Part shown: positions 1-64,000 of the stretch, one piece after another
How the letters are laid out: every line of letters begins with the position of its first letter
Position numbering within the stretch: position 1 is the stretch's first letter
Assembly: GCA_963783425.1 (NCBI GenBank)
Contig: CAWANO010000010.1
Location: 613,472-677,471 of the forward strand
Length of the DNA stretch: 64,000 nt
Direction of reading: 5' to 3'
Source: an uncultured delta proteobacterium
GTDB lineage: Bacteria; Desulfobacterota; Desulfobacteria; Desulfobacterales; QNYZ01
Translations under genes and position numbers: made by a program
The notes under the pieces: generated by a model
The model's database searches: none
What the model was told of the DNA's origin: nothing
Seen by the model: only the letters and a program-made list of their open reading frames with translations

Positions 1-1
1 T

Positions 2-1306
2 GGATCGCTACCGCTTAAAAAACTCGATCGACAGGTGGCAGGGTATCGCTATGTGCCCTTTAATCGATTTGCCTCAACGGCTGTTCGGGATTTGATCTTC
101 CGGGAGGCCAGTGCGGACTTTGTATTGTGTATGGACTCGCATGTGCTGCTGTACCCGGGTGCCATAAAAAATCTGATTCAATATTATGACCAGAATCCAC
201 AAACCCCCGATTTGTTGCACGGCCCCATGTTAAGCGACAGCCAGAAAACGGTTTCCACTCACTTTGAACCGACTTGGGGCGCCGGGATGTATGGTCAATG
301 GGGAACAGACATTCGGGGTGAAGATTCAAACGGAGATCCCTTTGAAATCCAGATGCAGGGGCTCGGCCTATTTACCTGCCGCAAGGTCTCCTGGCCTGGA
401 TTTAACTCACGATTCTCCGGCTTTGGCGGTGAAGAAGGGTACATACACGAAAAATTCCGCCAACAGGGCGGAAAGGTGATCTGCCTTCCCTTTCTTCGCT
501 GGCTGCACCGCTTTTTAAGACCGATGGGGGTCCAATATCCCCTAAACTGGAAAGATCGGATTCGTAATTACTACATCGGATTTACCGAGCTGGGTATGGA
601 CACCTCGGAAATCGAAGCCCATTTTTCAGAACATCTAGGAAAGAATGCCTTTACAGCCCTAAAAGATGAAATCACGGCCGAAATCGAAAGCCCATTTTTC
701 TATTTTGATGCCATCTACTGTATCAATCTTGAAAGTGATGTCGGGCGTTGGGAAAAAATAATGCGCCGCTTCGAGCGCCTCGGTATTGACCATCGCATCC
801 GTCGATTCAGGGCCGTTGAAACACCGGGGAACCACCACATCGGCTGCGCCTTGTCCCATCGGAGCATCATTGCCGAAGCTCGATGGTTGGGATTAAAAAA
901 TGTGTTGGTTTTTGAGGATGACGCTGTTTTCTTAAAAGATGCGCTAAATCTGATGGAAAGAACCATCGCGGAGTTGAAAAAAAAAGATTGGACCCTCTTT
1001 TACCTGGGCGGCCATCGCTGGGAAGCGAACCACCCTCTGGCGCCGGGATGTCAACACCTGCGCCGTCCCGACCATCGGCTAACCTGTACGCATGCGCTGG
1101 CCTACCATCACACCATTTTTTCCAAAATATTGTCAGATCTTCCGGATGATATTCCAAGCATGCAACGATGGCTTGAAACAGAACACGGCATTGATCAATA
1201 CCTGCGTTATATCGACCGCCGTTTCCTTGCCGAACCGGTTGTTGCGTCACAACCCAGTATTCTCGAGCAGGAAGATCGAAAACACAAAAGCCTTTTCACC
1301 TTGTGA
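2..1306 (+). CDS. two-domain glycosyltransferase (GT2-like N-terminal half plus GT25-like C-terminal half); 5' end probably off-window
   Basis: The reading frame is open from nt 2 through the listed GTG at 35, so the gene probably starts upstream of the window. The C-terminal half opens with the GT25-style 'FYFDAIYCINLE...RW' segment and has the acidic 'VFEDDAVF' motif. The N-terminal half looks GT-A-like ('FVLCMDSHVLL'). Confidence 0.6.
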   Translation, partial: GSLPLKKLDRQVAGYRYVPFNRFASTAVRDLIFREASADFVLCMDSHVLLYPGAIKNLIQYYDQNPQTPDLLHGPMLSDSQKTVSTHFEPTWGAGMYGQWGTDIRGEDSNGDPFEIQMQGLGLFTCRKVSWPGFNSRFSGFGGEEGYIHEKFRQQGGKVICLPFLRWLHRFLRPMGVQYPLNWKDRIRNYYIGFTELGMDTSEIEAHFSEHLGKNAFTALKDEITAEIESPFFYFDAIYCINLESDVGRWEKIMRRFERLGIDHRIRRFRAVETPGNHHIGCALSHRSIIAEARWLGLKNVLVFEDDAVFLKDALNLMERTIAELKKKDWTLFYLGGHRWEANHPLAPGCQHLRRPDHRLTCTHALAYHHTIFSKILSDLPDDIPSMQRWLETEHGIDQYLRYIDRRFLAEPVVASQPSILEQEDRKHKSLFTL

Positions 1307-1339
1307 CCTGATTCCCTTGCAACGATTCACCAATGACCG

Positions 1340-2641
1340 TTGATCATTAACAACCATAAAAACATGCCTGAAAATATTTGCCGGACATACGGGCTGTCAG
1401 CCACAAGGCAAGCCCGCATGAGTGCCCACCATCAATATAAGCGCTTGTCCGATGCGAAAACAGGGTATTGTGGCGAAAATCTATCCAGGCGACTGCTCCG
1501 TTTGATGGGCCTGTGCGCAAGGCCTGTGGGCCATCGCGCCATGTATGATCAGCTTTCGCAACAAACCGCCGCCATTGATTCATGGAATGCACTGCCTCAC
1601 ATTGCCGAGCAGCACGGCATGGCCCCGCTGGTCTACTATCACCTGCGCGAGGCCGGGATTAATATTCCCACCAGTGTAAATCGAATCTTAAAAAGCGCCT
1701 ATATGACCCATCGTTTTGCCAATCGCCAACGGATGGCCGCGCTCGAGGAGATCGCCGCGGCTTATCGGCAGGCCGGCATTGAGATGCTCGCGCTAAAAGG
1801 TGCCGCCCTGGCCAATACCGTCTACCCCGTCACCGCGCTGCGCTGCATGTGCGATCTCGATCTGATGGTGGCCGACCGGAAGGCAGATGAGGCCCGCGAG
1901 CGCCTTAAAAAAATCGGGTTCAACATCCACGAAGAAGCCAGTGAGCAACCCCGGCCGCTCTCTCACCACTATCCCCCGTCCATACGCCGGCACAACGGTG
2001 TGGAGGTGATGGTCGAGCTGCATCACCACCTTTACAGCATTTCAAAACTGATACCGACCGTTACCCTCGATAGATTGCAGCCCGATGCCATTTCATTTGA
2101 TCTGGGAAACACCCGCATTGATACGTTGGGGCCGGAACAGATGCTATGGCACGCCTACATTCACGCTGTCGGCCGGCTTCAGCTGGTGGAACAGTTTCGA
2201 TTGATCCATGTGGCTGATCTGGTCGGGATCGTTGAAACCTATGCCGGCCGGATCGACTGGCAGCAATTCAAACATCGATACCCTCAGACCTATAACGCCC
2301 TATCGATGCTTCACATTTTTACGCCCTGGCCGGACCACATCAAGGCGATACTGCCCTTTGACACGCAGCGGTCATTCCCATTTAAGCACTTCCCGCGCCT
2401 GCCAAGGGCTATGGCGGTCAGCTCGAGAGACCGTCAATCATGGACGTTGCGCTTCATGATGGACATGGTGATGCCGCCCGACTGGTGGGCCTGCTTTTTC
2501 CAGGGAAGTGATCCGTGGAAATTCACCCTTTTCAAGCATCGGTTGGCGTATCCCGCCCGCCGGCTGACCGCTTTTGGCGGGAATTTTTCCGGGTTTTGTG
2601 TTAGGAAACTCTATCGAAGGTTTACGGCATTGAAACGCTGA
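1340..2641 (+). CDS. nucleotidyltransferase family protein (uncharacterised NTP_transf_5-like)
   Basis: 'AEQHGMAPLVYYHL...GIEMLALKGAALANTVYP...RCMCDLDLMVADRKADEARERLKKIGF' matches the pattern of the uncharacterised nucleotidyltransferase family that co-occurs with PqqD and HPr-kinase-like genes. The exact start is uncertain. Confidence 0.7.
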   Translation: MIINNHKNMPENICRTYGLSATRQARMSAHHQYKRLSDAKTGYCGENLSRRLLRLMGLCARPVGHRAMYDQLSQQTAAIDSWNALPHIAEQHGMAPLVYYHLREAGINIPTSVNRILKSAYMTHRFANRQRMAALEEIAAAYRQAGIEMLALKGAALANTVYPVTALRCMCDLDLMVADRKADEARERLKKIGFNIHEEASEQPRPLSHHYPPSIRRHNGVEVMVELHHHLYSISKLIPTVTLDRLQPDAISFDLGNTRIDTLGPEQMLWHAYIHAVGRLQLVEQFRLIHVADLVGIVETYAGRIDWQQFKHRYPQTYNALSMLHIFTPWPDHIKAILPFDTQRSFPFKHFPRLPRAMAVSSRDRQSWTLRFMMDMVMPPDWWACFFQGSDPWKFTLFKHRLAYPARRLTAFGGNFSGFCVRKLYRRFTALKR

Positions 2642-2679
2642 TTCTTGAACAACAATCATCTGGATTTGGACAACACCCC

Positions 2680-2970
2680 ATGACTTCGCCGGAATCAATC
2701 GCCTTAAACGATGTGCCCGACACCAACACCGGTTATCGCCTGGAAGAGTTTGACGGAGAACTGGTCCTCTATCACAGCACCGCCACCCAGGTGCTCTACC
2801 TCAACGAGACGGCGGCCCTGGTGTGGCGCTTGTGCGATGGCAAACGCACCGTGGAAACCATTTGTGCCCTCCTGAAAGAGGCCTATCCAAACACGGCCGA
2901 TCAAATCGAACACGATGTCGCCGCCACCGTGGCCGACCTGGTTCACTCGGGCGCGCTGACCCTGCGATGA
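2680..2970 (+). CDS. PqqD-family peptide-binding (RRE-type) protein
   Basis: This 96-aa protein contains 'LVLYHSTATQVLYLNETAALVWRLCDGKRTVETICALLKEAYP...IEHDVAATVADLVHSGAL', the typical PqqD winged-helix pattern. Its stop overlaps the next start (ATGA). Confidence 0.8.
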   Translation: MTSPESIALNDVPDTNTGYRLEEFDGELVLYHSTATQVLYLNETAALVWRLCDGKRTVETICALLKEAYPNTADQIEHDVAATVADLVHSGALTLR

Positions 2971-3860
2971 CCATTTCCGGCACCTGGACGGTCCAATTTG
3001 CCGGCTGCAAAGTAACGATCGCATGGCGGGGCGATGCCGCGCCTGCTATTCTCGGGTTTCTGTTTGGCACGCCAAATGGCACTGATGCCGATTCGGTCAT
3101 CGGGCATTTTCAAATTATTGCCGATACCGGGCAGCAGCAGTTCGAAATTTTTCAAAGTGGCCGCAGCATCTATGCTGATGCTTCAGCCGGCACGACCGCG
3201 GGCGTTTTATTGGATAAGGTGGTCACGGAGCTGGCGGGGGCCTGTTTGATGGGGCCGGTTTTTCATGCCGGCGCGCTGGTCACAAGGCGTGGTTTGGGGT
3301 TGCTTTTACCCGGTAATTCGGGCGCCGGCAAATCGACCCTGGCGGCCACGCTGACACAGAGGGGTTGGCGCTATCTAACCGACGAGCTGGTCTGTATCGC
3401 TGACGGCAGCGACACTATTCAGGGCTTTGCACGCCCGATACATCTCAAACACCCGGCAGACGGCATCTTTGCGCACCTTTGCCCCGCCAGCGACCGTCAA
3501 ATAAGCCCGGCGCCGGATGGCTGTATGATAAGCGCCCAGGGACTGCTCATCGACGCGGCCCTGCTCAACTCTCCCTGCCATGGTGGCCCTTCCCCCGCCG
3601 GCCTGATCGTCTTTCCCCAATTCGTACCGGAAGCAGCCTGCCATATTGAGCCGCTGACGCCGGCCATGGCCTGCGCCCGGCTGATGGGCGCGGTGGTCAA
3701 TGCCCGCAACCTTCGCGGCCATGGTTTGGAGGAAATATCGCGCATCGCTCGCCGGGTACCCGCCTATGCAATGCGTTTCGGCGATCTCGAGCATGGCGTT
3801 CAATCCATCGACGAATTGGCGGTTTCGCTCATCCCGGAAATCTCACCTTCGCTAAGGTGA
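2967..3860 (+). CDS. HPr kinase-related (HprK-like) P-loop kinase
   Basis: The ATG at 2967 overlaps the PqqD stop, so the track ORF beginning at 2823 is an out-of-gene extension. 'VFHAGALVTRRGLGLLLPGNSGAGKSTLAATLTQRGWRYLTDELV' resembles the HprK C-terminal catalytic domain with its Walker A motif. Confidence 0.7.
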   Translation: MTISGTWTVQFAGCKVTIAWRGDAAPAILGFLFGTPNGTDADSVIGHFQIIADTGQQQFEIFQSGRSIYADASAGTTAGVLLDKVVTELAGACLMGPVFHAGALVTRRGLGLLLPGNSGAGKSTLAATLTQRGWRYLTDELVCIADGSDTIQGFARPIHLKHPADGIFAHLCPASDRQISPAPDGCMISAQGLLIDAALLNSPCHGGPSPAGLIVFPQFVPEAACHIEPLTPAMACARLMGAVVNARNLRGHGLEEISRIARRVPAYAMRFGDLEHGVQSIDELAVSLIPEISPSLR

Positions 3861-3930
3861 AACCTATTCTGTTTTTTTGGAAAGATTTCATGAACTTTCC
3901 GGGATAGATAGTCCCACCTGGGTTCTTCGA

Positions 3931-5019
3931 TCAATCCAGGTCGTCGTTCTCTTGCATGCCAGATACCGCCGGCAGAATATCCTTGAAGGCCACGGCGTAG
4001 ATATCCCACACCGTCACAAACAGCGCCGCCACCACCGGCCCGATGATAAAGCCCAAAATACCAAACATCATCAGGCCACCCAAGGTGGCAAAGAGGATCA
4101 TCAGATCATGCATTTCGGTGTCACGACCCACCAGACGCGGCCTAAGAAAATTATCGAGACTGCCCACCACCAGGCCGCAAAAAATCGCCAGGCCGACACC
4201 TTTCAACCAACTGCCCGAGGCCGCCAGAATAATCGCTGCCGGGACCCAAACCAGGGCCGATCCGATACCGGGTATGATCGAGAGCACTGTCATTATGGTT
4301 CCCCAAAAAACGGCACTGGGAATACCCGCCACGGCAAAGGCCGTCCCGGCCAAAGTCCCTTGCAGAACCCCGATCACGGCCGTACCCTTGATGGTGGCGC
4401 GGGTGACCGATGTAAAGCGGTTGAGCATCCGGCGTTCATCCTGATCTTCCAGCGGCAGGTAATAAAGAATTTTGTTGAGCAGGCGCTCGCCGTCGGACAA
4501 AAAGAAAAACATTGTGTAGAGGAAAATAAATAGCATGAACACGAAGTTCACCGTGCCCAGTGTGGCCGAGGAGAGGCCGTCGATTAAAAAGCGGCTGGTG
4601 GCCCCTACCGCCTCGCCCGCTTTTTGGTAGATCACATCGCGGTAGGGTTCTATTTGCTCATAGAAGGGAAGGGAGCTTAAGAACTCGGAAAGGTGGGCCG
4701 GCTCGGCGATCTGTGCCTGAACCCAGGGCGTCACCGTTTGGCCCACCTTGATGGCCTGGCTGGTGACGATGCCCAGGAGAAAACCGGCAGGAATCAACAG
4801 TACGAAAACATACACCAGCAAAGTGGCCAGCGACGCCAAGCCCCGGTTCCCCCCCAGCCACCGTACCAAACGGCTGTACAAGGGGTGCGCCAGGGACGAA
4901 AAAATACCGGCCATCAGCACGGCCATCAAAAACCTTCGGATCATCACCACGAACACTGCCGAAATAAAGAGAACCAAAATCAGCAGCACCAGTTTGCCGA
5001 CCGCTTCGCGTTTCATCAA
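3931..5019 (-). CDS. AI-2E family transporter (PerM/UPF0118)
   Basis: It is a multi-pass membrane protein. 'GTAVIGVLQGTLAGTAFAVAGIPSAVFWGTIMTVLSIIPGIGSALVWVPAAIIL' is the conserved AI-2E core. The start overlaps the upstream gene's stop (ATGA at 5016-5019). Confidence 0.85.
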   Translation of the reverse strand: MMKREAVGKLVLLILVLFISAVFVVMIRRFLMAVLMAGIFSSLAHPLYSRLVRWLGGNRGLASLATLLVYVFVLLIPAGFLLGIVTSQAIKVGQTVTPWVQAQIAEPAHLSEFLSSLPFYEQIEPYRDVIYQKAGEAVGATSRFLIDGLSSATLGTVNFVFMLFIFLYTMFFFLSDGERLLNKILYYLPLEDQDERRMLNRFTSVTRATIKGTAVIGVLQGTLAGTAFAVAGIPSAVFWGTIMTVLSIIPGIGSALVWVPAAIILAASGSWLKGVGLAIFCGLVVGSLDNFLRPRLVGRDTEMHDLMILFATLGGLMMFGILGFIIGPVVAALFVTVWDIYAVAFKDILPAVSGMQENDDLD

Positions 5020-5558
5020 TCACGCTCCAATCGCCGATCAATGGCCGTGTTGATCCTGTGGGCGACGGCCTCGGCCGTTATCAATTGTGATGCACTGGTC
5101 ATGGCATCTACGCCGCTGACACCGCTTTGCCAGTTGGGGTTGGCGGCCGTCACCAGCATAATGACGCGCTCTTTATGATCGGTCTGGCTTAAAAACTGCG
5201 CCACGCTGGGTCGCAGATGCCAGGCGAAACAGCTGTTTAAAACGACCACGGCGCTATAGCTTGCGGCATCTTCATGGGGCAAATCGGTCACGTCGACGAT
5301 GCGGGTATAGATGGACGGCTCCTGCAAGTGAGCCAAAACCTGCTCCATCACGGCCTGCTTGTAGGGCGTCTGCTCCGTGGCGATAAGCACCTTGCGCGCG
5401 CTGTCGGGCGCGCCCATGATGCGGGTGTCTACAGGCGGTCGCAGGGCACATGCGCTGATGGCAAAAAGCAGCGCCAACACAACTGCCGCACCGGCACCCC
5501 TTCGGAATTGACACAACCCGCCCTGGGTCGCACGAAAGCCGCGTTGTGCGTAAGCCAT
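5016..5558 (-). CDS. putative lipoprotein, function unknown
   Basis: The internal ATG at 5558 gives a signal peptide with the lipobox 'LLFAISAC'. The longer track ORF (to 5732) would overlap the end of tolC. I recognise no domain; the alpha/beta pattern is flavodoxin-like at best. Confidence 0.5.
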   Translation of the reverse strand: MAYAQRGFRATQGGLCQFRRGAGAAVVLALLFAISACALRPPVDTRIMGAPDSARKVLIATEQTPYKQAVMEQVLAHLQEPSIYTRIVDVTDLPHEDAASYSAVVVLNSCFAWHLRPSVAQFLSQTDHKERVIMLVTAANPNWQSGVSGVDAMTSASQLITAEAVAHRINTAIDRRLERD

Positions 5559-5718
5559 CTTAAGCCCCTCATTAAGAGAGCCTGTTTCAAAACGTTTCAG
5601 TTTGTCCAAGGTCAAGGATGGTGCCAATTTTAACCACAGGAATACTGCTCGTATTTCGAGGATTAAAATTGGCGCCAGACGCGAAGATTGGGCAAAATGG
5701 GACGTTTTGAAATTGGCT

Positions 5719-7122
5719 CTAAGGTTGTGCATAGTCGCTCAATATCTCGCCGGTTTCGACCTTGAGATCAAACCAGGCTTGACGCAAAGCCACCCGCGCC
5801 TGGGCCAACCGGCCACGGGCCGTGTTGAGGTCGCGTTGGGCTTCGTTAAGCCGCACCAGGGTGCCCTCGCCGGATTTGTACTCCAGTTCCACCAGATCCC
5901 GGTTCTGGGTCACCAAGACAGCATTTTCGGTCTGCAAGTTCACCTGTTGCTGCGCCTCGATCACCCGGGCGATGGCCGTGCGCACATCGGCCGACACCCT
6001 GATTTGCAACCGGTTCAGCTCGCTTTCGATCTCCCGGCGCGCAGCCCTCGCCTCGCCGATGCGGGCCCGGTCGAGACCGCCGGCGAAAAGGTTATAATTG
6101 AGTTCCAGGCCGATGGAGCTGCCGAACTCCTCGCTCTCGAAAGCCGGGTCTTCCTGGCGTAAACCATTGACCCCCGCCAGCAGGTGCACCGATGGGTAGT
6201 AGCCTGAACGGGCCACCTGCACGGCGGCTTTAGCTTGCTGAACCGCCCAGAGGGCCTGGGCGATGTCGGGCCGGTTTTCGGCCGCCAGTGATACCGCCGC
6301 GGCGGTATCGGGCGTCGCCATATCAGTGGCGGTTTCGTCGGTTAGTGGTGCCAGCTGCAATGCGGGTGACAAATTCACATCCTCGAGACCCAACACCGCC
6401 GCCAGGGTGTAGAGCGAGGTTTCCCAAGCGCGTCGTGCCTCAATCAGAAACGACTGGGCTGAGTTGACACGAACCTTGAAGTTGAGGGTGTCGCTCAAAG
6501 GGCCCACCCCCACTTGATAGCGCGCCTGGGCGTCTTCGAGCTGCCGGCGATTGAAGCGATCGTCGGCTTCGGCGATTGCGATGGTCTCTTGGGCCAACAG
6601 CGCCCCGTAATAGGCCCGCGCCACGGCGGCCAGGATCAATCGCCGCGCTTCCCGGCTTCCGGCCTGGCTGCGCACCAGGCCAAATTGCGCCTCGGCCACG
6701 CGGAATTTGCGCGCGAAACCGTCAAAAGCCACCCAGGTGGCGTACAGTCCGGCATCGAAAATGTTGTCCGGGTCATCGATTTGCGCATTGGGGTCAAACA
6801 GCCGCGCCTGCAACAGTTGCTGCTCATAGGATCGATCCGAGAGCCACACCCGGTTTCCGGCCGCGTTGGCATCCAGGCGCGGCCAATATTGGGATCGCGT
6901 CTGCAGCAACTGCTGTTCGGCCTGGGCCACGCGCGCCCGCGCTGCCGCCAGGGAGGGGTTGGCGGCCAGGGCCAGCCGGCAGGCCGTATCGAGGTCGAGG
7001 AGCGTTATCTGGCTTAAGTCGCCAGTTTCATTCGCTGATTCGGAAGCGGTCTGCGCACTGGCTGCCGTGGCCACCAGCCAGACGGCCATAAGAATCAATA
7101 GATCAAAAGTTCGTTTTCGCAT
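5719..7122 (-). CDS. TolC-family outer-membrane efflux protein
   Basis: It has a signal peptide ('LILMAVWLVATAASAQT'). Duplicated coiled-coil/barrel repeats carry typical OMF motifs ('YWPRLDA', 'YYPSVHL', 'LNEAQRDL'). Confidence 0.85.
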   Translation of the reverse strand: MRKRTFDLLILMAVWLVATAASAQTASESANETGDLSQITLLDLDTACRLALAANPSLAAARARVAQAEQQLLQTRSQYWPRLDANAAGNRVWLSDRSYEQQLLQARLFDPNAQIDDPDNIFDAGLYATWVAFDGFARKFRVAEAQFGLVRSQAGSREARRLILAAVARAYYGALLAQETIAIAEADDRFNRRQLEDAQARYQVGVGPLSDTLNFKVRVNSAQSFLIEARRAWETSLYTLAAVLGLEDVNLSPALQLAPLTDETATDMATPDTAAAVSLAAENRPDIAQALWAVQQAKAAVQVARSGYYPSVHLLAGVNGLRQEDPAFESEEFGSSIGLELNYNLFAGGLDRARIGEARAARREIESELNRLQIRVSADVRTAIARVIEAQQQVNLQTENAVLVTQNRDLVELEYKSGEGTLVRLNEAQRDLNTARGRLAQARVALRQAWFDLKVETGEILSDYAQP

Positions 7123-7788
7123 GGCAATGTCCTGTTATGAATTGTCGCTTGGCTCAGCCATAAACCGGGATATCAACCGGTCGCGTCGTTGCTGTTTATA
7201 GAATCGCGCTTGCGGTCCCGCACCGATATATAACGCAATCCGCTGCAACCGCGGTCCCAATGGCGCAGGTGGCGCCCGCACAGATTCAAACCGCTCGGAA
7301 TAATCAACAGGCTCGATATCAGGATGATCCCGGACAGCCTTGTGAAGGAAACCATCGCGGGCGGCGCACACGAACGGAACATGGTTGCCACAATAATGAA
7401 AATTCCCTCAATCGCCAAGGGAAATTCCACCGAAAGTCGTTAATATGGCTAAAAATGAAATGGGACGAAATTAAGGGGGATGTCGATCCGATTTCCGGTT
7501 TTTTTCACTTGCGCTTTCTGGATAACCGCGAAAGCAAATTCGATCTTTCACCCAACCGTTAAGGCTTTACCAGAGCCGGCGCGCCAGCGCAAGCCGGGCG
7601 TGTAGGCGCCCGCCGCGCCTGTGGGCCGCCAGTAAAGCAACATCGCTTGACGTGGCAACCGCTCTATTTTACGATGACAATTGACGGCAGGCAGCCGTGC
7701 GGCGCGGGATTTTGAACCTGACAGTATACCCCCTGATCGATAGATCGTTTTCCGGTCAACCATCTTATTAGGAAAGGAGTGATCCGAT

Positions 7789-8943
7789 ATGAGCGTTTCC
7801 TCGTTTAGTGCCATGGAACTGTTTGATTGGCTTTGCGACCCCGCCAAGATCGATTTTCTGCTGCTCGATGTGCGCAACCAAGAGGAGTTCGGGCGCTTTA
7901 AGGTCGAAGGGCCCTTTGATTTCGAGATGCTCAACGTGCCCTATATGGAGTTTATCGAGCATGAAAAAGAGAGCGTGGCGCGGGTGCCCAAACGCGACAA
8001 GATCCGCGTGGTCTGCGCCAAGGAGGGGTCCTCCAGGTTCGTGGCCGAGATTCTCGAAAACCACGGCTACAGCGACCTGGCCAACCTGCAGGTGGGCATC
8101 AAGGCCTGGGGCAACCTGCTGGCGCCCATCAAGGTGGCCGAGACCGGCACCTACGGCCTCTACCAGTTCCGGCGCCCGGGCAAAGCTTCGTGCAGCTACG
8201 CGCTGACCTGCGGCAAGGAGATGATGGTCTTTGATCCGGCCAAGAACATCGCCGCCTACCAGCGCTTTGCCGACGAGCGCGGCCTGGCCATCATCAAGAC
8301 CGTCGAAACCCACCGCCAGGCCGACTATATCTCCGGCAGCCCGGCCCTCAACAAAACTACCGGGGCCGAGATCATCGCGCCCACGGGCGATTTCGAGGAG
8401 GCGCGCTTTCGCTACACCCCGGCCGTGGACGGCGAACCGATCGCCTTCAGCCAGGCGGGGCCCGCGGTGCGCATCGTGCACACCCCCGGCCACACCCCGG
8501 GCAGCACCTCCTACCTGATCGACAACCGATACCTCATCACCGGCGACACGGTTTTTATTTTCAGCATCGGCCGGCCCGACCTGGGCGGCATGGCCGATGC
8601 CTGGTCGAAAATGCTCTTTGATACCGTTCAGAACAAGATTCTCAAGCTCGACGACGCCACCGTCATTTTACCCGGCCACTACATGGACTGGAAAGAGGCC
8701 AATGATGACCTGATCTTCGCCGAAACCATCGGCAAGATCAAAGAGATCAACCAGGAGATTTACAACATCGACACGGAAGCCGATTTTTATCAATACATCA
8801 AGGCCAATATGCGCAAACAGCCCGAGGAGTATGCCAAGATCCGTCAGATCAACGCCGGCCTGATCGAGGTCGACCCCGAAGAACAGGATATCATGGACCT
8901 GGGCAAGAACGAGTGCGCCGCCAGCGCAATGGCACAAAGCTAA
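7789..8943 (+). CDS. rhodanese domain plus MBL-fold metallo-hydrolase (persulfide-dioxygenase-like)
   Basis: AAGGAG RBS lies upstream. The N-terminal rhodanese domain has the Cys loop 'VVCAKEGSSRF'. The MBL core includes 'ETHRQADYISG' and 'VHTPGHTPGS'. Confidence 0.8.
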   Translation: MSVSSFSAMELFDWLCDPAKIDFLLLDVRNQEEFGRFKVEGPFDFEMLNVPYMEFIEHEKESVARVPKRDKIRVVCAKEGSSRFVAEILENHGYSDLANLQVGIKAWGNLLAPIKVAETGTYGLYQFRRPGKASCSYALTCGKEMMVFDPAKNIAAYQRFADERGLAIIKTVETHRQADYISGSPALNKTTGAEIIAPTGDFEEARFRYTPAVDGEPIAFSQAGPAVRIVHTPGHTPGSTSYLIDNRYLITGDTVFIFSIGRPDLGGMADAWSKMLFDTVQNKILKLDDATVILPGHYMDWKEANDDLIFAETIGKIKEINQEIYNIDTEADFYQYIKANMRKQPEEYAKIRQINAGLIEVDPEEQDIMDLGKNECAASAMAQS

Positions 8944-8987
8944 TAAGCGCGCACCGGATATTTCGTCGCCAGGACGCATAATAAAAT

Positions 8988-9018
8988 CGGGCCGCAGAAC
9001 TGACTGTTCTGCGGCCCG
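8988..9018. terminator. 13-bp perfect stem-loop downstream of the MBL gene
   Basis: The sequence is CGGGCCGCAGAAC-tgact-GTTCTGCGGCCCG. An A-rich tract sits on the 5' side, giving a U-tract on the minus strand. There is no clear T-tail on the plus strand. Confidence 0.4.
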
Positions 9019-9468
9019 GCAGTGACATCGGCTTCAGGCCATGCCGCCGGCGTCTGGACGTTACTTCGGCCATGGATAAAATCTTCCGGCAGCCCACGAC
9101 CGCTCCGGTTTTGGTACCGATGCTTGAGCCGTTGCTGCTCGATGAGTAGCGTAAGGGCGCGGACCGATCGCAGATTGGCCCGGCAGGCGTGAGAAACCGC
9201 CCGTCAAATTTCATCGTGTTTGCGGGCAGCCGTAATGATTGGGATGACTCGTGTGGCGTATGATTTTAGCGGGAAAAGGGTAAGTACAAACCGCGGCGGG
9301 AAAATAAAAATTCGACTCTCCGTTGGGTGCCCGTTTGAGTGGATAGCAACACCCTCGGGAGCAGCCGAATTCCGATCTTAAATAATCATTTAAAGAATTT
9401 AAGTTGCCGGCTGAATATGCCAATTTAAAAAAACAGGAAACTTAAATCCAAGCAGCAACTCGCACTCC

Positions 9469-9889
9469 TTAATCGTATAACAGCGTCATGTTTCTGTAAA
9501 TGTCGCTCTCCCGGTCGTTGTAGCCTTGATAGGAATCGTAGTTATAACCATAGTAGTTGTACTGAGCGTACAGGTTCTGGTAATAAGCATAATAATAAGA
9601 TTCCCACGCGGCATCTTCCTTGGCCGAGCCGCCTGGCGCATAGTAATATGATTGGTACTGATTATTTTTTGCATAGTAGGCGTAATACCACGAGTTGTAC
9701 CGATAAGTACTCAGAACCTGTATCGAGCGCGGCGTCAAAATAATAGCTCGAATAAGCATCATAAAGCCCCGCATAATAGGCATAGTAGCCTGTGGCATAG
9801 TAGCTCGAGGCAGCGGGAGCGGTGCTGAGAATCAGCATGCACGCAAGGCCGAATGCTAAAATAAAGGCTGTGATTTTTCGCTTATTCAT
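9469..9889 (-). CDS. secreted, extremely tyrosine-rich low-complexity protein (apparent 1-nt frameshift near 9700-9712)
   Basis: A GAGAGGGGGG RBS lies 7 nt before the ATG at 9889. The signal peptide is 'MNKRKITAFILAFGLACMLILSTAPAASS'. The Y/A/S/N/G/Q-rich sequence then continues in the +1 frame (track ORFs 9662..9985 and 9469..9798). Confidence 0.6.
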
Positions 9890-10022
9890 TTGGGTTCCCC
9901 CCTCTCTGTGCTGGATATTGTGTTGCGTTTCAGGCCAATGATTTTTCCTTTTTTTGCGAGCTTGACGAACCTCCTTTCGTTGCAATTTTTTTGGTATACC
10001 AAAGCCCTGAACAGCACCGGGT

Positions 10023-10751
10023 CTATTCGGCCGGTTTTGACCCCAAACCCGCCTCGGGCGCTGGCAACTGGAATATCGCCTTAATGTCCTCGTCAGGCAT
10101 TTTTTCCTGCAACTTGGCCTCGATCTGGCCCTGGGTTTCCTCCATGACGCGCATCATCACCTGGGGATCGGGGCGATTCGGGTCTTCGGATTCCGCCTGG
10201 ATGCGCCGCTTACCGTCCGCGGCCACCTCGCGCAGTACATTTTCGAAAATTTCCCGCTTTTCGGGGGTGGTCTCCTTCAACCAGAGCTGCAATGGCGGCA
10301 TTTGTTGGGGGCTTTGGTTGGGGAACGGCTCGGGAAGCGCCAGACGCTGTGACGATTCAGCGCCCGGGGTGGTCCAGGTGGCTTCAGCTTGCCGCTCGGG
10401 TTTGCGCGAAGGCGTCCCCTTCAGGGCATCTTTCATCTCCTCCAGCGACTGGGTAAGTCCAAAAACCTCCCAGCGAAGGGCCTCGATCTTGGGAGTCGGG
10501 TCCACCACTTCCGGGCAGCCGGAGAGGCCCGCCACCTGCGTGGCGCTTGCGGGCCGTTTGGCAAGGGCCGTCTGCAACGACTCAACCTTTCCCCGCAACG
10601 CGGCCACTTCACCCTGCAGCGTCTCGCCGATCGCCCTTACCTCACGGGTGAGCCGGGCGGAATTGCCTCTTGCGATCATAAACAAGGCGACCATAAACAC
10701 AACGGCAATGCCGGATATCCACCACAGGGAACGGTTTGAAGAGGATGCCAT
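10023..10751 (-). CDS. membrane-anchored coiled-coil protein, function unknown
   Basis: It has an N-terminal TM helix ('LWWISGIAVVFMVALFMIA') followed by a charged heptad-like segment. The overlapping plus-strand ORF 9991..10860 is S/R-rich shadow sequence. Confidence 0.5.
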   Translation of the reverse strand: MASSSNRSLWWISGIAVVFMVALFMIARGNSARLTREVRAIGETLQGEVAALRGKVESLQTALAKRPASATQVAGLSGCPEVVDPTPKIEALRWEVFGLTQSLEEMKDALKGTPSRKPERQAEATWTTPGAESSQRLALPEPFPNQSPQQMPPLQLWLKETTPEKREIFENVLREVAADGKRRIQAESEDPNRPDPQVMMRVMEETQGQIEAKLQEKMPDEDIKAIFQLPAPEAGLGSKPAE

Positions 10752-11492
10752 TGAACGTTTCCTGAAAAATCTGTGTGTCGTTTGGGATAACTTTGAAGGA
10801 TTAATGTACGGCGAAAAACAGCGACCGGAAACGGTTGAAAGCAGCTTTGAAAGCCAATGAGCGTAGCTTTCATACGATCAAATGATAACCACTGCCATTC
10901 AGATTTGTCAACCCAAAAGTTACCTCACTGATTACTAAGATAATCATAAAGGCCGATGATATAACAATGCAAAAAAAATGCCCACTATAACATACTGGAA
11001 AAAACCGCTGAAATTCAGGGTGTCAATTATTGCTTGGCGCGCAAGTGCGGTTTTGTTGAACAGCAGCGATGGGTGTTTTGTGCAACCCGCAGTGTGGCTG
11101 TTGGCGGCCGAATTTGGAAAGATTTGACGTCTATGTTTTCCATTATGATTTTACCGCGAAAAATGGTGTAAAAATGTATGCTTTCTCTTAATGGTGAATG
11201 AGAGCCGGCAAGCCAAATCGATGATATATATTCCGGGATTGGGAATTCAATTACCCAATTATACCATTTGGGATTGAAAAAATGGGAATAAAATTACACA
11301 ACCCTAATCTGAGGCTCGTAGTTAAGAGGCAAAAAAAGCTAAAGAGCACTTTATTATGAAACACGAAGGTTGAGTTATGATCATAAACTGATTGACCCCT
11401 TGTAACAATTGTGGTTAGGTTAAATTAAACGAGATTGCCGTTATAAACGTATTTTCAATCAGTTCCGGCCCTTCTGGCCCAAGGAGGCTGAG

Positions 11493-12402
11493 ATGATGTC
11501 ATCGCCCACACCACAACCACCCAAGCCAACGGTTACCGACGCCCGCCGCACTATAAAGTGGGTGCTGATAGTGCTGGTGCTGATGGCCGTGGCCGCCTTT
11601 TTCATATTGCCCCTCAACAGCTGTATCGAGGGTTGCGATTGTGACGAGGAGATCGTCGCGGCTATCGTGGAATTCGGTGAGCCCGACGAGGAAAACCGCA
11701 CCCTTGAAGACAATCAATTTACCGCCGAGTATATTTTCTACGACGCCGAGATCAAAAAAACCTTCGTCTGGGGCAAGGATGTCGACGTTTGCTGCTTGAA
11801 AAGCACTGAAAGATATGCGCCCGAAGATGAGGACACAGAAGATCCGGGCGATGGTGATGAGGACACAGAAGATCCGGGCGATGGTGATGAGGACACAGAA
11901 GATCCGGGCGATGGTGATGAGGACATCAGAAGATCCGGGCGATGGTGATGAGGACATAGAAGATCCGGGCGATGGTGATGAGGACACAGAAGATCCGGGC
12001 GATGGTGATGAGGACACAGAAGATCCGGGCGATGACCCTGTTGCTGAAGCACAGGTTGCCGAAGCCAAGCCGGGCGAAGAGATTGTCATCGAGCTCAAGG
12101 GGGTCGACCGCTCACCGGATTCGGAAACGGTTATGCAGGATGTGATGGCACTAGGGGTATCGGTGTTGCGGGAAGGGCTGACCTACTACCTCGAGACGCT
12201 ACCCGAAGAGGGCCAAATAACCTACCCCGCAGAGGTGAGCGAGGCCGACCTGCCCTATCAGCTCTCCGATCGCTTTGTGGAGTACACGGCGCCGGAACCG
12301 TTTACAGAGAACGATTCGTTCGAGTTCAGTGTCAGCGACGAGGCGGGGGAGGTCGAAAACCGGTCGATCGCTAAAACCGTAACCATTCAACCGGCTGAGT
12401 GA
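11493..12402 (+). CDS. membrane-anchored acidic repeat protein (EDTEDPGDGD repeats), split by a 1-nt insertion in repeat copy 4
   Basis: AAGGAGG RBS lies upstream. The TM anchor is 'WVLIVLVLMAVAAFFILPL'. Track ORFs 11493..11948 and 11815..12402 are the two halves, in frames 0 and +1. Confidence 0.55.
11829..12035 (+). repeat. 30-bp tandem repeat, about 7 copies (GAGGACACAGAAGATCCGGGCGATGGTGAT)
   Basis: Copies start at 11829, 11859, 11889, 11919 (31 bp, extra T at 11926), 11950 (C>T variant), 11980 and 12010 (truncated). Confidence 0.95.
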
Positions 12403-12437
12403 TCGAAAGCCGCCACACCCAACACCGATATAACCCG

Positions 12438-12477
12438 GCGCCTCCTGCTAAAGATCGTTTATGCAGGAGGCGCTTTT
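12438..12477 (+). terminator. Rho-independent terminator
   Basis: An 11-bp stem, GCGCCTCCTGC (14-nt loop) GCAGGAGGCGC, is followed by TTTT. Confidence 0.7.
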
Positions 12478-12533
12478 AATAGTGCCCTGTTCAGTTTCCG
12501 CCGTTTCTAATAGCTCGTAGGTACCACCCAGCT

Positions 12534-13646
12534 TCACTCCAAGGCCTGAAAGTGCCGCATGAACTTGCGGTCGATGTGATCTTTGATCAGAAAGGCCAGG
12601 CGCCCGCCAAAGGTAATCCCGGCCTTGTGGAGCACGCCCTGATCGCCACCCATGTTGAAGATCAGCAGGTAGCTGCCGCCGGGATCGAATGGTGTGAGCG
12701 CCTCGCCCTCCAGGGCCGCCACCAGGTTGGCATAGAGTACGGGGTTCTGGCGCACGGCGTAGACCCCCACCTTGTCCAGAGGCTGGGGCTCAAAATAGAT
12801 ACAGTCGCCCCCGCCGAAAATGCGCTCATCCCCAATGCACTGCAGGTAACGGTTGACCAGCAGGCCGCCGTCGGGTCCGGTGGGCAGCCCCGAGTCGGCG
12901 AAAATCCGTGAGGGTCGCACACCCACCGCCAGGAACACGAAATCGGCCGGGTCGTTGGTACCGTCATCCCGCACCACCACACCGGCCCGAATCGCCGCCG
13001 CGCGAACGCCGTCCAGCACTTCGACACCCCGTTTGGTGAGGATTTTTTTTGCCCGGCGGCGCACGGGCTGCGGAAAGCCCTTCATGAAACGGCTGCCGGC
13101 ATAGACGCGGATGCGGGGATCGTGTTTACCCAGCCGCCGGGCCAACTGCCAGACGTTACCGGCCACCTCTACGGCCGAAGGGCCGCCGCCCACGATGGCC
13201 ACCTGAACCGGGCCGGCAGCGGTCAGTTTTTCGAGGCGCTGCTGTGCCTCCATGAGCCGTTCGATGGGTTTTACGGTAAAAAGTGCTTCCACCTCGCCCG
13301 CCAGGATATCCCGGGGCACATAGCTGCCGGCGTTCATGGAGAGCACATCGTAATCGATGGAGTCGCCCGAGGCCAGATGCACCCGGCGCGCCTCGGCATC
13401 CACCCGCACGGCACTGTCGTGCACGAAGGCGCCGCCCTGTTTTTCCACCACGTGTCGGGTTCGGAAACGAATATCATTGGGCGTGTAGGTGCCACCGAGC
13501 ATACCCGGCCCCATCCCGGAGTAATAGTGGTGCGTGGAAGGCTGTACCACGCTGACCCGGTGCCCCTTGGCGCGGATGGCATGCAGATTGGCCAGGGTGA
13601 CCATGTGGGCATGCCCCCCGCCGATCAATACCAGATGTTTTCCCAT
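12534..13646 (-). CDS. NAD(P)/FAD-dependent pyridine-nucleotide-disulfide-family oxidoreductase
   Basis: It has an N-terminal Rossmann fold ('HLVLIGGGHAHM') and a second dinucleotide fold ('VAIVGGGPSAVEVAG'). It also has 'IFGGGDC' near the C-terminus. Confidence 0.8.
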   Translation of the reverse strand: MGKHLVLIGGGHAHMVTLANLHAIRAKGHRVSVVQPSTHHYYSGMGPGMLGGTYTPNDIRFRTRHVVEKQGGAFVHDSAVRVDAEARRVHLASGDSIDYDVLSMNAGSYVPRDILAGEVEALFTVKPIERLMEAQQRLEKLTAAGPVQVAIVGGGPSAVEVAGNVWQLARRLGKHDPRIRVYAGSRFMKGFPQPVRRRAKKILTKRGVEVLDGVRAAAIRAGVVVRDDGTNDPADFVFLAVGVRPSRIFADSGLPTGPDGGLLVNRYLQCIGDERIFGGGDCIYFEPQPLDKVGVYAVRQNPVLYANLVAALEGEALTPFDPGGSYLLIFNMGGDQGVLHKAGITFGGRLAFLIKDHIDRKFMRHFQALE

Positions 13647-13679
13647 TTAAACCTCCATTGACCGGGGACCGGTCGACCG

Positions 13680-14525
13680 TTACGCGCTTTGAACGGTCAC
13701 CCGATCCATCATTTTGCCCAACACCTTCAGGTGTGTTTTCTCCTCCGAGGCGATCTGCAGCAGGAATTCGCGCGCCGGAGATGCTTCCCGGCGGTCGGCG
13801 GCGCGAAAATAGAGATCCATGGCCTGGGCTTCGATGGACATGGCCATCTGAATCGCCCCCTCGGCGCTGTTCAGGTCTGGTTTGAACAACTCCAGATATT
13901 GTTCAGTGGTCAGTCCGCCTTCAGCCGCCGGCGCCACGATATCGCTTTCGAACGTCTCCCGGTCGACCGGGTTTTCGGCCACCTTGCTGTAGATCTCAAA
14001 CAACCGCCGCTTGTGGCCGATCTCGATATCGGCCAGGCGTTTGAACATATCCTTCACCGCCGCACCGGGCACCCGTTCGGTCATGCTCAGATAAAAATCC
14101 CGTAACCCGTCCTCCAGCGAGTAGCCTAAACCCAGCACCTGTTCGGTGGATTGAATGTCGGTGAAAAGCGCCAGTCCAAGGGTTTCATCGCCCACCACCA
14201 CGTTACTCTCCCAGGCTTTGATGCCCCCTGACAGGTTGAGCACGTTGTCAAAACCCTTGCCGCCCATCAACTGCGCAGCCACCCGGCTGCGGCCGCCCGA
14301 GGCTCAGTAGACCAGGGTTGGTTTTTCAGGATCGATCTCCTTCAGGCGGTCGGACAGTTCCGGCAACGGGATCAGCTTGGCCCCGGGCAAATGCCCGGCC
14401 GCATACTCGTTGGGCTGGCGCACATCCAGCACGGTAACCTCGTCGGCTTTGGCCGCCGCCAACATCTCGCGGCCTTGCTGCGAGTCGATGGATTTAACCG
14501 GTGTGAAAAACTGTTTCCATTTCAT
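13680..14525 (-). CDS. predicted selenoprotein: rhodanese (Sec at the active site) fused to a ferritin/rubrerythrin-like domain
   Basis: Track ORFs 14304..14525 and 13680..14282 share one frame, interrupted only by TGA (14304-14306). Read-through gives 'PTLVY-U-ASGGRSRVAAQL...GGIKAW', the rhodanese CxxGxRS loop with U in place of C. The C-terminal part has two ExxH motifs ('DIEIGH', 'SEEKTH'). Confidence 0.8.
14274..14291 (-). promoter_or_regulatory. candidate bacterial SECIS hairpin
   Basis: The mRNA can fold as CGCAGCC-GGGU-GGCUGCG, a 7-bp stem with a G/U-containing tetraloop. The stem starts 12 nt after the UGA. Confidence 0.6.
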
Positions 14526-14850
14526 CTTGACATTGATCCTTTCACTTGGGACGATTTTGGGGCTCCGTACCTGGTGCCATCATAGAGCGTGGGCCAAACC
14601 AGTCAAGTGGATTGATGACATCGCCGGCGGCTAATTATATCCCGGTGTGAAAGATGGGCTTGAGTTCGATCGGGTTCCATAGTAAATACAGATAGTTTTA
14701 TGCCGGTTTCGTTTTTTCACCGCAAACAACCATCGGTGAGCCTTATTCATAGCTCACACCCCTGAAAACACGAAACACATCGCCAATCTATAGAATCACC
14801 TTATATTTATCCTATTACTGTTTGATTCCGGCCACCGAAAGGAAAACCCC

Positions 14851-15726
14851 ATGATCGATAACGCCGACACACCCCGGGTCAACGGATTTCAATTCTTGCC
14901 GCCCAAGCTGGGAGCCTGGATCAACAGCTATATTCCCGCCGAGGATTTCGAAGGACCCATTCCGTTTCAACCACTCGCCAAACCCCTGGTCGAATCCACG
15001 CTGGCCATGGTCACCAGCGCCGGCATCAGCCTCAAGGGTGATGCGCCCTTCAACATGACACGTGAGCTTGAGGAACCACTGTGGGGCGACCCCAGCCATC
15101 GTTGTTTACCCGCCACCACCACGTCCGCCGAGATCGACGTTAATCACCTCCACATCAACACCGATTACATCAAGCAGGACATTAACGTGATTCTGCCGCT
15201 GCAGCGCCTGGACGAGCTGGTCGGGGCGGGGGAGGTCGGTGGAGTAGCGCCCACGGCCTACTCTTTTTACGGGTTTCAATGGGACCGGGATTCGTTTCTG
15301 GAAAAAAGTATCGCCCCCATGATCGCACAGATGAAGTCAGAAGCGGTGGATGCGGTGTTGCTCACTCCGGCCTGACCGTTTTGTTGCCGGTCCGTGGGAC
15401 TGGCCGCGCGCATGATCGAAGAGGCAGGCATCAGCACGGTGGTGCTTACGCCCATGCCCGAATTTCACCGCGCCGTGGGCATTCCACGCCAGGTGGCCGT
15501 GGCCTTTCCATTCGGCCGCCTGTTGGGTGAGGTCGGTGATGTCAAGACCCAAAAGCAGGTACTGCAAACGGCGCTAGGGTGGCTGGAAATGGCCAAGCGT
15601 CCCGGCCACACCCGTCACCAGCCGCTGACCTGGCCTGAATCGCCCAAGGATACCCATTGGCATCCGCCCCGGATGAGCCCGATCATTAAACATTTTTTGA
15701 GTGAGATTAAAAAAACACCGGTTTGA
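14851..15726 (+). CDS. predicted selenoprotein of the glycine/sarcosine/betaine/D-proline reductase component B (GrdB/PrdB) family
   Basis: Track ORFs 14851..15375 and 15394..15726 share one frame, interrupted by TGA (15373-15375). Read-through gives 'VDAVLLTPA-U-PFCCRSVGLAARMIEEAGISTVVL', which matches the family's 'LLT..U..C....r.iE.aGIptv' redox motif. Confidence 0.8.
15386..15404 (+). promoter_or_regulatory. candidate bacterial SECIS hairpin
   Basis: The fold is GCCGGUCC-GUG-GGACUGGC, an 8-bp stem with one G-U pair. The stem starts 10 nt after the UGA. Confidence 0.55.
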
Positions 15727-15780
15727 GCGTCTTTTTTTGATCACCGCAAAACGGATATTTCGACCATTAGGAGGTGAAAA

Positions 15781-17004
15781 ATGACAAAACGGCGTTGGTC
15801 ACGCAGAGATTTCATTAAAACCACCGGTACGGCCGGTGTGGGTTCGGTCCTTGTGCCGGGGCTGGCTGTGGGTGCCGTGCCGGATCATGGCGACCGTAGA
15901 TGGGCCGCGGCTCCCGGGCAGGTACCCAAACGCCCTTTTGGCCGTAGCGGCATCGAGGTGTCCGTGTTGAGCCTGGGCGGCATGTTCGATATCCCCAACA
16001 ACCAGTTGATGCTGCAACAGGCCCTGCGGCTGGGCGTCACCTATTGGGACACGGCCAACAGCTACGGCTACGGTAGCAGCGAGGAAGGGATCGGACAGTT
16101 CTTCGCCAAATACCCCGAAGCCCGTCAATCGGTCTTTCTGGTCACCAAGTCAGGCCGCGAGGACCCCGAAGCGCTTAGCGAACACCTGGCTCTTTCCCTC
16201 AAGCGCCTCAATACCGGCACCATCGACCTGTTTTTCATGCACGCCCTGAGCAGCACGCGCCCCTTGACCGACGATGTTCGCCGCTGGGCCGAGCGCGCCA
16301 AGGCCGACGGCAAGATCCGGTTGTTTGGTTTCAGCACCCATCGCAACATGCAAAGCTGTCTGCAAGAGGCGGCCAAAATGGATTGGGTTGACGGCATCAT
16401 GATGACCTACAACTTCCGCCTGATGCACGATCCCGAAATGCAGGCGGCGGTCGCGGCCTGCCAGGAGGCCGGCATCGGCCTGACCGCCATGAAAACCCAG
16501 GGTGGCGGGCAGGTTGAAACTGGTTCGGATGAGGCGCTGGCCCTGGGCGGCCGCTTTGTCGAGCGCGGCTTCACCCCCCATCAAGCCAAACTCAAGGCGG
16601 TGTGGGAAAACCCGGCCATCGCCAGTATCTGTTCGCAGATGCCCAATATGACCATTCTCATGGCCAACACGGCCGCGGCCCTGGATCGAACCCACCTGAC
16701 AACCGGTGATCAGCGGCAGTTGGCGCACTTTGCCGAGCAGACCCGCTCGGGGTACTGCGCCGGGTGTGGTGATATCTGCGAATCAACACTGGTTGAGTGT
16801 CCACCGGTGGCCGATGTGATGCGCTACCTGATGTACAGCCGCAGCTATGGCGACCACCGGCGGGCGAGGGCGCGTTTCCAACACCTGTCCGACAAAACCC
16901 GCCGCGCCCTGGCCAAGGCCGACTATGCCGAAGCCGAAAGGCGCTGCCCCCGGAGGTTACCCATCGGCCGCTTGATGCATGAGGCGCTGGCTGAGTTGGG
17001 CTAA
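15781..17004 (+). CDS. Tat-signal aldo/keto reductase with C-terminal Cys cluster
   Basis: AGGAGG RBS lies upstream. The twin-arginine leader is 'SRRDFIKTTGTAGVG'. The AKR core includes 'YWDTANSYG' and 'FLVTK'. A C-terminal 'CAGCGDICES...C' is present. Confidence 0.8.
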   Translation: MTKRRWSRRDFIKTTGTAGVGSVLVPGLAVGAVPDHGDRRWAAAPGQVPKRPFGRSGIEVSVLSLGGMFDIPNNQLMLQQALRLGVTYWDTANSYGYGSSEEGIGQFFAKYPEARQSVFLVTKSGREDPEALSEHLALSLKRLNTGTIDLFFMHALSSTRPLTDDVRRWAERAKADGKIRLFGFSTHRNMQSCLQEAAKMDWVDGIMMTYNFRLMHDPEMQAAVAACQEAGIGLTAMKTQGGGQVETGSDEALALGGRFVERGFTPHQAKLKAVWENPAIASICSQMPNMTILMANTAAALDRTHLTTGDQRQLAHFAEQTRSGYCAGCGDICESTLVECPPVADVMRYLMYSRSYGDHRRARARFQHLSDKTRRALAKADYAEAERRCPRRLPIGRLMHEALAELG

Positions 17005-17014
17005 TTAGAGACGG

Positions 17015-17338
17015 ATGGAGACCATGAACGTTCAGTTTGTTTACATGACCGCCGCCAATCGTGCCGAAGCCGAGCGCATCGGGCGCCATCTGGTGGAAAC
17101 GCGACTGGCGGCCTGCGTCAATCTTATCGAGGGGATGACCTCGATCTTTCGCTGGGAAGATAAAGTCCAAACCGATCAGGAGGTGGTTTTAATCGCCAAA
17201 GGCGTTGCCGACCGTATACCCGCCCTGGTAGCGGCGGTGAAGGCCCTGCACAGCTACGATACTCCCTGTGTGGTTGCCTTGCCGGCTGTCGGCGGCTATT
17301 CGCCGTTTCTGGAGTGGGTTGAGCGAGAGGTCACTTAA
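17015..17338 (+). CDS. cutA: divalent-cation tolerance protein CutA
   Basis: 'AERIGRHLVETRLAACVNLIEGMTSIFRWEDKVQTDQEVVLIAK...HSYDTPCVVALPV' is the CutA1 signature. Confidence 0.85.
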   Translation: METMNVQFVYMTAANRAEAERIGRHLVETRLAACVNLIEGMTSIFRWEDKVQTDQEVVLIAKGVADRIPALVAAVKALHSYDTPCVVALPAVGGYSPFLEWVEREVT

Positions 17339-17515
17339 ACGACGGGCTGGCTTAAACCCGAGTTGAGCGATTTTTTACTCACTCTGCACCAATCTGTTGA
17401 GCGCTAAAGCTTTTAAAAATGCTCGACATATCCAATGGGTATGCCTGCGCTTTTTGAAAACCTTAGCATCTCAATATCTTAGCACATAGCTTCGCGAAAA
17501 ATCGCTCAATGCAGG

Positions 17516-20500
17516 TTAAAAGAGCTGTTGCTGGCGGTAACGTCGCTTTTTACGGGGAGCGCGGGCCGTTTCACGGGCCATGAGGCGCGCCTCGACCAGA
17601 TCCAAAAAAGGTGACCGGCGGCAGGTGACGCGCTGACCGAAACGGTGCCGCTGCTGGGCCCAACTCAAATAGAGCTCACTTTGAGCTCGGGTCATGGCGA
17701 CGTAAAACAGGCGCGCCTCCTCTGCCAGGTCCCGGTCCGACAACACCTCCCCCTGAGACCGATACGGTATCAGCCCATCCTCGCAACCGGCCACGATCAC
17801 CACTGCAAACTCCAGGCCCTTGGCGGCGTGCATGCTCATCAGGGTCACCTGTTGGGCGATTTCGCTATAGCGGTCGCTATCTTGGTAGAGACTGATGCGG
17901 GTGATAAAATCCCCCCAGGTCCGATCTTTTGCCAGATCAAAGATCAGCTCCCATTGGCGGGCCAGTTGCCGATCGGCCGCCAACCATTCGACGCGGCCCG
18001 TTTTCTTCAAAATCCAGCGCAGTTGAGTCTCGGACGAGCCGTCTGGAATACCGCTCTTAATATGGTCCAGCCATTGCGCCAGCCGCACCACAGCCGCCTG
18101 CTGGTTGCGGCTCATGCCGGAAATGGGCAGATGCCGAACCTCGTCCAACGCGCGCCATACGGGGATTTCACGCATGAGCCCCCATCGTTTCAGTCGCTTT
18201 ATTGCCAAATTTGAAGGCGGCCCTTCCATCAGCGCCACCGCCGACGCCAAGTCGCTGTAAACACCAGCGCCGTTGACCAACTTGGCCGCGGCCAAAAGAT
18301 CACCGATACCCGCTTGTTGAAACAGCGCCTCGCGTGCCGCCACGCAGAAGGGAATGCCGGCATCGCCCAGCGCTTGAGAGAGCAATTGAGACTGGAAGTG
18401 AGTCCGGAACAGCACGGCGAAGTCGCCATAGCTGTGTTGCGCGGTGGCGTTTTGGGTGATCCAACCCGTGTCGATATCGTGAAACCCGCGACCGCCAACG
18501 CGCTCTTCGATCAGGCGGGCGATGGCACGGGCTTCCTCGTGATCGGTTTTGGTTGCGAGGGTGCCGATCGTCGCGCGACCCTTGATTTCGGATAAAAGGG
18601 GCACCGCATGGGTGGCGAATCCCGCCAAATCGCTATCGGGTAGGCCGTGATGTATGCCAACACCATTTAACATCTGGCGGGCGGCCTTTAAAATGGCAGG
18701 CGTGCTGCGGTAATTGCGTTGCAATGCGACCACGGCCGCCGCCGGGTAATCACGCTTGAATCTCAGGAAAAAGCGCTGATCAGAACCGCGGAATCCATAA
18801 ATGGCCTGGTCCGGGTCGCCGATCACGCACAGTCCGCGCCCGTCGGCAGGTATCAGAGACCTGAGCAGACGATATTGACCTTCATTAAGATCCTGGTATT
18901 CATCGACGAATACGTATTTGAAACGTTGCTCCAGCCAGCGGCGGTAGCGGCTGTCATCTTCCAGCCGGCACACCACGCGCATGATCAAGTCTTCGAAATC
19001 CTGCACGCCTTGGAACTGCATGAGGCCGGTGTAGGACTCGTAGATATGGTTGGCGGTCGCCAGGTCGATGCCATCAATTCCGGCTAGGTCATCCGCCCGT
19101 ACCCGCTCTTCGATACGCTGCTTGGCACGCATGATGGCCCGGTCGGCCGCCTCGGTCCACAGGGCCAGTGGCTGACCGTCAGAGGCAACCATGTCGACGG
19201 CATCTCTGATCATCGCCTTGCGGTTTTCGGTGTCAAGCAACACCCGCTCGGAGCCCTCGCTCTCCGCCCGCAACAGTTGGTTGCAAAGCCCGTGGAAAGT
19301 GGCGATCACGGGCTGTTTGGACTTCTTTTCGGTCATGGCAGCCACGCGCTGCCGCATCTCACCGGCGGCCTTGTTGGTAAAGGTGAGTGCCAGGATTTGA
19401 TCGGGCTCGACGCCCGTGTCGTTGATCAAACGGACCATTCGGGTGGTGATGGTGTGGGTTTTTCCGGTTCCAGGACCAGCGATTACGATCAGGGCGCTGT
19501 CGTCGTGTTCGACCACGGCTTTCTGATATGGGTTCAAACGCGGCGCTTTATGGGGTGGGTCCACTACAGGTTGCGGCGCGGGTTCGGAAGTGACGCGCGG
19601 CGCTGGTGCATTATAAAGACCGCCTCGTGTTATTTTTTCCGCCTTGCTGGCGGTGTTTGGGTCCGGAGGCAGGGAGAGAAAAAGGCGTCGCTGTCCGGTC
19701 AATTCTTGGCGTTCAGCCGCTTCAAAAAGATGCACCGTTCCAAAACGCCCGTCGAATCCGGCATCAATGTGCACGGCGCCCGTCCGCATGCGCCGCACCG
19801 CTTCGGCCAAGAGCGGAATGCCCGCCCGGGCGATTTGACCCTCGCTCAACCTGGAAAGAATCGAAAACTCGTCACCTAGGCGGCTAATGGCCTGTTGATA
19901 GGCCCGGCCGACGGTTTTGGTGTTAACACCCACCCCGTAAATCTCGGCCAGTATCTCCATCAGGGGAACGATGCTCAGGTAGGGGTGGCGGGCGCCTTTT
20001 CGCGCTGATGAGTGTTGATCAGCCAAGGCTTCCACCCGGTTTAAAACACCCAGGGTAAGGGGTTTTTCACAGTGCGGGCAGATACCGCCGAGCCCCCTGG
20101 TCTGGCCAGGTGTCAGACACACCCCGCATTTACTATGGCCGTCGAGATGGTATTTGCCTTCCTGAGGGAAAAACTCGAAGGTGCCTTCGAACGATTTCAT
20201 ATCTCCACTTTTTAGGGCGTTGTAAATACCGTCAAAGGAGAGTTCGGTGTCGAAGCGGTTGGCCTCACGGCCGAGTTTGAGCGGGGAGTGGGCGTCCGAG
20301 TTGGAGACGAGTGTGTAACGATCCAGATTGGAAACCCGCCAGTTCATGGCTGGATCCGAAGAGAGCCCCGTTTCAAGTGCAAATATGTGGGGAGTCAGCT
20401 CTTCGAAGCAGGCCTCGACCGTGTCGAATCCCGATTTGGACCCCAACAGCGAAAACCACGGCGTCCAGACGTGGGCGGGGATAAACATACACCGCTCGTC

Positions 20501-20962
20501 CACCTCGAGCACCATCTCAAGCAGGTCACGGGCATCGAGGCCCAGAATCGGGCGCCCGTCGGAATGGATGTTACCGACGCGCTCGAGTCGCTGGTTGAGG
20601 CGCAGGGCGTCGTTCAGCTCGGCGAGCAGTATCAGGTTGTGATTTTTTCGGGTCCGTCCCGCCTTTTTATAGATGTTGCTGATTTCAGCCGTGAGCACAA
20701 AGCGCACCTGACCCGGGCAACTGGCGGGTATTTGTAACTCGCAGGCGGCTGCGCTTTTTCCGTTCAGACGGTAGAGGCCGGGCTCGGCTGGGACCAGTTT
20801 TTGTCGAATTTCATGGCACCAAACCGGGTGGGTAAAATCCCCCGTGCCAACCACGGTGATGCCTTTTATGCGCGCGGCGACGTAGAGGTTTTCCAAGTCG
20901 AGATTTTTAGCCGTTGCGATCGAATATTTGGAGTGTATGTGAAGATCGGCGATGAATTTCAT
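17516..20962 (-). CDS. EndoQ-like PHP-domain nuclease fused to a UvrD/PcrA-type superfamily-1 helicase
   Basis: The N-terminus reads 'FIADLHIHSKYS...VVGTGDFTHPVW', followed by the Zn-ribbon 'CGVCLTPGQTRGLGGICPHCEKPL' (EndoQ-like). From about residue 490 the helicase motifs appear: 'NPYQKAVV', 'VIAGPGTGKTHTI', 'VDEYQD', 'NYRS' and 'MSMHAAKGLEF'. Confidence 0.75.
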   Translation of the reverse strand: MKFIADLHIHSKYSIATAKNLDLENLYVAARIKGITVVGTGDFTHPVWCHEIRQKLVPAEPGLYRLNGKSAAACELQIPASCPGQVRFVLTAEISNIYKKAGRTRKNHNLILLAELNDALRLNQRLERVGNIHSDGRPILGLDARDLLEMVLEVDERCMFIPAHVWTPWFSLLGSKSGFDTVEACFEELTPHIFALETGLSSDPAMNWRVSNLDRYTLVSNSDAHSPLKLGREANRFDTELSFDGIYNALKSGDMKSFEGTFEFFPQEGKYHLDGHSKCGVCLTPGQTRGLGGICPHCEKPLTLGVLNRVEALADQHSSARKGARHPYLSIVPLMEILAEIYGVGVNTKTVGRAYQQAISRLGDEFSILSRLSEGQIARAGIPLLAEAVRRMRTGAVHIDAGFDGRFGTVHLFEAAERQELTGQRRLFLSLPPDPNTASKAEKITRGGLYNAPAPRVTSEPAPQPVVDPPHKAPRLNPYQKAVVEHDDSALIVIAGPGTGKTHTITTRMVRLINDTGVEPDQILALTFTNKAAGEMRQRVAAMTEKKSKQPVIATFHGLCNQLLRAESEGSERVLLDTENRKAMIRDAVDMVASDGQPLALWTEAADRAIMRAKQRIEERVRADDLAGIDGIDLATANHIYESYTGLMQFQGVQDFEDLIMRVVCRLEDDSRYRRWLEQRFKYVFVDEYQDLNEGQYRLLRSLIPADGRGLCVIGDPDQAIYGFRGSDQRFFLRFKRDYPAAAVVALQRNYRSTPAILKAARQMLNGVGIHHGLPDSDLAGFATHAVPLLSEIKGRATIGTLATKTDHEEARAIARLIEERVGGRGFHDIDTGWITQNATAQHSYGDFAVLFRTHFQSQLLSQALGDAGIPFCVAAREALFQQAGIGDLLAAAKLVNGAGVYSDLASAVALMEGPPSNLAIKRLKRWGLMREIPVWRALDEVRHLPISGMSRNQQAAVVRLAQWLDHIKSGIPDGSSETQLRWILKKTGRVEWLAADRQLARQWELIFDLAKDRTWGDFITRISLYQDSDRYSEIAQQVTLMSMHAAKGLEFAVVIVAGCEDGLIPYRSQGEVLSDRDLAEEARLFYVAMTRAQSELYLSWAQQRHRFGQRVTCRRSPFLDLVEARLMARETARAPRKKRRYRQQQLF

Positions 20963-21328
20963 GTGCTATTTTTCGGTCAAAAATCAGCGCCCCAACACCC
21001 CTTAAAGTGATTGATTTCGGCAAGCTTTGAAAAGGCCGCGAAGCGGGGATTGAAATCTGAGGTAAACAACTGATTTATATTCTTAATAGTGCTTGTTTCC
21101 ATGGAATAAATATGCTATATATATGGCGTTTTTAATATTAACCCCACAATATATTGGATAAACAGTCAAATTTTGTTCAGCTATTGAACACTGCTGGCCG
21201 ACAGGGTTGAAATACGTTCCAATCGAAGCTCAATCAAAACCTTGAAATGAGGCTGTTTCGAACAACGTTCGGCCAAAACCGCTCTCATTTTTCAATAACC
21301 ACTTACCGGTATAAAATTATAAAATCGC

Positions 21329-21943
21329 ATGGGTTTTTTATCAACCACAAGTTCGATAACGCGCTACTTCGTCAAGGGCGACCTGGAAAACCCTATTACC
21401 GAAACGGTGACCAAAGCCCTAAAGGCCAACACCATTCAGGAGATCGACCGCAATACCGCCCAGACCAGCACCGGCTGGACATCGTTTACAACCCCCTATG
21501 CGCCGGATTTCAATGGCAATCGTTTCGTTTTTGGATCCCTTTTTATCTTTTCTCTACGGATCGATAAAAAATCGATTTCGGCCAAGGTACTCAACAAACA
21601 CATTTCTCAAGAGATGGCCCAACAAACCACCGCCACCGGGGGCGGCTTTATTTCCACGTCGCGCAAAGAGGCCATCAAGGATAAGGTTACCGATCAACTG
21701 AGTTTGCGCACCCCGGCATCGCCCAATATTTTTGATCTGGTTTGGGATTATGAAGCCCACAGTGTATGGCTCATGACCACCCAAAAAGCCGCCAACGAAG
21801 CGCTGGAATCTTTGTTCTTCAAATCTTTCAAGGTGCCCTTGATCCGACTTTTCCCCTACACCTTGGTGGAACTGCTGGGTCACTTGGATGACGCCCAAAA
21901 GGATCGATTTGCCAATTTGGCGCCCACGAAGTTCAACTCTTAA
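21329..21943 (+). CDS. RdgC-like (recombination-associated) protein, short form
   Basis: By eye it is colinear with about the N-terminal two-thirds of E. coli RdgC. Shared landmarks are 'TGW', 'RIDKKSISAKVL', 'RKEAIKDKVTDQL' and 'VWLMTTQKAANEALESLF'. Confidence 0.5.
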   Translation: MGFLSTTSSITRYFVKGDLENPITETVTKALKANTIQEIDRNTAQTSTGWTSFTTPYAPDFNGNRFVFGSLFIFSLRIDKKSISAKVLNKHISQEMAQQTTATGGGFISTSRKEAIKDKVTDQLSLRTPASPNIFDLVWDYEAHSVWLMTTQKAANEALESLFFKSFKVPLIRLFPYTLVELLGHLDDAQKDRFANLAPTKFNS

Positions 21944-21974
21944 GGCTTTTCAAATAATTTAGAAAGCGAACCCT

Positions 21975-22523
21975 ATGCTCGATGTGAGCGTGGCCTATAA
22001 CCGATACCGCTTTGTCGGTAATGAGTTTCTCACCTGGCTGTGGTTTGTGGTGGCCACCAACAGCTACATCACCTTTTTGGACAGCGGTGCAGATGATGGA
22101 TCATCCCAACTCACGCCGACCATAGGTCTGGGTGATCGCATCGTACTCAAAAATCGCCACGATCAGGGTGAAGAGACCATCACCATTACCGGCAGCGGCG
22201 CAGACTGGGAAGAGGGTGCGGTGGCACTTAAAAAGGGAGCCCAAGTCAACGAACTGGCGTTGGTCTTCGAGCAAGATCAGCACACCTGGAAAGCCACCCT
22301 GAAAGGGGAGAGTCTGCATTTGACCAGCCTCAAAACCCCCCAAGGCGGTAAAATTTACGCACCCGAAGAAACCGATGCGGCCGTGCTCGAAAAATTTTAT
22401 TTGTACGATCAGATTGTACAGTGGATCAATCAACTCTTTGACGCCTTTGTAGACCTGAGAATTTCAGACCAGTGGGAGAGCGGGCAATTGCCGGAGGTGC
22501 GACGATGGATCCATGCCTCCTAA
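21975..22523 (+). CDS. hypothetical protein, possibly related to the RdgC C-terminal region
   Basis: It is a separate ORF 31 nt after the previous gene. 'GNEFLTWLW' and the later pattern loosely parallel the C-terminal third of RdgC. The similarity is weak. Confidence 0.35.
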   Translation: MLDVSVAYNRYRFVGNEFLTWLWFVVATNSYITFLDSGADDGSSQLTPTIGLGDRIVLKNRHDQGEETITITGSGADWEEGAVALKKGAQVNELALVFEQDQHTWKATLKGESLHLTSLKTPQGGKIYAPEETDAAVLEKFYLYDQIVQWINQLFDAFVDLRISDQWESGQLPEVRRWIHAS

Positions 22524-22804
22524 CGGCGGCCCGCATAGTGTAGATGGTTCGCGGCGGTTGAATCCACCCGTTACCAACAATATTGGTCTAAAAGTCCGGC
22601 GTTTATGAACAAGTTCTCAAATAATGTTTAAAAAATCGTTTTTTTTAACTTCATATGAACAATATTTTAAAATAATTTTAAAAAAACTCTTTAATAATTT
22701 CAATCAATTATTATATTTTAATCATTTTGACAGCCACCAATCATCATCTCTTAATAATTAAAATAAAAATATAGGTAAAGCTGAAAACAAACGCGAGGCG
22801 AACC

Positions 22805-23923
22805 ATGCAAATCACCATCAATCGGGATGACATTATTCAGGTTTTGGCCAATGTGCAGGGCTTAACCAACCGCAAAAGCAATCTGGCCATTACGGCCAAT
22901 GTGTTGATTCGGACCGACAGTGAAGGGGTCCGCATAACGGCCACCGATCTTGAGACCGGATTCGAAGGTTACTATCCCGCCGTGGTGGGTCGTGAAGGCG
23001 CCGTTACCATCAATGCCCGAAAACTGTTCGAGATCGTGCGCGATTTTCCTATTCAGGAGATCAAACTGGAGGAGATCAAAAACGGTTGGATTGAAATCGG
23101 CAGCGGCAAGGTGATGTATCACATTGTAAGCCTTAATCCGGATGAATTTCCTGACTCGCCCGAGATCGATGATGTCCGCTCTTTCGATATGGAAAGCGGC
23201 CATTTCAAAAAGATGATCGACAAAACCGTTGGGATTGTGGGTGAAAGTGACGACAAGCGCGCTCACATCATCGGTAACTGCCTGGAGAAGGTCAAAGAGG
23301 GCGGAAAAAATATCGTGCGCATGGTGGCCACTGATGGCGGGCGGTTGTCGAAAATGGATTGTGTATATGGTGACGGCGTCGATCTACCTCTGGACAACCC
23401 CGTGCTTATTCCCAAAAAAGGGCTGATGGAGGTTTCAAAATTTCTCAGGCGTGACGGCATCGTAAATCTCGGCCTCAAAGACAATAAATTTGTCGTCAAA
23501 CAGGAGCGCGAAACCTTGATCGTGCGACTGCTGGAAGGCGTCTTTCCCGATTATGCCAAAGTGGTTTGGAGAGATATTCAGAGCGATATCCTGGTGCCCA
23601 AGCAACCCCTTTTCATGATGGTCAAACGCATGTCGATCCTGGCCACAGAGACCTATCGCGCCGTAAAATTCCGGTTTGAAGATGACTGCCTGCATATCGA
23701 CTCAACCAACCCTGACATCGGCGACTCCAAGGAACACATGGAGATTGAATTTAAGCGTAAACCGTTGGAGATGGCCTTTAATCCACGGTTTTTTATCGAC
23801 GCGCTTAATGTCATCGATGAAGAAAATGTGATTTTGAACATCTCCAATGAATCCAGGCCTTGTCTGATCGAGGCCGAAAATGACAAATCCTATCTGGGCG
23901 CTATCATGCCCATGCACGTTTAA
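22805..23923 (+). CDS. dnaN: DNA polymerase III subunit beta (sliding clamp)
   Basis: It is 372 aa with the typical clamp pattern: 'LAITANVLI', 'ATDLE', 'MVATDGGRLS' and 'PDY..V'. It ends '...YLGAIMPMHV'. Confidence 0.95.
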   Translation: MQITINRDDIIQVLANVQGLTNRKSNLAITANVLIRTDSEGVRITATDLETGFEGYYPAVVGREGAVTINARKLFEIVRDFPIQEIKLEEIKNGWIEIGSGKVMYHIVSLNPDEFPDSPEIDDVRSFDMESGHFKKMIDKTVGIVGESDDKRAHIIGNCLEKVKEGGKNIVRMVATDGGRLSKMDCVYGDGVDLPLDNPVLIPKKGLMEVSKFLRRDGIVNLGLKDNKFVVKQERETLIVRLLEGVFPDYAKVVWRDIQSDILVPKQPLFMMVKRMSILATETYRAVKFRFEDDCLHIDSTNPDIGDSKEHMEIEFKRKPLEMAFNPRFFIDALNVIDEENVILNISNESRPCLIEAENDKSYLGAIMPMHV

Positions 23924-23940
23924 ACGGGAAAAATAGAGAT

Positions 23941-26383
<2,443 letters not shown>

Positions 26384-26531
26384 ACGTAAATGGTATAATC
26401 TTGTTTTGTCGTTTTATAAAGCGGGTTGATATTTCAGGTGCCCACCCATAAACAGTCGCGCATGCACAACGGCAAACCATCCATCCAGTTCACTACAATC
26501 CCGTCTCAACTGGTTCGTTTGGGAAAAGGCC

Positions 26532-27215
26532 ATGAACATCATTGAACCCCAGGTCGACATCCTGTTTGCGCCCGACGGCGACGCGATTCTAAAACACCTC
26601 GAACTGGCGGCCCGCACCTGCTATAAATCTGAAGAAAAGATCACCAAGGATTCCGCCACCGGCCTGATCCGGGCGCTGATCCGATCTGGGCACCACAGTG
26701 TTATCGAGCACAGCAGCCTGTCGGTGCGGATCACCTGCGACCGCGGCATCTCGCATGAGATTGTGCGGCACAGACTCTGTTCTTTCAGCCAGGAAAGCAC
26801 CCGTTACGCCAATTACGCCAAGCAGAAGTTCGGGCGCGAGATCACCGTTATTCGGCCCTTCTTCTGGCGGGAGCAGGATCCGAAATACCTTCTTTGGTTC
26901 AAGGCCATGCGTGCTGCGGAAGAGGCGTATCTGGCATTGATCGACGCCGGTGCCACGGCCCAGGAGGCACGCAGTGTTCTACCCAACAGCCTAAAAACCG
27001 AAATCGTGGTGACGGCCAATCTACGCGAATGGCGGCACATATTCGCCTTGCGTTGCGCCAAAGCCTCCCACCCCCAGATTCGACAGGTCATGTTGCCGCT
27101 GCTGGACACGTTCAATCAGAAAATTCCCGTGATCTATGACGATCTTGCTAAAAAATTCCGCGAAGATATCCAACGATTCGGTCAAAAAGCAGCCATTCAC
27201 ATCACCATCAGCTAA
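26532..27215 (+). CDS. thyX: FAD-dependent thymidylate synthase
   Basis: It has 'SGHHSVIEH' and the ThyX motif 'RHRLCSFSQESTRY'. Confidence 0.9.
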   Translation: MNIIEPQVDILFAPDGDAILKHLELAARTCYKSEEKITKDSATGLIRALIRSGHHSVIEHSSLSVRITCDRGISHEIVRHRLCSFSQESTRYANYAKQKFGREITVIRPFFWREQDPKYLLWFKAMRAAEEAYLALIDAGATAQEARSVLPNSLKTEIVVTANLREWRHIFALRCAKASHPQIRQVMLPLLDTFNQKIPVIYDDLAKKFREDIQRFGQKAAIHITIS

Positions 27216-27334
27216 CACGATTTTACTTGCCTTTCGAAAATTTCGGTTTTATGGTAATGTAATGGACGCTGTAACCATATAGACGTTAACATTTTCTGGA
27301 TTAGGTAGCTGCTACTGAGTGAAAGGAGAATAGC

Positions 27335-28336
27335 ATGAAAAAAGTTTTCTTTTGCCTTGCTGTGATCGGACTGGTGGTCGCTGTAACCACGAGCGCCATG
27401 GCGGCCACGACACTGCGCGAATTGGGTCGCAGCCCGTTTTACAAACCGCCGCTGACCTCCGTCGATGATTTGTACAAGATGGTGGATGAGAGCCAGGCCT
27501 CAATTCAAGAGGGCTTTGCCAAGGCCGGCATGGCCGGTCTTTTTCCGGTATTCACTGAGCAATTCCCCACCGCAGACATCGAAAGCATTCAGGTTGAGCC
27601 TGGCACAAAACTCGAGTGGATGCTCTTTCGCAAAAACGGTAAGGGTTCGGTGCGGGTGGCCAAGGATGTCACCTGGGCCGGAGAAGCGCCTTTTGAGGCC
27701 TATCGCTTCTACCTGGATTCGGCCGGCAAGCGCTACGAGATGGTGGTGCCGTTGATCTGCGCCAACCTGGCCCTGGCGAAAACGGGAGATATTCCTTCCC
27801 CACCACCCCCGCCACCACCGCCACCACCGCCACCCAAACCCGAGGCCAAGCCCCCAGTGACCCCACCACCCGTGGTGGAAGAGGTCGCTCCGGAAGCCAG
27901 ACGTTTGTGGCCGGTTGCCACTTTGGGTTTCATGCGTCTACACGACCCGGCCAACTTTCTGCCCATTCGCGCCGGTGTCGAGTACGCTTTGATGGACAAG
28001 CTTACCTTGCTGGGCCTGCTGGGATTTAACGTACACTTGGATGGCAACCATGGCGACGACGCCTTTTCCGCCGACTTGCTGTTGCACTACCATATCCCCT
28101 CGCGCTTTTTCATCGGTGGCGGACTTGGATATTGGTACATGGAAGACGACACGCTGCAGGCGGAATATCTGGACGGCAGCCATATCGATCTGATCCTGCA
28201 ATTAGGCGCGCGCGTCTTCGGCCAACCCGAGGACTTCAACATCTCCCTGTATGGTGAAGGGCGCGCTTATGCTGACGAACTCAGCGACATGGACATCAAC
28301 GGCCGCTGGAGCGTCGGGTTGCTGTTCCGATTCTAA
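27335..28336 (+). CDS. secreted outer-membrane-type protein with a poly-proline linker
   Basis: AAGGAG RBS lies upstream. The signal peptide is 'VVAVTTSAMA'. A run of 12 consecutive prolines follows. The C-terminal region has beta-strand periodicity and ends '...WSVGLLFRF', the aromatic terminal residue typical of beta-barrel OMPs. Confidence 0.6.
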   Translation: MKKVFFCLAVIGLVVAVTTSAMAATTLRELGRSPFYKPPLTSVDDLYKMVDESQASIQEGFAKAGMAGLFPVFTEQFPTADIESIQVEPGTKLEWMLFRKNGKGSVRVAKDVTWAGEAPFEAYRFYLDSAGKRYEMVVPLICANLALAKTGDIPSPPPPPPPPPPPPKPEAKPPVTPPPVVEEVAPEARRLWPVATLGFMRLHDPANFLPIRAGVEYALMDKLTLLGLLGFNVHLDGNHGDDAFSADLLLHYHIPSRFFIGGGLGYWYMEDDTLQAEYLDGSHIDLILQLGARVFGQPEDFNISLYGEGRAYADELSDMDINGRWSVGLLFRF

Positions 28337-28378
28337 GGTAACAGCCAGCGTCTCAGCGTAAACAAGCCTAAAACAAAA

Positions 28379-28411
28379 GCCCCCTTTCCCTAAGGAGAGG
28401 GGGCTTTTGTT
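28379..28411. terminator. bidirectional Rho-independent terminator between convergent genes
   Basis: GCCCCCTT (10-nt loop) GAGGGGGC is followed by TTTTGTT. An A-rich tract lies on the other side. Confidence 0.7.
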
Positions 28412-28474
28412 ATGGTTCATCACCCCCGTGGGGGCGCCAAGCATGGCTTTCCCAAAATTCATGCCATTTCGGGG

Positions 28475-29851
28475 CTAAAACTCGATACTGCCCGGCGTGC
28501 GCGGAAAGGGGATGACATCGCGAATATTGACGATACCGGTCACCAGCATCACCAGCCGCTCGAAGCCCAACCCGAAACCGCTGTGGGGCACGCTGCCGTA
28601 GCGGCGCGACTCCAGATACCACCAGTAGGGCTCCTTGGGCAGATCCAACTCGGCCATGCGCGTTTCGAGCATAGTTAGGCGCTCCTCGCGCTGGCTACCA
28701 CCGATGAGTTCGCCCACCTCCGGCACCAGCACATCCATGGCCGCCACGGTGCGGTTGTCGTCATTGAGGCGCATATAAAAGGGCTTGATAGTCTTGGGAT
28801 AATCATGGACGATGACGGGGCGTTTGAAATGGTGTTCGGTCAGGTATTTTTCGTGTTCGCTCTGCAGGTCGTTGCCCCAAGCGGCCGGGTAGGCGAATTT
28901 ATGTTTGGCGCGCTCCAAAATATCCACCGCTTCGCTGTAGGGCAGGCGTACAAAATCGTTGTCGATGATATTGTCCAAACGCTGTTGTAAGCTTCTATCG
29001 ACAAAACGGGCGAACAGCTCGATATCCTCAGCGCAGTGGCGCAGGGCGTAATCGGCCAGATAGCGCACTATCTTCTCGCCCAGATCCATGTTCCCGGCGG
29101 CATCGCAGAAGGCCATTTCCGGTTCAACCATCCAGAATTCGGCCGCATGGCGGCGTGTATTGGAATTTTCTGCTCGAAAGGTCGGACCGAAGGTGTAGAC
29201 GTCGCCCAGGCTGAGCGCGAACATCTCCGCTTCCAGCTGTCCAGAGACGGTCAGATTGGCCTCCTGGCCAAAAAAGTCGGCTGAAAAATCGGCCCAGGCG
29301 CCATCTTTGGGCGAGAGGTTGCTGACCCGGAACATCTCTCCGGCACCCTCGCAGTCCGATCCGGTGATGATTGGCGTGTGGATGTAGCGAAAGCCATGCT
29401 CGTGGAAAAAATGGTGGATGGCATAGCACAGTTCCGAGCGGATGCGAAAAACCGCCCCGTATTTGTTGGTGCGTGGCCGCAGATGGGCGATGGTGCGCAG
29501 GTACTCATCGCTGTGGCGTTTTTTCTGCAAGGGATACTCGGCCGGCGCCGATCCGATCAATACCACCTTGTCGGCTTTGACCTCCCATAACTGTCCTTTG
29601 CCAGGCGAAGCCACCAGGGCGCCCTGCACCGAAACGGCCGCGCCCGTACCGATATTTTTCATTTCGGCATAGGTGGGAAGATCACCGTCCACCACCACTT
29701 GAATGTTTTTCAAACAGGAACCGTCGTTGATCTCGAGAAAAGAGAAGCCCTTGGCATCTCGCCGCGTGCGTATCCAACCTTTTAGCAAGATCTTATCCCT
29801 CGCCGCCGGCGCATTGAGTAACTGATTGATTTTACTTGTTTCGATAGTCAT
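28475..29851 (-). CDS. asnS: asparagine--tRNA ligase
   Basis: It is a class IIb aaRS with an OB fold ('GWIRTRRDAKGFSFLEINDGS'). AsnRS-type motifs are 'FRVS', 'TFGPTFRAENS', 'GGSQRE' and 'GFGLGFERL'. Confidence 0.9.
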   Translation of the reverse strand: MTIETSKINQLLNAPAARDKILLKGWIRTRRDAKGFSFLEINDGSCLKNIQVVVDGDLPTYAEMKNIGTGAAVSVQGALVASPGKGQLWEVKADKVVLIGSAPAEYPLQKKRHSDEYLRTIAHLRPRTNKYGAVFRIRSELCYAIHHFFHEHGFRYIHTPIITGSDCEGAGEMFRVSNLSPKDGAWADFSADFFGQEANLTVSGQLEAEMFALSLGDVYTFGPTFRAENSNTRRHAAEFWMVEPEMAFCDAAGNMDLGEKIVRYLADYALRHCAEDIELFARFVDRSLQQRLDNIIDNDFVRLPYSEAVDILERAKHKFAYPAAWGNDLQSEHEKYLTEHHFKRPVIVHDYPKTIKPFYMRLNDDNRTVAAMDVLVPEVGELIGGSQREERLTMLETRMAELDLPKEPYWWYLESRRYGSVPHSGFGLGFERLVMLVTGIVNIRDVIPFPRTPGSIEF

Positions 29852-31242
29852 ATGGGTACCGTTAGATTGTAGAGTTGATTGTTGCGTTGCACCAGTAACA
29901 CCACCGATGGGTGATGGCGATATTTGACCAGGGTTTTGCGCAAGAGTTGGCTGGAATCGACGCGGATATCGTTGATTTGGCGAATAATATCGCCCGGACG
30001 CACACCGATGCGGGCCAGTTCGCTACCGGTATCCACCTGGGTGATCATGACCCCGCCGCCTTCGTTTGATGCCTCCGCCACCGTGATGCCCAGCAGCAGG
30101 TGTGGCAACCGTGCGACCAGCTCTTCGGGGAAATCGGCTGTGATCACGGATACTTTCCGGGAGGCGCCATTGCGCCAGAGGCGGATATTGAGGGATTGCC
30201 CGGCGGAAAATCTTTTGATCAGCAAGCGGTAAGCGTTGGTCGAGGGCAACGGGCGGTCGTCGATGGCCAGAACCACATCGCCCTCGACGATGCCGGCCAG
30301 CCCGGCGGGGCTGTCGGGGAAAACGGACTTAACCACCAGCCCGCCGTCGCGGTATTCACTTTCTGGCAGCTTCAGGTAGTTGATCAGGGTGTCGTCCAGG
30401 GGCTGCAGGGTCAGGCCAAGCCAGACTGGCACCACCTCGCCATGGGTAATGAGGTCGGCGATAATCTTGCGAGCCTGGGCCACAGGGATGGCGAAACCAA
30501 TGCCCTGAGCCTTGGCGTAGATAGCCGTGTTGATGCCGATCAACTCACCGGTGATGTCGAGCAGCGGACCACCGCTGTTGCCTGGGTTGATCGAAGCGTC
30601 GGTTTGGATGAAGTCACGGTGCACATAGCGGTCGGTTCGAATGGTGCGGTTGAGAGCGCTGATGACACCCGTGGTGACCGAGTTGGAAAAACCGAAAGGG
30701 TTTCCGATGGCGATCACCGTCTCTCCGATAAGCAGCTTGCGATCGGCGCCCAGAGCGACAGATGGGAGGGGCTCTTGCGAGGCGATGCGCAGCACTGCCA
30801 GGTCGGATTCCGGGTCAACACCCACGATCTCGGCCTCGAACTGGCGCTGGTCTTGCAGCATGACCGATATTTGGGCGGTGTTGTCGATCACATGGGCGTT
30901 GGTGAGAATGAATCCTTTTTGACCATCGATGATTATGCCGGACCCCAGGCTGGCGCGCTGAGGGCGGGGTTCGTAGCCCGGTTCGAAAAAATCCTTAAAA
31001 AAAGAGTCGAAAAAGGGATTGAGGCCTAAGCCCGGAAACGGCGAGCGGCGAAGGTTTTGCTGACGGGCCGTGCTGATATTGACCACGGCTGGTCCCACCC
31101 GCTGAACGGCCTTGACGACGGGGGTTTCGTAGATGGTCTGGTTAACGTCGCTTTGGGCAATTGCCAGACCCGTTAAGAGCAGTGACGCTAAAAATGCGTT
31201 GAAAACGCTTGCAATATTGATTTTTAGGTGTGGTTTTGACAT
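29848..31242 (-). CDS. DegP/HtrA-family periplasmic serine protease with two PDZ domains
   Basis: 'TNAHV', 'DLAVLRI' and 'GNSGGPLL' form the catalytic triad context. Two PDZ-like segments follow. The signal peptide starts at the ATG at 31242; the track ORF begins at the GTG at 31278. Confidence 0.85.
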   Translation of the reverse strand: MSKPHLKINIASVFNAFLASLLLTGLAIAQSDVNQTIYETPVVKAVQRVGPAVVNISTARQQNLRRSPFPGLGLNPFFDSFFKDFFEPGYEPRPQRASLGSGIIIDGQKGFILTNAHVIDNTAQISVMLQDQRQFEAEIVGVDPESDLAVLRIASQEPLPSVALGADRKLLIGETVIAIGNPFGFSNSVTTGVISALNRTIRTDRYVHRDFIQTDASINPGNSGGPLLDITGELIGINTAIYAKAQGIGFAIPVAQARKIIADLITHGEVVPVWLGLTLQPLDDTLINYLKLPESEYRDGGLVVKSVFPDSPAGLAGIVEGDVVLAIDDRPLPSTNAYRLLIKRFSAGQSLNIRLWRNGASRKVSVITADFPEELVARLPHLLLGITVAEASNEGGGVMITQVDTGSELARIGVRPGDIIRQINDIRVDSSQLLRKTLVKYRHHPSVVLLVQRNNQLYNLTVPI

Positions 31243-31283
31243 AATAAATCTTTTTTTAATTATCACAGATAGCCTCACATACC

Positions 31284-33845
31284 ATGCCCGATACCGTGCT
31301 TCAAGACATCCTGAGCGGTGTGCGCCAGCCCAGCCGTTACCTGGGTCACGAGGTGAACCATATGCGCAAGGATCCTCAAAGCGTGCGCCTGAAGGTGGCC
31401 TTGGCCTTTCCCGATCTTTATGAGATAGGCACCTCTCACTTCGGCCTTCAGATTCTCTACAGCTTGCTCAACGCGCGCCCGGAAATCGCAGCGGAACGCG
31501 TTTTTGCACCTGATCTGGATATGGAGGCACAGCTGCGCCGCTACAGGCGACCGTTGATGAGTCTCGAATCGAAGCGGCCCTTAGATCAATTCGACATAAT
31601 CGGCTTTAGCCTGCTCTCAGAGCTCAACTACACCAATGTGCTATACATGCTCGATTTGGCACGGATACCGTTTCGGGCTGAGCATCGTGAACAGTGCCAC
31701 CCCCTGGTGATTGCCGGCGGGCCCTGTATGTTCAACCCGGAGCCGGTGGCGGACTTTTTCGACGCCATTGTTGTCGGTGACGGCGAAGAGGCCATCCTGG
31801 CCATGGCCGATGCCTGGCTGATGTGGCAAACCGAGGGAGATGGATATCGCAAGAGCCTGTTGCAGCAGTGGCGGGGCGTTGCCGGGGTTTACATCCCTGC
31901 CTTCTACGAGACCACATTCGATGGTAAGGGCCTGCCGCACACCGCACCGCGCGATCGGTCCCGGACCGGCGTCCGCCGGGCGATCTTATCCGACCTGGCC
32001 AAAATACCCCCTCCGGACGACCCCATCGTGCCCTATGGTCGGCCGGTTCATGACCGCCTGCGGGTGGAGGTGGCGCGGGGGTGCACGCGCGGGTGCCGGT
32101 TCTGCCAAGCGGGCATGATCTACCGTCCGGTTCGCGAACGTTCGCTGGGCAACCTGCTTGATTATACCACCAGGGCGCTGGGCAACACCGGTTTTGACGA
32201 GTTGTCGCTGCTCTCCCTGAGCACCGGTGATTACAGCTGTATCGAACCCTTGATGACCCGGCTTGGCGAGCGGTTTACGCGGCAGCACAACGCCATCAGT
32301 TTGCCATCATTGCGGGTGGACACTCTTTCCGACGAAATGATCGACTTGATCAAGTCGGTGCGCAAGACCGGTTTTACCATGGCCCCCGAGGCCGGCAGCC
32401 AGCGGCTGCGCGACGTCATCAACAAGAATATCCGCCAAACGGAAATTTTTGATACGGTCAGGCGGGTGTTTGAACATGGCTGGCGGCTGATCAAGCTCTA
32501 TTTCATGATCGGGCTGCCCACCGAGCGTGACACCGACCGGGCCGCCATTGCCGAACTGGCTCGAGAGCTGCGCCATATTCGGATGTCTCACCTGAAATCG
32601 CCCCCGGCATTGAACATCAGCGTGGCCACCTTTATTCCCAAGGCACATACACCCTTTCAATGGATGGCCCAAATGGCGCCGGATGAGGCCACGGATGCGC
32701 TGGAGCGGCTCAGGGCGCAGGTTAAACGCACGGGCGCCCGCTTCAAATGGCAGGATCCACTGACCAGTTATCTTGAGGGTGTTTTTTCACGCGGCGATCG
32801 GCGCTTGTCGCACCTGCTCGAAAAAGCCCACGCACTGGGGTGTCGCTTCGATGGCTGGAGCGACCACTTCGATTTCGAGCGCTGGCAGAGCGCCATGACC
32901 CAAAGCGGTGTTGATCCGGCCTTTTACACCACCCGCCGCCGGAATCTTGACGAGCCCCTGCCATGGGAGCATATCGATTCCGGGGTGAGCAAGGCTTATC
33001 TTGGCGATGAGTTGACGCGGGCGCTGGCCGGTGATCTAACCCCAGACTGCCGATTGGGACAGTGCAATCAGTGCGGGGTTTGCGATTTCGACACGATTGC
33101 TCCGGTGGTGCACACTTGTGAGACCCCAACGCCCACCGGTGCGGCAACGGAACCGGTGAATGCGCGCGCCGAGGGCACGCCGGCCCAAACCCTGCGGATC
33201 ACCTTCACCAAGACAGGGTCAGCCCGGTTCTTCGGCCACCTGGAGATGGTCAACATATTCACGCGTGCCCTGAAGCGCAGCCGGGTATCGGTGGCGTTCA
33301 GCCATGGATTTCACCCCAAACCCAAGATCCGCTTCGAGGATTCGTTGCCGGTGGGAATGGAGAGTCTGGCCGAAAGCATGTGGGTACAGGTGGTTTGCCC
33401 GGTGGACCCCCAAGCTCTTGCGACGATGCTCAACGGCACGCTTCCCCCGGGGTTGGCCGTTGTTGGTTGTCGGGTGAGCTCATTGCAGCGCAGCAAAACC
33501 AATGCCGAGCCGGTTACCTACCACATTCAACGCAACCAGGGGCGCTTTGAGAAAGCGGCCCTGAAGCGCTTCAACGACGCGGCGCAATGGGTGGCTGAAA
33601 AATCAAGTCCCAAGCGACCCGCACGGCGCATCGATCTCAAAGCGGCCGTAGGTGCCTTACACCTGTTGGCCGATGACACCCTTTGTATGACCTTGAAACC
33701 CAGCGGGGAGGCGCTGGTGCGGCCGGCCCTGGTGCTGGGCGCCCTGTTCGGGCTCAGCCCGCTGGAGATTACGCAGTTACGCATCGTCAAGCAACCATTG
33801 GCGCAACCCAGCAAGGATGGCATTCAGGCATGTTACGGCAATTGA
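31284..33845 (+). CDS. B12-binding-domain radical SAM protein fused to a radical-SAM-associated C-terminal domain
   Basis: 'VEVARGCTRGCRFCQAG' is the CxxxCxxC cluster. The N-terminal part is B12-binding-like. The C-terminal ~230 aa ('LRITFTKTGSARFFGHLEMVNIF') resembles the DUF2344-type partner domain. Confidence 0.8.
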   Translation: MPDTVLQDILSGVRQPSRYLGHEVNHMRKDPQSVRLKVALAFPDLYEIGTSHFGLQILYSLLNARPEIAAERVFAPDLDMEAQLRRYRRPLMSLESKRPLDQFDIIGFSLLSELNYTNVLYMLDLARIPFRAEHREQCHPLVIAGGPCMFNPEPVADFFDAIVVGDGEEAILAMADAWLMWQTEGDGYRKSLLQQWRGVAGVYIPAFYETTFDGKGLPHTAPRDRSRTGVRRAILSDLAKIPPPDDPIVPYGRPVHDRLRVEVARGCTRGCRFCQAGMIYRPVRERSLGNLLDYTTRALGNTGFDELSLLSLSTGDYSCIEPLMTRLGERFTRQHNAISLPSLRVDTLSDEMIDLIKSVRKTGFTMAPEAGSQRLRDVINKNIRQTEIFDTVRRVFEHGWRLIKLYFMIGLPTERDTDRAAIAELARELRHIRMSHLKSPPALNISVATFIPKAHTPFQWMAQMAPDEATDALERLRAQVKRTGARFKWQDPLTSYLEGVFSRGDRRLSHLLEKAHALGCRFDGWSDHFDFERWQSAMTQSGVDPAFYTTRRRNLDEPLPWEHIDSGVSKAYLGDELTRALAGDLTPDCRLGQCNQCGVCDFDTIAPVVHTCETPTPTGAATEPVNARAEGTPAQTLRITFTKTGSARFFGHLEMVNIFTRALKRSRVSVAFSHGFHPKPKIRFEDSLPVGMESLAESMWVQVVCPVDPQALATMLNGTLPPGLAVVGCRVSSLQRSKTNAEPVTYHIQRNQGRFEKAALKRFNDAAQWVAEKSSPKRPARRIDLKAAVGALHLLADDTLCMTLKPSGEALVRPALVLGALFGLSPLEITQLRIVKQPLAQPSKDGIQACYGN

Positions 33846-35398
33846 TCATCAATGAAAATATTCATGAAACGCGTGTGGCGCTTTTGGAAGACGGCACCAT
33901 CGTGGAGCTGTTCATCGAGCGCGGCGACGACAGCGAGATCACCGGCAATGTCTACAAAGGTGTTGTTCAGCGGGTACTGCCCGGCATGCAGGCGGCCTTC
34001 GTGGATATCGGCCTCGATCAGGCGGCCTTTATACATGTAGGCGATATCAACGGCCACCATCCCGATGTCGGCTTCAGTGCGCCTGACACCCAGCTCGAAG
34101 AGGCGGCCCATGAAGGCGCCCTCCCGCTTGGGGACGAAGTGGCGGAAGTCGGCAGCAGCGCGCAGGGCCGCCGTCCCATCGAAGAGTTGTTGTTCGAGGG
34201 GCAGCAGATCCTGGTGCATGTCATCAAGTCCCCTCTGGGTCATAAAGGTCCCAGGGTAACCACCTACGTCTCTTTGCCGGGCCGATTTCTGGTGCTGATG
34301 CCCCATTCCGACCATGTGGGTATCAGTCGCAAAATCGAAGATGAGGCCGAACGCCAGCGCCTCAAAGAGGCAATGAACCAGCTGCGTGAGGATCAATGCG
34401 GCTACATCGTACGCACGGCCGCCGAGGGGACGGCTCCGGAAAAACTGGCCGACGAGATGCGTTTTTTACGCAGCCTCTGGGAATCGATCCAGCAAAAATT
34501 TAAAACCGCATCGGCCCCGGCACGATTGCACAAGGAGCTCAACGTGAGCCTGAGGGCCGTGCGTGACCTGCTCACCAACGAAGCTGAAAAAGTGGTCACC
34601 GACTCTCAAAACGTGTACGACTCGGTGCTCTCTTTCCTTAGCACCTACATGCCCACCCTGAAAGACTCCATCACGCTCTACCAGGGCCCCGAGCCGCTCT
34701 TTGACGCATACAATCTGGAGGGGGATATATCGCGGACGTTGAAACGAAAAGTGTGGCTGAAGTCGGGCGGGTACGTCGTTATCGAGCAGACCGAGGCCTT
34801 GTGCGCCATCGATGTCAACACCGGCCGCTATGTGGGCAAGCACAATTTGGACGAAACTATCTTGAAGACCAATCTGGAGGCCGTCAAGGAGATCGCCTAC
34901 CAGCTGCGCCTGCGGGACATCAGCGGCATCATCATCATCGATTTCATTGATATGGAAAAAAAGGCCAATCAGATCAAGGTCTACAATGCCCTCAAGGAGC
35001 GCCTGCGCCTGGACCGTAGCAAAACCCACGTGTTGCCTATTTCGGAGCTGGGTCTGGTCCAGATGACCCGTAAGCGGGTGCGCCAGCCACTCACCAACCT
35101 GATGTCGGAACCCTGTTTTTACTGCGAGGGCGAGGGTCATCTGCTCTCGCGACGTTCGATTTGTTACGCGATCTACAGGGAGGTGCTGCGCGAAGCGTGG
35201 GACCTGCCGGGCAATGGCATCACTTTGCGGGTCAATCCCGAGATCGCCGAACTGCTCTATCACGAGGAACAGCGCCTGATCGACTCTCTTGAGAAACGGG
35301 TGGGCAAAAAGATCGAAATATATCCCAACGAAAAGTACCATCTGGAACAGTTCGATCTTTTTGAAGTTTTAGATATTGACAAACCTAAAACTTTTTGA
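33830..35398 (+). CDS. rng: Rne/Rng-family ribonuclease (RNase G-like)
   Basis: From the ATG at 33830 the protein reads 'MLRQLIINENIHETRVALLEDG' (S1 domain start). It also has 'GNVYKGVVQRVLPGMQAAFVDIG', 'IDVNTG' and 'GIIIIDFIDM'. The gene overlaps the upstream gene's end by 16 nt. Confidence 0.85.
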   Translation: MLRQLIINENIHETRVALLEDGTIVELFIERGDDSEITGNVYKGVVQRVLPGMQAAFVDIGLDQAAFIHVGDINGHHPDVGFSAPDTQLEEAAHEGALPLGDEVAEVGSSAQGRRPIEELLFEGQQILVHVIKSPLGHKGPRVTTYVSLPGRFLVLMPHSDHVGISRKIEDEAERQRLKEAMNQLREDQCGYIVRTAAEGTAPEKLADEMRFLRSLWESIQQKFKTASAPARLHKELNVSLRAVRDLLTNEAEKVVTDSQNVYDSVLSFLSTYMPTLKDSITLYQGPEPLFDAYNLEGDISRTLKRKVWLKSGGYVVIEQTEALCAIDVNTGRYVGKHNLDETILKTNLEAVKEIAYQLRLRDISGIIIIDFIDMEKKANQIKVYNALKERLRLDRSKTHVLPISELGLVQMTRKRVRQPLTNLMSEPCFYCEGEGHLLSRRSICYAIYREVLREAWDLPGNGITLRVNPEIAELLYHEEQRLIDSLEKRVGKKIEIYPNEKYHLEQFDLFEVLDIDKPKTF

Positions 35399-35405
35399 TC
35401 ATAAT
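35376..35405 (+). promoter_or_regulatory. candidate sigma70-type promoter for rpmH-rnpA
   Basis: TTGACA (35376-35381), an 18-nt spacer and CATAAT (35400-35405) lie about 78 nt upstream of the rpmH ATG in an AT-rich spacer. This is sequence resemblance only. Confidence 0.3.
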
Positions 35406-35482
35406 TAATGTTTATATTTATGACATCAGAGATAAACTCGACACTTAAACTTGTTTCAGGATAATTATAGAGGACATATAAG

Positions 35483-35617
35483 ATGAAACGCACCTATCAG
35501 CCCAGTCGTATCAAGCGGGCACGAAAGCATGGTTTTTTAAAACGGATGTCGAGCAAGCAGGGGCGTCGCGTTATCAATCGTCGGCGGGCCAAAGGGCGCA
35601 AGCGGTTGGCCGTGTGA
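35483..35617 (+). CDS. rpmH: 50S ribosomal protein L34
   Basis: This gene is not in the ORF track because it is under 60 aa. It translates to [44 protein letters not shown]. Confidence 0.95.
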
Positions 35618-35979
35618 TCGAAGCCGGACAGCGATTTCGCAAAAGCGAGCGATTGCGAAAACGGCATGAATTCACCCATTTGACCCGTAGTGGATATCAG
35701 TGCCAGGATCGGAATTTTATCATTCGCTATGGGGTCAACGACTACGACCGCGCACGCCTTGGCGTCACCGCGACAAAGCGCATCGGCGGCGCCGTCACCC
35801 GCAATCGCCTCAAACGGGTTTTACGTGAATTTTTCAGAACCCATCGATTTCGGGTGGCCATCGGCGTTGATTACAACATCATCGTCAAAAGCGGTGCTGT
35901 AACACTGACGACCGACCAAATTTTCAAAGCGCTCGAAGCGCTGTTTGATGAGATTTCCAATCGGATCAACACTGCATAA
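35614..35979 (+). CDS. rnpA: ribonuclease P protein component
   Basis: The start overlaps the rpmH stop. The basic protein reads '[12 protein letters not shown]...[23 protein letters not shown]'. Confidence 0.85.
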
Positions 35980-36193
35980 CGTCACCATCCAGCTCTTTCT
36001 GGGTGCGATTCGGACCTACCAACTAGCCCTGTCGCCCTTGTGGGGCCCGACGTGCCGATTCCACCCAAGCTGCTCCGAATATGCTCATCAAGCCATAGCC
36101 CGTTACGGACTTTCCAAGGGATTTTATCTGGCGGTACGACGGCTGCTGAAATGCCACCCATTTCACCCCGGGGGTTATGATCCTTTACCGTAA
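35945..36193 (+). CDS. yidD: membrane protein insertion efficiency factor YidD
   Basis: 'YQLALSPLWGPTCRFHPSCSEYAHQAI...LLKCHPFHPGGYDPLP' is the YidD signature. The exact start is uncertain. Confidence 0.85.
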   Translation: MMRFPIGSTLHNVTIQLFLGAIRTYQLALSPLWGPTCRFHPSCSEYAHQAIARYGLSKGFYLAVRRLLKCHPFHPGGYDPLP

Positions 36194-36330
36194 ATCTGTT
36201 TAAATTTAATTATCTGGAATAGTTAAGAACATCACTTTTTTAGGCGTAGTGACAAGGCCAGCCGGCACGGCCGAGCCCGAACGATTCAATGCCAATGACG
36301 GCCACAGATGAGCGTAAGTGAGGAAAACCG

Positions 36331-38007
36331 ATGGAGCAAGGACGGCTGATATTAGCGATCGCCCTGTCATTACTCATATTTTTGGCGTGGGATTTTTTCT
36401 TTGTAAAGCCGCAACAATCCCCTCCCCAGCAGGCCCAAGAGACCGCCACCCCAAAAGCGACCCAGGAACCGGTTCAAAGCCCGACCTTACCAGCCCCTGA
36501 ACTGGCGCCGGTGACCGCCCCGGCGGCCGATCAAACCGTCGCGCAAACACCGCCCCAGGCGGTTGCCGGGCGTAGCTACAGCGTGGAGACCCCGCTTTTA
36601 AAGGCCGAGATATCCGAAAAAGGGGCCGTTATCACCCAGCTCACCTTAAAAAACTACCGAGAAGAAGCCCGCCATGATTCTCCTTTAAAAGCGTTGATTT
36701 CCGAACAAAATACGTTGGGCAGCGTGCTGACCCAGTTTACCGAAAAGAGTGTTGTCGGTCTGGATGGAGCTGTTTTTCGAAGCGATAGTCCGGCTGCACA
36801 GATCGCCATTAAAGAGGGGCAGCAAACGCTGACCTTCACCTGGCGCTCGCCGCAAAACATTGTGATTGAAAAGCGCTTTACCTTCAAGGCCGACAGCTAC
36901 CTGATCGATTATGGTGTGACGGTCAAAAACGAAAGCGAGCAGCCCTTTCAAGACCGCCTGGCCGTGGCGCTGGTCAAATACGATGAGAGCGATAAAAGGG
37001 CCTACGGGTTTCAAGGCCCCAGCGGTCTGATAAACGGGTCACTGCAACAGGTCAAGAAGAAAAACATCGCCGAGCATGAACCCATCAACGGCGACATCGC
37101 CTGGGTCGCCATCCAGGAACGCTACTTTTTAAGCAGTATTATACCAGCCAGCCCGGCAGATCGCACCATGGCGCTGGACCTGGTGGGCGAACAGTTGATC
37201 GTCAACCGCTTGGTGAGTCCGCCCACCACCTTCAATCCCCAGGGGGAGAAGGTGTTCGATTATCAGCTCTTTTTCGGGCCTAAAAGCTTACGGCTGCTGC
37301 GGGAGTTAAACAACGATCTGGCCAAAGCGGTCAATTTCGGGATGTTCGATTTTCTGGCCAAACCCTGTTTGTGGTTGATGAATTTCATCTACGACCACGT
37401 GGTTTCCAACTACGGTATCGCCATCATCATTCTCACCCTTCTGACCAAACTGGTGTTGTGGCCGCTGGGCAACAAGAGCTACAAATCGATGGGCGAGATG
37501 AAGAAGATCCAGCCCTTGATGACCGAAATTCGCGAAAAATACAAGGATGATAAGAAGAAACAAAACGAAGAGATCATGGCCCTCTACCGGACCTACAAGG
37601 TTAACCCCATGGGCGGTTGCTTGCCGATGGTGGTCCAAATTCCTATCTTTTTCGCGCTTTACCGAATGCTCTACGAAGCCATCGAGCTGCGACATGCCCC
37701 GTTTTTCGGGTGGATCAACGACCTTTCGGCACCGGACCGCTTGTTTGATTTCGGATTTTCGATCCCGCTCATGCAGCCGCCCTACGGCATTCCCGTATTG
37801 ACACTTTTGATGGGGGCGAGCATGTTTTTACAGCAGAAAATGCAACCGGCCATGGGTGACTCGACGCAAGCCAAGATGATGATGCTGATGCCCATCTTTT
37901 TCACCGTTATTTTTGTCAATTTTTCCGCCGGGTTGGTGCTTTACTGGCTTGTAAATAACGTGGTTTCCATCGGCCAACAATTTTATGTGCAGCGCAAACG
38001 CGCGTAG
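36331..38007 (+). CDS. yidC: membrane protein insertase YidC
   Basis: It has an N-terminal TM helix, a large periplasmic domain, and a conserved C-terminal core ('KMQPLMTEIREKYKDDKKKQNEE', 'GCLPMVVQIPIFFALY'). Confidence 0.9.
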   Translation: MEQGRLILAIALSLLIFLAWDFFFVKPQQSPPQQAQETATPKATQEPVQSPTLPAPELAPVTAPAADQTVAQTPPQAVAGRSYSVETPLLKAEISEKGAVITQLTLKNYREEARHDSPLKALISEQNTLGSVLTQFTEKSVVGLDGAVFRSDSPAAQIAIKEGQQTLTFTWRSPQNIVIEKRFTFKADSYLIDYGVTVKNESEQPFQDRLAVALVKYDESDKRAYGFQGPSGLINGSLQQVKKKNIAEHEPINGDIAWVAIQERYFLSSIIPASPADRTMALDLVGEQLIVNRLVSPPTTFNPQGEKVFDYQLFFGPKSLRLLRELNNDLAKAVNFGMFDFLAKPCLWLMNFIYDHVVSNYGIAIIILTLLTKLVLWPLGNKSYKSMGEMKKIQPLMTEIREKYKDDKKKQNEEIMALYRTYKVNPMGGCLPMVVQIPIFFALYRMLYEAIELRHAPFFGWINDLSAPDRLFDFGFSIPLMQPPYGIPVLTLLMGASMFLQQKMQPAMGDSTQAKMMMLMPIFFTVIFVNFSAGLVLYWLVNNVVSIGQQFYVQRKRA

Positions 38008-38023
38008 AGTGAAGGGAGTATTC

Positions 38024-38873
38024 ATGGCGCGGCAGCGAGAGTTTGAAGGACGCAACGTCGCCGAGGCCGTCGACAAGGCGTGCCAAGCGCTTGCGGTAGA
38101 GACCAAAAAGATCAAATATGAGGTGGTTTCCTTCGGGTCAACGGGTATCTTCGGACTGGTTGGGGCCCGCAAGGCCAAAATAGCCGTCAAGGAGCCTGAA
38201 AAAGCCTTAAAACCGAAACCAGCGGCGCCACCGCACGAACCCGAACCTCATCCCCAACCCGTAATCGCGGAGGTGGCGGATGAGGCCCAGGTCGCCACCG
38301 GCCCCGAGGCACCCGCCGGTCCGCCAGACGAGGAGACATCCCCAAACGGCCCTAAAAAGGCCTGATCTCAGCGCCGCACAAGCGCGCGCCGAGACCTATT
38401 TAAAACTCATCGCCGAAGCCATCAGCGAGAATCCAACCCTTGAAAGCAACATCAATGGGGATGGGATCGAGATCGACATCAACAGCGACAACCCGGCTGT
38501 TTTGATCGGTAAACGCGGTCAAACCCTTATGGCGATGCAATATCTGGTGGAACGCGCGCTCAATCACCGTTGCGCAACCGCTGATGAGCGGATTCCAGTC
38601 CATCTCGATGTGGCTGGCTATCAGGCCAGGCGACGCGAAAACCTCATCAAGCTGTCACACCGTTTGGCCGAGAAAGCGCAGCGCGTCGGAAAACCGGTCA
38701 CGATCGGTCAACTCAACCCGTCTGAACGCCGCATCGTACATGTAGCCCTCAGGGGAAACCATGCCGTTCGCACCCACAGCACGGGCGGCGGCTATGTTCG
38801 CAAGCTGACCATTTTTCCCAACGGCAACCGTCGAAAGCCCTTAAACGGGGGCCAGCCTGTGCATATCGATTAA
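38024..38873 (+). CDS. jag: Jag/KhpB-type RNA-binding protein (Jag_N, KH and R3H), interrupted by a 1-nt frameshift at an A5 run (38354-38358)
   Basis: GAAGGGAG RBS lies upstream. The Jag_N domain ('FEGRNVAEAVDKACQAL...') and a Pro/Glu linker are in track ORF 37985..38365. The KH ('LIGKRGQTLMAMQYLV') and R3H ('LNPSERRIVHVAL') domains are in the +1-frame ORF 38280..38873. Confidence 0.8.
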
Positions 38874-38935
38874 AGGTGTTGGCCGCGGTTTGCCCTCCAT
38901 CGGCTTTGCACCTAAAATGACAGTGAAGATAGCGG

Positions 38936-40417
38936 TTGGGTCGGCCCCAACGCATTCAGCGATTGTCTATATTAGCACCCAAACGACCCTTGAATGTCCC
39001 CCTATCACCATCGGGCAGAAAGCCTGACAGGCTTTTGCGAACCGATACTATAGCAGCTATCGCCACCCCACCCGGTCGCGGCGGTATTGGTATTATCCGT
39101 CTTTCGGGTTCCCAGGCTTTTACCCTCGCAGAGCGCATCTTTCACCCGGCGCGGCCACAATCACCAAGACCCTTGGCGCGGCCCGCCTATGGGCACATCC
39201 GTGACCCGCACAACCAGGTGCTGCTCGACGAGATTTTACTGTCGCGCATGCGCGCGCCGCATTCCTACACCTGTGAAGATATGGTCGAAATCAACACCCA
39301 CGCCGGCCGCGCAACCTTGGAGTCTGTTTTGCGGTTGGTGCTCGGGTTGGGGGCGCGGCTGGCCGAACCGGGCGAGTTCACCCGTCGGGCCTTCGTCAAC
39401 GGTCGCATCGATTTGAGCCAGGCTGAGGCGGTGGCGGAGCTGATCAACGCCAAATCCGAGCGTGCAGCCCTTATGGCCACCACCAATCTAAGCGGAGCGC
39501 TTCGGGATATGATCGAGGCCGTTTGTCGTCGACTGACGGCCATCGAGGCCCGCATCGAAACCGCAATCGATTTTATTGAAGACACCGAGGACGAAATCAT
39601 CACCCCGGACTTGACAAGCCAGATCAGGACTGATGTGATCAAGCCCCTACAACAGCTTGTAAAGCAATACGACCGGCAGCACCTCTTTCAGGAGGGTGCC
39701 GTCGTGGCCCTTGTGGGAAAGCCCAATGTGGGAAAATCGAGCCTGCTCAACGCCCTTTTGAAAAACGAACGCGCCATCGTCACCGACATACCGGGCACCA
39801 CGCGCGATATGATCGAAGAGAGTCTGATCATCGGCCAGGTTCCGGTTCTGCTGGTGGATACGGCGGGGTTGAGATCCCCCAAAGACCTGGTTGAAGAGAT
39901 CGGGATTGAAAAAACCCGCCAGCGGGCCGCGGGTGCTGATCTGGTTGTACTGCTGGTTGATGCGTCGAGACCGCTTGAGACGGCAGACCTGGAGGCTTTT
40001 ACGGCGGTGAAACAGCAACAACCGGTGATTGTTTACAACAAAATTGATCTATGCAATGACGCTATGGTGATAGATGCGCCCTCGGAGTGGCAAGACCTGG
40101 ACAGCGTAAAAATTTCGGCCAAATATTTATACGGGTTGGAGCACCTTGAAACGGTGCTAAGCTGGCGCTTGACTGGGACGGCGGCGCTGGCAACGGAAGC
40201 GGCGAGCCCCGTTCCAAATTTTCGCCAGAAAAACACAATTTTTGAGGCGCTCGAGTGTGCGGAGGCGCTGGCGCGAGGTCTGAGTGATGCGATGCCACTG
40301 GAGCTGGTGGCTATCGAAGCCCGCCAGGCGCGCAAAGCGCTGCAGCGAGTGAGTGGTGTTGACTTGGATGAGGCGCTTCTAGATGAAATCTTCGGCCAGT
40401 TTTGCATTGGAAAATAA
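38936..40417 (+). CDS. mnmE: tRNA uridine-5-carboxymethylaminomethyl modification GTPase MnmE
   Basis: It has 'DTIAAIATPPGRGGIGIIRLSG', the G-domain motif 'GKPNVGKSSLLNAL' and the C-terminal 'FCIGK'. The true start is probably the TTG near 39035, so the listed N-terminal ~33 aa look like an extension. Confidence 0.9.
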   Translation: MGRPQRIQRLSILAPKRPLNVPLSPSGRKPDRLLRTDTIAAIATPPGRGGIGIIRLSGSQAFTLAERIFHPARPQSPRPLARPAYGHIRDPHNQVLLDEILLSRMRAPHSYTCEDMVEINTHAGRATLESVLRLVLGLGARLAEPGEFTRRAFVNGRIDLSQAEAVAELINAKSERAALMATTNLSGALRDMIEAVCRRLTAIEARIETAIDFIEDTEDEIITPDLTSQIRTDVIKPLQQLVKQYDRQHLFQEGAVVALVGKPNVGKSSLLNALLKNERAIVTDIPGTTRDMIEESLIIGQVPVLLVDTAGLRSPKDLVEEIGIEKTRQRAAGADLVVLLVDASRPLETADLEAFTAVKQQQPVIVYNKIDLCNDAMVIDAPSEWQDLDSVKISAKYLYGLEHLETVLSWRLTGTAALATEAASPVPNFRQKNTIFEALECAEALARGLSDAMPLELVAIEARQARKALQRVSGVDLDEALLDEIFGQFCIGK

Positions 40418-40429
40418 ACCTGATCGCCA

Positions 40430-40445
40430 TGTTTCACGTGAAACA
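40430..40445. other. parS: parS (ParB-binding centromere-like site), perfect consensus palindrome
   Basis: The site is TGTTTCACGTGAAACA. With its flanks it is an 18-bp perfect palindrome (40429-40446), located 12 nt after the mnmE stop. Confidence 0.85.
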
Positions 40446-40475
40446 TGGCCCACAGAGCATTGAGGAGTTTGGTTC

Positions 40476-41177
40476 ATGGATTTTGATTTCACCCCCTATT
40501 TTAGCAGTTATGAAAATATTCGCGCCGCGGCCGAGGCGGCGTTTGAAAATATAAAACGCGCCCATTCCGATGCGGTTAAATGTAAGCTGCGCTGTGACGA
40601 TTGCTGCCATGCGGTGTTCGACTTGTCGTTCATTGAGGCGCTTTACATCAGTTATCATTTCAACCGGCAGGTCGATGAGAGCGATCGGCTACGAATTATT
40701 GAAAAAGCCAATCAGGCCGACCGAAGGGTCTACAAGCTCAAACGCGAGGCCGTTAAAGCGGCGCGGAAAGGGGTGAGCGAAGAAAAGATCATTACCAAAA
40801 TGGGCAAAGAGCGCGTGATCTGTCCGCTGCTCAGCGACGAGCATCGCTGTGAAATGTACCACCTTCGCCCCATCACCTGCCGGGTTTATGGCGTCCCGAT
40901 GGCTATCGGCGGCAAAGGACGCACCTGCGGGCTCTCCGAGTTCAAGCCCGGCGTACCATATCCTACTATCAACATAGACAAACTCAACCAGAGCCTCTAC
41001 GATCTTTCCGCCCAGCTGGTCAGGGCACTCGAATCCCGGCACGCCCGCATGGCAGAAATGTTGGTGCCGCTTTCCATGGCGCTGTTGACCAGTTATAATG
41101 AAACATATCTAGGTGTTGGCCCGGAACCGGAACCAGAAAAGCCGTCCCGAAAGCGGCACAGGCGGGGGGTTCGATGA
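40476..41177 (+). CDS. YkgJ-family (UPF0153) cysteine-cluster protein
   Basis: It has 'CKLRCDDCCHAVF' and later 'CPLL....RCEMYHLRPITCRVYG', the typical CxxCxxCC zinc/iron-chelating domain. Confidence 0.7.
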   Translation: MDFDFTPYFSSYENIRAAAEAAFENIKRAHSDAVKCKLRCDDCCHAVFDLSFIEALYISYHFNRQVDESDRLRIIEKANQADRRVYKLKREAVKAARKGVSEEKIITKMGKERVICPLLSDEHRCEMYHLRPITCRVYGVPMAIGGKGRTCGLSEFKPGVPYPTINIDKLNQSLYDLSAQLVRALESRHARMAEMLVPLSMALLTSYNETYLGVGPEPEPEKPSRKRHRRGVR

Positions 41178-41527
41178 GTATTGAGTTCGATGAGGAGCAG
41201 ACCCAATCGCGCAAACGGGCCGTTTTCGAGGCGATGTCGCCTCGGCGGCAGAAATACATTTTAAAAAAGGGGTACGACCGCTGGGACCCCTTTCAGGAAC
41301 CGAAGGATCCCATTGATATCCGCCGGGATGTATCCAAACGCACAACCCAGATGCTGGTTCGAGAATTTTTAAAGACCCGGCAACAATCAGACGAAAGTTA
41401 CAGTCGCGGTGTGCTGGACATCGCTCTGGGCATCGTCAATCACGATGACTACTATCGCGGCATGTACGAGTTTTCCTGTTGGTACCGCGCGATGCTGGAG
41501 CGAGAGGGGCATGAAAAGGGGTCGTAG
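41174..41527 (+). CDS. hypothetical protein
   Basis: The ATGA start overlaps the upstream stop. It is a charged 117-aa protein with no recognisable domain. Confidence 0.45.
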   Translation: MSIEFDEEQTQSRKRAVFEAMSPRRQKYILKKGYDRWDPFQEPKDPIDIRRDVSKRTTQMLVREFLKTRQQSDESYSRGVLDIALGIVNHDDYYRGMYEFSCWYRAMLEREGHEKGS

Positions 41528-41603
41528 CCCCGCTCAATTCAAAGATCTAAAGCCCGATATAACCCCGATCGTTGCTCCTACTCGCAATCAAGGGAGAAAG
41601 CGA

Positions 41604-42446
41604 ATGCGAACGCGAAAACGAATAGACATTTGCGTGATTACCGCCGCTTGGCTCTTTTTCATGGCAGGATGCGGCCCGCAGCAATTTAAAAGCGACCTCT
41701 TTCTCCCCTTTGAATCGGCCTCCTCGGCCGGACCCACCGCTATAACCCACAACGGCAGCGATTTTATTCTGGCCACTGCCAATCAGATCATCTTTACCCG
41801 CAATATCAAGCTCGAACCCTACTTCGTCGTTGGGCAGCACATGGAGCCCGCCAACTACAGCGAGGGGGGACGCTTTCCCTTGCAGCTTTACGGCGGAGCC
41901 AATGTTTGCGGCCTGGCGTGGGAGAATCGATGCTGCGCGAAGGGGTTTTTATGGATCGTCGATGCCACCGAGAAGGTGATTTTGAAATTTGGAGAAGGGC
42001 GTGAGGCCAAAACGCTATTTGTCAGCCCGGGAAGCGCTCCCAGTGGATTAAGCCATGACGGTCAATACTTGTGGCTTTGTGATCAAGACGATGGAGTGAT
42101 TCGTAAGATCGACCCAAAAACGGGGCGAACCCTGCAAACGTTACGCTCACCGGTGAGGCATCCGACCGGGATTGCTTGGGATTGCGGGCAGTTGTGGGTT
42201 GTGGGCCTATCGCGCTGCGCAGATGCCCAAAAAGGGTGCCAGCGCCCCAGGTTGGTTCGAATGAATATCGAGCAGGACGTGAGTGATCAGGAGGTCGTTT
42301 TACCCGACATGGTTACGCAACCCAATTCCTTAACATGGTTTGACGGCTATCTGTGGGTGGGTGACCGCGCCAGCAACCGAGTCTTTCGATTCTCAACGGC
42401 AACGAGCGTATCCATAGATCCCATCAGGATCGAGACACTATCATAA
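41604..42446 (+). CDS. lipoprotein with beta-propeller-type repeats
   Basis: An AGGGAG RBS lies 7 nt before the ATG at 41604. The lipobox is 'FFMAGC'. The repeated 'G(L/I)xWDxxxLWVxD' blades ('GLAWENRCCAKGFLWIVD', 'GLSHDGQYLWLCD', 'GIAWDCGQLWVVG', 'SLTWFDGYLWVGD') are reminiscent of NHL/glutaminyl-cyclase-like propellers. Confidence 0.6.
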   Translation: MRTRKRIDICVITAAWLFFMAGCGPQQFKSDLFLPFESASSAGPTAITHNGSDFILATANQIIFTRNIKLEPYFVVGQHMEPANYSEGGRFPLQLYGGANVCGLAWENRCCAKGFLWIVDATEKVILKFGEGREAKTLFVSPGSAPSGLSHDGQYLWLCDQDDGVIRKIDPKTGRTLQTLRSPVRHPTGIAWDCGQLWVVGLSRCADAQKGCQRPRLVRMNIEQDVSDQEVVLPDMVTQPNSLTWFDGYLWVGDRASNRVFRFSTATSVSIDPIRIETLS

Positions 42447-42789
42447 CCGGATGGGGAAGCGGCGGGCGGGATTAGGGCTATCGGAACTTCACCGGCCCGT
42501 TAATCCTCACCGTTTCAACCATCAACCTAACAGTTTCCCTCAACAATAGCCCGAATTAGCATGTAGTCCTCCACCGGGCCTAACAATGCCGATCGAAAAT
42601 GTGACAATGTGGCCATGTGCTGGAATCCGTAAAGGTGGCTGGGGCAACAGCAATTTTGCCTTCTTGAGTTGGTTTCAACCACAAAACATAAGCGCCTTTG
42701 CTCATCAGCGCCTTTTGGGTGTTTGCCGCGATCGGGGGGTGCTCCAAGGTGCGGGCGGGGGTCATCCGGGATATTTAAAGCCCCGGTGA

Positions 42790-42805
42790 TGTTCCACGTG
42801 AAACA
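42790..42805. other. parS: parS (ParB-binding site), embedded in a 48-bp imperfect palindrome (42774-42821)
   Basis: TGTTCCACGTGAAACA is the classic parS 16-mer. It is flanked by the inverted arms AAAGCCCCGG and CCGGGGCTTT, giving only 2 mismatches over 48 bp. Confidence 0.85.
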
Positions 42806-42848
42806 TCCCCGGGGCTTTAAAGTGTGCGCTAAACGACGCGGCCATCGT

Positions 42849-43568
42849 TTACCCGTTACGGGTTCTATCTTTGGGGAAGATGATCAGCTTGCCGCCCATA
42901 TATCCGGCAAGTCCGGCCGCGGCCAGGGCCGCCAGATGAAGCGCCACAAAGAACCAGCGACCGGCGCCCCAGGTCGAGGCCACATGAGGGTCGACCAGGC
43001 GCCAGATCACCAGCACGATGGCGACGAGTGTGACGATAGCGGCGCAAATCATCTTGGTGCGAAAAACAGGGGTCATATTGCCGCCGAAACGGCGCTGCCA
43101 GTCCAGATACCCGGTGAAGATCACCAGCGGCATGGCCAGGGCCACAAAGACCACGTTGTAGAAAGCGGCGGTCTTGAGCGCGATGGATCCCGTCAGCAAC
43201 CCCAATAGCAAAAAAAGTACCGCCACCGGCAGGACGCCATTGGGTATATGAACGCTTATGGGATGGCCGTGCAGGTCGACGATGGTGTCGATGAGGCTCG
43301 TTTGCCAACCGGCGGCAACTGGCGGTGCGGTTTCGTCGGCGCTTATCTTCGGAGAAGATGGCGCGGCCGGCTGCTGATCGCCTGCGACCATCTGCTCATC
43401 CTGTTCCGCCGGTGCCGCTTCTACCTGCTTTGCATCGGAATCGGCGCTTTTGGTGGGTAGCTCGACCAGTTCGAAAAGGGACCTGTCAGCCCCGCAAACG
43501 GGGCACTTTTCGGGCGGCTCATCGCCCGTGTGAACGTATCCGCACACCGTACATCGCCATTGTTTCAT
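42849..43568 (-). CDS. rubredoxin-type zinc-ribbon domain fused to a DUF2231-like membrane domain
   Basis: The N-terminus reads 'WRCTVCGYVHTGDEPPEKCPVCGA'. A low-complexity linker follows, then 4 predicted TM helices with His residues ('HGHPISVHIPNG'). Confidence 0.65.
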   Translation of the reverse strand: MKQWRCTVCGYVHTGDEPPEKCPVCGADRSLFELVELPTKSADSDAKQVEAAPAEQDEQMVAGDQQPAAPSSPKISADETAPPVAAGWQTSLIDTIVDLHGHPISVHIPNGVLPVAVLFLLLGLLTGSIALKTAAFYNVVFVALAMPLVIFTGYLDWQRRFGGNMTPVFRTKMICAAIVTLVAIVLVIWRLVDPHVASTWGAGRWFFVALHLAALAAAGLAGYMGGKLIIFPKDRTRNG

Positions 43569-43804
43569 CGCATATCTCCCGTAGCGTTAGAATCGTCGGT
43601 CATGGAATCCTTTAAATAAACAGGGATAGCCAGGGATGTAAAGTGAAAAATAGAGAGACCCATCGGTTTCGAGTGTTCAGGGTAACGCAGGCAAAATCGA
43701 CCCTTTCCGGTTTTTAATGCTGGCTGAAAATTAAGGCTTGACGCCTCCATCCGAGGCGGCATACCATATTTTCATTTGAGACCCATAGCAAAGGAGGGTG
43801 TCGG

Positions 43805-44104
43805 ATGGTAAAAGTACTGATCAAGCGTCGCTACAAACCCGGCAAAGAAAAAGAGGTCGCCGCCTTGCTCAACGAATTTCGGGCGGGGGCCCTGAATCGC
43901 CCCGGTTACATCTCGGGCATCACCTTAATCAATGCCGAAGACATCAATGTGCGCCTGGTCATCGGTACCTGGGAATCATTAGAGGCTTGGGAGTCCTGGA
44001 AAGAGAGTGACACGCGCCGCACCTTCGACAAGATGATTGCCGTTTACCAGGAAGGCCCCACCCAATACGAAACCTATTTTACCGCTCCAGGGCGGGGCGC
44101 CTAG
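43805..44104 (+). CDS. antibiotic-biosynthesis-monooxygenase (ABM) domain protein
   Basis: The 99-aa sequence 'VKVLIKRRYKPGKEKE...GYISGITLINAEDINVRLVIGTWESLEAWESW' has the ferredoxin-like ABM pattern. Confidence 0.7.
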   Translation: MVKVLIKRRYKPGKEKEVAALLNEFRAGALNRPGYISGITLINAEDINVRLVIGTWESLEAWESWKESDTRRTFDKMIAVYQEGPTQYETYFTAPGRGA

Positions 44105-44211
44105 CGCTGAAACGAAACCAGCAGCCCGCCGGCAGCATCACCGCCAAAAACCGGCAGGTTACCAAGCGGGACACAATCTCGTAGCGGCCTTAAACGCCTG
44201 CCGGCCAAAAC

Positions 44212-44259
44212 AAAACCCCCGCGCATCCCGGGTTGGGGATGAATGGGGGGTTTTATTTT
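44212..44259. terminator. bidirectional Rho-independent terminator
   Basis: AAAACCCCC...(inner CATCCC/GGGATG stem)...GGGGGTTTT is followed by ATTTT on the plus strand and TTTTGTTTT on the minus strand. It lies between convergent genes. Confidence 0.7.
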
Positions 44260-44283
44260 ATCAACGGCGGGTTTGCGTTGGTA

Positions 44284-45416
44284 TCAGATCATCATAAAAC
44301 TCCACAAAATGCCGGCGCAAATGGCCGAGCCGATCACGCCTGACGCGTTGCAGGCCATGCCATGCATGAGCAGATAGTTGCTCGGGTCGGCGCGCTAAGC
44401 CCTCCAGGTGAACTTCGCGGGCTGACCCGGGCACGGCCGAAACACCCGCCGCTCCCAGGAGGGGGTTGATTTTTTGCTTCGAGAAAAAGGTTCATGATTT
44501 TAGCGAAGATTACCCCGCTGGCCGTAGCGATACTGAAAGCGACCGCGCCCAGAATAAAGATACCCACCGACTTGACCGTCAAAAAGACGTCGCCCTGGGT
44601 GCTGCAGCCCACCAGAAACCCCAGAAAGATGGTGGCTGTATCGATGATGGCCGTGCGGGCGGTGTTGGCCAGGCGGTCGGTCACACCGCACTCCTTGAGG
44701 AAATTACCAAAGAAAAAAGGCCCCAGCAAGGGGATCGAGGCCGGCGCCAAAAAACAGCACAGCAAAACCGCCACCACCGGAAAAATAACGCGCTCCTTAC
44801 GGGTGACCTCCCGTTTGGGATCGGGCATGTGGATGCGGCGCTCGTTTTGGGTAGTGAGAAGTCGCATGATCGGCGGCTGGATCACGGGGATCAGGGCCAT
44901 GTAGGAGTAGGCGGCGATGGCCACCGGACCCACCAAGTGGGGGGCCAGCTTGGCTGTCAGAAAGATCGAGGTGGGGCCGTCGGCACCGCCGATGATGGCG
45001 ACCGAGGCGGCCTCTTTGGGTAGAAACCCCAGCGCCAAGGCGCTGAGCAAGGTGAAGTAGATGCCCATCTGGGCCGCCGCGCCGAGCAACATCAGCTTGG
45101 GGTTGCCGATCAGCGATGAAAAATCGGTCATGGCGCCGAGTCCAAGAAAGACAATGGATGGGTAAAGCCCTGATTTCACACCAAAATAGAGATAGTACAA
45201 AACACTTCCGGGTTCGTAAACGCCCAGACCGAAGCCTTTAAAGAAGGGCACGTTGCCGACAATGATGCCGAAACCGATGGGCACCAATAGCAGCGGTTCA
45301 AAATTTTTAGCGGCCCCTAAATAGACGAAGGTCGAGCCCACCAGAATCATGATCAAATGGCGGTAATCGGCCAAGAAGAATCCGGTATTACCTAAAAATT
45401 GTAAGAACAAATCCAT
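44284..45416 (-). CDS. sodium-translocating decarboxylase beta subunit (OadB/GcdB/MmdB family) with two 1-nt frameshifts near the 3' end
   Basis: The N-terminal 310 aa are typical ('FEPLLLVPIGFGIIVGN', 'MTDFSSLIGNPK'). After 'LFLEAK' the family sequence continues in the +1 frame ('INPLLGAAGVSAVPGSAREVHLEGL'). It then shifts +1 again ('RADPSNYLLMHGMACNASGVIGSAICAGILWSFMMI*'), with the stop at 44284-44286. The track ORF end at 44334 is an out-of-frame tail. Confidence 0.85.
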
Positions 45417-45445
45417 TGCTGAAAGATCCTTTGGCGCGGTGCGCG

Positions 45446-45913
45446 CTATTTGTTCCAGGAAAACTGGCCGCTGGGTTGTACCAAGAGCATGTTTTGGCGT
45501 CGAAAGTGGGAAATGCTCAGATGGGGATGGGCCAGATCCAACTCCCGGGCCACCTGATAGAGGTCGGCCAGATCGAAACTATCGCCCAGCGGGGCGGAAG
45601 CGGTCTGGTACTGAACCAGGTCGGCCTCAAGGTCGAGGGCGTAGCTGGATGGTTCGGCGCTCTTTGGCGGTGCCTGGGCCGCCATCACGGCCGCTTCAGG
45701 TTGCAGCGTTTTTTTGTCGAACAGGTCGATGATCCGATACAACTGTGAGATGGTGGTCGAGAGCAGTACCAGACCGAAAAAGACAATCAGGGCGCCCGTT
45801 GCCGCCATGGCCCAGCCATTGTGGGTGGCAATTGCTTCTAAACCGTACACGGTGATTACCTCCTTGGGTGTCAACAAACCTTCCTGTAAATCAAATATGG
45901 ATGTGTCTGTCAA
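45446..45913 (-). CDS. OadG-like small membrane subunit with extended C-terminus (tentative)
   Basis: It has a single TM helix ('AMAATGALIVFFGLVLLSTTISQL') in the position typical of decarboxylase gamma subunits. It lies directly upstream of the beta subunit. Confidence 0.45.
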   Translation of the reverse strand: MTDTSIFDLQEGLLTPKEVITVYGLEAIATHNGWAMAATGALIVFFGLVLLSTTISQLYRIIDLFDKKTLQPEAAVMAAQAPPKSAEPSSYALDLEADLVQYQTASAPLGDSFDLADLYQVARELDLAHPHLSISHFRRQNMLLVQPSGQFSWNK

Positions 45914-46105
45914 TAAAAAAACCGTGTCAGAATGACGGCTGTAAGGTCGTAAGGGCGCCCCAGGATTTTAACACGCTTGACCCAAAGCCCAGATTATATC
46001 TATATATCTTTTTTCGTCATGATTATAACTTGGTCTTCAGCCTGCGGGCGAGGGGATGAGGATCACTTCACGCAACGCTTTATCAGTCACAGCAGGAGGC
46101 ACATT

Positions 46106-47299
46106 ATGCTTAGGTTTCGGATGACCTTGTTAGCGGTTCTTTTAATTTGCCTGGCAACCCTACTAGGTGTCGGCCCCCATGCCATGGCCGCGGACACACC
46201 CTTCACCTTTGGTCTATTGCTGGTGGGGCCTTACAATGATCACGGCTGGAGCCAGGCCCATTACGAGGCGGGTCAACACATCGAAAAGGCCATGCCGGGG
46301 ACCAAAATGATCTACATCGACAAAGTCAACCCGGCCGATCGGCCGGGCGTCACCATTCCCCAACTGGTGGAGGACATGGTGGAAAAAGGTGCCCAAATGA
46401 TCATTGCCAACTCCGATGACATGAAAGACGGCACCCGCGAGGCGGCCCTGATGTTTCCCGACACTTATTTTCTGCATATCTCCGGCGATGACGTGCCCAA
46501 GGGTAAAGCCCCCCAGAACCTCTCCAATCTGATGGGTCGCATGGAGTACGGGAAAATGATGGCCGGATTCGCCGCGGCCATGACCACCCAGACCGGTAAA
46601 ATCGGCTACCTGGGACCCCTGGTCAACGAGGAGACGCGCCGTTTGGCGGCAGCTTGTTATCTGGGCGCGCACTACGCCTGGACCGAAGTGCTTAAAAAGG
46701 ATCCCGCCGATCTCAAATTCAAGGTGACCTGGATCGGGTTCTGGTTCAATATTCCCGGGGTGACCGCTGACCCGACCCAAGTGGCCCAAAATTTTTTCAA
46801 TACCGGCTACGACGTGGTGATATCGGGTATCGATACCACCGAAGCGCTCACCGTGGCCACCCAGAAACGACAAGAGGGAAAATCGGTCTGGGCCGTGCCC
46901 TACGATTACGTCGGTGCCTGCAAGGGCGGTGATGATGTCTGCCTGGGGGTACCCTATTTTAACTGGGTGCCGGGCTACCTTGATTTCATCACGGCGGCCA
47001 AAGAGGGCGAGTGGCGTTCGCGCTGGGAATGGCTGGGGCCGGATTGGAACGATATCAACGACCGAAAGACCAGCACGGTGGGCTTTGAAAAGGGACCGGC
47101 CCTGTCGGATGCGGCCGCCAAAGCCCTGGACCAGTTCATCAGCGATTTGGGCGCCGGCAAAGTGCAGCTCTTCAAGGGACCGCTCAACTACCAGGACGGC
47201 AGCGTCTTCCTTGAGGCGGACCAGGTGGCCGACGACAACCAGATTTGGTACATGGAGCAGCTGCTGGAAGGCATGGACGGGCAAAGCAGCGCCAAGTAG
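46106..47299 (+). CDS. BMP-family ABC transporter substrate-binding protein
   Basis: An AGGAGG RBS lies 6 nt before the ATG at 46106. The signal peptide is 'LLICLATLLGVGPHAMA'. 'FGLLLVGPYNDHGWSQAHYEAG' is the Bmp/PnrA-type pattern. Confidence 0.85.
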   Translation: MLRFRMTLLAVLLICLATLLGVGPHAMAADTPFTFGLLLVGPYNDHGWSQAHYEAGQHIEKAMPGTKMIYIDKVNPADRPGVTIPQLVEDMVEKGAQMIIANSDDMKDGTREAALMFPDTYFLHISGDDVPKGKAPQNLSNLMGRMEYGKMMAGFAAAMTTQTGKIGYLGPLVNEETRRLAAACYLGAHYAWTEVLKKDPADLKFKVTWIGFWFNIPGVTADPTQVAQNFFNTGYDVVISGIDTTEALTVATQKRQEGKSVWAVPYDYVGACKGGDDVCLGVPYFNWVPGYLDFITAAKEGEWRSRWEWLGPDWNDINDRKTSTVGFEKGPALSDAAAKALDQFISDLGAGKVQLFKGPLNYQDGSVFLEADQVADDNQIWYMEQLLEGMDGQSSAK

Positions 47300-47332
47300 C
47301 GTGGCTTTCTTCACGCCCGCGGCTGCCATCAC

Positions 47333-48796
47333 ATGCAGATCGAACTAAGGCATATCGTCAAGCATTACGGCCCGGTGCGCGCCTGTGACGACGTATCAAT
47401 GACCGTGGCGGCCGGCTCCATTCACGGCCTGCTGGGGGAAAACGGGGCCGGCAAGAGCACGCTTATGAAGGTGCTGACCGGCTACACGCGCCCACAGGCC
47501 GGAGAGATCGTGCTTGACGGCCAACGGATCGATCTGCTGCGGCCGGCCATGGCCGTGGCCTACGGTATCGGTATGCTCTACCAGGAGCCTATGGATTTCC
47601 CGGCCCTGTCGGTGTTGGACAATTTCATGGCGGGCCAAGCCCGGCGACTGCGGGCCCGGCGTCGCCACCACGCCAGGCGCTTGGCGGCGCTGTGTGAGAT
47701 GCTCGGCTTTGCCATGGACCCCCAGGCGCCGGCGGGGCTTTTAACCGTGGGCGAACGCCAGCAGCTTGAATTGATGCGGCTGCTGGCGCTGGGCATCGAG
47801 GTGCTGATATTAGACGAGCCCACCACGGGTATATCCGATACACAAAAGCAGGTACTGTTTGCGGCCCTCAAACGGCTGGCCGCCGAGGGCAAAAGTATCA
47901 TTCTCGTGTCGCACAAGCTCGAAGATGTCGAAGCGCTCTGCGACCGCGTGACCGTGCTCAGGCAGGGCCGCCTCAGCGGCCAAATGAAAAACCCCTTTGA
48001 CACCTCACGCCTGCTGAATATGATGTTTGGCCAGCCGCCGCAAACGCCCCCCAAACCATCGTCCCAACAGAGCCAGACAGTGCTGGCCATGGAGGCCGTC
48101 TCGGCCACCGGTGGGCGCACGGGCCTGCGCGATTGCACGGTGGCCGTGGATCAGGGCGAAATTGCGGGTTTGGCCGGGCTTGAAGGCAGCGGCCAAGGGG
48201 TTTTTTTACGAGTGGCGGCCGGTCTCAACCGGCCCTACCGGGGCCGCTTGCGCATCGGCGACCTGCTCTTCCGGCGCGGCACAAATTATCATGACCAGCG
48301 CCGCCGAGGCGTCTTTTTCCTGCCCGGCTCGCGGCTGGAAGAGGGGTTGATTTGCGGTTTGACCATCGTCGAACATTTCGCTCTACTCGAGCCCCAGCCC
48401 AGATTCCTTGTCGACTGGCAAGGGGCGCGGCGTCAGGCCAAGGCGTGCATCTCCCAGTTTAATATCAAGGGGCTGCCCGATACCGACGTGGCCTTGCTCT
48501 CCGGTGGAAACCAACAGCGCCTATTGCTCTCTTTCCTGCCCAAATCTCCCCTGCTGTTGCTGCTGGAAAATCCGACCCGCGGCTTGGATATCAATTCGGC
48601 CCACTGGGTGTGGCGACACCTGCAGCAATACCGCCAAAACGGAGCCGGCATCGTATTCTCCTCGGCTGAGATCGACGAGATTCTCATGGCCGCCCAGCGA
48701 GTGATTGTTTTTTTCGACGGCAGCGTGGCAGCCGACCGGGCCGGAGAGGCGCTGGACCTGGAGCAGCTGGGACGGGCCATTGCGGGAAAAAAGTAA
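47333..48796 (+). CDS. ABC transporter ATP-binding protein (duplicated ATPase)
   Basis: It has Walker A 'GENGAGKST', the signature 'LTVGERQQLE', Walker B 'LILDEPT', and a degenerate second half ('LSGGNQQRL'). Confidence 0.9.
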   Translation: MQIELRHIVKHYGPVRACDDVSMTVAAGSIHGLLGENGAGKSTLMKVLTGYTRPQAGEIVLDGQRIDLLRPAMAVAYGIGMLYQEPMDFPALSVLDNFMAGQARRLRARRRHHARRLAALCEMLGFAMDPQAPAGLLTVGERQQLELMRLLALGIEVLILDEPTTGISDTQKQVLFAALKRLAAEGKSIILVSHKLEDVEALCDRVTVLRQGRLSGQMKNPFDTSRLLNMMFGQPPQTPPKPSSQQSQTVLAMEAVSATGGRTGLRDCTVAVDQGEIAGLAGLEGSGQGVFLRVAAGLNRPYRGRLRIGDLLFRRGTNYHDQRRRGVFFLPGSRLEEGLICGLTIVEHFALLEPQPRFLVDWQGARRQAKACISQFNIKGLPDTDVALLSGGNQQRLLLSFLPKSPLLLLLENPTRGLDINSAHWVWRHLQQYRQNGAGIVFSSAEIDEILMAAQRVIVFFDGSVAADRAGEALDLEQLGRAIAGKK

Positions 48797-48867
48797 TGAT
48801 GGTTTCACTAAAGATCCGATCCGCGCTGACCTGCATACACCAAACACGCATGGAATGGCACTAAGCA

Positions 48868-50010
48868 ATGTCGACACCGCCGTCGCCGCCGTCTGATATC
48901 AACGCCGCAAGTGTGCCGAAGCGGCCTTGCGTGCGCGGCGCGGGTCTGCAAGCGGCTATCCAAATTGGGGTGTCGCTGCTGGTGGTGATGCTCTTTACGA
49001 CGCTGGTACTGTGGTTGGCCGGGGCGCCGCCGCTGGCGGCCTACGAGGCCATTTTTAAAGGCAGTTTGGGTAGCTGGACGAAACTCTCCCATGTCATCAA
49101 GGCCTGGATACCGCTCACCTTGTGCGCCTGCGGACTGCTCTTCACCTTTCGGATCGGGCTGTGGAATATTGGTGTAGAGGGGCAGGTGATGATGGGCGCC
49201 GTCTTCGCCACGGCGGCCCTGCGCTGGGGCGTGAGCAGCCCGCATCCGTCGCTGTATATCGTGGCGGCCTTTGCGATGGGTATGCTGGGTGGCGGTGTGT
49301 GGGCCATCCTTGCGGGGCTGCTCAAAACCCGGGGCGGCGTGCATGAAATCTTTTCCGGGCTGGGGCTTAATTTTGTGGCTCAGGGCATTATTTTGTGGTT
49401 GATTTTCGGCCCCTGGAAACGACCCGGAGTGGCTTCCATGAGCGGCACCGAGCTTTTTCCGCGCGAGCTGTGGCTCTCGTATCTAAATCAGCCGAAAATA
49501 TCACCGGTGGGGTTGGGTTTGGCCGTGGCCGGGTTGCTGGTTACGGCCGCGGTGATCGGGCGCACGCGCATCGGCCTGAGCCTGAAGGCTATCGGTAAAA
49601 ATCCGCGCGCAGCCTACCTTTTTGGTTTGCACCCCACGCGTTACATGCTGCTGGCGATGCTGCTGGCAGGTGGGCTGGCGGGGATGGCCGGCACCCTCCA
49701 GGTGGCGGGGGTGTATCATCGGCTAATTCCGGCCATTTCAAGTAATTACGGATACTTAGCGTTACTGGTGGTGATGCTTGCCAACTACAATGTGTGGGCC
49801 CTACCGGCGGTGGCGCTATTCTTCGCCGCCCTCAACGTGGGCAGCATTCAGCTGCCCATGATTCTGCAAATGGATTCCTCGTTGAGTGGCGTTATCCAGG
49901 GGGCCACGGTGCTGGCTGTTTTGGCGGTGCAGGGGGTTCGCCTTCAGATCGCCCGACGACGGGCCGTGGCGCCGGCCCTTTCCGCAACGCCCGCTTCCGG
50001 TGGAGACTGA
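48868..50010 (+). CDS. ABC transporter permease
   Basis: It is a multi-TM protein with 'FRIGLWNIGVEGQVMMGAV', typical of the BMP/ribose-type permease family. The start is uncertain. Confidence 0.85.
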   Translation: MSTPPSPPSDINAASVPKRPCVRGAGLQAAIQIGVSLLVVMLFTTLVLWLAGAPPLAAYEAIFKGSLGSWTKLSHVIKAWIPLTLCACGLLFTFRIGLWNIGVEGQVMMGAVFATAALRWGVSSPHPSLYIVAAFAMGMLGGGVWAILAGLLKTRGGVHEIFSGLGLNFVAQGIILWLIFGPWKRPGVASMSGTELFPRELWLSYLNQPKISPVGLGLAVAGLLVTAAVIGRTRIGLSLKAIGKNPRAAYLFGLHPTRYMLLAMLLAGGLAGMAGTLQVAGVYHRLIPAISSNYGYLALLVVMLANYNVWALPAVALFFAALNVGSIQLPMILQMDSSLSGVIQGATVLAVLAVQGVRLQIARRRAVAPALSATPASGGD

Positions 50011-50012
50011 TC

Positions 50013-50993
50013 ATGTCCGAATTCAATCCCATCATTCTTTTGGCGGGCGTGGTTGTGGGGGCGGCGCCGATTTTGCTGGCCGCCATGGGCGAGACCTTGA
50101 CCGAAAAAGCGGGCGTCATCAACCTCTCTCTGGACGGCACTATATTGCTCAGTGCCATGGCCGCCTTTGCGGTCAGCTTCAATAGTGGCAGCCTCTGGCT
50201 GGGCTTTGGCACGGGCGCCGTGGTGGGCGCGGCCGTGGCGGCCCTGGTGGCACTCTTTAGCATCCATCTGGGTCAGTCCCAGGTGGCGGTCGGATTCGTG
50301 CTGACCTTGATGACCCGTGACCTGGCCTATTTTCTGGGCAACGCCTATGCTCGTCAAAGCGGGCCGCAAACACTGCCCATGCCGATCCCCGGGCTGGAGT
50401 CGCTGCCGGTGCTGGGTCCCATATTATTCCAACACCCGCTACCCATTTACCTCAGCCTGCTGAGCTTTATGGCCTGCTGGTGGTATCTTTATCATACGGC
50501 TGCGGGCCTATCTTTGATGGCGGTCGGTGAAAATCCGGCCGCCGCCTTTGCCCGCGGCATCTCGCCGGCGCGGGTGCAATTCTGGTATACCGTGATGGGC
50601 GGGGTACTGGTGGGATTGGCCGGGGCCACCTTTTCGCTCTGCGTCAAACCGGGTTGGGGTCGCCCCCAAGGCGCTGAAGGTACCGGCTGGATCGCTCTGG
50701 CGCTGGTCATTTTTGGCGGGTGGCACCCGCTGCGGGTGGCTTTCGGCGCCTACCTTTTCGCATTTTTACAAGTGATGGGGATCTATTTTCAAGGCTGGTT
50801 TCCATCGGTGCCGGCCCAGGTGTTCCAAGTGGCGCCTTTTCCGCTGATGATCTTTACGCTGCTCTTGATCTCGGCTCTGCAGCGTGATGCCGTACAGCGA
50901 AAGCTGGCCTGCAACCCGGGATGGCGCCGGGTGCTGCAGGTGCTGGCCGGCAAGGCACCCGACGCCTTAGGGCGGCCTTATGTGGCGCAATAA
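50013..50993 (+). CDS. ABC transporter permease
   Basis: The ATG at 50013 lies 2 nt after the upstream stop. 'LAAMGETLTEKAGVINLSLDGTILL' is the family motif. Confidence 0.85.
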   Translation: MSEFNPIILLAGVVVGAAPILLAAMGETLTEKAGVINLSLDGTILLSAMAAFAVSFNSGSLWLGFGTGAVVGAAVAALVALFSIHLGQSQVAVGFVLTLMTRDLAYFLGNAYARQSGPQTLPMPIPGLESLPVLGPILFQHPLPIYLSLLSFMACWWYLYHTAAGLSLMAVGENPAAAFARGISPARVQFWYTVMGGVLVGLAGATFSLCVKPGWGRPQGAEGTGWIALALVIFGGWHPLRVAFGAYLFAFLQVMGIYFQGWFPSVPAQVFQVAPFPLMIFTLLLISALQRDAVQRKLACNPGWRRVLQVLAGKAPDALGRPYVAQ

Positions 50994-51214
50994 CCGGTTT
51001 CCGGTCCTGCTTGAGTCGCCTTTTGCATGGCCTCACGGAAAGAGAAATCGCGGCCAGGACAATTTGCCCGGATCATTGAAAATCGGCAAGGGATTTGATA
51101 CTTTATACGCGTGGAAAGCGTTTCGTTGTCAATAACGGGCCTTATCGACGATCACAAACAGTGAGCCATCCCGATTAGAATCTTGGCGGCCCGAACCGAC
51201 AGGGTTGAAACACC

Positions 51215-54200
51215 TTGACCATTAAATCCAAAGCGTTGACCGAGAACCTGATGGAGCACCAGGTTCTCGTGTCGATCGACCCCAAATATCTGCCCCTGCA
51301 AGCGGTGTTGTCCAAGTATTACGGGATTATGGAGGGGGCCAACAACTTCCTGACCGAACTTTCCCACCCCTATCGCAACTGGCAGTTTATCGTACAGGAG
51401 TCGCGCAGCTACGCGCTGGACTATTTCCACCTTTTCGTCTCCCATCCATTAGGCCCGGAAGCGGCAACCTTGTTCGTGGACATCTATTTCGAGGCCCTGG
51501 CCAAAAGCGCCCAAGAGGCGGTCAGAGAGGATGCCTGCAACCACCTGCTGCTCTTTTTGCAGAAGATGATTCGCAGCGCCGGGGAGAATTTTCCGCGCTT
51601 TAAGCCGGTGCTGGACGCGGCCTTCGAGCGCATCTCGCACCAGCCGGAGAACGCCTTTTTTCTCTTTGTGCGTGGCTACTATCAAATCAAGCGGCTGGCC
51701 GAGGCGTACCTTGCCGCCAGCCAGCGCAGCCCTCAGGGGTATGCGGCCATCAACACGCTTTTAGCGCGATACTACCGGCAAACCTATGCCTATTGGCGCG
51801 CCGAGGAGGATCCGGGAAATTGGTTCAGCCGGCGCCGTAATGACAGCGAAGGCCTTACCGCCCGGGAGGCGTTTTTCAAGCCGGTCTCTCACGAGCGGCT
51901 GGCGGCGGCTCAGCGCCGTCTGGCGGCGATTGAAAAGCAGGCCGAGGCACCAACGTTACAACGGCTTGAGCAGCTGCTGACCCTGCCCAGCTTCGGTCAG
52001 ATCGTGGAGGCTTACCGGCGCATCCCCGGTCACCTGGCCGCGCTTGGTCAGCAAAGCGGCAAAGGCAATCAGTGGAAAGCGATCTTTCTGTTCCATATCA
52101 TGAACATCTCCGGTTTGGCCGTTATCCACGAAGAGGCCCTGCGGGAGATCAACCGCACCCTGAGCTGGCTAATCGCCCACGAACCTTATCGCAACGTGCG
52201 CCTGCTGATCGAAAACACCTTCGCGATACTCAAATCGCGGGCCGACCAGTTTCCCACAACCGCCCTCAGTTGCGTGCAAAACATGGGCATGGGGGTTTAC
52301 AAGACCGACGAGCGCGATCTGGTGAACGTCTTCATCGATGAGATTATCGACCTGGGATTTCAGGTACCGCGCATCGGCGGCGTGGGCGATGACTGGCAGA
52401 TCAAGTCCAACAGCGCTCACCTCCTCAACATCCGCGCCTGGCTGGAGTTGATCAAACTCAACCCGCGCTGGTCGTTGCGGCTGCTTTCGGGCCTGATCAT
52501 CCACCTGGCCGTGGCGGGTGTGCTCATCAAAGACACCGACCTTTTTTTCCGTGATATCACCGAATTGCTCAACAGCCGCATCGATCCGGTCTATAACCAG
52601 ATCAAGCAGTTGATGCGCCTGCTGCCGGTATTTTTTAACGATATCGGCGCCGAGGGTGACCTGCGCGACATCTCCACCGAAATCGACGAGTTGACCCAGC
52701 GCAAGGACATCTTAATCCACTTTCTGCGCAAACAGAGCCACGTCGAAAGCAGCAACCGCACCCTGAGCCTGATCATGGGGGTGATCGAGTTTTGGCGCAC
52801 GGGGGAAAAGGCGCCCCTGGCGGCCATGGTGCCGCCCCGGGTCTTTGAGCAGATCCGCACGCGCGGCCGTTACATCGACGGCGTGCGCCGTGCACTGCGG
52901 CACATGGAATCCCAAGGCATACACCTGCCCGATGACCTGCTGACCAGAGAGGCGGCGCAGATCGAGGCCTTGCTCGGGCAGGCCGAAGGTGTCGGTGTTC
53001 AGGATGCGCGGCGGGTGGTGTTGCTGGCCACCTTTTACAAGCTGCTCGACCAGAAATACAGCCTGGGCTTTGCGCGTCTAAACGCCTATGTGGACCAGCT
53101 CAAACCTGAGGTTTCCATCCATCTTGGCCGACTTAAAAAGGCGCTGAAGATTTCAGACACGCGACCGCGACTGGTGGCCATGCTCGAGTATCTGGAGCTG
53201 CTCAAAGAGATGATCCTCTCCGAGGAGCACTTCGAGGTGCGCGAAGACATTTACAAAAAACGCCACTTCGCCATCGACATCCCCTCCATGTATGGCAGCT
53301 ACCATGAACGCAAGTTCGATGCCATGGGGCTGATGCTGCGCCTGGAGAGCCAGGTCAATGTGCTCTTCGAAACGCTGGTGGCGGAGATTGATTTGAAATT
53401 GATCACGCGGGCCACCTTTTACGACATTCATGCCGTCTTGAGCCTTTTCGCCCGGGCCCTGCGCTGTGACGGCATGCCGGTGGTGGAATTCGAGCGCCTG
53501 CTCAGTTTCCTCTACCACTCCCTGCAAGTGACCGGTTTTACCTTCACCCAGTACCTGGATATATTCAAAGGGTTCGCCCGGGCGGTCCGCAACATCATCA
53601 ACGACTGCTTTCACAACATTCACGAGCAGAACCTGGCCAAAATTCTGGCCACGCTGCCCCGTTCCGAATGGCTGCCGAAATATCAGGATTTCGGCCCGCA
53701 ACGGTCCGACGATGAGAAAGCACGCCATCGCGTCTCGGAGATTTTTTTCCGCGATCGCATCGCCGCCACCCTGGGGCTTCAGCAGCTGGACCAGTTCCTG
53801 ACCCGGATTTTAAACACGCTATACCACCAGTTTCAGGAGTTGCCGCGCGCCAAGAGCCGCGAACTGCTGCGCTACGACCACCAGCGCGCCGTGGCCCCTT
53901 TGAACAAGGTCGATGCCCGCATTCCCGGCATCATCCACCTGGGCAACAAGGGTTACAACCTGGTCAAGTTGCTCGAAAACGACATTCCCGTGCCGCCGGG
54001 TTTCATCATTACCACCGAGGTGTTCAAATACCGCGAGATCATCAAGGCCTACCCCCCCGCACTGGAGGACCTCAAGGCGCAAATGCTGCATCACATCAAG
54101 GGGTTGGAGGGCAAGCTCAACAAGCGCTTCGGCGATCCCGAACATCCGCTGCTCTTTTCGGTGCGTAGCGGCGCCTCCATTTCGCAGCCCGGGATGATGG

Positions 54201-55399
54201 ACACTTTTTTAAATGTCGGCATGAACGAACAGATCGCCCGCGGCCTGGCCGCCCAGACCCGCAATGTCTGGTTCGCTTGGGACAACTACCGCCGCTACCT
54301 GCAGTGCTACGGCATGTCGCTGGGCATGACTCGCGACCACTTCGATTCGATCATCAGAGGCTACAAGGGCCAGCTGAAAATCCCCCTGAAACGCTTCATG
54401 ACCGGCGAGCAGATGCAAACCTTGGCTCTCAAGTACAAAGAGAGCATCGAGGCGGCCGGGCACAAGGTGCTCGAAGAACCGCTGGATCAGCTCTTTATGG
54501 CCATCGAATGCGTGTTTGATTCGTGGTACAGCGCCAAGGCCAACACCTACCGCCGTATCATGGACATCTCCGACGACTGGGGCACAGCGGTCACCGTTCA
54601 GCATATGGTCTACGGCAACCTTTCCCGGCAATCCGGCTCGGGTGTGGTGATGACCCACAACCCCCGCTGGGCAGGTGACACCCTGCGCTTGTGGGGCGAT
54701 TTTACGATCGGTAACCAGGGCGAAGACGTGGTGGCGGGGCTGGTGAGCACGCTGCCTATCTCCATCACCCAGCAAGAGATCGAGATGCGTGACACCGACA
54801 TCACGCTCGAAACCCACTTCCCGGAGATCTACGAGGCGCTCAGGCAGTGGGCGATCCTGCTGACCGAGCATCAGGGATGGAGCCCCCAGGAGATCGAGTT
54901 CACCTTCGAGGGCCCCAAGGCCTCCCAGCTATACGTGCTGCAGTGTCGTGATATGTCGGTGCGTGAGCACAAGATCGCGCGGCGCTTTCCCGAGGGTGCC
55001 CTAAAGATCGAAAATTTTCTGGGCAACGGCGTTGGCGTGAGCGGCGGCGCCATGAGCGGCCGGGCGGTCTTTGAACTAAAGGAGATCGAACGCTGGCATC
55101 AGGCTGAGCCCGACACCGACCTGATTTTGCTGCGTAACGACACCGTTCCCGACGATATTCGCGAAATATACGCCGCCGACGGGTTGCTCACGGCCCGGGG
55201 CGGCATGACCTCCCACGCCGCGGTGGTGGCCAACCGCCTGGGCAAGACCTGCGTGGTGGGGTGCGACAACCTCTTTTGCGACGAGGACCGGCACTGGTGC
55301 ACCCTCGGCGACCAGAAGATTCAATCGGGCGACTTTATCAGCATCGACGGCTACGGCGGCGCCGTCTATCGGGGCCGTGTGGCCGTGGATGGGGATTAA
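51215..55399 (+). CDS. large protein: ~890-aa unknown N-terminal region plus a PPDK-type ATP-grasp and phospho-histidine swivel domain, with no PEP/pyruvate-binding barrel
   Basis: From about nt 53900 it reads 'GNKGYNLVKLLENDIPVPPGF', 'LFSVRSGASISQPGMMDTFLNVGMN', 'YRRIMDISDDWGTAVTVQHMVYGN' and 'LLTARGGMTSHAAVVANRLGKTCVVGC'. The protein ends 63 aa after the TSH histidine. The start codon (TTG at 51215 or ATG at 51251) is uncertain. Confidence 0.7.
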   Translation: MTIKSKALTENLMEHQVLVSIDPKYLPLQAVLSKYYGIMEGANNFLTELSHPYRNWQFIVQESRSYALDYFHLFVSHPLGPEAATLFVDIYFEALAKSAQEAVREDACNHLLLFLQKMIRSAGENFPRFKPVLDAAFERISHQPENAFFLFVRGYYQIKRLAEAYLAASQRSPQGYAAINTLLARYYRQTYAYWRAEEDPGNWFSRRRNDSEGLTAREAFFKPVSHERLAAAQRRLAAIEKQAEAPTLQRLEQLLTLPSFGQIVEAYRRIPGHLAALGQQSGKGNQWKAIFLFHIMNISGLAVIHEEALREINRTLSWLIAHEPYRNVRLLIENTFAILKSRADQFPTTALSCVQNMGMGVYKTDERDLVNVFIDEIIDLGFQVPRIGGVGDDWQIKSNSAHLLNIRAWLELIKLNPRWSLRLLSGLIIHLAVAGVLIKDTDLFFRDITELLNSRIDPVYNQIKQLMRLLPVFFNDIGAEGDLRDISTEIDELTQRKDILIHFLRKQSHVESSNRTLSLIMGVIEFWRTGEKAPLAAMVPPRVFEQIRTRGRYIDGVRRALRHMESQGIHLPDDLLTREAAQIEALLGQAEGVGVQDARRVVLLATFYKLLDQKYSLGFARLNAYVDQLKPEVSIHLGRLKKALKISDTRPRLVAMLEYLELLKEMILSEEHFEVREDIYKKRHFAIDIPSMYGSYHERKFDAMGLMLRLESQVNVLFETLVAEIDLKLITRATFYDIHAVLSLFARALRCDGMPVVEFERLLSFLYHSLQVTGFTFTQYLDIFKGFARAVRNIINDCFHNIHEQNLAKILATLPRSEWLPKYQDFGPQRSDDEKARHRVSEIFFRDRIAATLGLQQLDQFLTRILNTLYHQFQELPRAKSRELLRYDHQRAVAPLNKVDARIPGIIHLGNKGYNLVKLLENDIPVPPGFIITTEVFKYREIIKAYPPALEDLKAQMLHHIKGLEGKLNKRFGDPEHPLLFSVRSGASISQPGMMDTFLNVGMNEQIARGLAAQTRNVWFAWDNYRRYLQCYGMSLGMTRDHFDSIIRGYKGQLKIPLKRFMTGEQMQTLALKYKESIEAAGHKVLEEPLDQLFMAIECVFDSWYSAKANTYRRIMDISDDWGTAVTVQHMVYGNLSRQSGSGVVMTHNPRWAGDTLRLWGDFTIGNQGEDVVAGLVSTLPISITQQEIEMRDTDITLETHFPEIYEALRQWAILLTEHQGWSPQEIEFTFEGPKASQLYVLQCRDMSVREHKIARRFPEGALKIENFLGNGVGVSGGAMSGRAVFELKEIERWHQAEPDTDLILLRNDTVPDDIREIYAADGLLTARGGMTSHAAVVANRLGKTCVVGCDNLFCDEDRHWCTLGDQKIQSGDFISIDGYGGAVYRGRVAVDGD

Positions 55400-55472
55400 C
55401 GATTGATGGCAAGGCCATCGTAACCACCGGGGGACGGCGCCCGTTGGCGCGGCCACCGGCCAAGGAGGACTC

Positions 55473-56735
55473 ATGGCAGCTCCAGAGTTGAACTTCAGTG
55501 AACTCAAATTGGGCATCAACGGTCTAGGCCGCATTGGCAAGCTGACCCTCTGGCACCATGTGGGGCGTAAATTTTTCAAGCAGATCGTGGTCAACCTGGG
55601 GCGTCCGGCCGGTCGCTCCCTGCACGACATCGCCTATCACTACATCGAGCGCGACTCCACCTATGGCCGCTTGGGTGGCTATCTCTATGGATTCCGTTCC
55701 AAGCCGGTTATCAGTGACATCGATGAGGCGGCCGGTACCATGCAAATCGACGGGGTTTTGGTCAAATTTCTACTCAAGCACCGCAATCCGCGGGAGATCG
55801 GCTGGCAGAAAGAGGATGTGCGTCTTGTGGTGGACACCACCGGCCGCTTTCTCGATCCCAGCTTGCCGCCCGAGCAGGCCGGTGGCGCGGTGCGCGGCCA
55901 CCTGGAGGCCGGGGCTGAAAAAGTGGTGTTGTCGGCACCCTTTAAAATGGCCGATCAAGCCAGCCTGCCCGAAGACGCCATCACCACCGTGATGGGCATC
56001 AACGACAGCAGTTACGATCCACGCCACCACCGCATCATCTCCAACGCCTCCTGCACCACCACCTGCCTGGCCCAAATGATCAAGCCGCTGTTGAACGTGT
56101 TCGGCCCGCAGAAGATTCTCTCGGCCTCGATGGCCACCGTGCATGCGGCCACCAGCTCCCAGGCCGTACTGGATCGGTTGCCCAAGGCCGGAAAAGAGGA
56201 CCTGCGTAAAAACCGCAGCACCATGAACAACATCATTCTCACCACCACCGGCGCGGCCAAGGCGTTGCGGCTGGTGATCCCCGAGATGGCCGAGATCGGC
56301 TTCATCGCCGAGTCGGTGCGGGTGCCGACGGTCTCCGGTTCGCTGATTATTCTGGTGGTCAACCTGCAGGACGATCCTTCCGGCCAGTCCATCCGCCGCA
56401 ACATGATCAACGATATCTACCGCGACGCCGTGGCGGCCGATACCAATGGATACCTGATCTTTTCAGAGCGGCAGAACGTCTCCAGTGACATTGTGGGGTT
56501 GCCGCGGGCGGCAGCCATCATTGAAGGCAGCGAAACCCACACCCGCACGGCTGAGGTAAGGATCGATCTGGTCAATGTGCCCGGCATCGATCCGGAGCTG
56601 GTGGCCCGTTTCTCGGATACGGTCATCCGCACACCGGTGACCCAGGCCGTCATTTACGGCTGGTACGACAATGAGCTGGGCAGCTATGTCAATATGTTGG
56701 GAGACCGGGTGGTGAGCGTTGCTGAAAATATGTAG
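55473..56735 (+). CDS. glyceraldehyde-3-phosphate-dehydrogenase-like oxidoreductase, long (420 aa) variant
   Basis: AGGAGG RBS lies upstream. It has 'LGINGLGRIGK', the catalytic 'SNASCTTTCLA', and 'YDNELGY'-like 'WYDNELGSY'. Several insertions are present relative to canonical ~335-aa GAPDH. Confidence 0.8.
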   Translation: MAAPELNFSELKLGINGLGRIGKLTLWHHVGRKFFKQIVVNLGRPAGRSLHDIAYHYIERDSTYGRLGGYLYGFRSKPVISDIDEAAGTMQIDGVLVKFLLKHRNPREIGWQKEDVRLVVDTTGRFLDPSLPPEQAGGAVRGHLEAGAEKVVLSAPFKMADQASLPEDAITTVMGINDSSYDPRHHRIISNASCTTTCLAQMIKPLLNVFGPQKILSASMATVHAATSSQAVLDRLPKAGKEDLRKNRSTMNNIILTTTGAAKALRLVIPEMAEIGFIAESVRVPTVSGSLIILVVNLQDDPSGQSIRRNMINDIYRDAVAADTNGYLIFSERQNVSSDIVGLPRAAAIIEGSETHTRTAEVRIDLVNVPGIDPELVARFSDTVIRTPVTQAVIYGWYDNELGSYVNMLGDRVVSVAENM

Positions 56736-56755
56736 CGGCGCCCCGTGGCGCATCT

Positions 56756-57622
56756 TTAGGGAGACGGCGGTTTCAAGGCGTTGAAAAGGGCGTTGCTGAG
56801 GTGCACAAATTCAACGGCCTCCAGGGTTTCGGCCCGGCGGCGAGGATCAATTCCGGCCGCGGCCAGGGCGCTTTGCACGGCCGCCGGGGTGGGTTTTAAA
56901 AAGCTGCCCGCCAAGGCGTTTTTAAGCGTCTTGCGGCGTTGGGCGAAAGCGGCCTTGATGGTTTGGAAAAGGAAAGTTTCGTCGACGGCCGCTACCACCG
57001 GAGCATTGCGAAAACGTATTTCAACCACGCTGGAGTCGATCTTGGGGCGTGGGAAAAAGTGGCGGGCGGGATAATCCTTGAGTGTTTTTACCCGGGCGCA
57101 GTAGCCCAGCATGGCCGTCAGGCGCCCGTAGGTTTTTCCGCCGGGCGGGGCTACCAACCGTTCGGCCATCTCCTTCTGGAACATCATAATGGCCCGCTCG
57201 ACACTGGCGCGCTGTTCGATCAACGACACCAATATCTGCGATGACAGGTGGTAGGGCAGGTTGCCCATCACCACCAGCGGCCTGCCGGCCTCGTTTTCAA
57301 ATGGTGCCAGGCGCATACCCAAAAAATCTGCCTTGACCACCGCTACATGGGCCACGCCCGCCAGCGCCAATTCCGATTTTAACAGCTCGATGAGACGGCC
57401 GTCGGTCTCAACGGCCCACACACGGCGTGCCACGCCGGCGATTGCCACAGTGAGCATACCGAGGCCGGCGCCGATTTCCAGCACGGCGTCGGTGGGCTCA
57501 AGGCGGGCCAGTTGAGCCATCTGACGGGCCTGTCCGGGCTCTGTCAGAAAGTTCTGGCCCAGCTGTTTTTTGGCCATCAGCCGATGGGCTTTGAGCAATG
57601 TGTGTGGCAACGTCATTCCCAC
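56756..57622 (-). CDS. rsmA: 16S rRNA (adenine1518/1519-N6)-dimethyltransferase
   Basis: It has 'AKKQLGQNFL', the SAM motif 'VLEIGAGLGMLT' and 'VMGNLPYHLSS'. Confidence 0.9.
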   Translation of the reverse strand: MGMTLPHTLLKAHRLMAKKQLGQNFLTEPGQARQMAQLARLEPTDAVLEIGAGLGMLTVAIAGVARRVWAVETDGRLIELLKSELALAGVAHVAVVKADFLGMRLAPFENEAGRPLVVMGNLPYHLSSQILVSLIEQRASVERAIMMFQKEMAERLVAPPGGKTYGRLTAMLGYCARVKTLKDYPARHFFPRPKIDSSVVEIRFRNAPVVAAVDETFLFQTIKAAFAQRRKTLKNALAGSFLKPTPAAVQSALAAAGIDPRRRAETLEAVEFVHLSNALFNALKPPSP

Positions 57623-57864
57623 CCCCGGTTGGTTCCAAACCTATCATAATTCAATCTGAACCGGATTCACAAGCTTGTCGACCGCCATGTTTTCTAGCTG
57701 TATGGAAATAATGTGTATTTCGTCTTGACATTTTTTTGCTCAATCAATAGTTTAGTACATTGCAATGGTATACTTTCAAATAGAAAACGACAAGGTGACA
57801 CTTTGGCCGGCCGGTCGATGGACGTGGTGCGGCCCTTATATACCCCATAAACCAGGAGGTACAC

Positions 57865-58248
57865 ATGACCCGACGTAAATCAAAGGGCGTCAGCTTCGAC
57901 GCCATGGTAAAATTTTTTATGAAAACCTATGAAATCCCCACCCGTAAAGATGTGGAACAGCTCAACACCCGTCTCGATCGCATTGAAAAGCTGTTGCGGC
58001 GGGCCGCCTTCGCCCCCGGTGTGCGTAGCGTTGCCACCACCGGAAAAAGTGGCCGCATCAAGGCTGTGCTGACGGCCACCGACATCGTTCTTGAAGTGAT
58101 TCGCAACAACAAAGAGGGGCTCGGTTTTAAGGAAATTCAAGCCGCCACCGGCTTCGAGGACAAGAAAATCCGCAACATCATCTACCGGCTCGACAAGATC
58201 GGCAAGATTGAGCGCAAAGGGCGCGGTATCTACGTTCCAGTCGAATAG
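57865..58248 (+). CDS. hypothetical protein (phasin-like N-terminal helix plus C-terminal winged-helix-like segment)
   Basis: AGGAGG RBS lies upstream. 'PTRKDVEQLNTRLDRIEKLL' resembles PHA-granule-associated protein helices. 'GLGFKEIQAATGFEDKKIRNIIYRLDKIGKIERKGRG' looks like a wHTH. Confidence 0.45.
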   Translation: MTRRKSKGVSFDAMVKFFMKTYEIPTRKDVEQLNTRLDRIEKLLRRAAFAPGVRSVATTGKSGRIKAVLTATDIVLEVIRNNKEGLGFKEIQAATGFEDKKIRNIIYRLDKIGKIERKGRGIYVPVE

Positions 58249-58622
58249 TCGCGGTTGGGCAAGTGGTTTCACCAAAGGCCCTGGCGGATGCAGTCTAATC
58301 TCCGAGGCATTATCTGGTGAACCCTACACTACGTTGTACCGCTGAGCAGGGGCGCCTTAACTGGCGCCCTTTGCAGTGCGGACCGGCCAGGTCTCCTGTT
58401 GTAAGTTGCAGCGGCAAATCCAGCCAAGCAAATATTTGACGTCCCGATTTCCCGCCTTAAATTCGGCTATTAGCCATCAAGGTCAGTTTTCAGTTGCCCC
58501 AGGGCCGGTTGGCCTCGATTGATGCGGCCGGCCCTGGTGACGGTGGCCGAAAAAGGTGCCCCCGCAACGGAAACCGGGCCTAACCAAACCTCCTTAATGC
58601 AAGATCAACAATCGGACCCTAA

Positions 58623-61595
58623 ATGAAAAGACCCGTCGACCCCCGTAATCCCGAACTGAAACACCGTGACCCTGTTGCGCGGTTTGAGGTGCGTCGCATC
58701 GAACCTCTGGATGAAATTGAAGGTATTTACTACGAGCTGGTGCATCAGCCCACCGGAGCCCGTTATGTGCACATCAGTCGCGCCGACAGTGAAAACAGCT
58801 TTGGGGTGGCCTTTAAGACCATTCCGCGCGACGGCACCGGCCTGGCACACATTCTCGAACACACCGTGCTGTGCGGATCGCGCCGCTATCCGGTGCGCGA
58901 CCCTTTTTTTTCGATGATCAAGCGCAGCCTCAACACCTTCATGAACGCGTTTACCGCCTCGGATTGGACCATGTATCCCTTCTCGACGCAGAACCGGCGC
59001 GACTTCTATAACCTGATGAGCGTCTATCTGGATGCGGCCTTTTTCCCCAAGATCGATGCCTTGAGCTTCAAGCAGGAAGGACACCGCCTGGCCTTCGAGC
59101 AGGAGCAGCTGGTTTTCAAGGGCGTGGTCTTCAATGAAATGAAAGGCGCCATGTCGTCGCCTGATCAGGTTATGGGGCGGGCGCTGATGACCGCGCTTTA
59201 TCCCGACACCACTTACTGCTTCAACTCCGGCGGTGACCCGGCCCAAATCCCCAGCCTGACCCACGCGCAGCTCAAGGCCTTTCACCAGCACCATTATCAC
59301 CCTAGCAACGCCTTTTTTTACAGCTACGGTGATCTGCCGCTGGCCGAGCACCTGGCCGCTGTTGACGAGCAGGTGCTGGTGCACTTCGATAAGATCGACC
59401 CCGACACACAGGTGCCGAGCCAGCCGCGCTGGTCAGCGCCCAAGCATTACCGTCAGGCCTATCCCGTGGCGTCCCAAGAGGAGGGTGACCGACAGCACCA
59501 GGCCTGTCTGGCCTGGCTGATGGCGCCCATCGAAGATGCCTTCGAGGTCTTTGTGTTGGCGCTGCTCGAGCAGATCCTGCTGGGAAATCCCGCCTCGCCC
59601 CTGCGCAAAGTCCTGCTCGAAGCGGGCATCGGCACCGCTTTGAGCGACGGCACGGGCTTCGACGCCGACAATCGCGACACGATGTTCGCCTGCGGTTTAA
59701 AGGGGGTGGGGGCCGACGATGGGCCGCGGGTGGCGGCGCTGGTGATGGACTGCCTCTCCGGTTTGGTCGAGAGCGGGATCGAATCCGGACTGATCGAGGC
59801 GGCCATCCACCAGGTGGAGTTTCACCACCGCGAGGTCACCAACACCCCCTATCCCTACGGGCTGAAACTGCTGCTGGGATTTGTGGGCGGGTGGCTGCAC
59901 GGGGCCGACGTGATCGACCGCCTGCGAATCGACGCCCACCTCACCCGACTGCGCCGGGAGATGGGCGACGGCGGGTTTTTCGAAGGTCGTGTCTGCCGCT
60001 GGTTTTTGGAAAATCCCCATCGCGTGGATTTTTTGCTGGAACCCGATCCGCAGCTCGAGGCCAGGAACCGGCAGCAGGAAGCGCAAACACTGGCCGATAT
60101 CGCGGCGGCGCTGGACGCCGCCGCCGAGGCGCAGATCCGTGAGGATGAAGCGCGGTTGGAGGCGCTTCAGCAGCGCCAGGAAGATCTTTCGGTGCTGCCG
60201 ACCCTGACCCGCGCGGACGTGCCCGAAACCGTGCAACAGATGGTACCGGATAACGGCCCCACCAATTTTGCCGCCAGTCCAACGCGGTATCAGCAGCCTA
60301 CCTCAGGCATCACCTATCTCACCAGCCTGGCCGGTGCCGGGCGGCTGGCCTCGGAGTTGTTACCGCTGGTGCCTTTTTTCTGTTACGCACTGCCCAAAAT
60401 CGGCACCCGACGGCGCGGCTACGTCGAGCTGGTGCGGCGCATCGATGCCCACACGGGTGGCCTGGGCTTTTCGGCTGCCGCCCGCACACCCGTCGGCGCC
60501 GCTGGCCAATCCCTGCCCCTGATCTTTGTGGGAGCCAAATGCCTGCAACGCAATATTGGCGAGATGTTAGACATCGTGGGCGAGCTGCTGAGCGAGGGCG
60601 ACTTTGGCGATCAAGAGCGCCTGGGGTCGCTGTTGGCCGAATACCGGGCCGGGCTGGAGACGGCCGTGATCCACGCTGGTCACCGCTTGGCCATATCGCT
60701 GGCCGCCCGTCATCTTTCCCAAAGCAGCGCCTTGAACGAAATTTGGAGCGGCATTCGACAGCTGCAAACCATCAAATCCTACGACCGCAACGATAACGAC
60801 GCCATGGGCGGCCTGTCGCGTTTGTTGGCGCGCATCGGCGCACGGTTGTTCACCCGCCAAAACTTCAAAGCGGCCCTGGTGGGCGACGCGGCCAGCTTGG
60901 CAGCGGCCCAAACCGGTTTCGAGCAGGCCATGACGCGGTTGGCTGATGATGGGAGCGATGGGTTCGGTCCGCCCGCCGTGACGGTGGCACCGGCGACGCC
61001 GGCGCTGTTCGAGGGGTGGCACACGACCACGGCGGTCTCTTTCGTGGCTCAGGCCTTTAGTGTCGTACCCCTGGACCACCCCGACGCCGCCGGCCTGGCG
61101 CTGCTGGCCAAAATCATGCGTTCCGCTTACCTGCACCGTGAAATTCGCGAGCGCGGAGGCGCTTACGGCGGGTTCGCCCTTTACAATCCGGAAAGCGCGC
61201 TGTTCGCTATGGCCTCTTACCGCGATCCCCATATCGTCCGAACCTTGATCGCCTTTGACGGAGCGCGCCGTTTCATGTGCGAGGGGCGCTTCAGCCGGCA
61301 AGACGTGGACGAGGCGGTTTTACAGGTATGTGCTGATATCGATAAGCCCTTTCCCCCGGGAGAGGCGGCGCGCAAGGCTTTTGTCCGTCGCGTGATTGGT
61401 CTCACCGACGAGCGACGCCTGGTGTTCAAGACCCGCGTGCTGGCGGCGAGGCACGAAGACCTAACGGTGGTGGCGCAACGCTATTTCGGCCGGGATGAGA
61501 TCAGCGGGGCCGTGGCGGTGATATCGGGCGAGCGCCAGCTTGAGGCCGCCAACGCCAAATTGGCAGAGCGCCAGTTGGACCTGCATAAAATATAA
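58623..61595 (+). CDS. M16C (PreP/insulinase-type) zinc metalloprotease
   Basis: It has the inverted zinc motif 'HILEHTVLCGS' and 'FNEMKGAM'. The ~990-aa length is typical of presequence-protease-like enzymes. Confidence 0.85.
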   Translation: MKRPVDPRNPELKHRDPVARFEVRRIEPLDEIEGIYYELVHQPTGARYVHISRADSENSFGVAFKTIPRDGTGLAHILEHTVLCGSRRYPVRDPFFSMIKRSLNTFMNAFTASDWTMYPFSTQNRRDFYNLMSVYLDAAFFPKIDALSFKQEGHRLAFEQEQLVFKGVVFNEMKGAMSSPDQVMGRALMTALYPDTTYCFNSGGDPAQIPSLTHAQLKAFHQHHYHPSNAFFYSYGDLPLAEHLAAVDEQVLVHFDKIDPDTQVPSQPRWSAPKHYRQAYPVASQEEGDRQHQACLAWLMAPIEDAFEVFVLALLEQILLGNPASPLRKVLLEAGIGTALSDGTGFDADNRDTMFACGLKGVGADDGPRVAALVMDCLSGLVESGIESGLIEAAIHQVEFHHREVTNTPYPYGLKLLLGFVGGWLHGADVIDRLRIDAHLTRLRREMGDGGFFEGRVCRWFLENPHRVDFLLEPDPQLEARNRQQEAQTLADIAAALDAAAEAQIREDEARLEALQQRQEDLSVLPTLTRADVPETVQQMVPDNGPTNFAASPTRYQQPTSGITYLTSLAGAGRLASELLPLVPFFCYALPKIGTRRRGYVELVRRIDAHTGGLGFSAAARTPVGAAGQSLPLIFVGAKCLQRNIGEMLDIVGELLSEGDFGDQERLGSLLAEYRAGLETAVIHAGHRLAISLAARHLSQSSALNEIWSGIRQLQTIKSYDRNDNDAMGGLSRLLARIGARLFTRQNFKAALVGDAASLAAAQTGFEQAMTRLADDGSDGFGPPAVTVAPATPALFEGWHTTTAVSFVAQAFSVVPLDHPDAAGLALLAKIMRSAYLHREIRERGGAYGGFALYNPESALFAMASYRDPHIVRTLIAFDGARRFMCEGRFSRQDVDEAVLQVCADIDKPFPPGEAARKAFVRRVIGLTDERRLVFKTRVLAARHEDLTVVAQRYFGRDEISGAVAVISGERQLEAANAKLAERQLDLHKI

Positions 61596-61812
61596 GGGTG
61601 TGCATGCCGCCAACACCACCTTCAACGGTGGGCTTCGTATTAATCCCTTTGGCGGTTGACGGCGACCCATAAATAGCGATAGTAAATAAAGTTTATTAGA
61701 TATTAGGTAATCGGCACGATTGACGAGGCCCGCAAATTCTGCCGGACCCGGGCGTTGCCCCGGGCAGTGCGGCGCGGGTATTTTTATTGCTATATTTGGC
61801 TTCGGTACCGAG

Positions 61813-63108
61813 ATGATCCAGCGCATACGCGGTTTCAGAGACATACTGCCCGACGAGAGCGGGCTATGGCAGCACATCGAACGCACGGCGGCCGGGCTCT
61901 TTGCCGATTTCGGCTTCAAGGAGATTCGCATTCCACTGATGGAGCGTACCGAGCTTTTCGCCCGCAGTATCGGAGAAGATACCGATATCGTGGAAAAAGA
62001 GATGTACACCCTGACTGACCGCGGCGGCGATCAGATCACCCTGCGCCCCGAAGCCACCGCTTCGGTGGTGCGAGCCTACCTGCAAAACAAGCTCTACGCC
62101 AGCGATCCGCTGCAAAAAGTCTACACCATCGGGCCTATGTTCCGGCGCGAGCGGCCCCAGAAAGGGCGCTACCGTCAATTTTATCAGATCAACGTGGAGG
62201 TTTTGGGGTCGGCCTCGGCCTTGGTGGATGCGCAGTTGATTTTTATGCTGATGCGGCTAATGGCCCGGCTCGAGGTGCGCGACGTGAGCGTGCATCTCAA
62301 TTCCTTGGGCTGCCCCGAATGCCGGCCGGCTTACCGTGAGAGGCTGCTGGGCTACATCGACGGCCGTGTCGACGCGCTCTGCAGCGATTGCCGGCGACGT
62401 CGGCAAAACAACCCTTTGCGGGTGCTCGATTGCAAGGTGCCCGATTGCCGCCAGGCCATGGCCGCGGCGCCGGCCATGGGTGACCATCTGTGCGACGCGT
62501 GCAAGGCGCATTTCGAAACCTGCCGCGCCGTGCTCACGCGCCTGGATGTTCCATTTAAGGTTGATAACCGTCTGGTGCGGGGGCTGGACTATTACACCCG
62601 TACCACCTTCGAAATTCAAACCAGTGCCCTGGGAGCCCAAAGCGCCGTAGCCGGCGGCGGGCGCTACGATGGTTTAATGGCGGCCCTGGGTGGCCCGCCC
62701 CTGCCGGCTACCGGTTTTGCCATCGGCCTCGATCGACTGGTCGAGATCGTGGCCCAGAGTGTACCCGGCGCGGCCGACCGTCACCAACGCCTTCCCGATC
62801 TTTTCGTGGCCGCCCTCGGCCCGCAAAGCCAACAGCAAGCCTGTCCGTGGATCGCCCAGCTGGCCGACAAGGGGGTGTGGGCCGAGATGGATTTCGAAGA
62901 CCGCAGTTTGAAAAGCCAGATGAAGCGTGCCGACCGGTCGGGCGCCCCCTGGACCCTGATCGTGGGCGAACGCGAGCTGGCCGAAGGTGAGCTGGTGCTG
63001 CGCAACATGCGGACCAAGCAGCAGCATGAGGTCTCGCTGGAAACCGTGGTGCCTGAACTGCTGGAGCATTTGATGTCCAACGCAGCGGGTCACCCGGAAA
63101 GTACCTGA
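61813..63108 (+). CDS. hisS: histidine--tRNA ligase
   Basis: From the ATG at 61813 it reads '[15 protein letters not shown]'. It also has '[13 protein letters not shown]', '[22 protein letters not shown]' and 'GGGRYDGL'. Confidence 0.92.
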
Positions 63109-63136
63109 AAATCGTTTTGTTGGAGGAGGAAATCTT

Positions 63137-64000
63137 TTGATCGACAAGCTTGAAGAGATGCGCCGCACCCACAACTGCAGAGAGTTGACGGCCGAGGCCA
63201 TCGGCCAGGAGGTGGCGTTGATGGGCTGGGTTCAGCGCCGCCGCGACCACGGGGGCGTTATTTTCGTGGACCTGCGCGACCGCCACGGCATGACCCAGGT
63301 GGTCTTCAACCCGGCCGTAAGCGCCGAAGTGCACGAAAAGGCCCACGTTTTGCGCAGTGAATACGTGCTTGGTGTGCGGGGCCGGGTGGATGCCCGCCCG
63401 GAAGGCATGGTCAACCCCAACCTGTTCACGGGGCAGATCGAGGTCACCGTCACCGCCTTCAAGATTCTCAACACGGCCGAGACGCCGCCCTTTCCGGTGG
63501 AAGATCAGATCGACGTCTCCGAATCGGTGCGCCTCAAGCATCGCCACATCGATCTGCGGCGGCCACGGATGCAACACAACCTCATGATGCGCCATCGGGC
63601 GGCCCGGGCCGTGCGGGGCTACCTCGACGAGCTGGGCTTTTTGGACGTGGAAACCCCCTTTTTAACTCGCAGCACCCCCGAGGGCGCGCGTGATTACCTG
63701 GTGCCCAGTCGCGTCAACCCCGGATTTTTCTACGCCCTGCCGCAGTCGCCGCAACTTTTCAAGCAGCTGCTGATGATCTCGGGGTTCGATCGCTACTACC
63801 AGATCGTGCACTGTTTCCGGGACGAGGATTTGCGGGCCGACCGGCAACCCGAGTTCACCCAGATCGACATCGAAATGTCTTTCGTGGGTGAAGAGGATGT
63901 CATGGAGATGGCCGAAGGGTTGATGGCCTCCGTCTACGGCGCCGTGCTCGGCAAGACCCTTCCACGCCCCTTTGCGCGTCTGACCTGGGATCAGGCCCTG
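63137..64000 (+). CDS. aspS: aspartate--tRNA ligase (3' end off-window)
   Basis: This gene is not in the ORF track because no stop falls in the window. A GGAGGAGG RBS lies 7 nt before the TTG at 63137; an alternative ATG is at 63158. It translates to '...[11 protein letters not shown]...[22 protein letters not shown]...[16 protein letters not shown]...[23 protein letters not shown]'. Confidence 0.92.

What the first reader, a model, noticed from the sequence alone, without database searches (positions are those of the whole stretch)
1..3860. Glycosyltransferase, nucleotidyltransferase, PqqD and HPr-kinase-like cassette truncated by the window edge (peptide-modification type)
Four co-directional genes are tightly packed. 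There is a 33-nt gap, a 38-nt gap, then an ATGA overlap between PqqD and the kinase.

PqqD-type proteins are peptide-recognition elements in RiPP pathways. HPr-kinase-like kinases and NTP_transf_5 proteins are known companions, both in phosphorylated lasso-peptide clusters and in the TIGRFAM-defined 'HPr-rel-A' neighbourhood.

Here the cassette is led by a two-domain glycosyltransferase (GT2-like plus GT25-like). This suggests a glycosylated and/or phosphorylated peptide or glycan product.

No precursor peptide, lasso cyclase or protease is visible in the window. The remainder, if any, lies upstream off-window.
Basis: partly seen in the sequence, partly recalled or inferred. Interest (0 to 1): 0.65.

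Follow-up and report, generated by a model that had tools for sequence, protein, structure and literature searches.

The report
Truncated phospho-glyco peptide modification gene cassette
The window edge cuts through a gene cluster that very probably phosphorylates and sugar-coats a ribosomally made peptide; it is not a lasso-peptide cluster, and it belongs to a widespread family nobody has characterised, whose relatives act on peptides carrying an export-signal-like leader and a mucin-like tail.

Summary
The four co-directional genes are real, but HprK is 0.4 bits below Pfam's cut-off. They are a GT2+GT25 glycosyltransferase (edge..1306), NTP_transf_5 (1340-2641), PqqD (2680-2970) and an HprK-like kinase (2967-3860).

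An 89%-identical metagenome contig (L078) shows what lies off-window. The GT there is an 806-aa protein with an N-terminal pseudokinase domain. Upstream lie a 193-nt spacer with a 28-aa ORF and an ABC-2 exporter.

No lasso cyclase or B2 protease occurs in the window, in L078, or in 59 related loci. They occur only beside distant, outgroup kinases.

About 36 related loci carry an undescribed precursor family next to the genes. Its leader is twin-arginine-signal-like: RRxxLK..., an invariant WxxP (the known RRE-binding motif), then PAHA-Q-x-Ser.

Five of the six other loci with this GT have short cores that are 52-97% Ser/Thr/Pro. The sixth fuses a Thr/Pro-rich tail to PqqD. The GT model resembles collagen galactosyltransferase and mucin-type GalNAc-transferases.

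Best reading: an RRE-guided pathway that phosphorylates and O-glycosylates a peptide, working like the Bacillota LPP and paeninodin tailoring enzymes. It fails their membership tests and the HPr-rel-A tests. The window lineage's own substrate was not seen.

The parts
1..1306 (+). 3' 1.3 kb of a glycosyltransferase gene, with a GT2-like and a GT25-like GT-A domain. By comparison with L078, about 373 codons are missing, including an N-terminal pseudokinase domain.
   Evidence: ORF and translation. Pfam GT25 39.4 bits, GT2 22.6 bits. 89% aa identity to L078 GT residues 374-807. AF2 model pLDDT 93. Foldseek top hits are COLGALT1 (E 5e-15), then ppGalNAc-transferases.
134..142 (+). Asp45-Ser46-His47 (DxH metal/UDP-sugar motif) of the first GT-A domain.
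   Evidence: D45 and H47 are invariant in 74 homologues. Sequence VLCMDSHVLL. That DxH is the motif of mucin-type GalNAc-transferases is my own knowledge.
914..922 (+). Glu305-Asp306-Asp307 (DxD-type motif) of the GT25-like domain.
   Evidence: D307 is invariant, and E305 and D306 are at least 90% conserved, in 74 homologues. Sequence VLVFEDDAVF. PDB sequence match to COLGALT1 over residues 279-358.
1340..2641 (+). NTP_transf_5 nucleotidyltransferase-fold enzyme (PsmN/LppN-like). The start codon is uncertain (1340, 1364, 1418 or 1541).
   Evidence: Pfam PF14907 150.8 bits. Alignment with the N proteins of Paenibacillus lasso clusters. No solved relative by sequence.
1853..1861 (+). Asp172-Leu-Asp174, the predicted metal-binding DxD of the nucleotidyltransferase.
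   Evidence: The motif is conserved across the window NT, L075, L017, L045 and the lasso-cluster N proteins L063/L068. The equivalent D134/D136 of PsmN are essential (PMC6993621).
2680..2970 (+). Discrete PqqD-type RiPP recognition element (96 aa).
   Evidence: Pfam PqqD 63.1 bits. PDB sequence matches to PqqD, TfuB1, TbiB1 and 9x8z_B. 52% identical to the discrete PqqD of L075 and 49% to the PqqD domain fused to the L005 GT.
2967..3860 (+). HprK-like P-loop Ser kinase (297 aa), translationally coupled to PqqD through the ATGA overlap.
   Evidence: Hpr_kinase_C 32.9 bits. TIGR04352 93.5 bits. H100, GxGKST 119-124 and D139/E140 are invariant. AF2 pLDDT 89.7, fold matches PEPCK and HprK/P.
3312..3338 (+). 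Walker A P-loop GNSGAGKST of the kinase. Catalytic His100 lies at 3264-3266 and Asp139-Glu140 at 3381-3386.
   Evidence: Invariant columns in alignments A1 and A2. Residues read from the sequence.

Best explanation
**What it is.** Window 1-3860 is the 3' two-thirds of a compact biosynthetic cluster that post-translationally modifies a ribosomal peptide. It is not a lasso-peptide cluster.

**Shown here.**
- Four co-directional, tightly packed genes encode a GT2+GT25 glycosyltransferase, a PsmN/LppN-type nucleotidyltransferase-fold enzyme, a PqqD recognition element and an HprK-type kinase. Catalytic motifs are intact in the GT, the nucleotidyltransferase and the kinase.
- The same set recurs in distant lineages, partly as gene fusions.
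- In an 89%-identical relative the GT carries an N-terminal pseudokinase domain. Upstream lie a small ORF and an ABC-2 exporter.

**Inferred mechanism.**
1. PqqD binds a leader motif on the precursor. In related loci this is an invariant WxxP embedded in a twin-arginine-signal-like leader.
2. PqqD presents the precursor to the kinase. The kinase phosphorylates the nearly invariant Ser three residues after the PAHA signal-peptidase-like site. This parallels Ser3 of the LPP core.
3. The NTP_transf_5 enzyme elaborates that phosphate, as in the PsmN-dependent addition of hexose to phospho-Ser.
4. The GT2+GT25 enzyme O-glycosylates a short Ser/Thr/Pro-rich core. One domain would initiate in the manner of a GalNAc-transferase, and the GT25 domain would extend.
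5. The product leaves the cell through the ABC-2 exporter and/or the Tat pathway.

**Not seen.** The substrate gene of this particular lineage has not been seen. It lies off-window or elsewhere in the genome.
For: **Genes and motifs.**

**Recurrence of the gene set.**
- L075 has the same gene order (GT 57%, NT 32%, PqqD 52%, kinase 39% identical), plus a precursor and a second PqqD upstream.
- L076 has a PqqD-GT fusion, L005 a GT-PqqD fusion and L077 a kinase-GT fusion.
- L083, a GT homologue I chose from the bottom of the listed hits, again has GT, PqqD, kinase-like and NT genes.
- 21 of the 120 best GT homologues carry a fused PqqD domain.

**Precursors.**
- A leader family was found next to the trio in about 36 loci. 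R6, W29, P32, P40 and A43 are invariant.
- It was re-found independently in loci fetched through GT homology (51-56 bits).
- Ser stands at +3 in 82 of 95 sequences.
- All five GT loci with a separate leader ORF have 18-70-aa cores that are 52-97% S/T/P. The 31 leader ORFs in loci without the GT have larger cores (all but one of 84-422 aa) that are 18-43% S/T/P.

**Phylogeny.** The window kinase groups with kinases from GT-plus-leader loci. Lasso-associated kinases form the outgroup.

**Structure.** The GT model's nearest structures are protein-modifying GTs: COLGALT1 and ppGalNAc-T2, -T4, -T10 and -T12.

**Upstream context.** L078 is 89.2% nt identical and shows an ABC-2 permease, a 28-aa ORF and the pseudokinase-GT. 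The contig of P0002 (kinase 68% identical) has the same layout.

**Biochemical precedents.** PsmK and PsmN (PMC6993621). LppK phosphorylates Ser3 and depends on the RRE LppB (PMC13381572).
Against: - No precursor is visible for this lineage. The leader HMM finds nothing in the 64-kb window (best 11.4 bits) or in L078.
- The 28-aa ORF of L078 has no RR, WxxP or PAHA motif. It is not S/T/P-rich and is known from one sequence only.
- 12 of the 27 related loci with at least 4 kb on both sides also lack a detectable leader ORF.
- NT is only 32% identical to that of L075.
- The role of NTP_transf_5 is not established biochemically. LppN was inactive in the heterologous host, and PsmN's chemistry is unresolved.
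- In L083 the RR segment lies inside a PqqD fusion rather than at an N-terminus. That sits badly with a pure Tat-signal role.
- All mechanistic steps are inferred from homology and context.
Confidence: 0.62

Rival explanations
1. It is the tailoring part (kinase, nucleotidyltransferase, B1) of a paeninodin/pseudomycoidin-type phosphorylated lasso-peptide cluster. On this reading the cyclase, B2 protease and precursor lie just off-window.
For: The trio HprK-like kinase, PqqD and NTP_transf_5 is exactly the accessory set of paeninodin-like lasso clusters (PMC6993621). A canonical example was retrieved here: L063 has C, K, B1, B2, N, C, K and D genes.
Against: Asn-synthase-like cyclase and transglutaminase-like B2 seeds from L063 hit only loci L058-L073, whose kinases are distant. 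They hit nothing in the 64-kb window, in L078 or in L002-L057 and L074-L077. L078 shows that the 1.7 kb upstream holds an ABC-2 permease and a spacer. The contig of P0002 shows ABC_tran and ABC2 upstream. Lasso-associated kinases form the outgroup in the tree.
Confidence: 0.04
2. It is a glycan, LPS or capsule biosynthesis cassette with no peptide substrate. The GT2+GT25 enzyme would build an oligosaccharide, and the kinase and nucleotidyltransferase would decorate a sugar or lipid. PqqD would be incidental.
For: GT25 is described by Pfam as an LPS biosynthesis family. A bacterial beta-1,4-galactosyltransferase is among the fold matches. ABC-2 exporters typically move polysaccharides (my own knowledge). 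Sugar-nucleotide genes lie next to some relatives: dTDP-sugar isomerase in L075, epimerases in L077 and L083.
Against: PqqD is conserved and translationally coupled to the kinase. PqqD is fused to this GT in 21 of 120 homologues. Leader-bearing ORFs lie directly upstream of the GT in 5 of 5 loci, with S/T/P-rich cores. One locus fuses PqqD to the leader and core. The best fold matches are protein-modifying GTs.
Confidence: 0.1
3. It is a true member of an already defined system: either the Bacillota LPP family (linear polyphosphorylated peptides) or Haft's HPr-rel-A system.
For: The K, B and N homologues of LPP are present. TIGR04352 is the best-scoring curated model for the kinase, and TIGR04353 appears among the PqqD hits.
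Against: The kinase scores 93.5 against a cut-off of 200 on TIGR04352, and PqqD scores 21.1 against 35 on TIGR04353. All related kinases tested score 79-94. No SipW-like peptidase or MsbA-like exporter was seen; the exporter is ABC-2 type. LPP is reported as restricted to Bacillota with a YxxP...FETxxS leader. The relatives here come from Desulfobacterota, Chloroflexota, Gammaproteobacteria and Acidobacteriota and use a WxxP...PAHAQxS leader.
Confidence: 0.08
4. It is an orphan or decaying cassette. This lineage would have lost its precursor, and the enzymes would be idle or re-purposed. The degenerate kinase domain fused to the GT would be a sign of decay.
For: No leader-type precursor occurs in the window or in L078. 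The fused kinase-like domain has lost H100, the GKST Ser/Thr, E140 and other invariant residues.
Against: All four visible genes have intact reading frames and intact catalytic motifs. They are conserved at 89-94% identity across several metagenome samples without frameshifts. Pseudo-enzyme domains are often functional scaffolds (my own knowledge).
Confidence: 0.1

Closest known systems
Linear polyphosphorylated peptides (LPP) of Bacillota: LppA/K/B/S/D/N (Popov et al., Nat Commun 2026, PMC13381572)
   Same: Both have a discrete PqqD-type RRE, an HprK-like kinase and an NTP_transf_5 enzyme, and neither has a lasso cyclase. Precursors of relatives carry an aromatic-xxP RRE motif. A Ser lies at position +3 after a signal-peptidase-type cleavage site: LPP has FET|AQS, this family has PAHA|QxS. 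Both are often surrounded by glycosyltransferases.
   Different: No SipW-like peptidase or MsbA-like exporter was seen here; the exporter is ABC-2 type. The leader is twin-arginine-signal-like with Trp, not Tyr. A dedicated GT2+GT25 glycosyltransferase, fused to a pseudokinase, PqqD or kinase, is part of the core. The hosts are not Bacillota. The kinases are very distant: matches to Paenibacillus kinases cover only about 70-95 residues at 30-37% identity.
Tailoring enzymes of phosphorylated lasso peptides: paeninodin PadeK, pseudomycoidin PsmK/PsmN (PMC6993621)
   Same: The enzyme families are the same. The P-loop and acidic pair of the kinase and the DxD of the nucleotidyltransferase are conserved. 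The precedent is Ser phosphorylation followed by PsmN-dependent addition of hexose to the phosphate.
   Different: There is no cyclase or B2 protease. The kinases form a separate clade. The presumed target Ser lies near the leader/core junction rather than at the C-terminus.
HPr-rel-A system (TIGR04352 HprK-related kinase A, TIGR04353 PqqD_rel_X)
   Same: TIGR04352 is the best-scoring curated model for the kinase. The pairing of a PqqD with a kinase is the same.
   Different: Both proteins score far below the curated cut-offs (93.5 against 200; 21.1 against 35), so they form a sister group rather than members. The full-text search found no occurrence of the TIGRFAM or system names.
Collagen galactosyltransferase COLGALT1/GLT25D1 and mucin-type polypeptide GalNAc-transferases
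   Same: The GT has two tandem GT-A domains like COLGALT1 (Foldseek E 5e-15 over about 470 columns). The single-domain matches to ppGalNAc-T2, -T4, -T10 and -T12 have E 1e-6 to 1e-5. DxH and DxD motifs are conserved. Associated precursors have mucin-like Ser/Thr/Pro-rich cores.
   Different: The enzyme is bacterial and cytoplasmic, with no lectin domain. Sequence identity is 15-18%. Acceptor and sugar are unknown. Targeting appears to be through an RRE or a pseudokinase domain rather than a lectin domain.
RRE-glycosyltransferase fusions flagged by RRE-Finder (PMC7470986, PMC12710340)
   Same: These are PF00535 glycosyltransferases fused to RRE domains and listed as candidate new RiPP classes.
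   Different: They were only listed, not analysed. Those passages mention no kinase or nucleotidyltransferase, and the 2025 paper no twin-arginine leader.

Membership tests
Phosphorylated (paeninodin-type) lasso peptide cluster | Asn-synthase-like macrolactam cyclase (C protein) in the cluster | tested here: not met
   Jackhmmer with two cyclases from L063 hit only L058, L062, L063, L065, L066, L068-L070, L072 and L073. It hit nothing in the six-frame translation of the 64-kb window, nor in L001-L057 and L074-L077. L078 (fetched later; Pfam and leader/kinase HMMs only) shows an ABC-2 permease and the GT upstream.
Phosphorylated (paeninodin-type) lasso peptide cluster | Transglutaminase-like leader peptidase (B2) | tested here: not met
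   The B2 seed from L063 (Pfam Transglut_core3 66.7 bits) hit only lasso-type loci.
Phosphorylated (paeninodin-type) lasso peptide cluster | Discrete B1 RRE (PqqD) plus HprK-like kinase | tested here: met
   PqqD 63.1 bits, Hpr_kinase_C 32.9 bits, TIGR04352 93.5 bits.
LPP (linear polyphosphorylated peptides) | LppK-, LppB- and LppN-type genes together without a cyclase | tested here: met
   The family definition comes from PMC13381572.
LPP (linear polyphosphorylated peptides) | Archaeal-type signal peptidase I (SipW-like LppS) | tested here: not met
   None of the eight genes in window 1-8943, nor the genes of L078, L075-L077 and L083, has a signal-peptidase Pfam family. The region further upstream of the window cannot be seen.
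LPP (linear polyphosphorylated peptides) | MsbA-like ABC exporter (LppD) | tested here: not met
   The exporter next to the cluster in L078 and in the P0002 contig is ABC-2 type (PF12698/PF01061 plus ABC_tran).
LPP (linear polyphosphorylated peptides) | Precursor with a YxxPxVLxHQxIxFETxxS leader | tested here: inconclusive
   No precursor was found in the window. Relatives use RRxxLK...WxxP...PAHAQxS instead. The lineage's own precursor is unseen.
HPr-rel-A system (TIGRFAMs) | Kinase at or above the TIGR04352 cut-off (200 bits) | tested here: not met
   93.5 bits. Five related kinases score 79-94 bits.
HPr-rel-A system (TIGRFAMs) | PqqD at or above the TIGR04353 cut-off (35 bits) | tested here: not met
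   21.1 bits.
GT25 / COLGALT1-like tandem GT-A glycosyltransferases | GT25 domain above the Pfam threshold with a conserved DxD, and a two-GT-A-domain fold | tested here: met
   39.4 bits against a cut-off of 24. E305, D306 and D307 are conserved. PDB sequence hit to COLGALT1 at E 1.6e-6. It is the top Foldseek hit, E 5e-15.
Unnamed family delineated here (NT-PqqD-kinase with RR...WxxP...PAHAQxS precursors) | Adjacent NTP_transf_5, PqqD and kinase genes, with the kinase inside the non-lasso clade | tested here: met
   The window kinase groups with those of L005, L075 and L076.
Unnamed family delineated here (NT-PqqD-kinase with RR...WxxP...PAHAQxS precursors) | Leader-bearing precursor gene within a few kb | tested here: not met
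   The leader HMM gives nothing above 11.4 bits in the window and nothing in L078. The region beyond 1.7 kb upstream and the rest of the genome are not testable with these tools.

The most novel reading that the evidence does not exclude
The cassette would belong to a large, unrecognised class of bacterial pathways. In these, a PqqD-type recognition element reads a motif (WxxP) built into a twin-arginine export signal and holds the substrate in the cytoplasm. While it is held, a kinase and a nucleotidyltransferase phospho-decorate the Ser at +3 of the future mature N-terminus. In the GT2+GT25 subclass, a COLGALT1/GalNAc-T-like enzyme also lays down mucin-type O-glycans on a Ser/Thr/Pro-rich tail. 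Only then would the bulky product be exported by Tat, or by an ABC-2 pump, and cut by signal peptidase. On this reading the RRE acts like a Tat proofreading chaperone, and bacteria make ribosomal mucin-like phospho-glycopeptides.
Probability: 0.3. Interest if true: 0.85.

Novelty: new variant of a known kind. Interest (0 to 1): 0.62.

Why it matters
RRE-guided phosphorylation of peptides was known only as a decoration of lasso peptides and, since 2026, in the Bacillota LPP family. The final products and functions of those systems are still unknown.

This cassette shows that the same kinase/RRE/nucleotidyltransferase engine is widespread outside Bacillota. The kinase profile finds 3,305 clusters (at 50% identity) at E <= 1e-30.

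It is coupled to a dedicated protein-type glycosyltransferase and to precursors with an export-signal-like leader. That gives three things:
- a concrete, testable precursor motif for genome mining;
- a candidate bacterial route to mucin-like glycopeptides;
- cultured or well-assembled organisms in which to test what NTP_transf_5 enzymes actually do. One example is Spiribacter roseus (P0288); the L075- and L076-type clusters are others.

For the window itself, the practical message is that the cluster is cut by the edge. Its substrate must be sought on the full 1.09-Mb contig.

Tried and rejected
**Attempts to extend the window upstream.**
- Exact-protein look-ups for PqqD and the kinase returned only short contigs.
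- The genome-contig scan did not contain the species; the best match was 41% identical.
- Two metagenome scans found nothing. One used the kinase alignment, the other a degenerate DNA pattern for YRYVPFNRFA.
- The 9.2-kb contig of P0002 has a gene table but no DNA, so its 44-aa ORF could not be read.
- L082 starts only 64 nt before the GT gene.

**Search for a precursor in the window.**
- The leader HMM, a WxxP...PxHA regular expression and a scan for S/T/P-rich windows found nothing credible.

**The 28-aa ORF of L078.** I considered it as a precursor but could not validate it. It has no leader motif, no nearby promoter-like or terminator-like site, no unusual RNA structure (z = 0.04) and no second sequence for comparison.

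**Other dead ends.**
- Rfam found nothing in the window.
- The promoter and terminator scan of 1-5200 was uninformative.
- Literature searches for the TIGRFAM names, and for RRE plus twin-arginine plus kinase plus glycosyltransferase, returned nothing relevant.
- The first attempt to scan genomes with the 48-sequence kinase alignment failed because the alignment was too divergent.

**AI-2E/TolC genes.** I rejected the idea that the downstream AI-2E/TolC genes belong to the system. They are syntenic only in close relatives and are absent from L075-L077 and L083.

Full report
**1. The observation**

ORF listing and direct reading confirm four co-directional genes on the + strand.
- An ORF open at the window edge ends at 1306.
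- The second runs 1340-2641 (TTG start), the third 2680-2970 and the fourth 2967-3860.
- The gaps are 33 nt and 38 nt, and there is an ATGA stop/start overlap.

Pfam gives the following scores.

| Gene | Pfam family | Bits | Cut-off |
|---|---|---|---|
| GT | Glyco_transf_25 | 39.4 | 24 |
| GT | Glycos_transf_2 | 22.6 | 23.3 |
| NT | NTP_transf_5 | 150.8 | 31.2 |
| PqqD | PqqD | 63.1 | 23.4 |
| Kinase | Hpr_kinase_C | 32.9 | 33.3 |

The GT2 domain is cut by the window edge, which explains its marginal score. The best NCBIfam match for the kinase is TIGR04352 HprK_rel_A at 93.5 bits, against a cut-off of 200. TIGR04353 scores 21.1 for PqqD, against a cut-off of 35.

The kinase call is secure despite the marginal Pfam score.
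- H100, G119, G121, K122, T124, D139 and E140 are invariant in 48 homologues.
- An AlphaFold model (pLDDT 89.7) matches ATP-dependent PEPCK and HprK/P.

The start of the NT gene is uncertain. Candidates are TTG 1340 and ATG 1364, 1418 and 1541. The conserved sequence begins near residue 50-60, and another pipeline called the homologue from the position equivalent to 1541.

Downstream, the cassette faces a convergent minus-strand operon. It holds an AI-2E transporter (3931-5019), a 238-aa protein (5016-5732) and a TolC-like protein (5719-7122).

**2. What lies off-window**

The source is a 1,091,574-nt contig held by NCBI and ENA. The tools did not serve it. A cluster look-up for PqqD led to L078, an ENA contig of 4,886 nt. 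L078 aligns to window 1-3173 at 89.2% nucleotide identity and extends 1,712 nt further upstream.

In L078 the GT gene encodes 806 aa.
- Residues 374-807 are 89% identical to the window fragment.
- Residues 1 to about 290 are a paralogue of the discrete kinase: 29% identity to it, and 166 bits against the kinase-family HMM.
- This domain has lost residues that are invariant in active members. H100 is Leu, GKST is GKAL, TDE is SDR, RP is GG and NARN is NSGR. I read it as a pseudokinase.
- A Ser/Thr/Pro-rich linker follows, then the GT2 and GT25 domains.

Upstream of the GT lies a 193-nt spacer. It holds a 28-aa ORF (431-517, MNLFRVKAPQGLSGSTATAHCLSQPSML, preceded by AAGGGG). Before that is the 3' end of an ABC-2 permease gene (PF12698 50 bits, PF01061 35 bits).

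The contig of P0002, whose kinase is 68% identical, has the same layout. Only its gene table is available, with no DNA. The order there is ABC_tran, ABC2_membrane, a 44-aa ORF, a 756-aa GT, a GT29-NTP_transf_5 fusion, PqqD, the kinase, then a convergent AI-2E gene.

The full cluster is therefore most likely: ABC-2 exporter, small ORF, pseudokinase-GT2-GT25, NT, PqqD, kinase.

**3. Not a lasso cluster**

A canonical paeninodin-type lasso cluster came up among distant hits. L063 (Paenibacillus sp. CF384) has C, K, B1, B2, N, C, K and D genes. I used its cyclases and B2 as jackhmmer seeds against six-frame translations of everything held.
- They hit only L058-L073, whose kinases match the window's only over the P-loop region.
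- They hit nothing in the 64-kb window, nor in L001-L057 and L074-L077.
- L078 was fetched later and was screened with Pfam and the leader and kinase HMMs. Its upstream part holds an ABC-2 permease and the GT, not lasso genes.

In a neighbour-joining tree the lasso-associated kinases are the outgroup. The window kinase (with L001 and L074) sits in a clade with L005, L075 and L076.

**4. The conserved module and its precursors**

In loci fetched through kinase homology, the order NT-PqqD-kinase or PqqD-kinase-NT recurs in about 45 loci. They come from Chloroflexota (Anaerolineae), Desulfobacterota, Gammaproteobacteria, Betaproteobacteria and Acidobacteriota.

I clustered the neighbouring ORFs. 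The only other widely shared family was an unannotated protein present in 19 loci, rising to about 36 after an HMM search.

Its N-terminus is strongly conserved and its C-terminus is hypervariable.
- Consensus: xRRxxLKxLAAxGGAxxxxxLPxKWxKPxxxxGxLPAHAQxS.
- Invariant residues: R6, W29, P32, P40 and A43.
- The start matches the twin-arginine signal model TIGR01409, above its cut-off in two of four tested. One database member is annotated by NCBI as a Tat-signal protein.
- WxxPx[VIL] is the motif that discrete lasso and LPP RREs recognise, [Y/W]xxPx[L/V/I/F/A] (PMC13381572).
- P-A-H-A followed by Q is a textbook AxA signal-peptidase site (my own knowledge).
- Position +3 after it is Ser in 82 of 95 sequences and Thr in 10.

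In LPP the leader is cut by a signal-peptidase-I homologue before A-Q-S, and Ser3 is the polyphosphorylated residue. The parallel is close.

A profile search of 5.8 billion proteins found 63 further members of 54-85 aa, such as ...LPAHAQTSPPIEPESVDSTDQR and ...VPAHAQTSTTTP. One comes from the cultured Spiribacter roseus. Neither Pfam nor NCBIfam has a model for this family beyond the Tat signal.

**5. The glycosyltransferase links the window to a mucin-like subclass**

The window GT belongs to a tight family: 3,841 hits, with the best 120 at 50-57% identity. Of those 120, 21 carry a fused PqqD domain, one a fused kinase domain and three a methyltransferase.

I fetched four loci through GT homology alone.
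- L075 (P0121, the best hit) has the window's gene order: precursor, PqqD (150 aa), GT, NT, PqqD, kinase.
- L076 has a PqqD-GT fusion, PqqD, kinase and NT.
- L077 has PqqD, precursor, a kinase-GT fusion with intact catalytic residues, and NT.
- L083 (P0239, chosen from the bottom of the list) has an epimerase, GT, PqqD, a kinase-like gene and NT.

In L075, L076 and L077 the leader HMM, built earlier from other loci, found a precursor directly upstream of the GT at 51-56 bits. Together with L005 and L049, all five GT loci with a separate leader ORF have short cores of 18-70 aa made of 52-97% Ser/Thr/Pro. One example is DTSGTTTTTTPPPTTTSSTTSS....

By contrast, the 31 leader ORFs in loci without this GT have cores that are only 18-43% S/T/P. 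All but one are 84-422 aa long. The separation on composition is complete. If the 36 ORFs are treated as independent, chance would place the five richest cores in the five GT loci about 1 time in 377,000; the loci are related, so the true figure is weaker.

In L083 the PqqD ORF runs on, without a stop, into an RR/hydrophobic segment and ...AYAQAAGSGVTTTPAPTTTPISD. That is an RRE-precursor fusion lacking WxxP.

**6. Structure of the GT**

The window fragment models with pLDDT 93. The Foldseek results against the PDB are as follows.
- Human collagen hydroxylysine galactosyltransferase COLGALT1 comes first (E 5e-15, about 470 aligned columns, so both GT-A domains).
- Mimivirus R655 follows.
- Then come many mucin-type polypeptide GalNAc-transferases (T2, T4, T10, T12 and Toxoplasma T3; E 1e-6 to 1e-5 over about 205-250 columns).
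- A bacterial beta-1,4-galactosyltransferase also appears.

D45 and H47 (a DxH motif in domain 1) and E305, D306 and D307 (domain 2) are conserved in 74 homologues. Both domains therefore look catalytically competent. The output does not show which domain matched the GalNAc-transferases. I infer domain 1 from the DxH motif.

**7. The nucleotidyltransferase**

It has no relative of solved structure by sequence. The KGxxL...RxxxDLDLxV and VELH motifs align with the N proteins of Paenibacillus lasso clusters. In PsmN the equivalent Asp pair is essential for adding one or two hexoses to phospho-Ser, although the chemistry is unresolved. LppN was silent in the heterologous host.

**8. Mechanism and confidence**

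Shown:
- the gene content and intact motifs;
- the recurrence of the set and the gene fusions;
- the co-location with leader-bearing precursors in relatives;
- the association of the GT with S/T/P-rich cores;
- the absence of lasso enzymes;
- the upstream exporter in a close relative.

Inferred:
- PqqD binds WxxP.
- The kinase phosphorylates Ser+3.
- NT elaborates the phosphate.
- GT2+GT25 O-glycosylates the core.
- The product is exported by ABC-2 and/or Tat and cleaved after PAHA.

The weakest point is that this lineage's own substrate is unseen. The 28-aa ORF sits where precursors sit in L005, L049 and L075-L077, but it lacks every leader motif. Also, 12 of the 27 well-flanked related loci lack a detectable leader ORF.

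**9. Comparison with known systems**

The cassette works like LPP and like the paeninodin and pseudomycoidin tailoring steps. It fails their membership tests.
- It has no cyclase or B2.
- No SipW-like peptidase or MsbA-like pump was seen.
- The leader type in its relatives is different.
- The hosts are not Bacillota, whereas LPP and paeninodins are stated to be restricted to Bacillota.

It also falls below the curated HPr-rel-A cut-offs, as do all relatives tested.

RRE-glycosyltransferase fusions were listed as unexplored by the RRE-Finder papers. The searchable literature held nothing that joins RRE, kinase, NTP_transf_5, GT25 and a Tat-like leader.

The family is large: 3,305 representative clusters at E <= 1e-30 for the kinase profile.

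**10. Verdict**

- The peptide-modification reading is supported and sharpened.
- The lasso and HPr-rel-A associations are analogies, not memberships.
- I rate it a new variant of a known kind, of moderately high interest. The interest comes mainly from the family it reveals, because the window holds only a truncated, substrate-less part.

Noticed in passing
window 11493-12402 (+), repeat at 11826-12034: There is a 30-nt tandem repeat (6.9 copies, 97% matches) encoding acidic DEDTEDPGDG decapeptides. The reading frame appears to shift inside the array: ORF 11493-11948 and ORF 11815-12402 both read the repeat as the same peptide. This is either one secreted or membrane protein gene with a frameshift, a phase-variable array, or an assembly slip.
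   Followed up: partly
window 3931-7122 (-): Three minus-strand genes with overlapping ends converge on the cassette: an AI-2E family transporter, a 238-aa protein with a lipoprotein-like LFAISAC box and a weak flavodoxin-like hit, and a TolC-like outer-membrane protein. The AI-2E gene and the next ORF are syntenic in L001, L074 and the P0002 contig, but absent from the more distant GT loci. They are probably neighbours rather than part of the system.
   Followed up: partly
L083 8695-9156: The PqqD ORF (153 aa) continues without a stop into an RR/hydrophobic segment and a Thr/Pro-rich tail (...LDRRSILKSIGTAGAVAIPVVLTLTGAEQRAYAQAAGSGVTTTPAPTTTPISD). This is an apparent fusion of recognition element and precursor that lacks the WxxP motif. 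Because the RR segment is internal here, it also questions a purely Tat-signal role.
   Followed up: partly
L005 2-907: The NTP_transf_5 reading frame runs without a stop into the leader and the Thr/Pro-rich core (...PERRAALLKIL...VPAHAQMTGATSPPPPTTT...). This is either an enzyme-precursor fusion, an internal start, or a sequencing error.
   Followed up: no
L048, L053, L055, L056 (also L046, L052, L059): A separate kinase subclade occurs as kinase-NTP_transf_5 pairs, with no detectable PqqD gene and no leader-type ORF. It includes a Synechococcus MAG and Marisediminitalea aggregata. It may work without an RRE.
   Followed up: no
L001 and L074, versus window ~1850: Two independent metagenome contigs of close relatives (100% and 94% kinase identity) both break at the same point inside the NT gene, each leaving 264 codons. 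This suggests strain-level variability or a repeat just upstream that defeats assembly.
   Followed up: no
window 1-1500: The GT part of the cassette has lower G+C (0.46-0.51) than the NT, PqqD and kinase part (0.54-0.59) and the neighbouring genes (up to 0.67). This is compatible with the GT module having been acquired separately.
   Followed up: no
window 7789-8943 (+): A rhodanese domain is fused to a metallo-beta-lactamase-fold (glyoxalase II / persulfide-dioxygenase-like) domain.
   Followed up: no
window 22805-23923, 31284-33845, 51215-55399: According to names carried by cluster members, the window also holds dnaN, an 853-aa radical-SAM protein and an unusually long (1,394-aa) pyruvate,orthophosphate dikinase.
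   Followed up: no

What the first reader, a model, noticed from the sequence alone, without database searches (positions are those of the whole stretch)
9469..9889. Secreted protein made of about one-third tyrosine, currently split by a frameshift
A strong RBS and a clear Sec signal peptide (MNKRKITAFILAFGLACMLILSTAPAASS) lead into SYYATGYYAYYAGLYDAYSSYYFDAALDTGSEY.

The same composition then continues only in the +1 frame: (Y)RYNSWYYAYYAKNNQYQSYYYAPGG...YYYAYYQNLYAQYNYYGYNYDSYQGYNDRESDIY. Deleting one T from 'TACTTA' (plus-strand 9704-9709) joins the two parts.

I do not recognise such a Tyr/Ala/Asn/Gln low-complexity exported protein. Possible roles are a cross-linkable (dityrosine) matrix, an adhesive, an amyloid-like component or a redox-active component. 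The gene sits in an AT-rich, poorly conserved-looking patch.
Basis: seen in the sequence. Interest (0 to 1): 0.6.

Follow-up and report, generated by a model that had tools for sequence, protein, structure and literature searches.

The report
Tyrosine-packed exported helical protein with partner
This is a real gene for an exported protein that is one-third tyrosine and predicted to fold as a four-helix bundle; it belongs to a very rare, unnamed family that always follows a membrane-anchored partner gene, and its "frameshift" is most likely an assembly error.

Summary
On the minus strand, 9889->9469, a ribosome-binding site and signal peptide lead into a Tyr-rich reading frame that continues only in another frame.

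The break is one extra base, C9712 on the plus strand. A metagenome homologue (83% identical, 139 aa) reads straight through the junction, as do about 16 more distant relatives.

The same 64 kb also has frame breaks in gyrB, in jag/khpB and in a tandem-repeat gene. The part downstream of the break has dN/dS 0.17. The break is therefore most likely an assembly indel, not gene decay.

The repaired mature protein is 110 aa and 32% Tyr, acidic, with no Cys or His. Its aromatic residues follow a heptad spacing. AlphaFold2 predicts a confident four-helix bundle (pLDDT 87.5), so it is not a disordered or amyloid-like polymer.

In all 11 loci with enough sequence, the gene follows a 207-253 aa protein with an N-terminal membrane anchor, proline-rich linkers and a conserved C-terminal helical domain.

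Neither protein matches Pfam, NCBIfam, PHROGs, PADLOC or any solved structure. Function is unknown. My inference is a tethered envelope module.

The parts
9469..9889 (-). Gene for the Tyr-rich exported protein. It gives 139 aa once the extra base at 9712 is removed; the mature part is 110 aa, 32% Tyr, net charge -6, with no Cys or His.
   Evidence: Intact 139-aa homologue P0001/L001 at 83% identity and 100% coverage.
9712..9712 (-). Single extra base (C on the plus strand, G on the coding strand) that splits the gene into two frames. Probably an assembly indel.
   Evidence: DNA alignment with L001. All homologues are continuous across this junction. Other broken genes lie in the same window.
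9803..9889 (-). Sec-type signal peptide, MNKRKITAFILAFGLACMLILSTAPAASS. It has a basic n-region, a hydrophobic core and a small-x-small cleavage motif, with no twin-arginine motif and no fitting lipobox.
   Evidence: Read from the sequence. The same layout and an AxA-type site are present in all 17 family members. No signal-peptide predictor was available.
9897..9906 (-). Shine-Dalgarno-like GAGAGGGGGG, 7 nt upstream of the ATG.
   Evidence: read from the sequence.
10023..10751 (-). Conserved partner gene (242 aa). It has a short N-tail, one hydrophobic anchor, a long helix, proline-rich linkers and a C-terminal helical domain. It lies 133 nt upstream on the same strand.
   Evidence: The same gene order is seen in L003-L012.
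10671..10727 (-). Partner's N-terminal hydrophobic anchor (residues 9-27, LWWISGIAVVFMVALFMIA).
   Evidence: Hydropathy scan over 20 homologues. AlphaFold2 helix 5-64.
10062..10304 (-). Partner's conserved C-terminal helical domain (about residues 150-230; W..PEKRE..REVA..RIQAESEDPNRPD..VMEETQ..KL..MPDED). I propose it as the docking site for the Tyr-rich bundle.
   Evidence: It is the only well-conserved part of the partner alignments and the only part with pLDDT 80-90. The docking role is inferred, not shown.

Best explanation
**What it is.** The locus is an intact two-gene module whose second gene looks broken only because of an assembly indel at 9712.

**Gene 2 (9889->9469).** It encodes a Sec-exported, acidic protein of about 110 aa in which Tyr makes up about a third of the residues. 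It is predicted to fold as an up-down four-helix bundle, with Tyr filling the core and much of the helix surfaces.

**Gene 1 (10751->10023).** It encodes a single-anchor membrane protein with a long helix and proline-rich spacers. These carry a small conserved C-terminal helical domain.

**Shown here**
- The gene is real and the family exists.
- The gene pairing is invariant across loci.
- The Tyr spacing is helical.
- The fold prediction is confident.
- Neither protein has any known relative.

**Inferred**
- The partner faces the periplasm (N-in, C-out).
- Its C-terminal domain docks the Tyr-rich bundle and tethers it at a distance from the inner membrane.
- The Tyr-coated surfaces let the bundle self-associate or bind envelope polymers, giving a structural or protective envelope component.

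**How likely.** About 0.8 that the gene is intact in the cell. About 0.8 that this is a genuine new two-gene family with a helical-bundle product. Only about 0.25 for the tethered envelope-scaffold mechanism.
For: **The break is an artefact**
- The intact homologue has exactly the repaired length, and the window carries one extra base relative to it.
- Codons 60-139, downstream of the break, have dN/dS 0.17 at dS 0.67 in the repaired frame.
- gyrB is split inside its DNA_gyraseB domain, beside an A6 run. jag/khpB is split between the Jag_N and KH-R3H domains. A 30-bp tandem-repeat gene is also split. All are in the same 64 kb.

**The family is real**
- A full HMMER scan of 1.84 billion representative proteins and a profile search together give about 17 distinct members. 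They are 133-166 aa and 22-42% Tyr, all with signal peptides.

**The fold**
- AlphaFold2 gives pLDDT 87.5 and pTM 0.74, with four helices after the signal peptide.
- Independently, aromatic periodicity peaks at 3.5 and 2.4 residues.

**The partner**
- It lies immediately upstream on the same strand in the window and in L003-L012, which is 11 loci. L001 holds its last codons as well.
- The wider gene context differs between loci.
- The partner profile finds 21 clusters and nothing else.
- Its C-terminal domain is the conserved and confidently modelled part.
Against: - No reads were available, so a true mutation at 9712 cannot be excluded. The site is not a homopolymer, unlike the gyrB and jag breaks.
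- The AlphaFold2 alignment had only 6 sequences, and idealised helical sequences can score high without being right.
- The partner's topology is ambiguous by the positive-inside rule. Lys+Arg total 23 on the N-flank against 28 on the C-flank over 20 homologues, and the window's own copy has 1 against 4. If its bulk is cytoplasmic, it cannot dock the mature exported protein.
- No interaction was modelled or measured.
- A correlation of pairwise identities between the two proteins is not robust (Pearson 0.78, Spearman 0.22).
- Nothing in the loci points to a specific substrate or process.
Confidence: 0.6

Rival explanations
1. True pseudogene. The extra base at 9712 is a real, recent mutation in this organism, so the Tyr-rich protein is no longer made here. 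At most a 76-aa truncated product would be made.
For: - The frame break is in the deposited sequence.
- It is not in a homopolymer, the usual site of long-read indel errors.
- The module is accessory and patchily distributed, sometimes next to integrases and transposases, so its loss would be tolerable.
Against: - An essential gene (gyrB) and two other genes are also frame-broken within 64 kb, which shows the assembly itself is indel-prone.
- The downstream part shows purifying selection (dN/dS 0.17) and carries no further stops or indels relative to L001.
- The partner gene is intact.
Confidence: 0.2
2. The protein is a low-complexity, largely unstructured secreted polymer. It would be oxidatively cross-linked through dityrosine, or would form an adhesive or amyloid-like extracellular matrix.
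For: - Extreme Tyr content.
- Known Tyr-rich structural proteins do form high-mass assemblies. Examples are Bacillus CotC/CotU and the coccidian oocyst-wall proteins GAM56/GAM82 (PMC7944565; PMC2726925, listed).
- Many Tyr must be surface-exposed, because Tyr occupies more heptad positions than a core needs.
Against: - Heptad periodicity and a confident helical-bundle model argue for a folded protein.
- No peroxidase, laccase or tyrosinase gene is linked to the cassette in any locus.
- There is no outer-membrane secretion system in the cassette, so the default location is the periplasm.
- There are no Gln/Asn-rich beta repeats like those of curli.
- Cross-linking of folded bundles remains possible and overlaps with the best explanation.
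Confidence: 0.12
3. Ligand-storage or metal-binding bundle. By analogy with copper storage proteins, whose four-helix-bundle core is lined by one residue type, the Tyr and Asp/Glu residues would bind hard metal ions (Fe3+, Mn3+ and similar) or aromatic or quinone ligands.
For: - It is an exported four-helix bundle dominated by a single ligand-capable residue.
- It is acidic, with net charge -1 to -13 across the family.
- Csp1 is an exported four-helix bundle that binds 13 Cu(I) through Cys in its core (PMC7558416).
- The weak fold neighbours include ligand-binding bundles: the PcaY sensor domain, cytochrome c' and SmbP.
Against: - Tyr side chains would fill the core, leaving no cavity.
- There is no His or Cys.
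- No transporter, metal sensor or metallochaperone gene is consistently linked.
- The fold matches are non-specific, with best E-value 0.24.
Confidence: 0.08
4. Periplasmic radical sink or hole-hopping element. The dense Tyr array would scavenge oxidants or relay oxidising equivalents, protecting an anaerobe's envelope.
For: - In the window the module sits near rubrerythrin, a pyridine-nucleotide disulphide oxidoreductase and a rhodanese/MBL protein.
- In L008 it lies next to SoxY.
Against: - The neighbourhood is not conserved across loci.
- No redox cofactor site is present.
- The idea is purely compositional.
Confidence: 0.06
5. Programmed +1 ribosomal frameshift that produces the full-length protein from the sequence as it stands.
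For: The two frames join into a conserved protein.
Against: - Every homologue, including one 83% identical, has a single continuous frame.
- There is no slippery or stop-codon context at TCT-GAG-TAC.
Confidence: 0.02

Closest known systems
Copper storage proteins Csp1/Csp3 (four-helix bundles with a Cys-lined core)
   Same: Both are small four-helix bundles. Csp1-type proteins are exported to the periplasm, and one residue type dominates the helix faces (PMC7558416; predicted fold here).
   Different: - No sequence or specific fold similarity.
- The dominant residue is Tyr, not Cys; the family has 0-2 Cys.
- The signal is Sec-type rather than Tat.
- It has an obligatory membrane-anchored partner.
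- No link to copper.
Tyr-rich structural proteins cross-linked or assembled into resistant layers (Bacillus spore coat CotC/CotU; coccidian oocyst-wall GAM56/GAM82)
   Same: Very high Tyr content in a protein that works outside the cytoplasm (PMC7944565; PMC2726925, listed).
   Different: - No homology.
- These organisms are diderm bacteria: TolC-like OEP and a YidC periplasmic domain in the window, Omp85/TamB in L009.
- Lys and Arg are scarce, whereas CotC/CotU are also Lys- and Asp-rich (from my own knowledge).
- Predicted to be a compact helical bundle.
- No cross-linking enzyme is linked.
TonB/TolA-type periplasm-spanning anchors (compared with the partner protein)
   Same: Both have an N-terminal single membrane anchor, an extended helical and proline-rich spacer, and a small C-terminal domain.
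   Different: - No match to TonB or TolA domains. The only hit is a sub-threshold coiled-coil match to TolA_bind_tri at E 0.07.
- No ExbBD or TolQR genes are adjacent.
- The C-terminal domain is all-helical.
- Topology is unproven.
Spy/CpxP/ZraP periplasmic helical chaperones (compared with the partner's C-terminal domain)
   Same: Both are small, charged, all-helical periplasmic domains. Here the domain sits next to an aggregation-prone client-like protein.
   Different: - No hit to the LTXXQ or Metal_resist families, even at E 10.
- The partner is membrane-anchored.
- The resemblance is recalled from memory, not measured.

Membership tests
Copper storage protein (Csp1/Csp3) | Many Cys (13-20 Cu(I) sites) lining the core of the four-helix bundle | tested here: not met
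   Mature family members have 0-2 Cys; the window protein has 0.
Copper storage protein (Csp1/Csp3) | Four-helix-bundle fold | tested here: met
   AlphaFold2 model with four helices, pLDDT 87.5. This is a prediction only.
Copper storage protein (Csp1/Csp3) | Sequence or profile similarity to the family; Tat signal for exported Csp1 | tested here: not met
   No Pfam or NCBIfam hit and no PDB sequence hit. The n-region is KRK with no twin-arginine motif.
Tyr-rich spore-coat proteins CotC/CotU | Firmicute sporulation protein without a signal peptide, rich in Tyr, Lys and Asp | tested here: not met
   A signal peptide is present. Lys+Arg number only 1-5 per mature protein. Diderm markers are present in the window and in related loci.
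Curli-type functional amyloid (CsgA-like) | Gln/Asn-rich imperfect beta-strand repeats and a csgB/E/F/G secretion and nucleation apparatus | tested here: not met
   Predicted all-helical with 3.5-residue aromatic periodicity. No Pfam hit. The only conserved neighbour is the partner gene.
Sec-exported protein (signal peptidase I substrate) | Basic n-region, hydrophobic h-region, small residues at -3 and -1 | tested here: met
   By inspection in all 17 members: APAASS|Y, APAALG|Y, PKAEA|T, TPAQA|Y, PQAHA|T. No predictor was available and cleavage was not shown.
TonB/TolA-like anchors (partner) | TonB_C or TolA domain III, and linkage to ExbBD or TolQR | tested here: not met
   No such Pfam hit at E up to 10. 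The neighbours in the window and in L009-L012 lack these genes.
Spy/CpxP/ZraP (partner C-terminal domain) | Match to the LTXXQ or Metal_resist profile | tested here: not met
   No hit in four members at E up to 10. PDB profile and fold searches were non-specific.
Programmed +1 frameshift gene | Frameshift site conserved in homologues, with a slippery or stalling context | tested here: not met
   All homologues are in one frame. There is no stop or rare-codon context.

The most novel reading that the evidence does not exclude
The two genes would define a previously unknown kind of bacterial envelope module. A natural four-helix bundle built largely from tyrosine would be held in the periplasm by a dedicated membrane tether. 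Its dense Tyr array would do chemistry or materials work that no known bacterial protein does. Possible roles are reversible Tyr-Tyr cross-linking into a protective layer, radical or hole buffering, or aromatic stacking onto envelope glycans.
Probability: 0.2. Interest if true: 0.75.

Novelty: categorically new. Interest (0 to 1): 0.55.

Why it matters
- **An unusual fold.** Natural proteins that are 30-40% tyrosine yet predicted to fold into a compact helical bundle are very unusual. They would be a new test case for how aromatic-only cores and surfaces pack. They could also serve as a template for designed redox-active or cross-linkable materials.
- **A small testable system.** The strict pairing with a membrane-anchored partner gives two genes, about 1.3 kb, that can be expressed together.
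- **A practical warning.** The frameshift is most likely not biology. This assembly carries about one frame-breaking indel per 16 kb, including one in gyrB, so apparent pseudogenes in it should not be taken at face value.

Tried and rejected
- **Family and fold libraries.**
  - The Tyr-rich protein has no hit in Pfam, NCBIfam, PHROGs or PADLOC. The partner has none at significance; its best Pfam E-value is 0.02.
  - PDB sequence profiles gave nothing below E 0.17.
  - Foldseek against PDB gave only generic helical bundles, with best E 0.24 for the Tyr-rich model and 1.9 for the partner.
- **Collection scans.**
  - Two scans of the 185,579-species genome collection confirmed no relative.
  - The window's own genome was not found either. 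This is therefore weak evidence of absence, and I could not name the organism.
  - The viral contig scan found nothing.
- **Exact look-ups.** Look-ups of window proteins to recover the source record failed.
- **Sample accessions.** A literature search for the sample accessions found nothing.
- **Upstream motifs.** A search for a shared promoter or operator motif upstream of the partner gene in 9 loci gave only chance-level k-mers. The promoter and terminator scan around the locus was uninformative.
- **Sigma-54 promoter.** I considered one in the conserved intergenic block (TGGCCTGAAACGCAAC). The GG-to-GC spacing is 2 nt too short, so I rejected it by inspection.
- **Co-divergence.** The mirror-tree test was inconclusive.
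- **Heptad register.** No single clean register could be assigned. Tyr occupies four or more of the seven positions.
- **Lipoprotein reading.** I rejected it because the Cys sits inside the h-region, the lipobox does not fit, and the Cys is not conserved.
- **Foreign AT-rich island.** I rejected this reading because the partner is 61% GC and the low GC of the gene follows from its TAY codons.

Full report
**1. The observation**

On the minus strand, a Shine-Dalgarno-like GAGAGGGGGG (9906-9897) precedes ATG 9889. The frame reads MNKRKITAFILAFGLACMLILSTAPAASS, then YYATGYYAYYAGLYDAYSSYYFDAALDTGSEY. It then runs into unrelated residues and stops at 9662.

A second frame carries STYRYNSWYYAYYAKNNQYQSYYYAPGGSAKEDAAWESYYYAYYQNLYAQYNYYGYNYDSYQGYNDRESDIYRNMTLLYD, ending at TAA 9471-9469.

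Among 508 stop-free stretches of at least 60 codons in all six frames of the window, these two have 22 and 11 Tyr in their best 60-residue window. The 99th percentile is 6. The plus strand holds only 31-58 codon ORFs here.

**2. Where the break is, and whether it is biological**

A search of 5.8 billion protein clusters returned two hits:
- P0001, an intact 139-aa protein that is 83% identical over 100% of the repaired query.
- P0002, the 104-aa fragment that the source genome's annotators called, on a 1,091,574-bp contig.

P0001 lies on a 2-kb metagenome contig (L001). That contig is syntenic with the window: the same rhodanese/MBL gene lies downstream.

The DNA alignment shows one difference in length inside the gene. 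The window has an extra G on the coding strand (C9712 on the plus strand) in TCT-G-AGT. The true junction is therefore DTGS-STYRYN.

Three lines of evidence say the break is probably an assembly artefact:
- **Homologues are continuous.** Every other family member reads through the junction in one frame.
- **The downstream part is under selection.** Against L001, codons 60-139 have dS 0.67 and dN 0.11, giving dN/dS 0.17 in the repaired frame. There are no further indels or stops.
- **The assembly is indel-prone.** Other genes in the same 64 kb are also broken:
  - gyrB is split inside the DNA_gyraseB domain. Profile positions 1-93 fall in ORF 23941-24951 and positions 98-172 plus Toprim and GyrB_C fall in ORF 24896-26383. 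The break is beside an A6 run.
  - jag/khpB is split between Jag_N (37985-38365) and KH+R3H (38280-38873).
  - A tandem-repeat gene is split inside its repeat.

That makes four frame breaks in 64 kb, one of them in an essential gene. This is the signature of uncorrected indel errors.

A real recent mutation cannot be excluded without reads. The 9712 site is not a homopolymer. I put the chance of a true pseudogene at about 0.2. A programmed frameshift is effectively excluded by the homologues.

**3. The protein and its family**

An exhaustive HMMER scan of 1.84 billion representative proteins with P0001 found only six sequences at E <= 1e-3. A profile search added six more. A scan of JGI metagenome contigs added two loci. 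Look-ups through the partner gene added four more.

The 17 distinct members share these features:
- a basic n-region, a hydrophobic core and an AxA-type cleavage site;
- a mature length of 103-135 aa;
- 22-42% Tyr (window 32%) and 11-18% Ala;
- net charge -1 to -13, with 1-5 Lys+Arg, at most one His and 0-2 Cys.

Conserved landmarks are YDAYSSYY in the first helix, the loop YAPSGS, and a C-terminal YRGLA..Y motif.

No member matches Pfam, NCBIfam, PHROGs or PADLOC or any PDB sequence. HMMER's composition filters may hide some relatives, so the rarity is approximate.

**4. The fold**

The aromatic-residue indicator, averaged over the 17 mature sequences, has sharp spectral peaks at 3.5 and 2.4 residues. 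These are the second and third harmonics of a heptad.

AlphaFold2, run on a six-sequence alignment, gives mean pLDDT 87.5 and pTM 0.74. Block means are 88-98 through the mature part. After the signal helix it predicts helices 25-57, 60-83, 89-112 and 118-137, an up-down four-helix bundle.

Foldseek against PDB returns only generic bundles with E >= 0.24. They include a designed helical protein, the PcaY sensor domain, PsbQ, cytochrome c', Kusta0087/88 and SmbP.

Tyr occupies four or more of the seven heptad positions. Tyr must therefore fill the core and also coat much of the surface.

The picture is a folded, Tyr-packed and Tyr-coated helical bundle, not a disordered or amyloid-like polymer. 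The caveat is that the alignment is shallow and idealised helices tend to score well.

**5. A conserved partner**

In the window, a 242-aa ORF (10751-10023) lies 133 nt upstream on the same strand. Homologous genes of 207-253 aa sit immediately upstream of the Tyr-rich gene in L003, L004, L005, L006, L007, L008, L009, L010, L011 and L012. L001 retains its last 28 codons.

A profile of the partner finds 21 clusters and nothing else, none with a Pfam domain.

Its architecture is as follows:
- a 5-12 residue N-tail;
- one hydrophobic segment;
- a long helix;
- proline-rich low-confidence linkers;
- a conserved C-terminal helical domain (residues about 150-230, pLDDT about 80-90).

Profile and fold searches against PDB are non-specific.

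The surrounding genes differ completely between loci:
- L010: RNase G, SecDF, DprA and TopA.
- L009 and L012: DUF1326, integrase, IS elements and HigB.
- L011: transposases, Prim-Pol and integrase.
- L008: SoxY.
- The window: rhodanese/MBL, rubrerythrin, an oxidoreductase and a TolC-like OEP.

The conserved unit is therefore exactly these two genes. The hosts are diderm, as shown by OEP, the YidC periplasmic domain and Omp85/TamB.

**6. How it most likely works**

Shown:
- a two-gene module;
- an exported product with helical Tyr spacing and a confident bundle prediction;
- a partner with a membrane anchor, spacers and a conserved terminal domain.

Inferred:
- The partner is N-in/C-out. This is the usual orientation for a hydrophobic segment a few residues from the N-terminus, but the positive-inside count is ambiguous (23 against 28).
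- Its C-terminal domain docks the bundle, holding it in the periplasm at the end of a long flexible tether.
- The Tyr-rich surface mediates self-association, oxidative cross-linking or stacking onto envelope polymers.

I give this tethered envelope-scaffold reading about 0.25.

Rivals:
- **Classic unstructured dityrosine matrix or adhesive.** Argued against by the fold evidence and by the absence of any linked oxidase.
- **Csp-like storage bundle.** There is no Cys or His, and a Tyr core leaves no cavity.
- **Radical sink.** The supporting neighbourhood is seen only in the window and in L008.

**7. Comparison with known systems**

- **Csp1.** The nearest analogy in form is Csp1, an exported four-helix bundle whose core is lined by a single residue type (PMC7558416). 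Membership fails on Cys content, signal type and sequence.
- **Tyr-rich structural proteins.** CotC/CotU (PMC7944565) and the coccidian oocyst-wall proteins (PMC2726925, listed) share only composition.
- **The partner.** It resembles TonB/TolA in layout only. It does not match Spy/CpxP-type profiles.

**8. Verdict**

The gene is real and very probably intact in the organism. It belongs to a rare, unannotated family that forms an invariant pair with an equally unannotated membrane-anchored protein.

By every library available here it has no known relative, so I rate it categorically new at the family level. Its function remains unknown and its fold class is common. Interest is 0.55.

The organism could not be named. 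The genome-collection scans did not recover the source genome, and exact look-ups of window proteins failed.

Noticed in passing
window 23941-26383 (+), break near 24875-24899: gyrB is split into two overlapping ORFs in different frames, in the middle of the DNA_gyraseB domain and beside an A6 run. A broken essential gene points to an assembly indel error.
   Followed up: yes
window 37985-38873 (+), break near 38350-38365: jag/khpB is split between its Jag_N part and its KH+R3H part, near an A5 run. This is another likely indel error.
   Followed up: partly
window 11493-12402 (+); tandem repeat 11826-12034: Two overlapping ORFs appear to be one gene. It has an N-terminal hydrophobic segment, 6.9 copies of a 30-bp repeat (DEDTEDPGDG) and a Big_9 Ig-like domain. 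The frame changes inside the repeat array.
   Followed up: partly
window 14851-15726 (+), TGA at 15373-15375: A GrdB-family ORF ends in TGA and continues in frame for another 117 codons (...LLTPA-TGA-PFCCRSVG...). This is a candidate selenoprotein with a U-x-x-C motif. No SECIS element was searched for.
   Followed up: partly
window 9679-9825 (minus strand) against L001 cols 190-336 of alignment A1: The window and L001 are identical over 147 nt covering the end of the signal peptide and the first helix and a half, apart from the extra base. The 3' half of the same gene has dS 0.67. The neighbouring gene is 90-98% identical, so this may be recombination, a chimeric metagenome contig or nucleotide-level constraint. 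It remains unexplained.
   Followed up: partly
L009 11948-12547, L011 5676-9698 and 13277-17804, L012 2352-2780 and 5112-5966: In three related loci the two-gene module lies next to integrase, transposase or Prim-Pol genes. This suggests it can travel on mobile or variable regions.
   Followed up: no
L008 1216-1497: A SoxY (sulphur-oxidation carrier) gene lies directly downstream of the module, on the opposite strand. The window has a rhodanese/MBL gene in the equivalent position (7789-8943).
   Followed up: no
window 21000-40500: Genes typical of a chromosomal origin region are present: dnaN 22805-23923, gyrB, yidC 36331-38007, jag and mnmE 38936-40417. There is also a lower-GC stretch at 21-24 kb. 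No tRNA gene and no Rfam family was found anywhere in the 64 kb.
   Followed up: partly
window 51215-55399 (+): An unusually long 1394-aa ORF has PPDK_N and PEP-utiliser mobile domains only in its last 440 residues. The first 950 residues or so have no Pfam match.
   Followed up: no

What the first reader, a model, noticed from the sequence alone, without database searches (positions are those of the whole stretch)
12534..17338. Divergent pair of selenoprotein genes flanked by redox genes: candidate Se/S redox module
The two predicted selenoprotein genes are transcribed divergently from a shared 325-bp region (14526-14850).

On one side lies an FAD/NAD(P) disulfide-family oxidoreductase, 33 nt downstream of the Sec-rhodanese gene on the same strand. 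On the other side lie a Tat-exported aldo/keto reductase with a C-terminal Cys cluster and cutA.

The 'LIGGGHAH' opening of the oxidoreductase recalls the NADH-dehydrogenase-like domain that is fused to SelD in some bacteria. This is from my recollection and should be verified.

Two Sec enzymes, a flavoprotein and a sulfur/selenium-transferase domain side by side suggest a dedicated chalcogen-trafficking or reductive pathway. I cannot match it to a described operon.
Basis: inference. Interest (0 to 1): 0.75.

Follow-up and report, generated by a model that had tools for sequence, protein, structure and literature searches.

The report
Two neighbouring selenoprotein genes, one conserved operon
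The two selenocysteine genes are real but are neighbours only in this lineage; the conserved and apparently undescribed unit is a two-gene operon pairing a selenium- or sulfur-active rhodanese fused to a di-iron domain with a flavoprotein related to the domain fused to selenophosphate synthetase.

Summary
Every coordinate is right, and both in-frame TGA codons are genuine selenocysteine (Sec) codons with conserved SECIS hairpins.

The five-gene "Se/S redox module" is not supported.
- In 82 loci that encode the rhodanese fusion, the PrdB-like gene and cutA never occur nearby. The aldo/keto reductase occurs in 2 of 82, about 3 kb away.
- In 82 distant PrdB-like loci, none of the other four genes is nearby.
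- Only three near-identical relatives (85-93% identity) keep the divergent layout.

What is conserved is a two-gene operon:
- The first gene is a rhodanese (active site Sec in 38 loci, Cys in 44) fused to a rubrerythrin-type di-iron domain.
- A 370-aa soluble flavoprotein follows in 70 of 82 loci, with a median gap of 25 nt.
- The flavoprotein's closest curated family is TIGR03169, "N-terminal to SelD". The match is full length at 260 bits, below the 310-bit cutoff, so it is a sister clade and not a member.

The most likely function is an NAD(P)H-driven reductase acting on a persulfide or selenylsulfide carried by the rhodanese. That would make it a split analogue of Npsr/CoADR-RHD. This mechanism is inferred, not shown.

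Both selenoprotein families are already catalogued. I found no description of the pairing.

The parts
12534..13646 (-). 370-aa soluble FAD/NAD(P)H flavoprotein. It belongs to the NDH-2/SQR/AIF-like two-dinucleotide-binding superfamily and is a sister clade of TIGR03169 'N-terminal to SelD'. It is the second gene of the conserved operon.
   Evidence: Family matches:
- PF07992, 117 bits.
- TIGR03169, 259.9 bits against a 310 cutoff, aligned 5-366 of 370.

Closest solved structures: NDH-2 9pxk/4nwz, SQR, FSP1 and rubredoxin reductase.

Conservation:
- Orthologues at 52-64% identity lie directly downstream of the rhodanese fusion in 70 of 82 loci.
- The only invariant Cys is C282, in the GGGDC FAD motif.
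13680..14525 (-). 281-aa selenoprotein. An N-terminal rhodanese domain (about 14205-14465) is fused to a C-terminal rubrerythrin-type di-iron four-helix bundle without a rubredoxin domain (about 13710-14138). It is the first gene of the conserved operon.
   Evidence: Family matches: PF00581 at 75.8 bits and PF02915 at 44.6 bits.

Homologues:
- 2624 homologues were found, mostly from Desulfobacterales.
- The di-iron ligands E138, E168/H171, E232 and E262/H265 are invariant.

Structure:
- The AF2 model of a 58%-identical Cys form has pLDDT 84 and pTM 0.83.
- No solved structure has this two-domain architecture.
14304..14306 (-). UGA selenocysteine codon (codon 74) at the catalytic position of the rhodanese loop, giving U-A-S-G-G-R-S.
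   Evidence: It aligns with the invariant catalytic Cys of full-length homologues. The codon is TGA in 38 of 82 loci and TGC/TGT in 44 of 82. At least 13 Sec/Cys switches are needed on an NJ tree.
14275..14290 (-). SECIS hairpin of the rhodanese gene: GCAGC / C-G-K-G-U-N loop / GCUGC. The loop GU lies about 22 nt after the UGA.
   Evidence: The RNAalifold consensus on 39 Sec forms shows pairs 95-100% kept and loop G, G and U invariant. There is a synonymous-site constraint: GCT in 36 of 38 Sec forms against 6 of 44 Cys forms, p = 1.2e-14.
14526..14850 (.). 325-bp AT-richer divergent intergenic region with one sigma-70-like site in each direction: minus strand 14606-14579 (10 of 12 matches) and plus strand 14780-14807 (9 of 12 matches).
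   Evidence: Sequence and composition. The promoter scan found 3 sites against 2.0 +/- 1.3 expected, so this is not above chance.
14851..15726 (+). 291-aa selenoprotein of the GrdB/PrdB superfamily ('PrdB-like', UxxC motif U-P-F-C). It is not a true PrdB.
   Evidence: Family scores:
- TIGR04483, 138 bits against a 300 cutoff.
- TIGR01918, 34 bits against a 65 cutoff.
- PF07355, 27 bits.

Homologues:
- 1158 homologues were found. Most are truncated at about 172 aa by gene callers.
- Three of the five full-length forms have Cys at the Sec position.
15373..15375 (+). UGA selenocysteine codon (codon 175) of the PrdB-like gene.
   Evidence: TGA is present in all 86 loci examined. The reading frame continues for about 115 conserved codons after it.
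15386..15404 (+). SECIS hairpin of the PrdB-like gene: an 8-bp stem GCCGGUCC/GGACUGGC with a GUG loop.
   Evidence: 99.7% of 600 cells are paired. Seven cells have changes on both sides, and 0 of 500 shuffles reach the observed values. Slid controls give 3.5-51% paired. Some compensatory changes alter the encoded amino acids, as in L093 and L151.
15781..17004 (+). 407-aa Tat-signal aldo/keto reductase with a C-terminal Cys cluster (probable Fe-S site). It lies 54 nt after the PrdB-like stop codon. It is not part of the conserved unit.
   Evidence: PF00248 at 92 bits and the TIGR01409 Tat signal. It is near the rhodanese pair in only 2 of 82 loci, separated from it by unrelated genes. It is absent from distant PrdB-like loci.
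17015..17338 (+). 107-aa CutA, 10 nt after the AKR. It is not part of the conserved unit.
   Evidence: PF03091 at 115 bits. It is found in 0 of 82 and 0 of 86 loci.

Best explanation
The region holds two independent units that are adjacent only in this lineage.

Unit 1 (12534-14525, minus strand) is a widely conserved two-gene operon.
- The first gene encodes a single-domain rhodanese fused to a rubrerythrin-type di-iron domain.
- Its catalytic residue switches freely between Cys and Sec.
- The second gene encodes a soluble NAD(P)H/FAD flavoprotein that has no redox-active cysteine pair of its own.

Proposed mechanism for Unit 1 (inferred):
- The rhodanese Cys/Sec picks up sulfane sulfur, or selenium, as a persulfide or selenylsulfide.
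- The flavoprotein uses NAD(P)H to reduce that protein-bound chalcogen-chalcogen bond in trans, releasing sulfide or selenide.
- This would make the pair a split analogue of the FAD-dependent persulfide reductases that carry a rhodanese domain (Npsr, CoAPR, CoADR-RHD).
- It would also parallel what the homologous Ndh-like domain is presumed to do for the CxxC site of SelD in Ndh-SelD fusions.
- The di-iron domain is an added redox site whose role is unresolved. It may be an electron relay or sink, or give peroxide/O2 protection.

Unit 2 (14851-17338, plus strand) is a stand-alone PrdB-like UxxC selenoprotein of unknown substrate, followed in this lineage by a Tat-exported Fe-S aldo/keto reductase and CutA.

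Shown: the gene structures, the Sec codons and SECIS elements, the domain families, and which adjacencies are or are not conserved.

Inferred: the electron path and the substrate.
For: Architecture:
- The flavoprotein lies directly downstream in 70 of 82 loci, with a median gap of 25 nt.
- This holds equally for Sec forms (34 of 38) and Cys forms (36 of 44).
- PrdB-like, AKR and CutA are not co-conserved.

Rhodanese domain:
- The closest sequence and structure matches of the rhodanese domain are the rhodanese domains fused to persulfide-handling redox enzymes.
- These are 3tp9, BpPRF 5ve3, CoADR-RHD 3icr/3ict, Npsr 3nta/3ntd/4ocg, CoAPR 8a56 and 6pfz.
- The six-residue CX4R loop is of the sulfurtransferase type (sequence).
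- Sec/Cys exchange at the catalytic residue (38 against 44 loci, at least 13 switches) is typical of a redox-active nucleophile.

Flavoprotein:
- Both dinucleotide motifs are present, and C282 in GGGDC is the only invariant Cys, so a redox chalcogen has to come from a partner.
- The nearest curated family is the domain fused to SelD. All such SelD fusions carry a CxxC site (PMC2398784).
Against: - No biochemical or expression data exist for any member. I found none in five literature searches.
- The flavoprotein lacks the flavin-proximal Cys that Npsr and CoADR use. Direct reduction of a partner's persulfide would therefore be mechanistically unprecedented in that family.
- Its closest solved relatives reduce quinones or small iron proteins. 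That fits electron delivery to the di-iron site as well as it fits the proposal.
- Neighbouring genes in other genomes are themed around oxidative stress, not sulfur respiration: rubrerythrin in 12, Trx2 in 9 and nitroreductase in 7 of 80 loci, and MsrA in one locus examined (L001).
- 12 of 82 loci lack the flavoprotein. At least two of these are cut off by contig ends.
- More distant flavoprotein homologues, such as P0292 at 38% identity, have no rhodanese partner.
Confidence: 0.5

Rival explanations
1. Unit 1 is an NAD(P)H peroxidase or oxidase of the rubrerythrin type. The flavoprotein plays the part of NADH:rubredoxin oxidoreductase and feeds electrons to the di-iron site, which reduces H2O2 or O2. 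The rhodanese Cys/Sec acts as a relay, a sensor or a second peroxidatic centre.
For: - A complete E/ExxH/E/ExxH di-iron ligand set is invariant.
- The flavoprotein is related to rubredoxin and putidaredoxin reductases.
- Neighbours in other genomes include classical rubrerythrin (12 of 80 loci), thioredoxin 2 (9), nitroreductase (7) and MsrA (L001).
- Strict anaerobes carry many such systems (general knowledge).
Against: - It gives no reason for an invariant sulfurtransferase-type rhodanese loop with frequent Sec.
- The rhodanese domain is most similar to persulfide-handling RHDs.
- There is no rubredoxin-like domain to relay electrons.
Confidence: 0.25
2. Unit 1 is a selenium-mobilising system. 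The rhodanese carries Se as a perselenide, and the SelD-N-terminal-like flavoprotein reduces it to selenide for SelD.
For: - The flavoprotein's closest curated family is the domain fused to SelD.
- That fusion is common, and its role is stated to be unclear (PMC2398784, PMC4561486).
- Rhodanese perselenides as Se donors are known in vitro (my recollection of Ogasawara et al. 2001, not checked here).
- One relative in the flavoprotein clade is fused to arsenosugar-pathway glycosyltransferases, which hints at metalloid chemistry.
Against: - The score is below the TIGR03169 cutoff for this protein and for all ten relatives sampled from the 150 closest (239-287 bits against 310).
- No selD was seen next to the pair in the two loci with Pfam gene tables or among the recurrent neighbour clusters that were annotated; no direct search for selD was run.
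- The di-iron domain is left unexplained.
- A housekeeping Se donor would not be expected to be missing its reductase in about 10% of loci.
Confidence: 0.1
3. One reading: all five genes form a lineage-specific functional module, co-regulated from the shared 325-bp region.
For: - The arrangement is kept in three contigs from relatives at 85-93% identity.
- All five products are redox or metal related.
- The gaps on the plus-strand side are short, at 54 and 10 nt.
Against: - Conservation at this distance is ordinary synteny.
- There is no co-occurrence in 82 + 82 more distant loci.
- Promoter-like matches are not above chance.
Confidence: 0.08
4. The TGA codons are true stops, meaning split genes or pseudogenes, and there are no selenoproteins here.
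For: Gene callers split both genes in public data (P0001, P0123 and most hits).
Against: - Conserved coding sequence continues after the TGA.
- Cys sits at the same position in homologues.
- There are SECIS-specific synonymous constraints and covariation.
Confidence: 0.01

Closest known systems
FAD-dependent persulfide reductases with a rhodanese domain (Shewanella Npsr 3nta, Enterococcus CoAPR 8a56, Bacillus CoADR-RHD 3icr, A. fulgidus 6pfz)
   Same: Both combine an NAD(P)H flavoprotein with a single-Cys rhodanese domain. The rhodanese domains are similar at E about 1e-7 to 1e-9 by sequence, and at about 30-37% identity with rmsd 1.5-3.0 A by structure.
   Different: - Here there are two polypeptides, not one.
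- The flavoprotein belongs to the NDH-2/AIF-like class, not the CoADR/Nox class.
- It has no dimerisation domain and no flavin-proximal catalytic Cys.
- The rhodanese carries an extra di-iron domain and often uses Sec.
Ndh-SelD fusion proteins / NCBIfam TIGR03169 'Nterm_to_SelD'
   Same: TIGR03169 is the best-matching curated family by a wide margin (260 bits; the next unrelated family scores 45 bits). The alignment is end to end and the length is the same.
   Different: - The score is below the 310-bit cutoff, as are those of all ten relatives sampled from the 150 closest representatives.
- The protein is not fused to or adjacent to SelD.
- The partner is a rhodanese/di-iron fusion.
Rubrerythrin with NADH:rubredoxin oxidoreductase
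   Same: Both have a di-iron four-helix bundle with E/ExxH/E/ExxH ligands and a partner flavoprotein of the same broad superfamily as rubredoxin reductase.
   Different: There is no rubredoxin domain or rubredoxin gene here. A rhodanese domain takes its place.
Catalogued selenoprotein families 'rhodanese-related sulfurtransferase (UxxG)' and 'proline reductase PrdB (UxxC)'
   Same: The domains and Sec motifs are the same: U-A-S-G and U-P-F-C. Both are reported as abundant in Deltaproteobacteria and in marine metagenomes (PMC13188914, PMC1976440, PMC2398784).
   Different: - The catalogues I read do not mention the rubrerythrin fusion or the flavoprotein partner.
- I could not check whether their example accessions carry the fusion.
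- The PrdB-like protein fails the PrdB equivalog cutoff, and no PrdA was recognised among its immediate neighbours.
Persulfide dioxygenase-rhodanese fusions (BpPRF 5ve3, 3tp9)
   Same: Both fuse a non-haem iron domain to a rhodanese. These are the top structural matches for the rhodanese domain.
   Different: The iron domain there is a mono-iron metallo-beta-lactamase fold. Here it is a di-iron ferritin-like bundle.

Membership tests
Bacterial selenoprotein gene (both genes) | In-frame UGA aligned with Cys in homologues, with conserved coding sequence after it | tested here: met
   Rhodanese. PrdB-like.
Bacterial selenoprotein gene (both genes) | SECIS hairpin shortly downstream of the UGA, with G/U in the apical loop, under selection | tested here: met
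   Rhodanese: codon contrast p = 1.2e-14 and consensus hairpin. PrdB-like: 99.7% paired, with compensatory changes. No Rfam family reached its threshold.
Bacterial selenoprotein gene (both genes) | The genome encodes selA/selB/selC/selD | not tested
   No tRNA-Sec or sel gene search was run on the window, and the rest of the genome is not available.
Rhodanese sulfurtransferase (PF00581) | Domain score above the gathering threshold, and a six-residue CX4R active-site loop | tested here: met
   75.8 bits against 22.2. The loop is U/C-A-x-G-G-R-S, with Y73, G77, G78, R79 and S80 invariant.
Rubrerythrin (classical) | Di-iron ligands E, ExxH, E, ExxH | tested here: met
   E138, E168/H171, E232 and E262/H265 are invariant in 66 sequences. 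PF02915 scores 44.6 against 22.8.
Rubrerythrin (classical) | C-terminal rubredoxin-like Cys4 domain | tested here: not met
   There is no RUBY_RBDX hit and no Cys4 motif. The protein ends after the fourth helix of the bundle.
TIGR03169 Nterm_to_SelD | Score at or above the curated cutoff (310 bits) | tested here: not met
   259.9 bits. Ten sampled relatives score 239-287 bits.
TIGR03169 Nterm_to_SelD | End-to-end homology to the family profile | tested here: met
   Residues 5-366 align to profile positions 2-365 of 365, E = 4.3e-77.
TIGR03169 Nterm_to_SelD | Fusion to, or association with, SelD | tested here: not met
   The protein stands alone at 370 aa and its operon partner is the rhodanese fusion. 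No SelD (AIRS-domain) gene appears in the two annotated loci, and none was recognised among the annotated neighbour clusters; no direct search for selD was run.
D-proline reductase PrdB (TIGR04483) | Equivalog score of at least 300 bits | tested here: not met
   138.3 bits. It also falls below the TIGR01918 subfamily cutoff, at 34.3 against 65.45.
D-proline reductase PrdB (TIGR04483) | UxxC redox motif | tested here: met
   U175-P-F-C178, with C178 invariant.
D-proline reductase PrdB (TIGR04483) | Adjacent prdA (pyruvoyl subunit) | tested here: not met
   Neighbours here are the rhodanese, the AKR and CutA. Neighbours elsewhere are tmk, holB, PSP1, metG and others. No PrdA-specific search was run.
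Npsr/CoADR-RHD persulfide reductases | Flavoprotein and rhodanese in one chain, with a catalytic Cys next to the flavin | tested here: not met
   There are two genes, and the only invariant Cys is in the GGGDC motif. It therefore works like this family at most, and is not a member.
   0 of 82, 0 of 82 and 2 of 82 from the rhodanese side. 0 of 82 distant loci from the PrdB-like side.

The most novel reading that the evidence does not exclude
The rhodanese(Sec/Cys)/di-iron fusion and its TIGR03169-like flavoprotein form an undescribed, widespread enzyme system. It was found in at least 417 species-level genomes, mainly Desulfobacterota but also Scalindua MAGs. In this reading a flavin reduces a chalcogen-chalcogen bond presented in trans by a partner's Cys or Sec. 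Because the flavoprotein is the closest free-standing relative of the Ndh-like domain of Ndh-SelD fusions, working it out would also reveal what that long-unexplained SelD domain does, namely generating selenide at the SelD CxxC site.
Probability: 0.2. Interest if true: 0.7.

Novelty: new variant of a known kind. Interest (0 to 1): 0.4.

Why it matters
- **Annotation.** Gene callers split both genes, into fragments of 73 and 200 aa and of 174 and 110 aa. About half of the rhodanese-fusion family and essentially all of the PrdB-like family are therefore mis-annotated in public data.
- **Biology.** The conserved pair is a compact, testable system. Nature has swapped Cys and Sec at one catalytic residue at least 13 times, which makes it a good natural experiment on why Sec is used.
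- **The SelD fusion.** The pair offers an experimental route to the function of the flavoprotein domain fused to selenophosphate synthetase. That fusion accounts for about 40% of Cys-containing SelDs in ocean metagenomes and has been left unexplained since 2008 (PMC2398784).
- **Method.** The negative result matters too. Adjacency of two selenoprotein genes in a selenoprotein-rich lineage is not evidence of a pathway.

Tried and rejected
- **Rfam.** A scan of the whole window at gathering thresholds found nothing, and no bacterial SECIS family hit.
- **Single-sequence folding.** Folding the two post-UGA stretches gave z-scores near 0. The hairpins are only convincing comparatively.
- **Exact look-up of the flavoprotein.** It is not on record, so the source genome is not in that index.
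- **Divergent gene in L001.** The 238-aa gene upstream of the rhodanese in L001 is not PrdB-like (E = 35).
- **Fusions of the flavoprotein with rhodanese or di-iron domains.** The longer representatives P0245, P0279 and P0314, among others, show only Pyr_redox_2. The one real fusion found, P0335, is to arsenosugar glycosyltransferases.
- **Literature.** Searches for the rhodanese-rubrerythrin fusion, for TIGR03169 and for Ndh-SelD characterisation found no functional study.
- **Promoter and terminator scans.** Counts are not above shuffled expectation, so I draw no regulatory conclusion.
- **Fe-S repair idea.** I considered a sulfur donor plus an iron donor plus a reductase. Nothing in the neighbourhoods supports it, so I set it aside at roughly 5%.
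- **Not attempted.** I did not identify the source organism beyond best hits to Desulfobacterales MAGs (61% identity at most).

Full report
**1. What is in the sequence**

The ORF table and translations confirm every coordinate in the finding.

On the minus strand:
- A gene runs from 14525 to 13680 if one TGA at codon 74 (14304-14306) is read through.
- The TGA falls in ...PTLVY-U-ASGGRS..., the catalytic loop of a rhodanese domain.
- 33 nt downstream, on the same strand, lies a 370-codon gene (13646-12534).

On the plus strand, after a 325-bp gap (14526-14850):
- A gene runs from 14851 to 15726 if one TGA at codon 175 (15373-15375) is read through, giving ...LLTPA-U-PFCC....
- A 407-codon gene follows after 54 nt (15781-17004).
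- A 107-codon gene follows after a further 10 nt (17015-17338).

**2. What the five proteins are**

- **Flavoprotein.**
  - It matches Pyr_redox_2 at 117 bits.
  - Its best NCBIfam match by far is TIGR03169, "Nterm_to_SelD" (E = 4.3e-77, 259.9 bits, aligned end to end).
  - That score is below the curated cutoff of 310.
- **Sec-rhodanese.** It has a rhodanese domain (75.8 bits) fused to a rubrerythrin-type domain (44.6 bits). There is no rubredoxin module.
- **Second selenoprotein.**
  - It belongs to the GrdB/PrdB superfamily.
  - It fails the PrdB equivalog cutoff (138 against 300 bits).
  - It also fails the selenoprotein-B subfamily cutoff (34 against 65 bits).
- **Aldo/keto reductase.** It has a Tat signal and a C-terminal CxxCxxxC...C cluster.
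- **Last gene.** It is CutA.

No curated NCBIfam model covers the rhodanese/di-iron fusion as such.

**3. Are the TGA codons selenocysteine? Yes, for both**

Rhodanese fusion:
- 2624 homologues exist, mostly from Desulfobacterales.
- Full-length homologues have an invariant Cys at the TGA position.
- In 82 loci from other genomes, the codon is TGA in 38 and TGC/TGT in 44.
- At least 13 switches between Sec and Cys are needed on a neighbour-joining tree.
- A small hairpin follows the TGA: GCAGC, loop C-G-K-G-U-N, GCUGC (window 14275-14290).
- The amino acids there (R-S-R-V-A-A) are conserved in Cys forms too, so I compared synonymous codons.
- The Ala codon whose third base pairs with the A of AGC is GCT in 36 of 38 Sec forms. 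It is GCT in only 6 of 44 Cys forms (Fisher p = 1.2e-14).
- That constraint exists only where Sec has to be inserted.

PrdB-like gene:
- Most of 1158 homologues are cut at about 172 aa by gene callers.
- Read-through restores about 115 conserved residues.
- Three of the five full-length forms have Cys at the position.
- All 86 loci examined have TGA.
- The 8-bp hairpin at 15386-15404 is paired in 99.7% of cells.
- It shows compensatory double changes that no shuffle reaches, and slid controls collapse to 3.5-51% paired.
- Some compensations even change the encoded residues, as in L093 and L151.

**4. Is the neighbourhood conserved?**

From the rhodanese side, I scanned one genome per GTDB species:
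- At least 417 loci encode a relative, and 80 were kept. Two more loci came from exact look-ups.
- The flavoprotein (52-64% identity) lies immediately downstream on the same strand in 70 of 82.
- The median gap is 25 nt.
- This holds for Sec and Cys forms alike.
- The PrdB-like gene and cutA were found in none.
- The AKR was found in two, about 3 kb upstream behind unrelated genes.

From the PrdB-like side, I scanned metagenome contigs:
- Of 82 loci below 80% identity, 50 had enough flank on each side to test.
- None has a rhodanese, the flavoprotein, CutA or a close AKR homologue nearby.
- Recurrent neighbours are tmk, holB, a PSP1 protein and metG.
- Three long contigs show unrelated contexts.
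- Only three short contigs from near relatives (85-93% identity) repeat the rhodanese <-> PrdB-like -> AKR layout. That is ordinary synteny.

The divergent pair of selenoprotein genes is therefore a local accident. The rhodanese-flavoprotein pair is a real operon.

**5. The flavoprotein and SelD**

- The Ndh-like domain fused to SelD is a described phenomenon. It is common in marine bacteria and protists, and its role is stated to be unclear (PMC2398784, PMC4561486).
- TIGR03169 is the curated model for that domain, and it is this protein's nearest family.
- However, this protein and ten relatives sampled from its 150 closest cluster representatives all score 239-287 bits, below the cutoff. 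They form a free-standing sister clade.
- One member, P0335, is fused to two arsenosugar-pathway glycosyltransferases.
- A 38%-identical member has no rhodanese neighbour.

Further properties of the flavoprotein:
- The closest solved structures are NDH-2, sulfide:quinone reductase, FSP1/AIFM2 and rubredoxin or putidaredoxin reductases.
- Across 60 full-length orthologues the only invariant Cys is in the GGGDC FAD motif.
- The enzyme therefore has no redox disulfide of its own.

**6. The rhodanese/di-iron fusion**

- The di-iron ligands E138, E168/H171, E232 and E262/H265 are invariant.
- An unusual E-G-G-L/M-T-T-E motif between helices is also conserved.
- An AlphaFold model of a 58%-identical Cys form is confident (pLDDT 84, pTM 0.83).
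- No solved structure matches the whole architecture.
- The rhodanese half is closest to rhodanese domains fused to persulfide dioxygenase, CoA-disulfide/persulfide reductases and Npsr.
- The helical half is closest to ferritin-like di-metal proteins.

**7. How it most likely works**

The parts are:
- a sulfurtransferase-type Cys/Sec loop;
- a flavoprotein that lacks its own redox Cys;
- homology of that flavoprotein to a domain fused next to the CxxC site of SelD;
- rhodanese domains of the persulfide-reductase type.

The most economical reading is an NAD(P)H-driven reduction of a persulfide or selenylsulfide held on the rhodanese. That is a split analogue of Npsr/CoADR-RHD.

The weak points are:
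- the missing flavin-proximal Cys;
- the unexplained di-iron domain;
- neighbourhoods in other genomes that point to oxidative stress. These include a DedA-fused class-I disulfide reductase in 16 of 80 loci, rubrerythrin in 12, Trx2 in 9 and nitroreductase in 7, and MsrA in one locus (L001).

The main rival is therefore a rubrerythrin-like NAD(P)H peroxidase in which the flavoprotein feeds the di-iron site. A selenium-delivery role is possible but less likely. All of these are inferences. No experimental data were found.

**8. Comparison with what is known, and novelty**

- Both selenoprotein families are already catalogued. These are "rhodanese-related sulfurtransferase, UxxG" and "proline reductase PrdB, UxxC" (PMC13188914, PMC1976440, PMC2398784).
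- Large selenoproteomes are normal in this group, so two Sec genes side by side is not surprising.
- In the literature available to me I found no description of the fusion with a di-iron domain. The same holds for the near-obligate pairing with a SelD-N-terminal-like flavoprotein, and for the near-even Sec/Cys split with many independent switches.
- I therefore class it as a new variant of a known kind and give it moderate interest.

Noticed in passing
window 23941-26383 (+): gyrB is split into two overlapping ORFs in different frames (23941-24951 and 24896-26383). The shift falls in or just after an A-rich stretch around 24862-24880. This is either a homopolymer assembly error or a real frameshift. 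dnaN lies just upstream (22805-23923), so the window may be close to the replication origin.
   Followed up: partly
window 7789-8943 (+): This is a second rhodanese-containing gene: an N-terminal rhodanese plus a metallo-beta-lactamase domain. The domain pair is the same as in persulfide dioxygenase-rhodanese fusions, about 4 kb from the Sec-rhodanese operon.
   Followed up: no
window 11826-12034: A 30-bp tandem repeat with 6.9 copies and 97% matches. It encodes acidic DEDTEDPGDG repeats in an ORF that also carries a bacterial Ig-like (Big_9) domain. The reading frames in 11493-12402 look disrupted or repeat-shifted.
   Followed up: no
window 17516-20962 (-): A 1148-aa UvrD-type helicase with an N-terminal extension of about 470 residues that matches no Pfam family. 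It lies directly after cutA on the opposite strand.
   Followed up: no
L170 3-2498 (P0335): A member of the same flavoprotein clade is fused to two arsenosugar-biosynthesis glycosyltransferases (TIGR04282 and TIGR04283). This hints that the clade may be tied to metalloid or chalcogen chemistry more generally.
   Followed up: partly
L071 12232-14544; L002 9969-12101; 16 of 80 loci: A fusion protein of about 710 aa often follows the rhodanese-flavoprotein pair. It combines a DedA/VTT membrane domain with a class-I pyridine nucleotide-disulfide reductase that has a dimerisation domain. It is absent from the window.
   Followed up: partly
P0121 and P0124 (PrdB-like homologues): Two full-length homologues have Trp or Arg where the others have Sec or Cys. 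Either residue can be encoded by a codon one substitution away from TGA. These may be inactivated copies or sequencing errors.
   Followed up: no
L018, L047, L079 (Candidatus Scalindua MAGs): The rhodanese/di-iron plus flavoprotein pair also occurs in anammox Planctomycetota bins, outside Desulfobacterota. This could reflect horizontal transfer or mis-binning.
   Followed up: no
L027 3712-4428 (-) and 11 other loci, including L001 7021-7737: A conserved protein of about 237 aa with no Pfam match lies divergently upstream of the rhodanese fusion in 12 of 80 loci. It is not present in the window.
   Followed up: no
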